Assembly: GCA_043811795.1 (NCBI GenBank)
Contig: JBDRMV010000059.1
Span: 1 to 39,777 of the forward strand
Direction: 5' to 3'
Origin: a bacterium
GTDB lineage: Bacteria > CG03
DNA length: 39,777 bases
Each line of letters opens with the position of its first letter. Position 1 is the stretch's first letter. Positions 1 through 39,777 of this stretch are shown in pieces. The position numbers and the translations under genes were made by a program. The notes beneath the pieces are model-generated. The model was not told the origin of the DNA. It worked only from the letters and a program-made list of their open reading frames with translations, and searched no databases.

Positions 1-162
1 TGTCTTTCGCTTGTTAAAGTAAAAAAGCGCGAAATAGATATGGATTTGCTGGAGAAAAAGTTTAAAGAGACGGCATTATACGATGTTTCACAGGATAAGG
101 TGAATAAAAATTTAGAATATTTTTTGAAACGGCTTAAAAGAGAGGGCATTTATGAAGAATAG
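1..162 (+). CDS. 3' end of an unidentified protein-coding gene (partial, runs off the window start)
   Basis: Frame 1 is open from nt 1 to TAG at 160-162 (...KREIDMDLLEKKFKETALYDVSQDKVNKNLEYFLKRLKREGIYEE*). Its last 11 nt overlap the ATG at 152 of the next ORF, the compact-operon pattern seen across the window. No motif recognised. Confidence 0.35.
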   Translation, partial: CLSLVKVKKREIDMDLLEKKFKETALYDVSQDKVNKNLEYFLKRLKREGIYEE

Positions 163-844
163 TTATTTGCTGAAAAAAGTGAAAAGGTTGGGATTTGCTT
201 TAATGGAACCGGAAGAACCTTTTGATGCAAATGAGGTTCTTGCGGAAGTGGTAAAAAGCCGGGATATAAGATTATGGGAGGGCTTTCCGGTGCTGGTCTT
301 AAATGCCGCCGCAAGGGGGTTGTTTAATTATGAAAGCGCAAGTAATCTGTTGAGGACGAATCGGGAAAGAACCGTATTTACGGAACTTCTGCTTTTTTCT
401 CTGGCGTTGTATAAATACCTGCGGCTGAAATATTCATGGACTGATAAACTTTATGCAGAGTTGCCGCAAAAAGATATGGACCCCGCCACGGCGGGCAGGC
501 GGCATTCTGATTTTTATAAGTGTTTTAAAGATAACCGGGATTTTGTAATCGCTAAATCTTCCCGTATGAATCCAGGGAGAATAAAAAATAATTTCAATAA
601 TTATCTAAAGGGAAGGGATTTAAAAATAATTGACTCGCAGCGGGGATACGAAACACTGTCTCTGGAATATGCCCAGTCGCAGATATTTTCACCGAAACAG
701 AAGGATTTGTTTTTAAAGAAGCTGAACGGCGAAAAGTTAAACAAGACAGAGAGGGAGTATTTTTCCAGGGTCGTAAAAAAGAAGGCCGCCGCTCTGGCGA
801 ATCCTGAATTGCATCGTTTAGCGCGTAAGGTACTTAAACACTGA
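152..844 (+). CDS. hypothetical protein, possible C-terminal helix-turn-helix-like segment
   Basis: 230-aa ORF with no competing ORF. The C-terminal stretch LSLEYAQSQIFSPKQKDLFLKKLNGEKLNKTEREYFSRVVKKK resembles sigma-70 region-4/LuxR-type HTH wording. The N-terminal half has no recognised motif. Confidence 0.55.
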   Translation: MKNSYLLKKVKRLGFALMEPEEPFDANEVLAEVVKSRDIRLWEGFPVLVLNAAARGLFNYESASNLLRTNRERTVFTELLLFSLALYKYLRLKYSWTDKLYAELPQKDMDPATAGRRHSDFYKCFKDNRDFVIAKSSRMNPGRIKNNFNNYLKGRDLKIIDSQRGYETLSLEYAQSQIFSPKQKDLFLKKLNGEKLNKTEREYFSRVVKKKAAALANPELHRLARKVLKH

Positions 845-933
845 CAAGGAGAAAAAGGGAAAAAGGGGCAGGGGGCTTTTTCACGGGACGGAAGGGATGC
901 GGAAACGGGCAGGCATGGTACGGAAATAAAGAA

Positions 934-2175
934 ATGCTGAAAATCAGAACGGGTGAAATTCCGTCGGGGGCGGGGGTCTATTTATTCAAGGGTCCCGGCG
1001 GCCGAATTCTTTATATCGGGAAAGCAAAAAACCTGAAGAAGAGGGTTTCCTCGTATTTCAGGCCGGAGCTTTCAAACAAGACGTTTCATCTTATGTCCGC
1101 CGCCCGGAGGATAGAATACATACAGACGGCGACCGAAAATGAAGCGGAAGTTCTTGAAGAAAAGTTGATAAAATTGTTCAGGCCGAAATACAATGTGCTG
1201 ATGACCGACGACAAGAGTTATCCCTTCATCTGCCTGACGGACGAAAAGTATCCCCGCCTTGAATTCTCAAGAGGGCGGAAGAGCGCGAACTGTTTCGGGC
1301 CATATCCCGATTCCGGTTCGCTCAGAATTTCCCTGAGAAATCTCAAGAGAATTTTCCTTCTGCCGCCCTGCTCGATGCCGCAGTATTCAAGGATTAAAAA
1401 AATTGCGGACCCCGAAAGATGCGTTTATTTCCACCTGTCAAAATGTTCCGCTCCGTGCTGCGGGCGGATAACCGTCGGGGAATATGCGGGACGGATAAAG
1501 AAAGCGGTTGAATTTCTCAGAGGCCGGCGCATTTCAATCGTAAAAAACCTTCAAAAAGAGATGAAGCGCGCTGCGCTCGACCTCAATTTTGAGAAGGCGC
1601 TCCGCCTGAAAAAATCCATAGAAGCGTTCGGTAACATCGTAATGCGCGTTGACGTGGCGGGGGTAAATGCGGCGAAATATCTTTTTAACCCGAAGGCGTC
1701 GATGAGAGAAATAAAAAAAGTTTTAGGTCTCGCTAAACTGCCGGAAGTTATCGACGGGCTGGACATATCGCACACGCAGGGTTCTTTCCCGACCGCATCC
1801 GCCGTCCGGTTCAGGAACGGCCTGCCGGATAAAAGCGGATACAGGAAATTCTCCGTCAGGTTTGAGGGGATTGACGATTATGCGATGCTCAGGGAGGTGG
1901 TCAGGAGAAGGTATAAAAAAGATACGGCGGATTTGATTTTGATAGACGGGGGCCCGGGGCAGGTGAGCTCCGCCGTGCGCGCGCTTTCCGAAAGCGGATT
2001 GAATCCGGAAGTTGCCGGTCTTGCCAAGAGGGAGGAGATAATTTACAGGCGCGACGGTTCGGCGGTGAAATTAAAATCAAATTCCCGCGGTTTGATGCTC
2101 CTGATGCACATCAGGGACGAGGCGCACAGGTTCGCTCTTTCCTACCACCGCCTCCGCCGTTCAAGGATTGTTTGA
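934..2175 (+). CDS. uvrC: compact UvrC-like excinuclease subunit (GIY-YIG + UVR + RNase-H-like endonuclease; no C-terminal (HhH)2)
   Basis: GIY-YIG: GVYLFKG..ILYIGKAKNLKKRVSSYF..EAEVLEEKLIKLFRPKYN. UVR motif: LNFEKALRLKKSIEAF. 3' nuclease part: IDGLDISHTQG..LILIDGGPGQV..GLAKREEIIY..IRDEAHRFALSYHR. The ORF is only 413 aa and ends right after the nuclease part. Confidence 0.8.
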   Translation: MLKIRTGEIPSGAGVYLFKGPGGRILYIGKAKNLKKRVSSYFRPELSNKTFHLMSAARRIEYIQTATENEAEVLEEKLIKLFRPKYNVLMTDDKSYPFICLTDEKYPRLEFSRGRKSANCFGPYPDSGSLRISLRNLKRIFLLPPCSMPQYSRIKKIADPERCVYFHLSKCSAPCCGRITVGEYAGRIKKAVEFLRGRRISIVKNLQKEMKRAALDLNFEKALRLKKSIEAFGNIVMRVDVAGVNAAKYLFNPKASMREIKKVLGLAKLPEVIDGLDISHTQGSFPTASAVRFRNGLPDKSGYRKFSVRFEGIDDYAMLREVVRRRYKKDTADLILIDGGPGQVSSAVRALSESGLNPEVAGLAKREEIIYRRDGSAVKLKSNSRGLMLLMHIRDEAHRFALSYHRLRRSRIV

Positions 2176-2183
2176 CCTTAAAT

Positions 2184-2271
2184 GGGGTCAACTCTATTTT
2201 TATAGAATTGAATTGGGGTCAGTTCTATTTTTATTATTTTTTTCTATGCAAAAATAGAGCTGACCCCAATT
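2184..2271. repeat. three copies of a GGGGTCA-NN-TCTATTTTT unit (two direct, one inverted), forming a 22-bp hairpin
   Basis: GGGGTCAACTCTATTTTTAT (2184-2203) and GGGGTCAGTTCTATTTTTAT (2215-2234). Inverted arm AAAAATAGAGCTGACCCCAATT (2250-2271) pairs with AATTGGGGTCAGTTCTATTTTT (2211-2232) with one mismatch. Confidence 0.85.
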
Positions 2272-2280
2272 CCCCCCTAA

Positions 2281-2309
2281 TTGACCTGGGGTTTAGAAAA
2301 GGGTAAAAT
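2281..2309 (+). promoter_or_regulatory. near-consensus sigma-70-type promoter directly upstream of lepB
   Basis: TTGACC (2281-2286), 17-nt spacer, TAAAAT (2304-2309). The lepB ATG is at 2316, only 6 nt after the -10 element. Confidence 0.45.
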
Positions 2310-2315
2310 GAGGAA

Positions 2316-2819
2316 ATGAAAAGATTGTTTTATCTGATTCTTCTTGGCGTTGGGGGAGCGTATTTGTTCAGGGAGTATGTCGGCGGGTTCGTGCGCGTCG
2401 CCACCGGCTCCATGGAGCCGACCCTGAAGATAAACGGCGTCCGCTGGGTCGATAAGCGGCATTATAACGAAAACCCCGTGCAAAGGGGGGACATTGTCGT
2501 TTTCCCCTCTCCCGTCGCGGAGAAGAAGAAACTGATAAAAAGGGTCATTGCCGTCGGGGGAGACAGCATCGGGATAAGAAACAAGCAGGTTTTTATCAAC
2601 TGGGAGGAAATTGAGGAGCCCTATGTCAGCCACACGCGTCCGAACGAAATTCTTGCGGGGGACAATATTCCAAACGTAACCGTGCCGCAGGGCTTCGTTT
2701 TTGTTATGGGCGACAACAGGGATTTTTCGGAGGACTCCCGCGACTGGAAAGACAAGAACGGGAAACCGGTATATTTCATTCCGGTCGAATCGATAAGAGG
2801 GCGGATAAATGTTGAATAA
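2316..2819 (+). CDS. lepB: signal peptidase I (S26 family)
   Basis: N-terminal TM helix, catalytic Ser box GSMEPTL, Lys box LIKRVIAVGGD, and the GDNRDFSEDSR box. Confidence 0.9.
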   Translation: MKRLFYLILLGVGGAYLFREYVGGFVRVATGSMEPTLKINGVRWVDKRHYNENPVQRGDIVVFPSPVAEKKKLIKRVIAVGGDSIGIRNKQVFINWEEIEEPYVSHTRPNEILAGDNIPNVTVPQGFVFVMGDNRDFSEDSRDWKDKNGKPVYFIPVESIRGRINVE

Positions 2820-4272
2820 ATTTTCTCCGTCATACGGAAAATACAAAAAAGACCTCGCTAAACACGGTCTCGCGTGCGTTTACAAGGATATATCCTGCGA
2901 TATGGATACGCCTGTTTCGCTCTTTATGAAAATTTCGAATGCGGAAAACGCTTTTCTGCTCGAAAGCGCCGAAGGCGGAATCAGGTGGGGGAGATACTCC
3001 TTTATTTCAGCGTCTTCAAAATTTGTCCTGAAGGGTTTTAAAGATTATTTTGAAATAAACGGCAAGAGACGCAGGACAAAAGATGCCTTCGGAGAACTGA
3101 AAAAATTCCTGAAGAAATTTTCTTTCCCTCCGATGACCGACGGGCCTCCTTTCATCGGCGGCGCCGTCGGGTATTTTTCTTACGACATTGTGAATGAATG
3201 GGAGAACATCGGCGGGGCAGGGAAGGGCGCGCAGGATTTCCCTTATTTCTATTTTGTTTTGCCGGAAGTTATCATCGTGGTGGACCACCTGAAAAAGCTC
3301 ATGAGGATTATCTGCTGGGGTTACGCCGTCGGGGAGCGGAACGCAAAAAATCTGTTTTCCTCGTCGCTGTCAAAGATAGACGAGACCCTGAATGTCATCA
3401 GGCAGCCCGTCCTGCCTCCGCAGACCAAGACCGGCGGAAATCTGAATTTCAGGAGCAACGTTTCAAAGACGCAGTTTGAAAACATGGTAAGAAAGGCAAA
3501 GAGTTATATTATCAACGGCGACTGCATTCAGACGGTGATTTCAAGAAAATGGGATATTGAAATTAAAAGGGACCCTGTTTTTATTTACAGGGCGCTCAGG
3601 ATGATAAATCCGTCGCCGTATATGTATTATCTCAAGTTCGGCGGCGCGCACATAATCGGTTCTTCGCCTGAAATTCTCGTGAAGAAAACGGGCGCCAGCG
3701 CGGTTATAAGGCCGATTGCGGGGACGCGGCCGAGGGGGAAGGACGCGCGCGAGGACAAAGCGTTCTGCGGCGAACTTTTAAAGGACGTGAAGGAAAGAGC
3801 CGAGCACACGATGCTTGTTGACCTCGCAAGGAACGACCTCGGCAAGGTCTCGAAGTTCGGCAGCGTTTCCGTGAAGGAACTGATGGTCGTTGAAAAATTT
3901 TCGCACGTGATTCACCTGACGAGCGAGGTGGAAGGAACCCTTGAAGAATCAGAGGACAGTTTCTCGCTTTTCAAGGCGAGTTTTCCCGCCGGCACCGTGA
4001 GCGGAGCCCCGAAGGTGCGCGCGATGCAGATAATAGGCGAACTCGAGCGCGATGCGCGCGGGCCCTATGCCGGAGCGGTCGGCTATTTTTCGTTCAACGG
4101 CGACATGGATTTTGCGATAACCATAAGGACCATCGTCGCAACGCTTACGAAAGCGCAGATTCAGGCGGGGGCCGGAATTGTTTACGACTCGGTTCCGGAA
4201 AAGGAATATTTTGAAACGGAGAACAAAGCGAAGGCGCTGATGAAGGCGATTGAACTTGCCCGGACGCTATGA
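2809..4272 (+). CDS. trpE: anthranilate synthase component I (chorismate-utilising enzyme; PabB-type not excluded)
   Basis: DTPVSLFMKI, LLESAEGG...GRYSF, GSSPE, IAGTRPRG, RGPYAGAVGYF, GAGIVYDS. ATGA overlap with the downstream amidotransferase. Confidence 0.82.
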   Translation: MLNKFSPSYGKYKKDLAKHGLACVYKDISCDMDTPVSLFMKISNAENAFLLESAEGGIRWGRYSFISASSKFVLKGFKDYFEINGKRRRTKDAFGELKKFLKKFSFPPMTDGPPFIGGAVGYFSYDIVNEWENIGGAGKGAQDFPYFYFVLPEVIIVVDHLKKLMRIICWGYAVGERNAKNLFSSSLSKIDETLNVIRQPVLPPQTKTGGNLNFRSNVSKTQFENMVRKAKSYIINGDCIQTVISRKWDIEIKRDPVFIYRALRMINPSPYMYYLKFGGAHIIGSSPEILVKKTGASAVIRPIAGTRPRGKDAREDKAFCGELLKDVKERAEHTMLVDLARNDLGKVSKFGSVSVKELMVVEKFSHVIHLTSEVEGTLEESEDSFSLFKASFPAGTVSGAPKVRAMQIIGELERDARGPYAGAVGYFSFNGDMDFAITIRTIVATLTKAQIQAGAGIVYDSVPEKEYFETENKAKALMKAIELARTL

Positions 4273-4835
4273 TTTTATTTATTGATAATTACGATTCCTT
4301 CGTGTACAATCTCGTGCAGTATTTCGGAAGGATTTCGGACAAAATCAGGGTTTTCCGGAACGACCGGCTTGATATTCCTGATGTTTTGAAACTGAAACCG
4401 GACGGGATTGTAATTTCGCCCGGGCCGGGACGCCCGGAGAATGCGGGGAAGTCGGTTGAAATCGTAAAAAAATTTTATGACAAAATTCCTATTTTAGGCG
4501 TTTGTCTGGGGCATCAGGCGATTGCGTACGCTTTCGGCGCGAAAATCGCGCACGCGAAAAAAATCCTCCACGGGAAGACATCCCTGGTCAGACACAACGG
4601 CAAAGATATTTTCCGGGGCGTTTCAAACCCTTTTACCGCGGGAAGGTACCATTCTTTGATAGTTGAAAAAGCCGTCCCCGCTTTTGACGTCACGGGAAAA
4701 ACCGGCGACGGCGAGATTATGGCGCTTAAACTGAAAAAGTATCCTGTTTTCGGCGTTCAGTTCCACCCCGAATCAATCCTTACGGAAGAAGGTTTCAAAA
4801 TTGTCAGGAATTTTTGCAGGATTATAAAGTGCTGA
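4269..4835 (+). CDS. trpG: anthranilate/aminodeoxychorismate synthase component II (class I glutamine amidotransferase)
   Basis: IDNYDSFVYNLVQY, nucleophile box GVCLGHQ, FGVQFHPES; 188 aa. Confidence 0.9.
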   Translation: MILFIDNYDSFVYNLVQYFGRISDKIRVFRNDRLDIPDVLKLKPDGIVISPGPGRPENAGKSVEIVKKFYDKIPILGVCLGHQAIAYAFGAKIAHAKKILHGKTSLVRHNGKDIFRGVSNPFTAGRYHSLIVEKAVPAFDVTGKTGDGEIMALKLKKYPVFGVQFHPESILTEEGFKIVRNFCRIIKC

Positions 4836-4843
4836 AAAAAAGA

Positions 4844-5797
4844 ATGATCAAAAAAGCGGGCAGGTTTGCCGTTTACGCTCTGGTTTTCGGCGTTATGGCG
4901 GCTTTCGGGTTTGATATTGCGATGCGTCTTATAACCAGGGAGAAGAAAGTCGTGCTGACTCCCGATGTCGCGGGCTTGACGGTAGCGTCGGCGATGGATG
5001 TTCTGCAGGGGAAGGGGCTTTATGCCGAAAAGTCAAAAGAGAATGTTTCCGACGAGACGATTCCCGCCGGCTCCGTCGTGAGACAAAGCCCCGTTTCGGG
5101 CTCCGTCGTCAAAAAAGGTCGCGCCGTTCATCTGACCCTTTCCGAAGGCGGAAACCTTGTGTATGTTCCGGATGTGACGGGAAGGACTCTTCAGGAAGTT
5201 GAAATAATTCTTACGAGGGCGGCGCTTTCGGTCGGCTCCGTTACGGGCTTGTACAGCGATGAAGTGAAAAGGGACGTCATTATTTCGCAGACGCCCGGGG
5301 CGGGTGAGATCGCCAAGCCGCAGACGCTCGTGGACATCGTTAAAAGCAACGGGCCCGCTTCGCTGATGGGTTTTCTAGTGATGCCCTACGTGGTCGGGAA
5401 ATCCAGTTCGGACGCATTAAACGTTCTGAAGGAAATCGGTTTTGAGGTCTCGGAACAGGAAATTGTCATAAATGACACCGTCACTCCGGGGACGGTTGTA
5501 AAACAGGAGCCCGCGCCCGGGGAAATGCTTTCCGACGAGGTGTACATAAAACTTTTTATTTCTGATCTCTCGCAGAAAGAAAACATAAAAAGAACGGGTT
5601 ACGTTTTTTTTGAAGTTCCTCAGGATATAAAAGCGAGGAACGTTAAGATTGTCATCAGGGATTCAGTCGGCAGAAGAACGGTTTACGAAAATATTGAGCA
5701 GCCGGGTAAAAAAATCTCTTTCGAAGTCGAGATAATAGGAAAGGCGTACGCAATGTTTTATCTTGACGACGTTCCTGTCGGGAGGAAAGACCTGTGA
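4844..5797 (+). CDS. membrane-anchored PASTA-repeat protein with no kinase or PBP domain
   Basis: N-terminal TM (FAVYALVFGVMAAFGF). Three PASTA-like units follow: VPDVAGLTVASAMDVLQGKGL.., VPDVTGRTLQEVEIILTRAAL.., MPYVVGKSSSDALNVLKEIGF.., plus a ~80-aa C-terminal beta-rich domain. The start is uncertain: ATG 4844 is preferred, with alternatives GTG 4829 and TTG 4814 (the ORF-track start). Confidence 0.75.
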   Translation: MIKKAGRFAVYALVFGVMAAFGFDIAMRLITREKKVVLTPDVAGLTVASAMDVLQGKGLYAEKSKENVSDETIPAGSVVRQSPVSGSVVKKGRAVHLTLSEGGNLVYVPDVTGRTLQEVEIILTRAALSVGSVTGLYSDEVKRDVIISQTPGAGEIAKPQTLVDIVKSNGPASLMGFLVMPYVVGKSSSDALNVLKEIGFEVSEQEIVINDTVTPGTVVKQEPAPGEMLSDEVYIKLFISDLSQKENIKRTGYVFFEVPQDIKARNVKIVIRDSVGRRTVYENIEQPGKKISFEVEIIGKAYAMFYLDDVPVGRKDL

Positions 5798-6432
5798 AAA
5801 AAATAGAAATCGGTTTTTCGATTCTTTCAAGCGATTTTGCGGGCCTGAAATCGGTCGTCGCCAAATATGAGACCCTCGTTGATTTTATACAGATGGATGT
5901 AATGGACGGCAATTTCGTGCCGAACCTGACTTTCGGCGTCCCCGTCGTAAATTCTCTGAGAAAAATAACGAAAATTCCGTTTGAAGCGCATCTGATGGTC
6001 GTAAATCCCGGGGTCCAGTGGAAATGGTACAGAAAGACCTGCAAAAGGATTCTTTTCCATATAGAGGCGGTGAAGAATCCGCGGGCGCTTTTAAAGAAGA
6101 TGGCAGGCGTGGAAAAAGGTATTGCCGTTAATCCGGAAACGCCGGTAAAGAAAGTTATCCCGTTCCTGAAAGATATTCAGGTCGTGCTGCTGATGAGCGT
6201 TTCGCCGGGCTTTGCGGGGCAGAAGTTCGATGAAAGAGTCATTAAGAAAATAAGTTTTCTCAGGAATTACATTGACGGAAAAAATATCAAATGTAAAATT
6301 TCCGTTGACGGCGGCATCGACGCAAAAACCGCCGCCAAATGCGTAAAAGCAGGAGTTGATTTTTTAATCGTAAGTTCCTATCTTTCCAAAGGCGATATAA
6401 AGAGAAAAGCAAAAATCCTCAAAAATCTTTAA
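5794..6432 (+). CDS. rpe: ribulose-phosphate 3-epimerase
   Basis: SILSSDF, MDVMDGNFVPNLTFG, HLMV, MSVSPGFAGQKF, VDGGI. GTG start in a GTGA overlap with the PASTA gene, preceded by GGGAGGAAAG. Confidence 0.9.
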   Translation: MKKIEIGFSILSSDFAGLKSVVAKYETLVDFIQMDVMDGNFVPNLTFGVPVVNSLRKITKIPFEAHLMVVNPGVQWKWYRKTCKRILFHIEAVKNPRALLKKMAGVEKGIAVNPETPVKKVIPFLKDIQVVLLMSVSPGFAGQKFDERVIKKISFLRNYIDGKNIKCKISVDGGIDAKTAAKCVKAGVDFLIVSSYLSKGDIKRKAKILKNL

Positions 6433-6437
6433 AAGAT

Positions 6438-7271
6438 GTGAAAAAAGTATTTAGGTGCTTTTACCTTTTACTTTGTTTTTCCGGTTTCTCAAACGCGGGG
6501 CTTCCTGATTTCGGGGTCGGGTATGAACTGATAAAAGGTAAATACTATAGCCCGGATTATACCGCGAACTGGTCGTGGAACGATGACTGGCAGGTTCAGG
6601 GAAATTTTCAGAAAAGTCAGTTTGATAATGATTTGAATTTTTCTTTTCTCTTTTTAAGATTCGGGAAAACAAAAGTTCTGAGCAATACGGTTTCGGCCGG
6701 CTTTGAAACGGGTTTTTACGTTCCTGTTTCGGCGAGCGAAAATTCCTGGCAGATTCCTTTCTGCTCGACGGGCTCCGCTCCTTCGACCGAATACAACTGG
6801 CAGGTCTCTCCTTCCACCTATTCCGCGCTTTACAGCAAAGAAGACAGAAAACTTTTTATCCTGCCTCTTATGGGACGGCTTGATTTTGATTTTTCGCGCC
6901 TTTTGAAAATTTCGGCGGCCGCCGGGTTTTACCTGGCGCATCTTGAGGTGGCTTACACCGAAGGAGAAGAGTTCAAAATCGACCACACGGAGATATCCGG
7001 TTCCATAACGAAGGAGTTCCGCGCGGGCGACGTTCAGGAATACAGATACTGGCTCCAGCAGACGAATCTGATTCCAGCGTTGAAATTGTCGCTGTCTTCA
7101 TGGATTAAATTGACTTCCGACATGAACCTTGATTTTTCGCTCAGCGCCGGATGGCTCCGGAAAACCGAATTCCTGTACAGCGAATTTATCGAGGGAATAA
7201 AACTGAAAGACGGCTACGAAATCGGCGGGCTTTCATACAGTTTCGCTTTCGGAATCAGCATTTTGTTTTGA
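6438..7271 (+). CDS. putative outer-membrane beta-barrel protein
   Basis: Signal peptide (MKKVFRCFYLLLCFSGFSNA), alternating aromatic/hydrophilic beta-strand-like pattern, and a C-terminal ...FAFGISILF ending in Phe, as in OMP beta-signals. GTG start. No family recognised. Confidence 0.5.
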   Translation: MKKVFRCFYLLLCFSGFSNAGLPDFGVGYELIKGKYYSPDYTANWSWNDDWQVQGNFQKSQFDNDLNFSFLFLRFGKTKVLSNTVSAGFETGFYVPVSASENSWQIPFCSTGSAPSTEYNWQVSPSTYSALYSKEDRKLFILPLMGRLDFDFSRLLKISAAAGFYLAHLEVAYTEGEEFKIDHTEISGSITKEFRAGDVQEYRYWLQQTNLIPALKLSLSSWIKLTSDMNLDFSLSAGWLRKTEFLYSEFIEGIKLKDGYEIGGLSYSFAFGISILF

Positions 7272-7273
7272 TA

Positions 7274-7307
7274 TCAGGAATTTTCCCCCGTAGTAGAAAA
7301 TTCCTGA
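7274..7307. terminator. perfect 12-bp hairpin between convergent genes (possible bidirectional terminator)
   Basis: TCAGGAATTTTC (7274-7285), loop ccccgtagta, GAAAATTCCTGA (7296-7307). No clear U-run on either strand. Confidence 0.4.
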
Positions 7308-7378
7308 CAAAATATTATACTTTGGTATAATTTGTCGGAATCTAAAAAGGGGCAGTATGCGGGCGCTATTGCAGGAAA

Positions 7379-8557
7379 TTATTCTTCTTCCCTCAATTTT
7401 TCTTTGATTTTTTCTACCTTTTGCCTGAATGATTTCTGCTCGGGGTCTAATTCCAAAAATTTCTCCCATTCGATAATTGCTTCCCTGTATTTCCCCTGTT
7501 TGTAAAAATCCGTTCCTCTGCTGAGATACTCCTGCATCATCGCTTTCTTTTCTTCGGGGCTTAAAGTTTTCTCTTTCCTGAAAAGTTCCTGATAAAGTTT
7601 TTCTATTTCAGGGTCAAGAACTACTTCTCCTGCCGGTTTTTTAGATTTTCGTTTTTTCAGTCCGGATTTAACGGACATGGAAAACTGATGGGTCTGACCC
7701 AAATCACCGTACGGGACAAAAGCATAGTCAAAACCAAACCGGGAATATTTTATTCCAAAGCCCGCCGACATTCCCGCCAACCCTCCGAGACCCGATTTTT
7801 CCGTGAATTTATAGCCCGCTCTGAAATCCAGCATCTTTCCTGTTTTAAATTCTCCGCCAATTTTAAGATGAATGTTTTTTTCGATGTCGCCCACAGCATC
7901 AATATTCAGAAGCATATTACCGTTTAGCAGCCGTCTGCTGATTCCTGCGCGGACTAAAAGAGGCAGTTTTTCTTTCTTCTCGATATACTTAACGCCCGGA
8001 CCAAGATTCTGAACCGCAAACCCGGCATCCGTTTTTCCGCCGATTCCGTAAATAGCCCCGAAGTCAACGGCCGGCGTTTTGGCTTTAGTATCTTCAATCT
8101 CTTCCTGAATGTATTTTATCGCCGCCCCGTAAAACGCTTTATTTATCCGCCAGGAAAATATCCCCGTTAACAAAAAATCAGATGCTTTGAAATCATCTAT
8201 CTTCTGGTCAAAATCCTCTCTTCCCTCCATGGTTCCGGCATTCAGGGAAAGAATTCCCAGCCCGAATGACTTTCCTCCTTCCAGAGGCAAAACCGAATTT
8301 AAACTATTTATCGTTATCCCTTCCACCCATGAATTATGAGAAAAACTTGCCTGAATATTATTCAAACCGGCGAGACCCGCGGGATTATATCTGAGGATAT
8401 TGGCATCATCGCTTATTGCTGAAAAGGCGCCCGCCATAGACGAAGAGCGCGCATCAATGCCGATTTTGAGAAATGCAAGCGAACTTGTTCCCGCATCGGA
8501 AAACCCCGGCGGCGCCGTTATAAGCATAACAACAAAAATAAAAGCGGCTTTCCTCAT
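7379..8557 (-). CDS. PorV-like (FadL-type) outer-membrane barrel fused to a C-terminal TPR-like helical tail
   Basis: Signal peptide, then [36 protein letters not shown]. This closely follows the PorV/PorQ N-terminal signature (..PDARs.gMGd.g.A...DAns...NPA..a.). A beta-rich body runs to ~aa 305 (..[22 protein letters not shown]), followed by a basic linker and [26 protein letters not shown] (TPR). The start overlaps the stop of the giant gene (ATGA at 8557-8554). Confidence 0.7.
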
Positions 8558-11500
8558 CTTAAAATTGCCAGTTTCCCCGACTTTTTAGACCGGCCGTCGT
8601 CAATCAAATAAATATATACGCCGCTGGCAACATCCTTCTCGCTATTGGTTTTTACATTCCACGCCCATTCCCCGGAAGAATCTGTTGTTACTTCCCGGTT
8701 AAAAACCGTTTCCATAGCAAGATTAAATATTTTTATTCTTACTTTTCTGTTTTGAGGCAGGCGGGTGAACCAGATGTATTGATGACCTTTTGACGGCTTA
8801 AACGGATTCGGATAAACTCTTGCCGTACTCAGATCTTCAATCTGAGTGAACTGCAGAATTTGAAAAATACTGAAATGCTCCGTGCTGAAACCAATTTCCT
8901 TATTTACTTTTTGACAGGGCAGAAGAGTATAGCGCTCAAGCGATTCATCATAGTGACCGAGGCAAAAGGTTGTTTCGTTAAAACCTGAAATGTTTACGTT
9001 GTCATAGTTAATCGTAATATCAACCGGTTTGGTCGGCTGAAGACCTTCATTAACGGTTATTTCGCAGCCAATGGTTGTTCCGCCGAGCAAAGGCCTCCTG
9101 ACCGCGGGGAAGGATGGTTTTGTTATTTTCAAGACAACATCCTGAACAAAAGTTCCCGTAGAAATTTCCAGCCGGATTATTTCCTGTGAAGTATCGAAAA
9201 TCACAAGATTGGATTTATCTCCGGAAATATAATAGACCCCTGTCCGCGCCCATGCGGTTGCGCCGTTGGAAATGTCCGACCACAAAGGAACTTCATCGCA
9301 GGACCACATCCGGAAATAATATGTAGCGGCGGGCGTAAGCCCGCTTATAGTTTGACAAAAAGAAGTTAGCGGAGGACAATTTTCGGTTGATAGTGGAATT
9401 TCGTAATTTGCATAGTCCCATGTTTTAAGAGAAGTGCTGTAATCAATCCGGAATTTTCCCGTCAGGTTACCTTTTAATTCATCCGTTCCCGGCGACGTCC
9501 AGAATAATTTAATTTCACCCGAATAGTCGCCCGGGACAGCTGCGAGGTCAGTAACGGCTGCCGGAGCAGTGTTTTCACGAATGGTCTTTGTCGAGCCGAA
9601 TGTTTTATATTCCGTGGTTATTCCGTTTCCGTTATATGCCCACACGCGAAACCAGTAAGTTGTATCCTGAGAAAGATTTGTAATAGCGGTTGCGGTAGAT
9701 GTGAAATTATCACTTATGTCAATAAATGTGGAAAAATTGAGGACAAAATTATCCGTTGAGCCGGACAATCCGTATTTTGTCCACTCTGGATTTGAATTTA
9801 ACTGCCAGGAAAGAAAAATTGTATTGCTGGAAACAGAAATAAAAGCGGGATTATCAGGAGGATTTGCCAGCGTATAGACGGTAACTGCCGAACTTGCTGT
9901 GCTTCCGTTCGTGTTATGCGATTCTGCGTAACGGTAATAAGATGTATTCCTCGTCAAATCTGATTCCTTCCAGTATGTGGTATCAGCCGGCAGGTCTGCC
10001 ACAATGCCTCCGGTGTCATTTTTAATATAATAACCGTCTTCGTTAACAGCGGTATCCTGCCATCCCCATGTTATACTCGCAGTGGTGAGATTTATCGCGC
10101 CAAACCCCGTCGGCGAATCCGGGCCGATACCGTATGCAACGGCATAATTGTTTTGATTGGCGCCGGTCCTTGACCACGATGACCACAGCGGAAACTCATC
10201 ACCTGCTTTGACGGCGAAATAATAGGTTACCCCGGGCATTAAACCTGTAACCGTAAATGACTCTTCTGTTCCCGCATCAGCCGGCTGCGGAACCGGAGAA
10301 CGGGAAAAAACAGAAAAGTTCTGCGCGGCATCATAATCGGTTTCATCGGCTATATTACTTGTTGACGAACATTTTATTTCATATTCACTTGCCGTTCCTG
10401 TTGTCCCGTCGTCGCCCGGAGCGGTCCAGATTAAATTAATTTCACCGTCATTAGAGCCCGTCAGAGCCGTTAAATCGCTGATTGCGGAAGGAGCAATTCC
10501 GTCGGGCGGGGGTTTGTACGCAAATGCCCGCGCCTGCGTCGTTGAGGAAAGAGCCATGGTATCAATATCCGATTCGTTGCCGGAAGAATCGTACGCCTTC
10601 ACCGCAAAGTAATAAGTATCTCCTGCGGTCAGCCCGTCCACTGTTTTGTTTTCCGGCTGCCCGACGCCTTTAACTTCCGTGAATGTCTTCTGGTTGGATG
10701 AATTTTCGTTCCACCACGTTGTTGCATCATTTGAAAAATCGCTTATGGAATAAGTTGCAAATCTTACCGCGTAATAACCGCCCGCGTTGTTTCCCGTTGT
10801 CCCGTCGTCGCCGACAGCCGTCCAGGTCAGGTTTACACAGCCGTATTCTGTCCCGGCCAAAGCCGACAAATCGTTGATTGCCGCCGGCGCGGTCGAATCA
10901 AAAATGGTATAAACGGAATTCTGTCTTCCAGGTGTCCCGTAAAGTTTGGTTCCCTCCGAGTCCGTTTCGGGGCCGCGGGTGGCGCAGACAGCCCAGTTGA
11001 CCGAAGTCGTCCCGTCGTATTTCGGGTCTTTTCTTTCCATGCTGTATCCGGCGGCAACGGTGACAAACCACGACCCGTCATTGTTGTCAACCTCGTCAAT
11101 CTTATTTCCGGTTCCGTTCGGGCCGTCATACAGGATAATGATGTCGCTTGTTGGATTCAGGTTAATCGTGTCATCCCGGATATCCACGATGTTTCCGGTT
11201 GAACTCTTAACGTCGTCTTCGTGGTTGGCATAAATCAAATAACTGCCGCTTGAAATGACCGTTGTTCCCCCGTCCTTATCGCTGAAATTAAGCCACGCCC
11301 CCGCATTCGCGCCGTATATGGACCAGCCGGATATGTCAATGGCGGACTCCGTGGTGTTATAAAGTTCAATCCACTCGTCGCCGATGTTGGCGGCTGTTCC
11401 CATGTAAGCAATCTCGTTTATCACGACGGTTCTCGGAAGACCCGGCGGCAGACCTGCGGTCGAGGCAGGGGCTCTCGCCTGCGTCGCGCTTGAATAGGCG

Positions 11501-14500
11501 TTATTGTCAACCGGCGATTGGTTGTCATTAGAATCGTATGCCCTTATCGCAAAATAATAAGTCGTTCCGACGCTCAGACCTGTTATCGCTGCCGTTTCTT
11601 TTCCTCCCGGGCCTGCAGACACTGAAATTTCTTTTTCGCCGCTTACCCCTGACTGCCACCACGCCGTTGCATTGTCCGCAAAATCGCCCACGGAATAAGT
11701 TGCGAACCTCACCGTGTAATAACCTCCCGTGTTGTCTCCGGCGCTGCCGTCGTCCCCCGGCGCGGTCCATGATAAAGTAATTTCGCCATTGTAAGGACCC
11801 GTTAGAGCCGTCAAATCACTGATTGCAGAGGGTGGGGTTACTTCATCAATCACCATGGTTACATCGTCTACAAAGAAATCAACTATATCAAAACCCACAT
11901 TACTGCAGTTGAAACGAAAACGGAAATCCTGATGAAATGCCTGAGAAGGGAGAACAATTATGGTAGAAATATATACCGAGTCAGAAGCATCATTTCCTTC
12001 AATGTTCCATAGTTCAATCCAGCCCGAAGGAAGTTCAACCTCTAAACGCAGGAACATCCCTGGCCAGGGTGGGTATCCATTTCCTCCCCTCTGCCAGTAA
12101 AAACTTATGCGTCCCGCGACATATCCTGAAAGGTCTGTCCTCTGCAAAGTGAGTTCATCTCCTTCGCCGTCTAAATTGAGCGAATATGTCCCGCTTTGTT
12201 CACTCGCTCCGTCTGTATTTACGGCAGGATTGCCGGAGGTGACTTCCCATTTTGAAAGGTCAATTGTTCCTGAGTCCCAGTTTTCAGACAGGGTTGGCGG
12301 CCTTCGCGGTCTGGCATAACCGGTTGCGCCGTTGGAAATTTCCGACAGGTTATTTGCATTATCCATGGTCTTCATCCAGAAGTAGTAGGTTGTGCCCGGC
12401 TCAAGTGCGGTAATTGTTTTTGATTCAATATTTTCAGGAGAAGTGTTTGTGCTCCACAGGATTGAATATGAACTTTCCCACCCGTCAGAGGAATTTGTTG
12501 AATATTTTAATTGATATGCGCCTCCTACAATATCTCCGCTTGTTTCGTCATCCCCGGGCGCCGTCCATGTTAAATCAACCGAACCTACAGAAACTCCAGG
12601 TGCGCCCGCTAAATTAGTTACTGCTGCCGGTGTGGTTGTGTCGGTTGTTCCTGTGAAATTCCGGGCGGATTGATTGGTTGCAAGCAATGAGTATGTATAA
12701 CTTGACGGCGTAAAATCCCAGCCGCTGCTGCTTACAATAACGCCGTAAGCGCCCATAGACAGTTGCGTAAATTCATAATTTCCTGCCCCGCTTATGGTGT
12801 ATACATCTGAGTTTGTGCCGCTTAAATAAACTTCAGCGCCGGTAATTCCGTTTCCCCCTCCATCCTTCACAGACCCGCTGATAGAATAAGTTACGGTACT
12901 TAACACTACATCATCAACAAAGAAGTCATCAAAGTTTGCTCCGGAACCATTGCTCCTGAACCTTAACTGAAAATCCTGATGGAACGCTGTTGTAGATAAA
13001 GCAATTGTCGTAGATGTAAAGACCGAATCGTTGCTGCTGTTACCGGCTATACTGAATACCTCCTGCCAGCCGGTTGTTAGATAAACCTCTAATTTTAGAT
13101 AATCACTAGAGTCCGGCGATTCCCCGTTTCCTCCTCTCTGCCAGTAAAACATTACATAACCAGTTGTATGTCCCGACAAATCTGTCCTCTGCAGGGTAAT
13201 TTCATCTCCTTCCCCGTCTAAATTGAGCGAATATATTCCGCTGGGTTCACTCACCCCCGCTGTATTTATTGAAGGGTTACCGGAAGTAACAATCCATTTT
13301 GAAGAGTCAATTGTCCCTGAGTCCCAATTTTCTGATATAGGCGGATTTAATTGCGGTTTGGCATAACTCGTTGCCCCGTTTGAAATTTCTGACCAGTGTT
13401 CAGTGTCGTCTCTTGTCTTTATCCAGAAGTAATAGGTTCCTCCCGGCTCAAGCGGGGTTACAGTTCTTGATTCAATATTTCCGGGGGAGGTATCCGTGCT
13501 CCACAACACTGAATACGAACTTTCCCACCCATCGGCGGGAGATGTCGAATATTTTAATTGATATGCGCCGCCTGCAATATCTCCGCTTGTCCCGTCATCT
13601 CCGGGCGCCGTCCATGTTAAATTCATTGAACCTACGGAAACTCCCGGTTCGCCGGCTAAATCAGTCACTGCGTCCGGCTCGGCTACATCGGGCAAGACAT
13701 AAAAAGTTGCGCCGTTGGAAATATCTGACCACAAATCATCGTAGGTCTTTAGCCAGAAATAATAAGTGTTGTTTCCTGCCAATCCGCCGATAATTTTATT
13801 TTCAATCGATCCCGGAACAGTATCTGTTGACCACTGAACATAATTCAAACTTGACCATCCATCGCCGGAATTGGTTGAATATTTTATGCAGTATTGCCCA
13901 TTAGTGATATTCCCCGTTGTTCCATTGTCACCGGCAGCAGTCCAGACAAGTTTAACATCACTGTTTCCTTCCCCGGATAAGGCTGTTAAATCCGTGACCG
14001 ATGCAGGCGGTGTTGAATCCGCTTCAAATATCCATAAGCCGGAATTATAATCGGCAACACAAGCGTAATTTCCTGAAACAGAAATGCCGTAAGCATAACC
14101 CGGGGTATCATAATAACCGACCTCCGACGGAGATGCAGGATTTGAAATATCAATTATCCTTAAACCATAACCACTATCGGCAACATAAGCGTAATTCCCT
14201 GAAACGGAAACACCATAAGCATAACCCGGGGTATTATAAAAACCAACCTCTGACGGCGCGGCAGGATTTGAAATATCAATTATCCTCAAACCGAAATGAT
14301 AATCAGCAACATAAGCGTAAACCCCTGAAACAAAAACACCACGAGCATAACCCGAAGTATCATAATAACCAACCTCCGACGGTGAGGCCGGATTTGAAAT
14401 ATCAATTATCCTCAAACCGGAATCCCAATCAGCGACATAAGCGTATCCCTCTGAAACATAAATACCATAAGCAGAACCCGGGGTATCATAAAAACCAACC

Positions 14501-15861
14501 TCTGACGGCGAAGACGGATTTAATACATTTATTATCCTCAAACCGGAATCTCTATCAGCAACGTAAGCGTAAGTCCCTGAAACAAAAACACCATAAGCAT
14601 AACCCGGAGTATCATAAAAACCTGTCTCCGACGGCGAGGCAGGATTTAAAATATCAATTATCCTTAAACCGGAATTACTGCCGGCAACATAAGCGTAATT
14701 CCCTGAAATATAAACACCATAAGCAGAACCCGGGTCATAATAACTGGTCTCCGACGGTGAGGACGGATTTGAGATATCAATTATCCCTAAACCACAACTG
14801 CCATCGGCAACATAAGCGTAATTCCCCGAAACAGAAACACCGTAAGCGTAACCCGGGGTATCATAATAACCTGTTTCTGTTGGTGAGGCAGGAGTAGTTA
14901 TGTTTATTATCCTTAAACCGGACCTGTAATCGGCAACATAAGCGTACCCCCCTGAAACATAAACGCCGTAAGCAGAACCTGAAGTATTGTAATAACCTGT
15001 CTGCGACGGCGAGGCCGGAGTTGAAATATTTATTATTCTTAAACCGGAACCACTATCAGCAACATAAGCGTACCCCCCTGAAACATAAACACCATAAGCA
15101 TAACCCGGAGTATTATAATAACCTGTCTCTGACGGCGATGCCGGAGTTGAAATATCAATTATCCTCAAACCGGAATCATAATCGGCAACATAAGCGTACC
15201 CCCCTGAAACATAAACCCCGCGAGCAGAACCCTGTGTTTCATAATAACCTGTCTCTGACGGCGAGGCAGGAGTTGAAATATCAATTACCCTTAAACCGGA
15301 ACTCGTATCGACAACGTAAGCGTAATCCCCTGAAACATAAACACCGCGGGCATAATCCGGAGTATCATAAAAACCTATCTCCGACGGCGCCGCCGGATTT
15401 GAAATATCAATTATCCTTAAACCGGAACTTCCGTCAGCAACAAAAGCGTATCCCCCTGAAACATAAACACCGCAAGCAGAACCCGGAGTATCATAATAAC
15501 CTGTTTCCGACGGCGAGGACGGATTTGAAATATCAATTATCCTTAAACCGGAACCGCTATCAGCAACGTAAGCGTAATCCCCTGAAACATAAACACCATA
15601 AGCAGTGCCTGGAGTATCATAATAAGAGACCTCTTGAGGATTTGCCGGGTCCGAAATATCAACAATTGACAGCAGCCCTTCTGCGGCGACATAAGCGTAA
15701 TTCCCGCTGACAGAAACATCCCGGGGTAAGCCGCCGGCAAGTTTCCCGATTAAGTTTACATTCTGTGAGTCAGCCCGAACAAAACTACAATCAAAACTGA
15801 AAATCAAAAACAGCGTAAGAAAAAAACTTTTAATTTTCACATGTAAATAACATATTCCCAC
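8554..15861 (-). CDS. giant secreted cell-surface protein: 14 LVIVD-type beta-propeller repeats, multiple Fn3-like modules, two ConA/MAM-like modules, a CarboxypepD_reg-like domain, a lamin-tail-like domain and a C-terminal FlgD-Ig/T9SS-type sorting-like domain
   Basis: Uninterrupted 2435-codon ORF. Repeats: [32 protein letters not shown] x14. Fn3-like modules carry [10 protein letters not shown]...G.Y. Lamin-tail-like segment: [10 protein letters not shown]...DEWIELYN...ISGWSI. C-terminus: VYPNPFKP...IKIFNL....SGVYIYLI. The ORF-track start is GTG 15861. GTG 15840 gives a cleaner signal peptide ([25 protein letters not shown]). Confidence 0.9.
8557..8823 (-). other. C-terminal sorting-like domain (FlgD-Ig / T9SS type-A CTD pattern) of the giant protein
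   Basis: [89 protein letters not shown]. It shows the YPNPF.P start, an (I/V)-x-I-(F/Y) strand, the W(D/N)..n motif and SGVY(I/F)Y. Confidence 0.6.
11850..13700 (-). repeat. internal duplication of a ~290-aa Fn3 + ConA/MAM-like module (copies ~12900-13700 and ~11850-12650; offset 1047 nt)
   Basis: Copy 1: [43 protein letters not shown]...[20 protein letters not shown]...[12 protein letters not shown]. Copy 2: [43 protein letters not shown]...[20 protein letters not shown]...[11 protein letters not shown]. The antisense artefact ORFs 13371-13793 and 12414-12617 are also mutually similar. Confidence 0.85.
14017..15729 (-). repeat. 14 tandem ~132-bp (44-codon) coding repeats (LVIVD-type blades)
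   Basis: On the plus strand, strings such as ggatttgaaatatcaattatcct(t/c)aaaccgg and caacataagcgta recur with a ~132-nt period across ~1.7 kb. The translation gives 14 units of 44 aa (one unit is 43 aa). Confidence 0.9.
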
Positions 15862-15874
15862 ATTCCTTTTAATT

Positions 15875-15910
15875 CCCTCTCCCCTTGCGGGAGAGGGTCG
15901 GGGTGAGGGG
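15875..15910. repeat. GC-rich REP-like hairpin element between nth and the giant gene
   Basis: CCCTCTCCC (15875-15883) cttgc GGGAGAGGG (15889-15897), followed by TCGGGGTGAGGGG. Only 60 nt separate the nth stop from the giant-gene start. Confidence 0.7.
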
Positions 15911-15921
15911 TGCGTAAATTT

Positions 15922-16596
15922 TCATCCCTTTTTGCGGTCGCCAGAGGCGAACATGTTTGTTTCATTTCTCGTTAACTTTTTGGGGCAGAGGTTGTTCAGG
16001 AAGCAGGTTTCGCAGGCGGGGTTTTTAGCTTTGCAGCTCTTCCGCCCGTGCTCTATGAGAAGATGAGAAATTCTCCCCCATGAATTTTTCGGGAAGATTT
16101 TCATCAGGTCACTTTCAATCTTTCCGGCGTTTTTTTCCTTCGTAAAGCCGAGCCGCTGAGCGAGCCGACCGACGTGCGTGTCGACGGTAATTCCGTAAAT
16201 TTTTCCGAAAGCGTTATAAGTGACGACGTTTGCCGTCTTTCTCGCGACGCCTGGAAGTTTTAAAAGGTCATCCATCGTGCCGGGAACTTTACCTTTAAAT
16301 TCTTTAATGAGCATTTTTGCGCTGCTTATTATATTTTTTGTCTTGTTTTTATAGAAGCCCGTTGAATGAATGTCTTTTTCAAAATTTTCCTGTTTCGCGT
16401 TTGCGAAACTTTTGACGCCCGGATATTTTTTGAAAAGTTTTTCCGTAACGATGTTCACTCTTTTATCGGTGCACTGCGCCGAAAGAATTGTCGCGACGAG
16501 AAGTTCCCACGGGTTCGCAAATTTCAGGGCGGTTTTTGCGGCGGGGTAATTGTCTTCAAGGAGTTTCAGAATTTTTTCCGTTCTTTTATTCTGCAT
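15922..16596 (-). CDS. nth: endonuclease III (DNA glycosylase/AP lyase)
   Basis: HhH-GPD: LLKLPGVARKTANVV..VDTHV. 4Fe-4S loop C-X6-C-X2-C-X5-C: CKAKNPACETCFLNNLC. GGAG sits 10 nt upstream of the ATG. Confidence 0.92.
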   Translation of the reverse strand: MQNKRTEKILKLLEDNYPAAKTALKFANPWELLVATILSAQCTDKRVNIVTEKLFKKYPGVKSFANAKQENFEKDIHSTGFYKNKTKNIISSAKMLIKEFKGKVPGTMDDLLKLPGVARKTANVVTYNAFGKIYGITVDTHVGRLAQRLGFTKEKNAGKIESDLMKIFPKNSWGRISHLLIEHGRKSCKAKNPACETCFLNNLCPKKLTRNETNMFASGDRKKG

Positions 16597-16610
16597 TATT
16601 CATATTCTCC

Positions 16611-16674
16611 GGGGAAAAATAGGGTCACCTCTATTTTTTCTTGTTGTTAAAGAGGAAAAAAATAGAAGTGACCC
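16611..16674. repeat. two inverted copies of the same GGGTCA-NN-TCTATTTTT unit (18-bp hairpin) in the nth/tmk divergent region
   Basis: GGGTCACCTCTATTTTTT (16622-16639) and AAAAAATAGAAGTGACCC (16657-16674) are reverse complements with one mismatch. An extra AAAAATAG lies just 5' of them. Confidence 0.85.
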
Positions 16675-16798
16675 ATTTTTCTCTAATAACACTTTCATCA
16701 AAAATACCCTCATTATGAATAATGCAGGTTTATCCACATTTTATTATACAAAAATTACGTGCAAAATGGAGTGTCAAGCGAGAGCTTGACCGGAGAAG

Positions 16799-16870
16799 GC
16801 AAAACTTCCTCTCATGGCGTCCCGGCGTTTTGCACTCCTGAAGAAAGCAAAACTTTCGTTTTGCACTCCT
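16799..16870 (+). promoter_or_regulatory. tandem CGTTTTGCACTCCT motifs, each preceded by a complementary GCAAAAC (operator pair or alternative hairpins)
   Basis: GCAAAAC at 16799-16805 and 16847-16853. CGTTTTGCACTCCT at 16826-16839 and 16857-16870, with 31-nt spacing. Confidence 0.4.
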
Positions 16871-16882
16871 TATCCCCGTTCT

Positions 16883-16910
16883 TTGTTTTTCCCTGTTTTT
16901 TTGCTATAAA
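16883..16910 (+). promoter_or_regulatory. candidate extended -10 promoter upstream of tmk
   Basis: TTGTTT (16883-16888), 16-nt spacer, TGcTATAAA (16902-16910). The tmk ATG is at 16922. Confidence 0.35.
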
Positions 16911-16921
16911 TTCACATAAAG

Positions 16922-17557
16922 ATGAAACGGGGTTTGTTTATTACTTTTGAGGGTTCCGACGGCTGCGGCAAGTCAACGCAGGCGAAACTCCTTGCCGGGG
17001 CGCTGCGGAAGAAGGGTTACGACATCGTCAGGACGAGAGAGCCGGGCGGCTCTCTTTTTTCGGAGTATCTGAGAAAAATTATTCTGAATCCCAAATACAG
17101 GGTGAATCCGGTTGCGGAACTTTTTCTGTATGAGGCGTCCCGCGCCGGCCACACGGCGGAGGTTATTGTTCCCGCTCTCGGAAAAAACCGGATTGTAATC
17201 TGCGAGAGGTATTCGGACGCGACGGTCGCATACCAGGGCTACGGCCGGGGTCTGAATATGAAGGACTTGATGTTTGTGGACGGCGTGGCGACCGGCGGCA
17301 GCAAACCCGATGTGACGATTTTTATGAAACTTCCGGCGGGAAAATCCCTCGGGAGAATAAAAAGAAAGAAGGACCGTCTGGAACTGGAGAAGGACTCCTT
17401 CCACAGAAGAGTCGCGCGCGGCTACAGGGAGATATGCGCAAAGAACAGGGAAAGAATTCATGTCGTCAGAGCCGACGGGAGCGTCATTAAAGTTCACAGA
17501 AGGATACTCGGCATAATTGAGAAATGTTTGAAAAAACTAAAATTCCGGAAAACATAA
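16922..17557 (+). CDS. tmk: thymidylate kinase
   Basis: FITFEGSDGCGKSTQ P-loop, TREPGG, CERYSDATVAYQG; 211 aa. Confidence 0.92.
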   Translation: MKRGLFITFEGSDGCGKSTQAKLLAGALRKKGYDIVRTREPGGSLFSEYLRKIILNPKYRVNPVAELFLYEASRAGHTAEVIVPALGKNRIVICERYSDATVAYQGYGRGLNMKDLMFVDGVATGGSKPDVTIFMKLPAGKSLGRIKRKKDRLELEKDSFHRRVARGYREICAKNRERIHVVRADGSVIKVHRRILGIIEKCLKKLKFRKT

Positions 17558-18339
17558 AGAAAATTCTGACGGAAGAAATACGGAATAAACGCCTTCCGCA
17601 CGCATACATTTTTGACGGGCCGGAGAAGGAAGTGAAAATTGCTGCTGCTGCGGAAATAGCGAAAATTCTTAACTGCGAAAACGGAACCGGCTGCGGCTGC
17701 TGTCCCGCCTGTCTTGAAATTTCAAACGGGCATCATCCCGACATTAAGGTCTATTCGTCGGAAACTTCCATAAAGATAGACGACATCCGCGAATTTATAA
17801 GATTTATGATTCTTTCAAGAATGACCGGAGCCTACAAAGTGGGCATAATAACCGAAGGAGAATTGCTGACCGAGGCTGCAGCCAACGCTCTTCTTAAAAT
17901 TCTTGAGGAGCCGCCGGAAAATTCCTGCATAATAATTATAACGTCAAACCTGTACACCCTGCTTGCCACAATCCGTTCGCGGTGTCAGATTTTAAGATTT
18001 CCCCCGTTCTTGAGCGGTTACGAAAGAATTGAATATGACAGAAAATTCGTGCGGGAAAGTATTGACGATAAAACAAACGGGAAATTCGGCAGGTTATTTA
18101 CCGCCCTCGACAGGTTTTTTGATGACCCTGAGAAGAGGGAAAAAACAGTCAATCTCGTAAAAGGTCTTCTCCTTGACGAAGCAGTAATGTTCAGGCAAAA
18201 CCCTTCCGGCCTTCTGGCGGTGGACGTCGCATACCTTCTTCAGTGTCTGAATATGTTAAAAAAACAGAGAATCCCGAAAGTCGTTTACAAGAGGATGATT
18301 TTTAACGGCGTTCCCTCCTCCGCCGGACTGGTGAAATGA
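17524..18339 (+). CDS. holB: DNA polymerase III delta' subunit
   Basis: LPHAYIFDGP, Cys-rich zinc module CENGTGCGCCPACLEISNGHHPD, LLKILEEPP, and SRC motif TIRSRCQIL. Lies between tmk and the PSP1 gene, as in many bacteria. Confidence 0.8.
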   Translation: MFEKTKIPENIKKILTEEIRNKRLPHAYIFDGPEKEVKIAAAAEIAKILNCENGTGCGCCPACLEISNGHHPDIKVYSSETSIKIDDIREFIRFMILSRMTGAYKVGIITEGELLTEAAANALLKILEEPPENSCIIIITSNLYTLLATIRSRCQILRFPPFLSGYERIEYDRKFVRESIDDKTNGKFGRLFTALDRFFDDPEKREKTVNLVKGLLLDEAVMFRQNPSGLLAVDVAYLLQCLNMLKKQRIPKVVYKRMIFNGVPSSAGLVK

Positions 18340-18929
18340 TTATAACGGTAAAGGCGGTTCTTTTGAGGGACAGAAGTTTTTCCTCTTACGTGTGCGGCGA
18401 GGTCTCTCCGGCGGTTAATGACTATATTCTTGTGAAGACCGAATACGGGCAGGAGGCCGCTGTCTGCAAAACGCTCCCCGAAAGCCCTCCTGTGCTAAAA
18501 CACCAGCTCCCGAATATAATAAGAAAATTAACGGGCGAGGATATGAAGCATCTGAAGGCGCTTGCGTTCGAGGAGGAAAAAGCGTTCCATGAGGTAAGAG
18601 AACTGGTTCAAAAATACTCGCTTCCGATGAAAATCTCAAAGGTCTGTTACACATTTGATAAGAGACGGGTTTTTGTTTATTATACCGCCTCATCCAGGGT
18701 CGATTTCAGAGCTCTTATAAAAGATATAAACACCGCTATCAGAATGCACGTGCAGATGGTTCAGGTGTCTTCTGCGGAATGCGCCAGAATTATAGGAGGT
18801 CTCGGTCCCTGCGGCCGGCCTTTTTGCTGCGCCATTTTCCAGAGAAGACATTCGAAACATACTTTTTCGTCAAAAACACTGGGGCCATGCGGGAAGGGCC
18901 TCTGCTGTTACTCTGCGCCGAATGAGTAA
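18336..18929 (+). CDS. PSP1 domain protein (RicT/YaaT-like)
   Basis: PSP1-like core (KVCYTFDKRRVFVYYTASSRVDFRALIKDI) and a Cys-rich tail (GPCGRPFCCAIF...GPCGKGLCCY). Conserved position after holB. ATGA overlap with holB. Confidence 0.75.
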   Translation: MIITVKAVLLRDRSFSSYVCGEVSPAVNDYILVKTEYGQEAAVCKTLPESPPVLKHQLPNIIRKLTGEDMKHLKALAFEEEKAFHEVRELVQKYSLPMKISKVCYTFDKRRVFVYYTASSRVDFRALIKDINTAIRMHVQMVQVSSAECARIIGGLGPCGRPFCCAIFQRRHSKHTFSSKTLGPCGKGLCCYSAPNE

Positions 18930-20454
18930 TTTTTATGTGACGACGCCGGCTTACTACGCTAATGCCGCTCTCCACATAGGGCATGCTTATTCAACTATCG
19001 CCTGCGATGTTTTGAAAAGATGGCACGAATTATTCGGAAGGCCGGTCTTTTTTCTTACGGGGATGGACGAGCACGGCGAAAAAATTTCCGGGTCGGCTCA
19101 GGCGCGAGGCCTCGCGCCGCAGGAGTGGGTTGACCGTTTGGCGTCGGAGGCGAAAGAACTCTGGAAGTTTCTTGAAATTTCGTATGATGATTTTATCAGA
19201 ACCACCGAAGACAGGCACACGAAGACGGTTGAGTTTATCTTCAGCAAACTTCTTAAAACCGGCGACATTTACCCCGCGACTTACGAAGGGCCATACTGCG
19301 TTATCTGCGAATCGTTTTTCTCTGAATTGCAGGTTAAGGATGCGGGCGGTAATTGTCCTGAATGCGGGAGACCTATTTCCGAAGTTAAATGTGAAAACGC
19401 ATATTTCTTCCGCCTGTCCCGGTATGAAAAAAAACTTCTTAAATACTACGAAGAAAATCCGGATTTTCTCACCCCCCCTGATAAAGCCAACAAGACCATA
19501 GATACGGTTTCAAGGGGTCTCAGGGATTTGTGCGTGACGAGAGCTACCGTAAAATGGGGAATACCCGTTCCGGAAGATAAGAGCAAAACCATTTATGTGT
19601 GGTTTGACGCGCTTATAAATTATATTTCCGCGGTAGGATACTCTTGCGACGAAGAAAAGTTTAATGCGTACTGGCCCGCCGATGTCCACATCGTCGGGAA
19701 GGAAATTTATTATTTTCACACGGTCGTCTGGCCCGCAATGCTCATGGCATGCGGTTTGAAACTTCCCGGAAGGGTTTTCGGCCACGGCTGGTGGACCGTT
19801 AAAAGCGGCAAGATGTCAAAGTCGAAAGGGAATATCATAACGCCGTATGAAATATGCAAAACATTTCCGGCTGATGTTTTGAGATTTTTCCTCCTGCGGG
19901 AAATGCCTTTCGGTTCGGACGGGGCTTTTTCTCTGAAACGCCTGGAGGCCAGGTATTCGGCCGACCTGGCGAATTCGCTCGGGAATCTTTTTCAGCGGGT
20001 TGAAGTTATGCTTAAAAAATTCTCCGCATCCTCAACGCCCGAAAATTGTTCTCTGAACGAGACGCTTGCCGGGAAAGAAAAAGAAGTCCTTGAAAAAGCG
20101 AAGGGTTTTATGGACGGGATTAAATTTTACGAAACATTGAATGTGATATGGGAACTGATAGACGATGCCAACAAGTTTATCGAGCAGAAAAAGCCGTGGG
20201 CGCTCGCGAAAGAAAAATCAAAAGAATTAAATGACGTGCTCTTTTCGCTTGTTGACGTTATGGGGTTTATCACTGAAATTCTTTCGCCGTTTATGCCCGC
20301 AAAGTGCGGAGAAATGGCCGAGCACCTCGGTATCGTAATTTCAGCGCCTGAAATCGGGAAATTTCCGAAAAATCATAAAATCCCCGGCGGAAAAATCCTT
20401 TTCCCGAACATGGAGATGGTTGGGGACAGGTCTGAACTGTCCCCTTCCTTATAA
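18922..20454 (+). CDS. metG: methionine--tRNA ligase (short form, no C-terminal tRNA-binding domain)
   Basis: HIGH-type LHIGHAYS, zinc knuckles CVICE...CPECG, KMSKSKGN. The last ~11 codons (..VGDRSELSPSL*) are encoded by a hairpin repeat also present at 23844-23882. Confidence 0.93.
   Translation: MSNFYVTTPAYYANAALHIGHAYSTIACDVLKRWHELFGRPVFFLTGMDEHGEKISGSAQARGLAPQEWVDRLASEAKELWKFLEISYDDFIRTTEDRHTKTVEFIFSKLLKTGDIYPATYEGPYCVICESFFSELQVKDAGGNCPECGRPISEVKCENAYFFRLSRYEKKLLKYYEENPDFLTPPDKANKTIDTVSRGLRDLCVTRATVKWGIPVPEDKSKTIYVWFDALINYISAVGYSCDEEKFNAYWPADVHIVGKEIYYFHTVVWPAMLMACGLKLPGRVFGHGWWTVKSGKMSKSKGNIITPYEICKTFPADVLRFFLLREMPFGSDGAFSLKRLEARYSADLANSLGNLFQRVEVMLKKFSASSTPENCSLNETLAGKEKEVLEKAKGFMDGIKFYETLNVIWELIDDANKFIEQKKPWALAKEKSKELNDVLFSLVDVMGFITEILSPFMPAKCGEMAEHLGIVISAPEIGKFPKNHKIPGGKILFPNMEMVGDRSELSPSL
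20418..20451 (+). repeat. GGGGACAG hairpin repeat, copy 1 (inside the last codons of metG)
   Basis: GGTTGGGGACAGGTCTGAACTGTCCCCTTCCTTA. Stem GGGGACAG (20422-20429) pairs with CTGTCCCC (20437-20444). It shares about 15 nt on the left and 18 nt on the right with 23844-23882. Confidence 0.8.
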
Positions 20455-20457
20455 AAA

Positions 20458-21033
20458 ATGATAAATTTTAAAGAATTTGAGGAAGCGGGCAGGGCTCTTT
20501 TTGAGGAGGGAATCATTCATTCTACATCCGGAAATTTCAGCCGGAGGGACGGCGACGTTTTTTACATAACGGCTCACGATTGTCTTCTCGGAAACATCAG
20601 GCCCGAAAACATCATAAGGGTAAACGTTTCGAATAAAAAACTTGACAGAGGAACTTCCGTCGAGGTCGATGTCCACAGGTCAATTTATAATGCAACGGAA
20701 TATCTTGCGGTTGTGCACGCCCATCCCGTTTTCGCGACGGTTCTCTCTTTTGGCGAAGATATTATAAAACCGGCCGACGCGGAAGGATTTTTTTATCTTC
20801 CGGCGGTTCCCGTCCTCGACGTCGTTGACACAATCGGTTCGGAGGGAGCGGTTCTGAAAATCCCGCCCGCCTTAAAAAAGTTTCCCGCCTGCATCGTGAG
20901 AAGTCACGGTTCCTGGGTTGCGGGCAAGTCGCTTTCCGACTGCTACAAAATGACTTCCGTTCTTGAAAGCGCCTGCAAGATTTTATACTATAAGAAAATA
21001 CTGGAAAAAATACCGAATGGAGGGAAAATATGA
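20458..21033 (+). CDS. class II aldolase/adducin-family protein (MtnB-like dehydratase or fuculose-phosphate-aldolase-like)
   Basis: STSGNFSRR, metal-His region VVHAHPVFATV, and a later SHG; 191 aa. Confidence 0.7.
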   Translation: MINFKEFEEAGRALFEEGIIHSTSGNFSRRDGDVFYITAHDCLLGNIRPENIIRVNVSNKKLDRGTSVEVDVHRSIYNATEYLAVVHAHPVFATVLSFGEDIIKPADAEGFFYLPAVPVLDVVDTIGSEGAVLKIPPALKKFPACIVRSHGSWVAGKSLSDCYKMTSVLESACKILYYKKILEKIPNGGKI

Positions 21034-21437
21034 GAAATCCTGTGATTGTTCTTGCCGTGATTGCGATAATTTTCGGAGTGTTCAACATCGTTCTGTGGCT
21101 CATCATCGTAAAAGGGAGTAAAGAAACCTCATCTCCGTCGGATGATTTGCAGAATCTGGTGTCCGCCTCCGAAAAACGGCTGACGGATACCCTTACGAGG
21201 TTGCTGACCGCTACAGCCCGGCCGGGTGCTGCCGACGCCAAAAAAATTGCCGCCGAGGTCGCCTCAGCGCTTAAAATCAGCGAGGTGAGGGGAATGAAAG
21301 AAGCCGTTGAGGATATTCCCCATAAACTTGATGAGATTTTACAGGGGTTAAAAAATGTAACGGAGGAACTTGATAAACAGAGAAATTTTATCGAGGCGCT
21401 GGACGGCCACATCGTTGAAAGCGAAAGACGGGGCTGA
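21030..21437 (+). CDS. small membrane-anchored coiled-coil protein
   Basis: N-terminal TM (VIVLAVIAIIFGVFNIVLWLIIV), then a charged helical region. ATGA overlap with the upstream gene. No family recognised. Confidence 0.5.
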   Translation: MRNPVIVLAVIAIIFGVFNIVLWLIIVKGSKETSSPSDDLQNLVSASEKRLTDTLTRLLTATARPGAADAKKIAAEVASALKISEVRGMKEAVEDIPHKLDEILQGLKNVTEELDKQRNFIEALDGHIVESERRG

Positions 21438-21447
21438 GGAGAAAAGT

Positions 21448-21867
21448 ATGACCAAAGCAAAAGTTTTCGGAACGGCAAAAAAAGTCCTTTTCGGGATGAT
21501 TATAACGGTTAATGTGGCGCTTGTCGGGGTTTCCGTCTGGATTTTGGCTTCTTCCACCGGGCGGACCAGCGAACCTCTCATGCCTGGTGAAAAAGCCGCC
21601 CCGGGCGAAGTTTACGGGGAAAAAATCAGGAAAGAAAAAAATGCGGCGTATATTTCGCTGAACACCCGTCCGGCGGGCGCCAAGGTTTTCATAAACGGAT
21701 ATTTTAAGGCAAGAACTCCGGCGGATATAAAAATTGCTTCCGTTACGGAAGTCCCGAGGCAGTACTCAATCAATCTGGTATTGCCCGGTTATCAGAGCTG
21801 GGCAAAAAATGTTGTTCTTACAAGAGGAAAAACAAAAGAGTTTTCGGTAAAACTTGCCAAAAAGTAA
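21448..21867 (+). CDS. membrane-anchored PEGA-domain protein
   Basis: ATG 21448 is preceded by GAGGAGAAAAGT; the ORF-track start at 21370 overlaps the previous gene. TM: LFGMIITVNVALVGVSVWILA. C-terminal YISLNTRPAGAKVFINGYFKARTPADIKI matches the PEGA pattern. Confidence 0.62.
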   Translation: MTKAKVFGTAKKVLFGMIITVNVALVGVSVWILASSTGRTSEPLMPGEKAAPGEVYGEKIRKEKNAAYISLNTRPAGAKVFINGYFKARTPADIKIASVTEVPRQYSINLVLPGYQSWAKNVVLTRGKTKEFSVKLAKK

Positions 21868-21870
21868 TAC

Positions 21871-23844
21871 ATGCGAACGGTTTTCTCCGTCCTTGCCGTT
21901 TCAGGCATTCTGGGTTTTATAGCGCCCTGCAGAGTTTTTTCATACAGCATACTCATTGACGCATCCTGCGCCTCGCCGGAGCAGATTCCGGGCTGCATTA
22001 ATTTCATTGTCGAAACGAGAGACAGCCCTTACAGCATTGTTCTTCCTGACGGGATGGAGCCGTGGGAGGAAAAAATCGTTCACGCTCTCGGTGAGAAATC
22101 GAATTATAGAATTGTTTGTAAGATGAAACCGCAGATATGGCTGAGGGGGGTGGAAACGCTCGGGGTTTCCGACGTCGACGATATTTTTATAAAAACGGGG
22201 CGAAGGTTTTCGAAGGTCTCAGGGGCTCCGCCCGGGGAAATTTTTATCGGACCTCAAACGGTAGACGAAGAAACGGCAGTAAGAATTAAGAGGCACGGCG
22301 TTGAAACGGTTTACTGCGCCGCTGCGGCCGGAAATTCGGGATGCAGCGTGTCCGGATTGAATGTTGCCTCGTGCCGCCGCGTGGATAATCCGGAGTCCGC
22401 CTTCGGGAATATTCTTTACGACAAGACGGATTCATTTGACGAACTGGAAAAATTCCTGAAAGCAAATCCTCCGGTTCCCTTCGATTTTTCAACCCCGTCT
22501 TCCACGGAACCCGTAAAGGGGATTGTTTTGGACAGTGTGAATTTAAAACTGTGGGAACTCTTCGGGAACTCGCGCAGGGCTCTTGATAATTATAAGAACT
22601 CGGGGAGCGCCGAGGGTGAAAAACTCTCCGCCGCTCTTGAGATTGTGTATTCCATCGAAGATGTTTCCAACTGGAAGGACAATGTCAATACCGGCAGGAT
22701 TTTCCACAGCATTTCGGATATCTATAATCTGATAGGGACAAATCCTCCGTATGAATTCGGAAGCATTTCGGATATTTTTTTTGACGACTTGAAAGAACTT
22801 CCGGTGAGTGTTGAGGTCCCCGGGTTTGAATATTCAATCGGCGAAAAAGACGGATTCCTGCATATAGCCGGTTTTTTTGAGACGGCATTTTCAACTTCGA
22901 TCCCCTTGGAAATTTACTGGTGGAATCCGGCAATGATTTTTTCCGCGCGGGAAGGTATTTCCGGCGATGCCCTGAGCAGCCCCGTAAACTTCTGTCTTTT
23001 TCTCACGGACAAATGTTATTTTTATTCTTCATCAAGGGACGGCTGGCAGCGACTCTGGAGCGTGTTCGACGTGGAGAGAAGTTCAAAAACATTTTTAATC
23101 AAAGTTCCCCTCTCGTATTTTCAGCTCGCGAAAAAAAGCAGCGTGTCGTTTCTTATGAAGTTTGACGATTATTTAACGGGGCCTCTTGCGGTTTCGCTCC
23201 CGGAGAGTTACATTTACAAGAAATGGCTTGATATGGTGGGGGATGCCAAAGGCCCGGGGTGGTATGAAATGCCCGTCGATGTGCCGTCGGGTATGGGGGA
23301 CATAATGTCCGTTTCAGCGTGGGAAAATTCAAGCAGGTCCTTTTTCCAGTTTTACTTTGCAGGACCTCTCTGGGACGAAAAATGGTCCGCTGGTTTTGAT
23401 CTTTACATTGATATAAACGGCATAAAAAAAAGAGGGAACGGCGCCTGCAGGCAGGGCCTGAACTGCTGGGTTTCCGAAAATGCGTTCTGGGAGTTCTGTC
23501 TGTCGGTCAGCCCCTCCGGCGCTGTTCTTTCAGAAAGCGGGAAAAAAACAGACGTTTCCCTGAAGTTTGATTCTTCAAAAAGAATTGCGACCGTTGAACT
23601 TGATAAAGATGTCTTCGCCGGCGGCCTGCAGAAGTGCCAGTTTACCTTCTGCAGTTATCTTCTCGATGCGAATGACATTCTGGAAGTTAAAGAAGTCCTG
23701 GACGAGGGGCATCCCGGGGGAGGGAAGCCGTCTCTTAAGTCGCCGAATGTTCTTGACATAATTGCGGGGAGCTCCTTGCAGCAGAAGCAGGTTTTAGGCG
23801 ATTATTTGACGAAGCGCGGCGTTCAGATCCCGGCCCTGCCATAG
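21871..23844 (+). CDS. secreted protein with a C-terminal glucodextranase-C-like beta-sandwich (possible degenerate GH57-like middle region)
   Basis: Signal peptide. The C-terminal part, GDAKGPGWYEMPVDVPSGMGDIMSVSAWENSSRSFFQFYFAGPL...GFDLYIDING, follows the D..GPG.Y.YP...G.fD...f.v pattern of the Glucodextran_C module. No catalytic motif was recognised. Confidence 0.45.
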   Translation: MRTVFSVLAVSGILGFIAPCRVFSYSILIDASCASPEQIPGCINFIVETRDSPYSIVLPDGMEPWEEKIVHALGEKSNYRIVCKMKPQIWLRGVETLGVSDVDDIFIKTGRRFSKVSGAPPGEIFIGPQTVDEETAVRIKRHGVETVYCAAAAGNSGCSVSGLNVASCRRVDNPESAFGNILYDKTDSFDELEKFLKANPPVPFDFSTPSSTEPVKGIVLDSVNLKLWELFGNSRRALDNYKNSGSAEGEKLSAALEIVYSIEDVSNWKDNVNTGRIFHSISDIYNLIGTNPPYEFGSISDIFFDDLKELPVSVEVPGFEYSIGEKDGFLHIAGFFETAFSTSIPLEIYWWNPAMIFSAREGISGDALSSPVNFCLFLTDKCYFYSSSRDGWQRLWSVFDVERSSKTFLIKVPLSYFQLAKKSSVSFLMKFDDYLTGPLAVSLPESYIYKKWLDMVGDAKGPGWYEMPVDVPSGMGDIMSVSAWENSSRSFFQFYFAGPLWDEKWSAGFDLYIDINGIKKRGNGACRQGLNCWVSENAFWEFCLSVSPSGAVLSESGKKTDVSLKFDSSKRIATVELDKDVFAGGLQKCQFTFCSYLLDANDILEVKEVLDEGHPGGGKPSLKSPNVLDIIAGSSLQQKQVLGDYLTKRGVQIPALP

Positions 23845-23882
23845 TTGGGGACAGGTCTTGAAAAGCCCTGTCCCCTTCCTTA
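23844..23882 (+). repeat. GGGGACAGG hairpin repeat, copy 2 (immediately after the stop of the 657-aa gene)
   Basis: GTTGGGGACAGGTCTTGAAAAGCCCTGTCCCCTTCCTTA. Stem 23847-23855 pairs with 23867-23875. Possible terminator or RNA-stability element, but there is no U-run. Confidence 0.8.
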
Positions 23883-23895
23883 AAGGGGGAAAGTT

Positions 23896-23940
23896 ATGAA
23901 AAGATTAAACCTGCCGGTTGCGCTTATTTTTGATGAGTAA
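23896..23940 (+). CDS. possible 14-codon upstream ORF (MKRLNLPVALIFDE*) coupled to the O-antigen-ligase-like gene
   Basis: AAAGGGGGAAAGTT precedes ATG 23896. Its TAA (23938-23940) overlaps the ATG at 23933 of the main gene, which has no Shine-Dalgarno sequence of its own. Confidence 0.2.
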   Translation: MKRLNLPVALIFDE

Positions 23941-25663
23941 AAACAAAAAAAAAGTTAAGGGTGCGGTTCCAGTGAAAGAGGAAAAAATATACAATATTTT
24001 TATTTTTGTTCTTTTTGCGCTTTTCTTTTTGAGCACCGCTTTTCTCATAGACGTAAAGCACTACCGGCTGAAACTCATTGCAATGGAAATCGGCGCGCTG
24101 ACATTTATTGTCGTCTTTTTAATGACCTCTGTTTTCAAAAAAATGGTTCTGTGGAAAAAGAGCCCCCTTGACCTGTGGGTCGCCCTTTTCTTCGGCTATG
24201 TTCTGATTAGATACCTGACGTTTTCGGATAAAAATGTTGCGAGAATGGAAATGGAAAAAAACTTTTTATGCTTTGGATTATTCTTTGGAATCAGCCAGAA
24301 TATCTTAAAGCAGCAGGTTAAGAAAATTCTAAAAATCTTTGCGATATCGGCAATTTTAGTTGCAATATATGGCCTCTGGCAGAATTTCGGGACTCCTGTT
24401 TGGGTGTTCAATGTTCCGCACATTTCCCCGCCTTACGCAACGTTCGGAAACCAGAATTTTTTCGCGGCGTACCTTGTTATAGCGCTCCCCATGGCGTTTC
24501 TTTTTTTAAAAGAAAAGAATGGTTACTTAAAGTTTATCGGCTTTGCCGGAGTGCTCATTTTTGCGCTTGGTTTATATTACGCGGGAAGCCGGGGAGGGAT
24601 TCTGGCGGCATTTGCGGGTGTAATGGTTTTCCTGCTCGCAAAGTACGGGAAGAGAATAAAATATCTGAAAATAATACTGGTTCTGGTTTTATTGTGCGCG
24701 CTTGCGGCGGGATATCTTAAGCGTTCATTCTGGCTGCGCGATACCCATCGTAAACTGATATGGCAGGATACGATAAGAATGGCTCTGAAGAATCCTTTTG
24801 GCGTCGGCCCGGGGGCTTTTGCCTCAAGTTTCCCCGATTATGCTTCGGACAAACTCAAGAAAGTTTATCCCCAGAATAAGTTTATCGTCAATTTTGCCCA
24901 CAACGAATATCTTGAAATTTTTTCGGAACTCGGCTTGCCGGGTTTGTTTCTTTTTCTGATGATTATTGTTACTTTTTTCAGGAAATCAAAAAATCCCTAT
25001 CTTCTGGCATCTGCCGCCGGCATTCTCGTTCACAACATTTTTTCGGTGAACATGCGGTTTATAATTTCGGCGGGCTTCCTTTATTTTATTTTCGCCGTTT
25101 TCAGAGCGGAGAACTCTGAAGACCGCAGAATAAATTTGGAGGGCTCGGCGCCGGTTATTCCGTTTGTTCTGGCTGCGGCATTAACCGTTTTTTTTGTTCC
25201 GCAGATTTTCAAGCCCATAAAAGCCCTTAAAATCACCTCGTCCGAGCCGGATTTTTTCGAGGACGTGAAAGCGGAGGAAATAAAAAAACTTGAAAACAAA
25301 TTGAGCGCAAATCCGAAGGACTACGATACCCTTTACCGTATCGGGTGGTTTTACGCAAAGAAAAAAAACTTCAGGACGGCTGTTGACTATTTTATGAAGG
25401 CGTCGGAAGTCAGGCCGACGCCGGGCCTGTGGAACAACATCGGCAATATTTTCTTTGAAACGGGCGACCGTCCGCGGGCGATTCAGGCTTATAAGAATGC
25501 TCTTTCCATGAATCCGGAACTGATTGACGCCCATTTCAATCTCGGTTACACATATTTTTACGAGGGGCGCCTGGGCGAGTCGGCCGCCTGTTTCAACGAG
25601 GTTCTGAAGCGCGACAAAAATAACGCGAAGGCGATTGTGATGCTCGAGAAGATGAAAGAATAA
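23933..25663 (+). CDS. O-antigen ligase/polymerase-like (Wzy_C) polytopic membrane protein with a C-terminal TPR domain
   Basis: About 10 or more TM segments. Wzy_C-type loop: YYAGSRGG...FAHNEYLEIFSELGLPGL. C-terminal TPRs: YRIGWFYAKKKNFRTAVDYFMKASEVRP, GNIFFETGDRPRAIQAYKNALSMNP, LGYTYFYEGRLGESAACFNEVLKRD. ATG 23933 is preferred over the TTG 23918 ORF-track start. Confidence 0.78.
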   Translation: MSKNKKKVKGAVPVKEEKIYNIFIFVLFALFFLSTAFLIDVKHYRLKLIAMEIGALTFIVVFLMTSVFKKMVLWKKSPLDLWVALFFGYVLIRYLTFSDKNVARMEMEKNFLCFGLFFGISQNILKQQVKKILKIFAISAILVAIYGLWQNFGTPVWVFNVPHISPPYATFGNQNFFAAYLVIALPMAFLFLKEKNGYLKFIGFAGVLIFALGLYYAGSRGGILAAFAGVMVFLLAKYGKRIKYLKIILVLVLLCALAAGYLKRSFWLRDTHRKLIWQDTIRMALKNPFGVGPGAFASSFPDYASDKLKKVYPQNKFIVNFAHNEYLEIFSELGLPGLFLFLMIIVTFFRKSKNPYLLASAAGILVHNIFSVNMRFIISAGFLYFIFAVFRAENSEDRRINLEGSAPVIPFVLAAALTVFFVPQIFKPIKALKITSSEPDFFEDVKAEEIKKLENKLSANPKDYDTLYRIGWFYAKKKNFRTAVDYFMKASEVRPTPGLWNNIGNIFFETGDRPRAIQAYKNALSMNPELIDAHFNLGYTYFYEGRLGESAACFNEVLKRDKNNAKAIVMLEKMKE

Positions 25664-25674
25664 TCCATAAGAAA

Positions 25675-26439
25675 ATGGAAAATAAAAATTTAGCCGAAAG
25701 GATTTTAGAAGCAAATTGCATCCTCCCCGCCGATGTGCTGTTCTTTCTGAAAAAAGCAAAAAGAACGGAGACGTCAAAAAAAGGAAAAAAGTTCCTTGAA
25801 ATGGTTTTTGAAAACATTGCGGTTGCGGGAGAAAAAAAATTCCCCCTCTGCCAGGATACGGGGATTGTTTCCTTTTATGTTCCGCACAAATACGGCGGGG
25901 AATTTTTGAGGCGGCAGACCTTTCTCGCCTATAAAGAGTTGAGAAATTCGCAGGTCGACAGACCTTTCGACGGGAAAGTTGATAAAAGAAATCTCCCCGA
26001 TATACATTATTCCGACGGTTCAGGTAAAGGAAAGTTTATTGTCAGGGGCGGCGGTTCTTTGAACTGCACCGCATTGATTATGGCGAATCCGTCTTCCACA
26101 GGGGATGAAATCATCCGCCTTGTTGCGGACAGTGTTGCGGAAAAAGCCCCGTATTGCTGTCCGCCCGTCTTTGTCGGCATCGGTCTCGGCGGCACGCCGT
26201 CCGGCGCCCTGCTTTTAAGCGAGGAGATTCTGACACAGGATTTAAGGGGAAGAAGCACTAAGACGGAGAAAAAAATTCTAACCGAAATAAATAAAAGCGG
26301 CATCGGACCCGGCGGATGGGGAGGGAAAAACACCGCTCTCTGCGTTAAAATAAAGGAACTTCCGTCTCACATGGCAACCCTGTCCGTGGGTATAACGATT
26401 TCCTGCTGGTGCCTGCGGAAAGGAAACGTATATGGATAA
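25675..26439 (+). CDS. Fe-S type hydro-lyase alpha subunit (class I fumarate hydratase / L-tartrate dehydratase N-terminal domain)
   Basis: FPLCQDTGIV, GGGSLNC, and APYCCPPVFVGIGLGGT, so the Cys ligand pattern is present. No beta-subunit gene is adjacent. Confidence 0.75.
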   Translation: MENKNLAERILEANCILPADVLFFLKKAKRTETSKKGKKFLEMVFENIAVAGEKKFPLCQDTGIVSFYVPHKYGGEFLRRQTFLAYKELRNSQVDRPFDGKVDKRNLPDIHYSDGSGKGKFIVRGGGSLNCTALIMANPSSTGDEIIRLVADSVAEKAPYCCPPVFVGIGLGGTPSGALLLSEEILTQDLRGRSTKTEKKILTEINKSGIGPGGWGGKNTALCVKIKELPSHMATLSVGITISCWCLRKGNVYG

Positions 26440-27700
26440 CGAATTAGAACAGTTAAGGGAAGAGAAAGAGCGTTTGAGGATGCTTCTTGATTTCGGCCAC
26501 AAGGTCTCGACCGAGATACTGAATCTTGACGATCTGCTGAAACTGATAATGGCCGAGGCGAGACAGATTCTCAACGCCGACCGCTGCTCTGTTTTTATAA
26601 TGGATTCCGACACGAAAACGCTATGGAGCAAAATCGCCGACGGGCTCGAGGACAAAGAAATCCGGCTCCCCGCGGGGAAGGGTATCATCGGCGCCGTCGC
26701 CGAGAGCGGAGAGATTCTTAACATAAAAGACGCTTATGGCGATGAGCGCTTTAACGCTGAGACGGATAGTAAGACCGGTTATAAAACAAGAACGGTTCTC
26801 GCTGCCCCTATGAAAAACAACAAAGGCGAGATAATCGGCGTTTTTCAGGTTCTTAACAAACAGGAATCCGTCTTTAACGAGGAAGATGAAAAAATTCTTT
26901 TACTCCTTGCGCGACAGGCGGGGGATGCCGTAGAGAACGCATTTCTCTACGAAGAGCAGAAAAAAATGTTCGAGAGTTTTATTGAAACGCTTTCGCATAC
27001 GCTTGATAAGAGAGATGCCCTTACCGCGGGCCACTCGCTCAGGGTGACGTATTTTTCGCTGAAACTGGGCGAGAAACTTGCTCTCAGGCGTGATGAGATT
27101 GATCTTCTGAAATATTCGTCATGGATGCACGACCTCGGCAAGATCGGCGTGAGGGAGCACATTCTGGCAAAGATGGGAGCCCTCACGGACGAAGAATTCG
27201 AAAAAATGAAAATGCACACGAATTTCACGAAAGAAATTCTTGAAAGAATTTACTTCAAAAAAGAGTTCAGAGGGATTCCTCTGATTGCTTCTTCGCACCA
27301 TGAGAATGTCGACGGTTCGGGTTATCCGGATAAACTGAGAGGAACAGCAGTTCCCTTTTTGGCGCGGATTATTGCCGTGTGCGACGTTTTCGACGCGATA
27401 ACTTCAAAGAGACATTACAGGGAGCCGATGCCGGTAATGGGCGTCCTCCGGATTATTAAAGAGGGCACCGGGAAAAAATTCGACGAATCGTGCGTCGCCG
27501 CCTTTTTCAAAATAAATCTCTACGAGGTGCTTGCGGGAATCAATCTTGAAAAGGTCGATAATTTCTTTATTATCCCCGATGAGAAAAAACTGCTTGAAGA
27601 ATATACCCTTGAGGATTTTTACAGGATTCTGAATGTGGATAATTTTACCGCTCCGCAGCATAAAATCGTCGAAACATTCGGGAAGTATTATGGAAGATAA
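26432..27700 (+). CDS. GAF-domain HD-GYP phosphohydrolase (probable c-di-GMP phosphodiesterase)
   Basis: GAF: DRCSVFIMD...GIIGAVAESGEILNIKDAY. HD-GYP: HSLRVTYFS...WMHDLGKIGV...HHENVDGSGYPDKL...VCDVFDAITSKRHYR. Confidence 0.88.
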   Translation: MDNELEQLREEKERLRMLLDFGHKVSTEILNLDDLLKLIMAEARQILNADRCSVFIMDSDTKTLWSKIADGLEDKEIRLPAGKGIIGAVAESGEILNIKDAYGDERFNAETDSKTGYKTRTVLAAPMKNNKGEIIGVFQVLNKQESVFNEEDEKILLLLARQAGDAVENAFLYEEQKKMFESFIETLSHTLDKRDALTAGHSLRVTYFSLKLGEKLALRRDEIDLLKYSSWMHDLGKIGVREHILAKMGALTDEEFEKMKMHTNFTKEILERIYFKKEFRGIPLIASSHHENVDGSGYPDKLRGTAVPFLARIIAVCDVFDAITSKRHYREPMPVMGVLRIIKEGTGKKFDESCVAAFFKINLYEVLAGINLEKVDNFFIIPDEKKLLEEYTLEDFYRILNVDNFTAPQHKIVETFGKYYGR

Positions 27701-30329
27701 AAACCTGCCGCCTGCAAAATATACGCCGGGTTTTGAAGAGGATATTTACCGCAGGTGGCGTGATAAAGGTTTTTTCCATTCGGAAATTTCAGGCAGAGAT
27801 CCTTTTACCATCGTTATTCCTCCGCCGAACATCACCGGTTCCCTGCACATGGGGCACGCCCTCAACAACGTTCTTCAGGACATTCTCATAAGATACAACA
27901 TCCTTTCGGGAAAAGGTGTCCGGTGGGTTCCCGGCACCGACCACGGCGGGATAGCGACGCAGAATGTCGTTGAAAAGGAACTGCGAAAAAGCGGGAAGGG
28001 AAAAAGAGACCTCGGCCGCGAAAAATTCCTCAGGTATATGAACGACTGGAAAGAAAAATACGGCGGCAGAATTTTGGAACAGTTAAAAATTCTGGGCTGC
28101 GCAGCCGACTGGAGCGTTTTACGTTTCACGATGGACGAGGTCTGTTCGCTTGCGGTGAAAGAAGCGTTTGTCCGTCTTTATGAGGAGGGCAAGATTTACA
28201 GGGGCTACCGGCTGATTAATTACTGCATCCGCTGTGAAACGTCCCTGTCGGATATTGAGGTCGAATACAGGGAGGAAAAGGGCAAACTCTGGTTCATAAA
28301 ATACCCGTTTGCGGACGAGCCGGGAAACGGGATAACGGTGGCGACGACAAGACCCGAGACGATGCTGGGCGACACAGCCATAGCCGTAAATCCCGGTGAC
28401 AGGCGTTATAAAAATTGCAGAGGAAAATTTCTGACGCTGCCGGTTGCAGGGAGGAGAATCCCCGTCGTTTACGACGAAAGGGTTGAAATGGATTTCGGCA
28501 CGGGAGCCGTCAAGGTAACGCCCGCCCATGATTTTGCCGATTTTGAAATAGGGCATACTCACGGTCTTGTATCCGTAAAAGTCATTGACGAGAAAGGTCT
28601 TATGACCCGTGAAGCAGGGGACGCTTTCTTCGGTCTGACGAGAAACGAGGCGAGAGAAAAGGTCTGCCGGTTACTGGAAGAGCAGGGGTTTCTGGTCAAA
28701 ACCGAAGAACTGGCTCATTCCGTTTCCGTGTGCTACCGGTGCGGCGAGCCGATTGAGCCGATGCTTTCTCTCCAGTGGTTTCTAAAAATGGAAGCCCTGG
28801 CGGTCCCGGCGATTGATGCCGCCCGAAGGTGTGAAATTAAGTTTTATCCCCGGAGGTGGCAGAAACCGTTTCTCAATTTTTTAGAGAATATTCACGACTG
28901 GTGTCTTTCAAGACAGATTTGGTGGGGACACAGATTGCCTGTCTACTACTGCCGAAGTGAAAAATGCAGCAAAATGAAAAAAGGGATAATTGTCAGCCGG
29001 GAAAAACCGGAGAAATGCCCTTTCTGCGGTTCAACCGGTATTGTTCAGGACGAGGATGTTCTTGACACGTGGTTTTCTTCGGCTCTGTGGCCGTTTGAGG
29101 TTTTCGGCTGGCCGGAAGAAACAGCCGAATTGAAGTATTATTACCCGACTTCCGTTCTGGTTACGGGACACGAGATCCTTTATCTGTGGGTCGCGAGAAT
29201 GGTGATGATGGGTCTCAAATTCGCCGGTAAAATTCCCTTCAAAGACGTTTACATTCACGGCATTGTCAGAGATAAGCGCGGGAAAAAGATGAGTAAGTCG
29301 CTCGGGAACACCATTGACCCCCTTGACGTAACCGGCCGCTACGGCGTGGACAGTTTGAGATATACCGTAACAAAACAGGCGGTTGCCGGACACGACCTTT
29401 TTATTTCCGACGAGAATTTTGTTTCCTCCAGAAATTTTATGAACAAGATATGGAATGCCGCAAACGTTGTGCTGAAGTACGGGCTCGACCGTTCTGTTGA
29501 TTTTAATGCCCTTCAGGGTATGAAATTTCCCGCAGACAGATGGATTCTTTCCGAATTTTCGGCTCTGCTTGCGGAAATTGACGCGGCATTTCTGAGTTAC
29601 GACCTTTCAAAATACGCCCGTCTGATTTATGAATTTTTCTGGAGTAAATTCTGTGACTGGTGGCTTGAGATATTGAAACGGCGGGGGGATGATTCGAGCA
29701 GCGCTCTTGCGTATTATCTGTTCAGGAATGTGCTGGTTGTGATGCATCCCGTTATACCGTTTATAACCGAAAAAATTTACGGACGAGTCAGGTCGCGGAC
29801 GGATCCCGAAAGCATCCTGAATTGCGCCTGGCCGCAACTGCGTTTTGAAGATAAAAACTCGTGCGCGGCGATGTCGGAAATCTTTACGCTCATTCAGGGG
29901 ATAAGGAATATCCGCTCAAGAATGGATGTCCCGCCGTCGAGGCGGGTCCGCGCATGCATTGATACGGATGAGAATTTAAGAAATGTAATTTCTCAGGCGG
30001 AGTTTTTAATACTTCCTCTCGCAGGGGTCAAAGATATTGTTTTTGAATCAAAACGAATCCCGCAGTCGTCAAGTTTTGCTTCTTCCGCGTGGAAGTGTTC
30101 CGTTCCCCTTTCCGGGATTGTCGACATTGCCGCCGAGGCAAAAAAAATAAACGGCGAAATAACGGAAATAAATGTTCAGATTTCAAAACTTGAAAAACTT
30201 CTTGCGAATAAAAAGTTTATTAAAAATGCCGCCCCCGGTGTAGCCCTGCAGAAAAAAGAGTTACTGGAAACATTTACAGCCAAGAAAGAAAATCTTTTTA
30301 TGTTTCTTAAATCGCTTGAGCAGGGATGA
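27690..30329 (+). CDS. valS: valine--tRNA ligase
   Basis: PPPNITGSLHMGHAL, editing-domain TTRPETMLGDTAIAVNP, KMSKSLGN, and a C-terminal coiled coil. ATG 27690 (MEDKNLPPAKY..) is preferred over the ORF-track start at 27633. Confidence 0.93.
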   Translation: MEDKNLPPAKYTPGFEEDIYRRWRDKGFFHSEISGRDPFTIVIPPPNITGSLHMGHALNNVLQDILIRYNILSGKGVRWVPGTDHGGIATQNVVEKELRKSGKGKRDLGREKFLRYMNDWKEKYGGRILEQLKILGCAADWSVLRFTMDEVCSLAVKEAFVRLYEEGKIYRGYRLINYCIRCETSLSDIEVEYREEKGKLWFIKYPFADEPGNGITVATTRPETMLGDTAIAVNPGDRRYKNCRGKFLTLPVAGRRIPVVYDERVEMDFGTGAVKVTPAHDFADFEIGHTHGLVSVKVIDEKGLMTREAGDAFFGLTRNEAREKVCRLLEEQGFLVKTEELAHSVSVCYRCGEPIEPMLSLQWFLKMEALAVPAIDAARRCEIKFYPRRWQKPFLNFLENIHDWCLSRQIWWGHRLPVYYCRSEKCSKMKKGIIVSREKPEKCPFCGSTGIVQDEDVLDTWFSSALWPFEVFGWPEETAELKYYYPTSVLVTGHEILYLWVARMVMMGLKFAGKIPFKDVYIHGIVRDKRGKKMSKSLGNTIDPLDVTGRYGVDSLRYTVTKQAVAGHDLFISDENFVSSRNFMNKIWNAANVVLKYGLDRSVDFNALQGMKFPADRWILSEFSALLAEIDAAFLSYDLSKYARLIYEFFWSKFCDWWLEILKRRGDDSSSALAYYLFRNVLVVMHPVIPFITEKIYGRVRSRTDPESILNCAWPQLRFEDKNSCAAMSEIFTLIQGIRNIRSRMDVPPSRRVRACIDTDENLRNVISQAEFLILPLAGVKDIVFESKRIPQSSSFASSAWKCSVPLSGIVDIAAEAKKINGEITEINVQISKLEKLLANKKFIKNAAPGVALQKKELLETFTAKKENLFMFLKSLEQG

Positions 30330-31744
30330 CGCCGGCGAAATTTTTTTTAGCGGCTGTTTTGCTCCTTGCCTCAGCGGCCTTTGCCGTAACGGAAAAATGG
30401 AACAAAGGAAACTTTGAAATAATTTTCCAGTATCCGCCTCCGGCAAATGATTTTGAATCGTACAGGAGCGAAATTCTCAAAGGAAAACTGGTTTCTTTTT
30501 CAAATGTTCTTGAGGATATTTTAAGCCGAAAAAGTATTCCCCGCCTGCATATTATTGCAGGCCCGCCGGATAAATTCTTTTTTGACGAAAACAGAATGGA
30601 AATACACCTGCCGGTCAGTGACGATTTTAACATAGAAAACGGCATTTCGCTGATAACCCGTATTTTCAGGATTTCAGAGGACTCCTCGCTTTTAAAGGAT
30701 TATTTCGGAACGCCCTGCAGGTTCAGGGACGGTTTTCTTTTCGGCTTCCAGCGGGCAGGGAAGTTCTATCTTTCTTTTGAGGACGGGGAAAAATTAAATC
30801 TGCTGCTGGAAGAGAATGAACCTTTTGATTCCGTCAAGGCGGTATCCGATTCCGTTATTATGTACCGCTCCGGCAATTCGCTGTGGGTTATAGACGTTAA
30901 CAGGAAAAAAAACTTCTGCTATTTTTCCGCACCCGTAGGTTTCGGCGGCGCAACGTCAGGCGGTGTTCCCTTTATGAGTTCCTTCGACTGCGACGGGGAG
31001 AATGTTGCCGTTTGCGTCTGTTCCGGCGAGAAATCGCACATTATCCTCGGAAAAATCGGGCAGAGACCCGACATTTTTTTTCAGGACCTGCCGTACAAAA
31101 TCGAAAAAATTTTTATAAACGGCGAGACAATCGCATTTTTCGCCACGCTCGATTCCGGGAAGAAAGTCGTGGGTATCGGGTCGCAGCGCCTTAAGAAAAT
31201 TTCAAGAATTTATTCGTTCGGGAAGAATGTTCTGCCGCTTCTGAAATACAAGAAAGGCCTGCTTATTTTTTCGCCCGGCGCCAAAAAACTGGAATACATT
31301 GATGCTGACAGGTCTGTGCTTGTAACTTCTAAAATCAGGGTTAAAACCATACCTGCCGTCACGGGCGTAAAATATCTGGCGGCGCTCAGAAACGATTTTC
31401 TGCCCGAGGGTATTAAGAAAGACCTTTTAAGTAAATCATCGGAAAGAGTTCTTTTCCTGAAGGACGTCAATCACCTGAATTTTATTTTAAAAGATATCCG
31501 CAAAAAGGTTTTCTACTCGTTTCACCCGGTTTCGTCGGAGGAGTATTTTCTGCTTGAGGCAAAAAATTATCTCAGAAGTTTTTCCCGATGCGTCGTATCG
31601 GGTTTGCTGACGAAGGAGCAGCTTTTATTCAATAAACAAAACAGGAGGAGAAAAATTTCTCTCGGAATTTCGGGTTTTTTCATTGTTTTATTAACCGTTT
31701 TACAAGGAGCGAAAAATGTCAAGAAGAAAAAGGAAACCGTTTGA
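30326..31744 (+). CDS. hypothetical exported protein with a C-terminal TM anchor
   Basis: Signal peptide (FFLAAVLLLASAAFA), a beta-rich middle, and a C-terminal TM (ISLGISGFFIVLLTVL) plus KKKK. ATGA overlap with valS and a 29-nt overlap with rph. No family recognised. Confidence 0.55.
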   Translation: MTPAKFFLAAVLLLASAAFAVTEKWNKGNFEIIFQYPPPANDFESYRSEILKGKLVSFSNVLEDILSRKSIPRLHIIAGPPDKFFFDENRMEIHLPVSDDFNIENGISLITRIFRISEDSSLLKDYFGTPCRFRDGFLFGFQRAGKFYLSFEDGEKLNLLLEENEPFDSVKAVSDSVIMYRSGNSLWVIDVNRKKNFCYFSAPVGFGGATSGGVPFMSSFDCDGENVAVCVCSGEKSHIILGKIGQRPDIFFQDLPYKIEKIFINGETIAFFATLDSGKKVVGIGSQRLKKISRIYSFGKNVLPLLKYKKGLLIFSPGAKKLEYIDADRSVLVTSKIRVKTIPAVTGVKYLAALRNDFLPEGIKKDLLSKSSERVLFLKDVNHLNFILKDIRKKVFYSFHPVSSEEYFLLEAKNYLRSFSRCVVSGLLTKEQLLFNKQNRRRKISLGISGFFIVLLTVLQGAKNVKKKKETV

Positions 31745-32435
31745 ACTGAGGCCCGTTGAAATTATACCTGATTTTCAGGGAGTTCCCTCGGGCGTAACAC
31801 TTGTTTCTTTCGGAAACACGAAGGTCATAACAAGCGTGGGCATGGACGATTTTGTTCCCCCTCATCTTAAAGGGACCGGAACGGGCTGGCTCAATGTGGA
31901 GTACTCCATTCTCCCGTACGCGACGGTTCCGAGAAACCGGCGGGAGAGAGCGAAAATTTCAGGAAGGACGCAGGAAATTCAGCGCCTGATAGGAAGGTGT
32001 CTGAGGTGCGCGGTTGATCTTTCTTCGATAGGGGAAAAGACGGTTAAGGTTGACTGCGATGTTCTTCAGGCGGACGGGGGCACGAGAACAGCGGCGGTTA
32101 CCGGAGCTTTTGCGGCGCTTTATCTTTTTTTCAAGCGCATCGGGAGAGAGAGGAAGATTTTTAATTTTCCGGTCAGGGAGCACATCGCTGCGGTGAGCTG
32201 CGGGATTGTTGAGGGCGAAGTCCTGCTGGACCTTGATTACGAGGAGGATTACCTTGCATCAGCCGATATGAACGTTGCGGGGACGGGCGAAAGTTTTGCG
32301 GAAATTCAGGTAAGCGGCGAGGAAAAATTTTTCGACAGAGAGAAATTTCTGAAAATGCTTGATGCCGCATCCCTCGGAATAAAACAACTGATAGAAATTC
32401 AAAAAAAAGCAATTGCGGGCGCTCTGAAGGGTTAA
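31716..32435 (+). CDS. rph: ribonuclease PH
   Basis: ELRPVEI...GVTLVSFGNTKVITSV, SGRTQEIQRLIGR, DCDVLQADGGTRTAAVTGA; 239 aa. Confidence 0.9.
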   Translation: MSRRKRKPFELRPVEIIPDFQGVPSGVTLVSFGNTKVITSVGMDDFVPPHLKGTGTGWLNVEYSILPYATVPRNRRERAKISGRTQEIQRLIGRCLRCAVDLSSIGEKTVKVDCDVLQADGGTRTAAVTGAFAALYLFFKRIGRERKIFNFPVREHIAAVSCGIVEGEVLLDLDYEEDYLASADMNVAGTGESFAEIQVSGEEKFFDREKFLKMLDAASLGIKQLIEIQKKAIAGALKG

Positions 32436-32464
32436 AATATAGAAAAGGCCTGCGCTTTTTTGCG

Positions 32465-33220
32465 CTATACTTTTACTTTCAGAGGGAGTTCGGGGTGACC
32501 GCCGCCGAGTTTTTGCGAGATTTTTTTTATCTTCCTGAAAGATAACAGCGGGTTTTTTACGATTTTCTCTTCGGGTATCCTTAAAATTTTCCAGCCGAGA
32601 TTCCGTAATTCCCTGTCTCGCCGTCGGTCTTTTAACCGCTGCTGTTTTCGGGAGTGCCAGCGGAAACCGTCGCACTCGACGTTCAGCCAGCCCTTCCTGC
32701 AGGGCAGGGCGAAGTCCATCCTGTAGATTTTCCTGTTTTTACGCCTGACCCTGAACTGCGGATAATAAGGGATTTTATTTTTCTTCAGGATGTCCGCCAG
32801 GATGTCTTCTATCGGGGGGATGTCAAAGAGCCGCCTGACGTCGGGGGAGCGGCGCAGTTTATGAAGAGACGTGAAACCGAAAGAAATTCTAACGCCTTTC
32901 CTGTTGGACGGCGCCCGGCGGAGTTTGAGTACCCTGCTCAAAACGAACTGCAGGTAGAGTTGTTCCGCCCGGATATGTTTTTTTTCTTCGGGCAGGAGTT
33001 CTTTTCTTTTTTTCAGCCGCCAGAACTTTACCCGTCCGTACAGTTCAATTTTCCTGCCGCTCTTCCCGAAATTTATCGGCTGGTAAAAGGCGAGGTATTT
33101 CGGCTTTCTCAGCGGCGCGTGTTTGAGAGGCACCCTGTACCATTTTTTGTTCAAAAGAAGTTCCCTGTCGCGTTTGGTTTTCAGGACGCAGACCAGAACC
33201 TCGGGCCGTTCCTTTTTCAT
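32465..33220 (-). CDS. DUF559/Vsr-like endonuclease domain fused to an uncharacterised ~140-aa N-terminal domain
   Basis: C-terminus YRMDFALPCRKGWLNVECDGFRWHS....DRRRDRELRNLGWKILRI fits the DUF559 (PD-(D/E)xK, Vsr-like) pattern. The N-terminus is KKWYRVPLKHAP..PKYLAFYQP..FG. Confidence 0.75.
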   Translation of the reverse strand: MKKERPEVLVCVLKTKRDRELLLNKKWYRVPLKHAPLRKPKYLAFYQPINFGKSGRKIELYGRVKFWRLKKRKELLPEEKKHIRAEQLYLQFVLSRVLKLRRAPSNRKGVRISFGFTSLHKLRRSPDVRRLFDIPPIEDILADILKKNKIPYYPQFRVRRKNRKIYRMDFALPCRKGWLNVECDGFRWHSRKQQRLKDRRRDRELRNLGWKILRIPEEKIVKNPLLSFRKIKKISQKLGGGHPELPLKVKV

Positions 33221-33306
33221 TCCGTTGGAGATGGCGCCCTCAAAAGTTTTGACTGTCGCTCAAATGCTTCCCGTGCATTTTTCGTCAGCATCATAAAAAT
33301 TTATAA

Positions 33307-34491
33307 TTATTCGGGCAGTTTTGCGTTGGTTTCTTCAAGGAGTTTTTTTATTTCGTCCCTGACCGCCTTTTTTATTTCGTCCCTTTCGAGAAGCCGCTCC
33401 AAAGTTTTTTGAAGTTGTTTCAGAACGCTTTTTTTCGTTTCATTGCGTATGCCCAGAATTATTTCAATTGTTTTTTCCGTCGCAAGTTCCCCCAGCGCCC
33501 AGACGGCGCTCGCTCTCATCCATTTGTTATAACTCAAAAGCATGTTTTTCAGCGTTGCGGTTGCAAGTTTTTCATTGTGGTAATAAAGGGCTTTCGAGGC
33601 GTTTGCGCGAACCCTGTTGTTTGAATCATCCAGGTACGGGATGAGAAGGCTTGTCGCCGCAGTCGGGTCTTTTTCCTCTTGCAGCTCTTTTTCAATCAGT
33701 TCGATTCTTCTCGCTTTCTCCCTTACTATGGGGTCGATGTCCGTTATGACTTCGTGCGTTGATCTTCTGAAAAGCGGCGGCAGAGACGCCTTTAAAGAGC
33801 TGGTATTACTTAGTTCTTCGAGGATGTGCTTCTGATGTGCAAGAAGAGAATCTTCCCTCTTCGCTGCGAGGCGCTGCATGGATTTGTGCATAAAAAGAGC
33901 CGTTAGGAAACCGAGCAGAATGATGATAACGACGGCGCCGAAGACAATCCTGTTTAGTTTTTTCCTGTCTTCATCCTGTTGTCTGCTGAGAAGATTTATC
34001 AGTTCTCTTTTTTCTTTTTCGCTTTCTTTCAGGATTTTTCCTATCATTTCCATTCCGATGCTGTAATTTGCGGAAAACTTTTCCTTCTGGTCCTTAAATT
34101 CCGTAATAAGGCCTTTTACGTTTATTGCATCACCGTTTTTCAGGGCAGAGGTTTCTTTCATTGACATTCTGTCGCAGAGGGTAAGCATATTTTTTATCTG
34201 CTTGTTTTCCGGTTGTAATTTTTCCGCTTTGGCGAGGAACCCGCGCGCTATGCCGTATTTCCCCGCAAGAAAGTTTTCGGAGCCGTATTCCGTCAGAATC
34301 TTGGCGTAAAAGTCAGTTATTTCTTTGTTGTCGGGGGCAAGTTTTACTGCCTGCTCCAGCAGTTCTATGGTTTTTTCCTCATCTCCCCTTATGTAGGAGG
34401 CGCAGGCGGATTTAAAAAAATCAGCCGCTTCCTGCGCGTAGGAATTCTGGAACAGCAATAGAACAAAACAAAAAATAAAAAATTTCTTCAT
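33307..34491 (-). CDS. bitopic protein: signal peptide + TPR-like region, single TM helix, HEAT-like repeats
   Basis: MKKFFIFCFVLLLFQNSYA. TPR-like: CASYIRGDEEKTIELLEQAVKLAPDN, FLAGKYGIARGFLAKAEKLQPEN. TM: IVFGAVVIIILLGFLTALF. HEAT-like: LDDSNNRVRANASKALY, NKWMRASAVWALGELA. ATGA overlap with the upstream gene. Confidence 0.62.
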   Translation of the reverse strand: MKKFFIFCFVLLLFQNSYAQEAADFFKSACASYIRGDEEKTIELLEQAVKLAPDNKEITDFYAKILTEYGSENFLAGKYGIARGFLAKAEKLQPENKQIKNMLTLCDRMSMKETSALKNGDAINVKGLITEFKDQKEKFSANYSIGMEMIGKILKESEKEKRELINLLSRQQDEDRKKLNRIVFGAVVIIILLGFLTALFMHKSMQRLAAKREDSLLAHQKHILEELSNTSSLKASLPPLFRRSTHEVITDIDPIVREKARRIELIEKELQEEKDPTAATSLLIPYLDDSNNRVRANASKALYYHNEKLATATLKNMLLSYNKWMRASAVWALGELATEKTIEIILGIRNETKKSVLKQLQKTLERLLERDEIKKAVRDEIKKLLEETNAKLPE

Positions 34492-35951
34492 TTTTCTCCC
34501 CCCCCTGTTTCTTTGTAATTAATAAACGCTTTTAATCTGCGAAGAAGCCGGCTTATTTTAACATTTCCGGGCTCAATTTTCATTACATCTTCAAGAAACC
34601 CCTCGGCGCTTGCGTATTCACCGTCATTGATTGCCCTGTAAGCGTAACATTGGTTCTGGATGCTTAAGGCGGGTTTGTTTACAGGGTCTATTTCGAGAAT
34701 CCTGCCGACGTCTTCGAGACAATCCTCGAATTTGGATTTCCCAATGTTCTTTCTCGCGGAAGCGAGAATCTCCCTGACTTTTTCCTCCTGTATTTTCTCA
34801 TTGATTTTAATCTCAACTTCAAAAAGCATTTCGCGCTCTTTGCTGTCGGCGGGATTTAGCGCCGCTGCTTTTTTGAATTCGCTTCTTGCAAGCTGGTATT
34901 GACCGTTTAAGAAATATTCTATTGCCGAGTTCACCAGGTTGTCGTACAAACGTTTCGTGTCCTGTAAACTGCTCAGTTCTTCGTCAACTTTTTTTCTGCT
35001 TTCATAATAAAGTTTTGCCTCTTCGCCTCCCGCCGTATCAAAATAAAAGTTTACGCTTAAAAGGTGCTCCGTATCAAGCGTGTGCATAATCAGAGCGTAG
35101 TCAAAAGAGAAAGGGTCCGTTCTGACGCCGAAGCCCGCCGTTATCTCCCTGTAATTTACGCCCGCTCTCAGGTCGAGAAAAGGGGATACATTGAAGGAAA
35201 AGCCCGTCTTCCAGAGATAATTTTTGCAGTGTTCCTCAATAATTATGTCTGCGGCGGGAACAAGACGTCCAGAGAAAAAACCGGCGCTCAGACCGAAAAT
35301 CAGATTGCGCGGATACTTTTCGGAAGAGTCCTTTAATTTGAATTCAGCAGGAACAACGTTTTGAACGACGGCGGAAAAATCAGCGCGCCTGAGATGCGCG
35401 ATCAAACCCATATCCGCTCCTGCAGAACTTGACTTGTAGCCGGCCATGCTGCGGGTTAAAAATTTTGCGTTTAATCCGATGTCGAGGATGTTTCCTGCGG
35501 GATAGGCAAATGAAAAAATAATTGCCTGTTTTCTTTCCTGAAAACTCCCCGCGCTTTCCCTCAAAAGCGTCGTTTTTTCGGCTAAGCCCGATTCGTAACC
35601 CGCAACGCTTATTGCCGCAAACGATTCGCGCGGGAGAGAAAACGCGGGCCCGAATTTGTGGGCCGCCCCAGCGAAAAAATAGTTTCCCCCGTCGAAAAGC
35701 GGCCGGTAAAAGGTGCAGAGTTCGTCTTTTTTCAAACGGCAGACCGCTGCGGGATTTAAGTAAATTCCAGCCCCACGAGCGCTTCGAGCCGAGCCGGCCG
35801 AACCCATCGCGGCGTATGAGGCGTCGCCGGACAATTTGGAAAGCCACCATCCCGGAGCGCCTCCTGTTTCGCCCGCAGGCGAATATGAAAAAAGTTCCGC
35901 GGAAAATAATAAAACCGAAAAACAAAATAATAAAATTTTTTTCGCTGTCAT
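34488..35951 (-). CDS. second PorV-like outer-membrane barrel fused to a longer C-terminal TPR domain
   Basis: Signal peptide. A diverged copy of the N-terminal motif (GDASYAAMGSAGSARSARGAGIYLNPAAV). The beta-rich body ends in FSFDYALIMHTLDTEHLLSVNFYF; compare [23 protein letters not shown] in the 7379-8557 protein. About 180 aa of TPR-like helices follow (AIEYFLNGQYQLARSEFKKAAALNP...). ATGA overlaps on both sides. Confidence 0.62.
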   Translation of the reverse strand: MTAKKILLFCFSVLLFSAELFSYSPAGETGGAPGWWLSKLSGDASYAAMGSAGSARSARGAGIYLNPAAVCRLKKDELCTFYRPLFDGGNYFFAGAAHKFGPAFSLPRESFAAISVAGYESGLAEKTTLLRESAGSFQERKQAIIFSFAYPAGNILDIGLNAKFLTRSMAGYKSSSAGADMGLIAHLRRADFSAVVQNVVPAEFKLKDSSEKYPRNLIFGLSAGFFSGRLVPAADIIIEEHCKNYLWKTGFSFNVSPFLDLRAGVNYREITAGFGVRTDPFSFDYALIMHTLDTEHLLSVNFYFDTAGGEEAKLYYESRKKVDEELSSLQDTKRLYDNLVNSAIEYFLNGQYQLARSEFKKAAALNPADSKEREMLFEVEIKINEKIQEEKVREILASARKNIGKSKFEDCLEDVGRILEIDPVNKPALSIQNQCYAYRAINDGEYASAEGFLEDVMKIEPGNVKISRLLRRLKAFINYKETGGGEK

Positions 35952-38900
35952 TTCAAAACGCCTATGAGACGTTTCCTTTCAAAAATCCCGCCCGAGACGG
36001 GTTTTGCAGTTAACCTGAGAATATAAATTCCGGAGGATACCACCTGCGACTTTCCGTTTTTCCCGTCCCACGGGACGATGTTTGTTATTCCCGACGGGCT
36101 CCCCGAACTTCCGTCCAGACCCGGCGGTATGGAGAATTTTTTAACGAGTTCTCCGGCGGGGCTGAATATCTCGAATTCCATCTGCGCGTCTTCGGTCAAA
36201 ACGTATTCTATTTCCGTCTCTTCGTTCGGCGGATTAAACGGGTTGGGATAATTCCTGACCTCGCTCACCGCGCCCGAAGTTGCGGCGTAACTCAAAAGCC
36301 GGAAATAACTCAGCCCTGCGGTCGTAACCGTAATTTGTTTTTTGTGCTTGTCAATTTGCTGGTTTTCTATGAATTCCCACCTGTTTTCCTGTCCGAGGCG
36401 GAAGACCCTGACTGTTGAGGGGGATATGACAGAAAGACCGGCGTAGGAAAAAATCAGCGTGAAAGTCATTGCCGATGAATCCAGAACCTCTCCCGTGACG
36501 GAGTCCTTCATCTCGATTTTATATGTTTTTCCGTCCAGAAGTTTCATTGCAGGCGACGCCGTCGCTCTTTCGTCCGCGGTTGCCGCCGAATCATAATTTG
36601 AAACTTCTTCCGCATCCAGGCAGGATGAGGATGGCATATCCGCCGAGTAAACCTTCACGGCTTCACCGTCGAAAATGAGTTCCGACCACCTGACGTAAAA
36701 AGAAAATGTCTCGCTGCTGTGCCGGACCTCGCCTGAAGAATCTTCCGCTTCCACCCTCCAGAAGTAGGTCGTAAAGTCATTCAGCGCCGTGATTGTGAAT
36801 GATGCCGTAGAAATCCCGGGTATATCGTAAACAAGCGTTTCAGGATTTGTTGAAGTATAAACATACAGGCGCCAGAAAAGTTCGTCTCCGTAGGCGGTGT
36901 CGGGGTCCCCCGCCGATTCCCATTCGAAGGTAGGGGTAATGGCTGAAACGGTAGAGCCGTCTTCGGGTTCTATCAAAGAAAAATCGAGCGGAGGGCGGTT
37001 TGTGTTCCAGATGCTGAAGAGACCCGAAACCGTGGCCGAGGAAAGAATCCCGTCGGTCGCCACTATTCGTATGGAGTAATTTCCGCCATCGGGGTAACCG
37101 GCTGTGTTAAGAACAAATGAGGTCGTTCCTTCATGCAGGTTGTCCGCGAAACAGAATTTTTCCGCGATGGGTGTCTGGAGCGCTCCATCGGAAGAAATGT
37201 AAAGGTCGAAATAAACCCTGTCGAAAGAATCTCCGTCGGAAAAATTCCATTCGATTCCGGCGGCGCCGGTCTGGATGCTCCCTTCCGTCGGTTTTATGAG
37301 AGAGACGGAAGGCGGGGCGTCGTTATCGTTGATTGTGAAATTGCCCGTCTGGGAACTCACACCCTCAAGACCCCTGTTGTCTGTGGCGGATATTTTTAAT
37401 CTGAAGGTGCTTCCGTTCCCCGCACTCGCGGCATCCCACTCCCACTGGCTTATGTCAACGCTGTTGAATTCTTTTATCATTTCAAAAGAAATTCCGCTGT
37501 TTTTTGACAGAAAAATCTTTACGTCGTGAAAAATGTCCTCGTGATTGGGGTCAGAAACGCTCCACTCGAATGTTATTGATTTTGAATAAACCTCGCTTCC
37601 CGCGGGTTGAGTTATTGTTACGGCGGGCGGCGCATTTGTCAGGAAGGAGACGATGTTTGAAAGTTCGGAAACGTTTCCGGCGCAGTCCTTTGATTCCAGG
37701 GCAAAAAAATAAGTTGTTCCTTCCGCAAGCCCCGATACGACAAAAGTTTCATAATTTCCCGGAGACAGAGGGTCCGCCGGCCCGGGAATCATATTTACCG
37801 CCGGCTCATCAGGTGAAATAAATCCGGAACTCGCAACATAGACCTTGTATTCCGAAATTATATTAAACGTGTAATCCACGGGACTCGTCCACCTGAGTTT
37901 CACCGCCCCGTTTTCGAAAGCCGGGGAGGCGTCCAGATTTTCCGTTTTAGCGGGACTCATCGTGTCGATAAAAATGTTTAGACCGTCCGACCAGCCGGAT
38001 TCACAGTCATAATCGTCCTTTGCAAGCATCCGCCATTTCCACCTGCCGTGGCAGAGGCCCGTAACCGTTATTGTACAGGTGCTGATGCCGTCAATTGTAA
38101 TGTCGGGCGAAGAGAAGTCAGTATTGTCGTCCAATTGAAGTTTGTAGGTGAGCGCGCTGCTGTCCGGGTCGTAGGCGTTGTTCCAGGAAAAGGTGCAGCT
38201 CGTGAGGTTCGTGTAAAATTCGTCCGGCGGATAAATCAATTCGGGCGTCGCCGGAAAAGAATTATTGTAGATTGAAAGCGCCGAAACTTCGGGTGTTTTT
38301 GTGTTGTCCGGTGTTATGAGTTCAATTCTCCATTTTACATATCTTTCGGAGGTGAAGCCTCCGATGTTGCTCTTCCAGATTGACCAGCTTGAGTTGTCGG
38401 GAGAGAAACTGAAAAAATAATTCACGGTTCCGGAATTCAGATTTTGCGAAGAAGAATACGAAAGATATTTTGCGAATTCCGCGCCCGTGTCGTATCCTGC
38501 GGACTCGCCGTAGGCGTGCGTCTCATAGTTTGTCCTGAAAAGAACGTCGGCTGCGCCCGAGAGAACGGAGGAATAAACATCGGGAAAACCTTCCGCGCCA
38601 GCGGAAAAACAGGCGGAAGATAGTTTCAAGTACTGATTTTCAAAGGGAATTGCGGCGCTGAAGAAAGTGAAATTTTCAGGGCAGGCAACGGAAACCCTGT
38701 AGTGCGAGGATGTTGAAACATTGACCGGCGGAATGACCGCCCATGACCAGCCGGCGGAGTCGCTGACGGCGGCCGTGGACAGACAGACACCCTCATCACT
38801 CCACAGATGCACGGTTGTGTTCTTTGAATTTGACAGGAGCGAGTACCGCCCGAGCGCAATAATCTGTCCCGCTTCTTTTACGGAAAATGTCCAGCCCCTC

Positions 38901-39118
38901 TCCGAAGTTCCCGTAACGGTGTAGGTTGAGGTCTCGTTTTCAAGAATTTTTGAAATGCTCCTCTGAAGCCGCAGAACACCGTCCGAAGTATTCCATTCGG
39001 CGTTTGTGCCGGAGGGGTCTTTATAAAAATTATCAAGAAAGTTTTCGCTGACATTCGTTGAGTAGGAATATGTAAGCGCGCCGGCGAAAAACAAAAGACA
39101 GATAATTCTCTTCTTCAT
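35948..39118 (-). CDS. large secreted surface protein: N-terminal DUF4082-like domain, multiple Fn3/Ig-like modules, C-terminal FlgD-Ig/T9SS-type sorting-like domain
   Basis: Signal peptide MKKRIICLLFFAGALTYS. GWTFSVKEAGQIIALGRYSLLSNSKNTTVHLWSDEGVCLSTAAV..GWSWAVIPPVNVSTSSHYRVSV resembles DUF4082. Repeated Fn3-like units (F.W....DPD; TTYFFALESKD). C-terminus: VRNYPNPFNPPNEETEIEYVL...FEIFSPAGELV...WDGKNGKSQVVSSGIYILRL. Confidence 0.85.
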   Translation of the reverse strand: MKKRIICLLFFAGALTYSYSTNVSENFLDNFYKDPSGTNAEWNTSDGVLRLQRSISKILENETSTYTVTGTSERGWTFSVKEAGQIIALGRYSLLSNSKNTTVHLWSDEGVCLSTAAVSDSAGWSWAVIPPVNVSTSSHYRVSVACPENFTFFSAAIPFENQYLKLSSACFSAGAEGFPDVYSSVLSGAADVLFRTNYETHAYGESAGYDTGAEFAKYLSYSSSQNLNSGTVNYFFSFSPDNSSWSIWKSNIGGFTSERYVKWRIELITPDNTKTPEVSALSIYNNSFPATPELIYPPDEFYTNLTSCTFSWNNAYDPDSSALTYKLQLDDNTDFSSPDITIDGISTCTITVTGLCHGRWKWRMLAKDDYDCESGWSDGLNIFIDTMSPAKTENLDASPAFENGAVKLRWTSPVDYTFNIISEYKVYVASSGFISPDEPAVNMIPGPADPLSPGNYETFVVSGLAEGTTYFFALESKDCAGNVSELSNIVSFLTNAPPAVTITQPAGSEVYSKSITFEWSVSDPNHEDIFHDVKIFLSKNSGISFEMIKEFNSVDISQWEWDAASAGNGSTFRLKISATDNRGLEGVSSQTGNFTINDNDAPPSVSLIKPTEGSIQTGAAGIEWNFSDGDSFDRVYFDLYISSDGALQTPIAEKFCFADNLHEGTTSFVLNTAGYPDGGNYSIRIVATDGILSSATVSGLFSIWNTNRPPLDFSLIEPEDGSTVSAITPTFEWESAGDPDTAYGDELFWRLYVYTSTNPETLVYDIPGISTASFTITALNDFTTYFWRVEAEDSSGEVRHSSETFSFYVRWSELIFDGEAVKVYSADMPSSSCLDAEEVSNYDSAATADERATASPAMKLLDGKTYKIEMKDSVTGEVLDSSAMTFTLIFSYAGLSVISPSTVRVFRLGQENRWEFIENQQIDKHKKQITVTTAGLSYFRLLSYAATSGAVSEVRNYPNPFNPPNEETEIEYVLTEDAQMEFEIFSPAGELVKKFSIPPGLDGSSGSPSGITNIVPWDGKNGKSQVVSSGIYILRLTAKPVSGGIFERKRLIGVLK
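35951..36259 (-). other. C-terminal sorting-like domain of the 1056-aa protein
   Basis: YPNPFNP...I.Y.L......EIFS.AGELV......WDGKN..G..V.SGIYI motif order, matching the C-terminus of the 2435-aa protein. Confidence 0.6.
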
Positions 39119-39208
39119 GTTCCTGCTGACATCTTACAAATTTATGGGAACTTTTCACAGGTTTTTTGCGGATGTTGTGTTTCGTTTGGAAAAATGTTAG
39201 ATTCTTTT

Positions 39209-39777
39209 ATGCTGATTGAACCTTTTTCATACGACAGGGACATTCAGCCGGACTATCTTAAAAATCTGACTCTTGAAAATGCCTACGAACATTCCTGCTA
39301 CTTTACAAACAGAGACGGTTTGATTATTACGGTTCTGCAGTATCCGAACCGGATTGTTCCTTACGGGCTCGTGTGCGGCGAAAGCGAATTTGAAATTTTG
39401 CGGAATCAGAAACACATGTCTCTCGTAATAACAGGTGGCAGGGCAGTGTCGCTGACCCTCCCCGGCGAAGTGAACATCCCGGCGTCCTCCGCGGGCAGGG
39501 TCATTGAAATGTGGGAAAGGTGTTATGATGACTTCAAGGAATTTCTGAATTCGGCGATAACGAACGGGGAATTCGGGAAACTTGTCGGCCTCGGCTCCGG
39601 TCTTACGCCCGCCGGCGATGATTTTCTCGTGGGTTACATTGCGTCCAGAGAAGTTCTCGGAAAAAAAATTCCCTTTGAGATTGACTGTTCAAGGACAACG
39701 AAATTGAGCGGGCATATCCTTTCAAACGCGTTGCGCGGAAAATTCTCGAGCGCCGTCATAGATTTTCTGAAAAGCGG
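39209..39777 (+). CDS. DUF2877-like (AllH/YlbF-like) protein, 5' part (runs off the window end)
   Basis: Open frame from ATG 39209 (or in-frame ATG 39194) to the window end: MLIEPFSYDRD...LVGLGSGLTPAGDDFLVGYIAS... The GLG.GLTP.GDDFLVG motif is what I recall for DUF2877. It is missing from the ORF track because no stop codon lies in the window. Confidence 0.5.
   Translation, partial: MLIEPFSYDRDIQPDYLKNLTLENAYEHSCYFTNRDGLIITVLQYPNRIVPYGLVCGESEFEILRNQKHMSLVITGGRAVSLTLPGEVNIPASSAGRVIEMWERCYDDFKEFLNSAITNGEFGKLVGLGSGLTPAGDDFLVGYIASREVLGKKIPFEIDCSRTTKLSGHILSNALRGKFSSAVIDFLKS

Follow-up and report, generated by a model that had tools for sequence, protein, structure and literature searches.

PorZ stays on PorQ, which holds it by a type-A-like C-terminal sorting domain (CTD), and type B substrates stay on PorP/SprF carriers. 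In the SprF-type systems of Bacteroidota, the gene of a CTD-bearing surface protein is followed by that of its own barrel, whose periplasmic C-terminal tail leads to an internal structure (PMC12635249, PMC12618676, PMC9143113). A barrel of comparable build is described from Treponema pallidum, where three of the five FadL-like orthologues carry periplasmic C-terminal TPR-containing helical bundles; these outer-membrane proteins were reported without a CTD cargo or an inner-membrane adaptor and were called unique among the Pfam members of FadL (PMC8407342).

The locus analyzed here lies in the window, that is, the whole stretch of 39,777 nucleotides under study, and consists of three minus-strand genes. 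It resembles the SprF-type systems in that the cargo gene directly precedes the gene of a carrier barrel with a periplasmic C-terminal tail. It differs from them in that its CTD is type-A-like (TIGR04183) and not type B, its barrel is PorV/PorQ-like without a PorP_SprF match, its tail is a TPR domain of 180 aa in place of a short Cys-X-Cys tail, a bitopic HEAT protein of the inner membrane is proposed as its partner in place of the GldK/PorK lipoprotein, and its host is Elusimicrobia-like. The explanation that we favor, at slightly better than even chances for the whole, is that the three genes form one operon, encoding a cargo/carrier pair of type IX style that is linked through the periplasm to an inner-membrane signalling adaptor of modular build. 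Gene order with its conservation, domain architecture, predicted topology, the PorV-like fold and the CTD type are what the analysis shows; the binding of the CTD to the barrel, the contact between tail and adaptor and the signalling role are what we infer. The genes, as taken from the ORF list, and their junctions are as follows.

35948..39118, minus strand: cargo gene, 1056 aa
34488..35951, minus strand: barrel gene, 487 aa
33307..34491, minus strand: adaptor gene, 394 aa
35948..35951, minus strand: ATGA overlap of cargo stop and barrel start, reading gaaATGAcag
34488..34491, minus strand: ATGA overlap of barrel stop and adaptor start, reading aaaATGAaga
39119..39195, no strand: intergenic stretch separating the cargo gene from a divergent plus-strand ORF, which extends beyond the window end

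Full-length homologues exist for all three proteins, hence the trio can be regarded as real genes. Both overlaps were confirmed from coordinates and junction sequences, as the first-pass annotation had given them; its further reading of them as a sign of stoichiometric co-expression does not follow. Overlaps of 4 bp occur at 7 of the 24 same-strand junctions of the window and are a habit of this genome; those of the trio indicate co-transcription and translational coupling only. Among relatives, the cargo/barrel junction is a 4-bp overlap in 15 of 23 pairs, and the barrel/adaptor junction overlaps in four loci, the remainder having gaps of 3-48 bp. A G8 purine run at 34498-34505, just 5' of the barrel/adaptor overlap, serves as a ribosome-binding site, and reads G7 in locus L014 (92% identical). 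The interval 39119..39195 is likely the promoter region of the trio because the neighbouring gene upstream has the opposite orientation, an arrangement found in L014 as well; no convincing sigma-70 promoter match was obtained within it.

The arrangement extends well beyond the window. The trio is found again, with changed flanks, in MAGs of Elusimicrobia at 45-51% identity, and cargo orthologues of 1051-1065 aa stand at the equivalent place in L001, L004, L006, L007, L008, L014, L015, L017, L027 and L068. A PorV-like barrel gene is followed by an adaptor relative in all 13 distinct loci with enough upstream DNA, immediately so in 12 of them, two small ORFs intervening in L035/L036; all 23 distinct barrel genes have a same-strand gene ending in a CTD directly 5' of them. 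The co-occurrence of the three families elsewhere, on which the initial proposal depended, is thus borne out. Order from barrel to adaptor is also kept in clades whose adaptors are only about 25% identical to that of the window (L011/L020, L031/L032, L035 and L068; hhalign probability 99.7 for L011/L020 and 99.8 for L068). That the trio might be neighbours merely by descent in one narrow clade, devoid of any functional link, could be argued from the small size of the closest family, for which a pattern scan matched 4 of 185,579 species genomes; the persistence of gene order at such low identity despite changed flanks, and despite variation of cargo size (621 to >2500 aa) and of adaptor domains, makes this reading scarcely credible.

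The cargo comprises a signal peptide (~aa 1-20), a DUF4082 domain (aa 70-150), a stalk of SusE/fn3/Big_7 Ig-like domains and a C-terminal sorting domain (Pfam scan), the last of which is placed as follows.

35951..36265, minus strand: cargo CTD, ~aa 952-1056, YPNPFNP ... WDGKN ... SGIYI ... IGVLK

A motif scan located the CTD motif at 36250. On TIGR04183, the model of the T9SS type A sorting domain, the isolated CTD scored 23.8 bits, barely above the cut-off of 23, which was reached only when the domain was scanned alone; 17 of 18 related CTDs match the same model. One CTD matched type B; it most likely belongs to the first cargo of L032, the scan having given counts and no member names, and the barrel beside that cargo passes the PorP/SprF model (24.5 vs 22.3). 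If the assignment is right, the type of the CTD appears to go with that of the barrel. The PorZ and PorU models, too, match the cargo CTDs with their C-terminal regions, in likeness to the PorQ-PorZ pair, and the C-terminal residues of the cargo are conserved. The earlier suggestion that the module stands apart from the canonical T9SS core is doubtful: as the CTDs fit the type A model, passage of the cargo through the outer membrane probably still needs the T9SS translocon. No T9SS core genes were found within the 39.8-kb window.

The carrier candidate, the 487-aa protein, is divided into three parts.

35871-35951, minus strand: signal peptide of the barrel protein
35034..35870, minus strand: PorV/PorQ-like beta-barrel domain, aa 28-306 (PorV_fam, AF2, Foldseek)
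34491..35033, minus strand: periplasmic helical/TPR tail, aa 307-487 (AF2, TPR_2/TPR_19)

The barrel proposed at first sight is supported by the AF2 model (pLDDT 81.6), which has about 14 strands with the barrel spanning aa 76-304, a FadL-like build shared with PorV and PorQ. PorV chains headed the Foldseek matches (6h3i_F, E 3e-9, TM 0.62; then 8gl6_F, which is PorV with a bound substrate CTD), followed by FadL. By sequence too, PorV was the sole clear natural outer-membrane-protein match (E 5e-4), NspA being non-significant (E 0.28). The protein nevertheless stays under the PorV/PorQ family cut-off on NCBIfam PorV_fam (51.7 bits vs 90), and the domain model scans gave no PorP_SprF match. PorV and PorQ, unlike this barrel, have neither a TPR tail nor a dedicated inner-membrane partner, and PorV is a general shuttle encoded apart from its substrates, whereas the gene of the 487-aa barrel sits beside its cargo.

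A second, two-gene unit of the window offers a direct comparison.

7379..15861, minus strand: cassette A (domain scans, BLASTP, alignment)

Its first gene encodes an LVIVD/fn3 protein of 2435 aa, which shares its CTD with the cargo, alignment and motif scan agreeing on the common pattern YPNPF...WDG/WN...SG[IV]YI, as had been noticed before. The second, joined by an ATGA overlap, encodes a PorV/PorQ-family barrel of 392 aa that has only one TPR, and no adaptor gene comes next downstream. The two barrels can be aligned from the N-terminal motif up to and including the first TPR (BLASTP E 5e-15, 25% identity), by which the 487-aa protein can be considered a paralogue of the cassette-A barrel. 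The terminal strand pair said to be common to both is indeed so: FSFDYALIMH-TLDTEHLLSVNFYF of the 487-aa protein aligns to a 23-residue stretch of the cassette-A barrel and forms the last two strands of the AF2 model (E281-289 and E294-304).

The barrel could alternatively be a channel of FadL type that takes up hydrophobic compounds, its gene being simply transcribed together with that of a surface protein. Its structure matches FadL and TodX strongly, the T. pallidum FadL-like barrels bear periplasmic TPR bundles (PMC8407342), and the cassette-A barrel exceeds the cut-off of UPF0164, the family model of those T. pallidum proteins. PorV, however, ranks above FadL in both fold and sequence, the 487-aa protein has no Toluene_X/FadL Pfam match, and the invariable pairing of barrels with CTD cargos, along with the apparent agreement of CTD type and barrel type, speaks against a channel, which we deem very improbable.

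The tail of about 180 aa, described as TPR from the outset, was recovered by AF2 and domain scan alike: a long helix (aa 307-348) is followed by TPR-like helix pairs, with TPR_2/TPR_19 matches and consensus-TPR PDB matches up to E 3e-17. Even-stranded outer-membrane barrels have their ends in the periplasm, and since the tail follows the last strand of a barrel of about 14 strands, it must, going by the model, be periplasmic. The T. pallidum FadL-like proteins are alike in this respect, being 14-stranded with a periplasmic alpha-helical TPR extension (PMC8407342); in contrast to their reported uniqueness, the fusion of barrel and TPR tail is here a large family of hundreds of 50%-identity clusters. 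Tail length tracks the presence of a partner gene. The tail-less or short-tailed barrels without one measure 311 aa (L032), 308 aa (L068) and 392 aa (cassette A), and for every long-tailed barrel the next same-strand gene encodes an exported or membrane-spanning protein.

A tail of this kind might instead serve the cargo, as a periplasmic receptor or chaperone for the CTD or its ...IGVLK peptide before export, with the 394-aa protein acting separately, e.g. as an assembly or regulatory factor. The nearest natural structures to the tail are the TPR domains of FKBP38/51/52, which clamp C-terminal peptides, and the terminal cargo residues are conserved; moreover, tails of at least 100 aa occur in 123 of 140 representative barrel relatives with a complete barrel, and the adaptor-less cassette A has a tail as well. 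Yet tail length correlates with the downstream membrane-partner gene, the adaptor gene follows the barrel with the regularity given above, and the tail-less barrels of L032 and L068 are still paired with CTD cargos, which makes the tail dispensable for the pairing. We judge this reading unlikely and return to the adaptor as the partner of the tail.

34432-34491, minus strand: adaptor signal peptide
33949..34431, minus strand: adaptor periplasmic part, aa 21-181, TPR helices and then a stalk helix
33886..33948, minus strand: adaptor transmembrane helix, ~aa 182-202
33310..33885, minus strand: adaptor cytoplasmic part, linker aa 203-253 (low pLDDT) and HEAT-like solenoid aa 254-391

The bitopic TPR/HEAT nature ascribed to the 394-aa protein agrees with domain scan, Kyte-Doolittle profile and AF2: an N-terminal signal-like segment and TPR (aa 26-105) precede a single strong hydrophobic segment (aa 182-200, 2.96 as 19-residue maximum) and HEAT_2 (aa 282-359, 38.9 bits vs a cut-off of 27.7). 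All full-length family members share this architecture, with the transmembrane helix at the equivalent position in every member. As the TPR domain sits between the signal peptide and the sole transmembrane helix, it is predicted to be periplasmic, so that both TPR regions would share one compartment, as the chain envisaged earlier demands. The HEAT domain is placed in the cytoplasm by its homologue in L068 (hhalign probability 99.8), in which a response-regulator receiver domain (Response_reg, 101.7 bits) lies between transmembrane helix and HEAT. The cytoplasmic part is the most conserved of the family, with invariant columns clustered at aa 237-335, and the PDB matches of the solenoid are alphaRep/HEAT designs only, i.e. 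generic or designed repeat proteins.

In other lineages, long-tailed barrels are followed by different envelope proteins, most of them membrane-spanning. Besides the receiver variant, the partner in L012 reads TM-sCache-TM-HAMP-SpoIIE (a PP2C phosphatase) and is followed by an RsbW-like kinase and a STAS protein; that of L009 reads SP-FliF_C-TM-FliG_M-FliG_C and has a coiled-coil protein and then a histidine kinase after it. Within the 440-460-aa clade, the HEAT gene is succeeded by DnaJ-STAS, STAS and GrpE. The FliG-like variant was seen in a single organism, and so was the PP2C variant. Judged by domain content, the partner of long-tailed barrels appears modular and signalling-flavoured; no STAS, REC or kinase gene adjoins the trio in the clade of the window, for which the signalling role is argued from neighbours and domains in relatives.

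The same partners bear on a mechanical reading, in which the chain of tail and adaptor anchors or moves a surface adhesin relative to an internal structure, or resists force, in parallel to SprB-SprF on the GldK track, HEAT/FliG-like domains engaging a motor or scaffold. There is precedent in SprF, whose periplasmic C-terminal tail is attached to an internal track that moves (PMC12635249). The L009 partner has rotor-type domains, the cargo/barrel pair of L018/L019 precedes a large TPR protein and ExbB-ExbD-ExbD-TonB, and the cargo is adhesin-like, with its DUF4082 head on an Ig/fn3 stalk. Against this, the HEAT domain of the adaptor does not resemble FliG (hhalign probability 0.5, with FliG absent from the Foldseek matches), motor genes are lacking beside the trio both in the window and across the 390-aa clade, and the REC, STAS and PP2C partners suggest signalling. 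Mechanical coupling is accordingly rated an outside chance, and the signalling adaptor is preferred.

On this preferred explanation, the cargo would be exported by Sec and then brought to the cell surface via its type-A-like CTD, by which it would be held on its own carrier, the PorV/PorQ-like barrel. The helical/TPR tail of the carrier would hang into the periplasm and meet the TPR domain of the adaptor, the HEAT solenoid of which may act as a docking platform for cytoplasmic signalling proteins, and the module could relay information between surface protein and cytoplasm in one direction or the other. The logic is that of FecA-FecR-FecI cell-surface signalling and of LapD-LapG-LapA, which controls an adhesin from the inside out: in both, a surface or outer-membrane part is linked via the periplasm with an inner-membrane protein that crosses the membrane once and has its output or input domain in the cytoplasm. 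No homology exists between the components, and domain scans of the trio found no TonB-dependent transducer, anti-sigma factor FecR, ECF sigma, GGDEF/EAL or LapG-type protease. Overall, the trio would represent an apparently undescribed link from cell surface to cytoplasm, persistent across many uncultivated bacteria.

The three open reading frames of the module were recovered at exactly the coordinates proposed by the first-pass annotation, and both of their junctions read ATGA as it had stated; what it had concluded from them is borne out in part. The features of the window are as follows.

35948-39118, minus strand: cargo gene, 1056 aa
34488-35951, minus strand: barrel gene, 487 aa
33307-34491, minus strand: adaptor gene, 394 aa
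35987-36001, minus strand: terminator-like hairpin and T-run in the last cargo codons, about 35 nt before the barrel start
34498-34505, minus strand: G8 run in the last barrel-gene codons, 6 nt before the adaptor start codon
32465-33220, minus strand: DUF559/REase_MTES_1575 nuclease-like gene, 251 aa, 86 bp downstream of the trio
7379-15861, minus strand: cassette A, a 2435-aa protein (14 LVIVD repeats, choice-of-anchor B, lamin-tail and fn3 domains, same C-terminal domain as the cargo) joined by an ATGA overlap to a 392-aa barrel with a single TPR and followed by no inner-membrane partner gene
30326-31744, plus strand: 472-aa ORF with no Pfam family, with a signal peptide, a C-terminal hydrophobic segment and a 4-bp overlap with the valyl-tRNA synthetase gene
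6438-7271, plus strand: 277-aa ORF with no Pfam family
152-844, plus strand: 230-aa ORF with no Pfam family
21370-25663, plus strand: envelope-related gene group that encodes a PEGA-domain protein, a 657-aa protein whose C-terminal module is SLH-like and of glucodextranase type, and an O-antigen-ligase (Wzy_C) protein to which TPR repeats are fused

Stoichiometric co-expression had been deduced from the overlaps of the trio. Since 4-bp overlaps are found at 7 of the 24 same-strand junctions of the window, they show operon-style coupling and not stoichiometry. Since the neighbouring gene before the cargo runs divergently, the trio has an upstream region to itself, in which a promoter scan found no clear promoter; terminator-like sites in the scan were at chance level (13 vs 12.3 expected). 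The G8 run, which is G7 in L014 (the closest relative, 92% identical), is likely the ribosome-binding site of the adaptor gene. There is no sign in base composition of a horizontal transfer of the cassette, its GC content of 0.46-0.50 being like that of the rest of the window. The adjoining DUF559 gene is kept in L014 and at no other trio locus, and its product resembles two anti-phage models, Hhe and ProA, weakly and in their C-terminal regions.

According to Pfam, the cargo consists of a signal peptide, a DUF4082 domain (aa 70-150), a run of SusE/fn3/Big_7-type Ig-like domains and a C-terminal domain (CTD) whose motif YPNPF...W(D/N)...SG(I/V)YI is common to the 1056-aa and 2435-aa proteins, as had been claimed. 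Scanned alone, this CTD reaches a borderline 23.8 bits on the NCBIfam type IX secretion system (T9SS) type A sorting-domain model TIGR04183, for which the cut-off is 23 bits, while a scan of the whole cargo yields only weaker matches to the C-terminal regions of PorU and PorZ and 18.1 bits on FlgD_ig. The same type A model is matched by 17 of the 18 CTDs scanned from related loci (best E 1.6e-7), most of which also match the C-terminal regions of the PorU and PorZ models. With about 70-100 aa and a score at or above the cut-off, the CTD falls within the type A sorting domains (TIGR04183 / PF18962 / FlgD_ig clan); the window CTD has no match to the type B model TIGR04131. The independence from the T9SS core that had been proposed for the module is not accepted here because its CTDs are type-A-like. 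The SprA/Sov translocon, the PorK/L/M/N energy chain and PorU are all absent from the 39.8-kb window. A PDB search with the cargo returned one fn3 match only, and a literature search on DUF4082 returned nothing relevant.

For the 487-aa protein, a diverged PorV-like N-terminal motif and a terminal strand pair matching cassette A had been noted; BLASTP shows it to be a paralog of the cassette A barrel (E 5e-15), the alignment extending from the N-terminal motif through the terminal barrel strands into the first TPR. On the NCBIfam PorV/PorQ family NF033709 the 487-aa protein scores 51.7 bits (aa 40-302, E 9.7e-14) against a cut-off of 90 bits and is not a member by sequence; the cassette A barrel, with 169.1 bits, is above the cut-off. 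An AlphaFold2 model built from a 21-sequence alignment (pLDDT 81.6) bears out the predicted barrel, with strands at aa 76-304, followed by a helix of 42 residues and then, as far as aa 481, by pairs of TPR-like helices. Foldseek against the PDB ranked PorV 6h3i_F first (E 3.3e-9, TM 0.62) and second 8gl6_F, PorV from the translocon complex with a substrate CTD bound; among PDB sequences, a profile search likewise gave PorV as the only clear natural outer-membrane-protein match (E 5e-4). At the level of the predicted fold, the protein can therefore be placed with PorV/PorQ, as a 14-stranded FadL-like barrel closest to PorV but below the curated family cut-off. FadL-type transport is a rival reading of the barrel: FadL and TodX follow in the Foldseek list and the cassette A barrel scores 22.9 on PF03687 (Treponema UPF0164; cut-off 21.4), while the 487-aa protein, in spite of its TPR extension, matches neither PF03687 nor PF03349 and its FadL structural match ranks below PorV. 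PorP/SprF (PF11751) was matched by neither window barrel at E <= 0.01.

An outer-membrane barrel with an even number of strands has its two ends on the periplasmic side, and the tail of the 487-aa protein (aa 307-487) is therefore periplasmic. Its TPR_2 score is borderline (26.6 vs a cut-off of 27) and its match to consensus-TPR structures in the PDB has an E-value of 3e-17. The adaptor begins with a signal-peptide-like N-terminus and TPR helices (aa 21-119), continues with a long helix that holds its sole strong hydrophobic segment (aa 182-200, Kyte-Doolittle 2.96), and ends in the AlphaFold2 model with a low-confidence linker and a HEAT-like solenoid (aa 254-391; HEAT_2 38.9 bits vs a cut-off of 27.7). 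Repeat models and predicted helical repeats thus place the barrel tail and the adaptor among the TPR and HEAT repeat proteins. In the predicted topology, with or without cleavage of the N-terminal segment, the adaptor TPR is periplasmic and the HEAT region cytoplasmic, so that both TPR regions share one compartment as the envelope-spanning chain first put forward had assumed. Conservation within the adaptor family is highest in this cytoplasmic half.

For the adaptor, all matches from Foldseek and from PDB sequence searches were to designed proteins (alphaRep, TPR and armadillo), and neither gave a functional lead. Homology of its HEAT region to FliG_M/FliG_C was considered and rejected (hhalign 0.5% against the FliG-like partner of the L009 locus; no FliG among the Foldseek matches). 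Periplasmic Cys106 of the adaptor (34174-34176, motif ML.LC) is invariant in the 390-aa clade and absent from the 440-aa clade, and cysteines are likewise conserved near the N-terminus (Cys71) and in the tail (Cys435) of the 487-aa protein; by analogy with the SprF-GldK disulfide, a disulfide link is conceivable.

The three families were followed across other genomes and MAGs, whose loci are designated here by L numbers. In a word-indexed search the 487-aa and 394-aa families are small, with members from Elusimicrobia MAGs, and the agreement in length between the contigs of the two was a first hint of linkage; a search for literature on T9SS in Elusimicrobia/Elusimicrobiota found nothing. The same trio is present at L001/L002 (HGW-Elusimicrobia-2), L004, L006, L007 and L008 (DUF4082/CTD protein 1051-1060 aa, barrel-TPR 485-488 aa, TPR-TM-HEAT protein 388-403 aa), with flanks that differ between loci. 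A scan of genome contigs with a narrower barrel alignment gave only 6 loci and a metagenome scan with the adaptor profile 44 further ones, among which many matches (L037-L065) lack a transmembrane segment and were left out of the family as generic soluble HEAT proteins of about 320-1140 aa. When all collected loci were surveyed with HMMs built from the barrel domain, adaptor and CTD, a same-strand CTD-ending gene lay directly upstream of the barrel in 23 of 23 distinct barrel genes, 15 of these junctions having a 4-bp overlap. The adaptor followed the barrel at all 13 distinct loci with enough upstream DNA, directly in 12; at L035/L036 two small ORFs lie between the barrel and the bitopic adaptor-family gene.

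The absence of any functional link among the three genes would be one rival to a module. The order is kept even where the proteins share only about 25% identity with those of the window, namely in the clades of L011 and L020 (cargo 2310 to >2500 aa, barrel-TPR 780 aa, adaptor 441 aa at hhalign probability 99.7), L031/L032 (621, 467 and 419 aa) and L068, and neither chance adjacency nor recent common descent is credible at such distance. The carrier gene consistently adjoins its substrate gene, which in operational terms defines a dedicated carrier/substrate pair; the module would work like the T9SS pairs of this kind, the type B CTD with PorP/SprF or PorZ with PorQ. This gene order suggests, in analogy to PorZ-PorQ, that the cargo CTD is kept on the barrel and not removed by the PorU sortase, the step after which type A substrates are attached to anionic LPS or released.

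The barrel-TPR fusion is clearly a large family. When 1.84 billion representatives were searched exhaustively with a profile, 746 matches at E<1e-30 resulted, the best 150 of which comprise 148 new proteins, 140 with a complete barrel; 123 of these 140 end in a tail that is 100 aa or longer and TPR-like in sequence, a proportion biased upward since the query profile included the tail. A literature search found no paper describing a PorV-like barrel with TPR, the nearest published case being that of FadL-like proteins from T. pallidum whose TPR bundles lie in the periplasm and which were described as unique within Pfam FadL (PMC8407342).

What follows the barrel varies between lineages, as can be seen from the loci below.

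L068 (GCA_051745145.1): DUF4082 cargo of 1065 aa, barrel-TPR of 487 aa and, at 11479-13317, a 612-aa adaptor homologue (hhalign 99.8) with a full receiver domain (101.7 bits) inserted between the transmembrane segment and HEAT
L011, L020, L022 and L035 (clade with 440-460-aa adaptors): giant Ig cargos, barrel-TPR of 762-782 aa and HEAT adaptor, the next gene being DnaJ (J domain, zinc finger, DnaJ_C) fused to STAS; in most of them also a further STAS-like protein and GrpE
L009: cargo of 4608 aa and barrel-TPR of 528 aa; downstream, at 11738-15827, a signal peptide-FliF_C-TM-FliG_M-FliG_C protein, then a coiled-coil protein and a histidine kinase
L012: cargo of 665 aa and barrel-TPR of 647 aa; downstream, at 4271-6881, a TM-sCache-TM-HAMP-SpoIIE phosphatase, then an RsbW-like kinase and a STAS protein
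L018 and L019, about 6700-17900: cargo of 1009-1059 aa and a barrel with C-terminal FlgD_ig in place of TPR, then a secreted protein of about 1050 aa (TPR shown for L019) and, by Pfam in L019, ExbB-ExbD-ExbD-TonB and another FlgD_ig protein; the downstream ORFs of L018 match those of L019 in size and TM pattern, the Pfam assignments coming from L019 alone
L032, 309-11260: two tandem cargo/carrier pairs, the first a 1747-aa cargo with a 311-aa barrel passing PorP_SprF (PF11751), the second a 621-aa cargo of type-A-like CTD with a PorV-like barrel-TPR, followed by the HEAT adaptor

At L068 there is also a second cargo/barrel pair, in which a Por_Secre_tail protein of 468 aa precedes a PorV-like barrel of 308 aa, and two histidine kinases are encoded upstream. 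L018 and L019 come from a Candidatus Eisenbacteria MAG and an unclassified MAG. The DnaJ-STAS gene with a STAS-like protein and GrpE makes an unusual co-chaperone/partner-switching combination. The type B model was matched by 1 of the 18 scanned CTDs, in a scan giving counts and no member names; this CTD is most likely that of the cargo of the PorP/SprF-like 311-aa barrel of L032, and if so, CTD type tracks barrel type.

The receiver domain of the L068 homologue, situated between the transmembrane segment and HEAT, is independent evidence for a cytoplasmic C-terminal half of the adaptor, and from this sequence arrangement we infer that this half may take part in phospho-signalling. Such a domain would be compatible with either direction, inside-out control or outside-in sensing. 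The reading best supported, and towards which we lean by a modest degree, is that the cargo would be exported and then displayed on its own PorV/PorQ-like carrier, whose periplasmic TPR tail would contact the periplasmic TPR of the bitopic adaptor; the cytoplasmic HEAT solenoid of the adaptor would in turn dock signalling proteins, and information would thereby pass between surface and cytoplasm. The order of the genes, their architecture, the predicted topology and fold and the CTD type are what has been shown here, and the two contacts and the signalling role are what is inferred. One rival has the tail bind the C-terminus of the cargo instead of the adaptor. Barrels with no tail or a short one (L032, 311 aa; L068, 308 aa; cassette A, 392 aa) have no partner gene, and tail length thus tracks the presence of a partner. 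Another rival is mechanical tethering or movement, by analogy with SprB-SprF-GldK, for which the FliG-like context of L009 and the ExbBD/TonB context of L018/L019 speak; the REC, STAS and PP2C partners point to signalling.

In comparison with known systems, FecA/FecR/FecI-type signalling was rejected, as no TonB-dependent transducer with an N-terminal signalling domain, FecR anti-sigma factor or ECF sigma factor is found in the trio or its immediate neighbours, and the defining parts of LapD-LapG are absent from the module. The closest parallel lies in the T9SS carrier barrel SprF, which in 2025 was reported to be functionally wired to an internal machine via its periplasmic tail (PMC12635249). 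A functional periplasmic tail would be common to SprF and the module (PMC12635249, PMC12618676, PMC9143113), though the window barrels and CTD are not members of the PorP/SprF family with type B substrates, having no match to PF11751 or TIGR04131. The likeness suggests that the principle of carrier-tail wiring exists outside Bacteroidota in a different and much more modular form. What appears to be new in the trio is the combination of a carrier/cargo pair bearing a TPR tail with a modular inner-membrane adaptor.

A broader proposition, which we hold tentatively and consider rather less probable than the reading of the trio itself, is that long-tailed PorV/PorQ-like carrier barrels constitute a widespread, undescribed class of trans-envelope coupling devices in uncultivated phyla, each with its own CTD cargo and, engaged through its tail, with interchangeable inner-membrane partners, serving signalling. 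The partners would be HEAT, REC-HEAT, FliF/FliG-like and sCache-HAMP-PP2C proteins, the last with partner-switching proteins. If true, cell-surface signalling or inside-out control would have been built from type IX secretion parts, unrelated to TonB-dependent transducers, with a partner whose cytoplasmic domain varies between lineages from HEAT to receiver domain, FliG-like and phosphatase. Overall, should the proposed contacts be real, they would give a role to the barrel-TPR family with its hundreds of sequence clusters without annotation, offer small, testable three-gene systems for the coupling of T9SS carriers across the envelope, and provide a direct route by which surface proteins signal to the cytoplasm, or are controlled from there, in phyla without cultured models.
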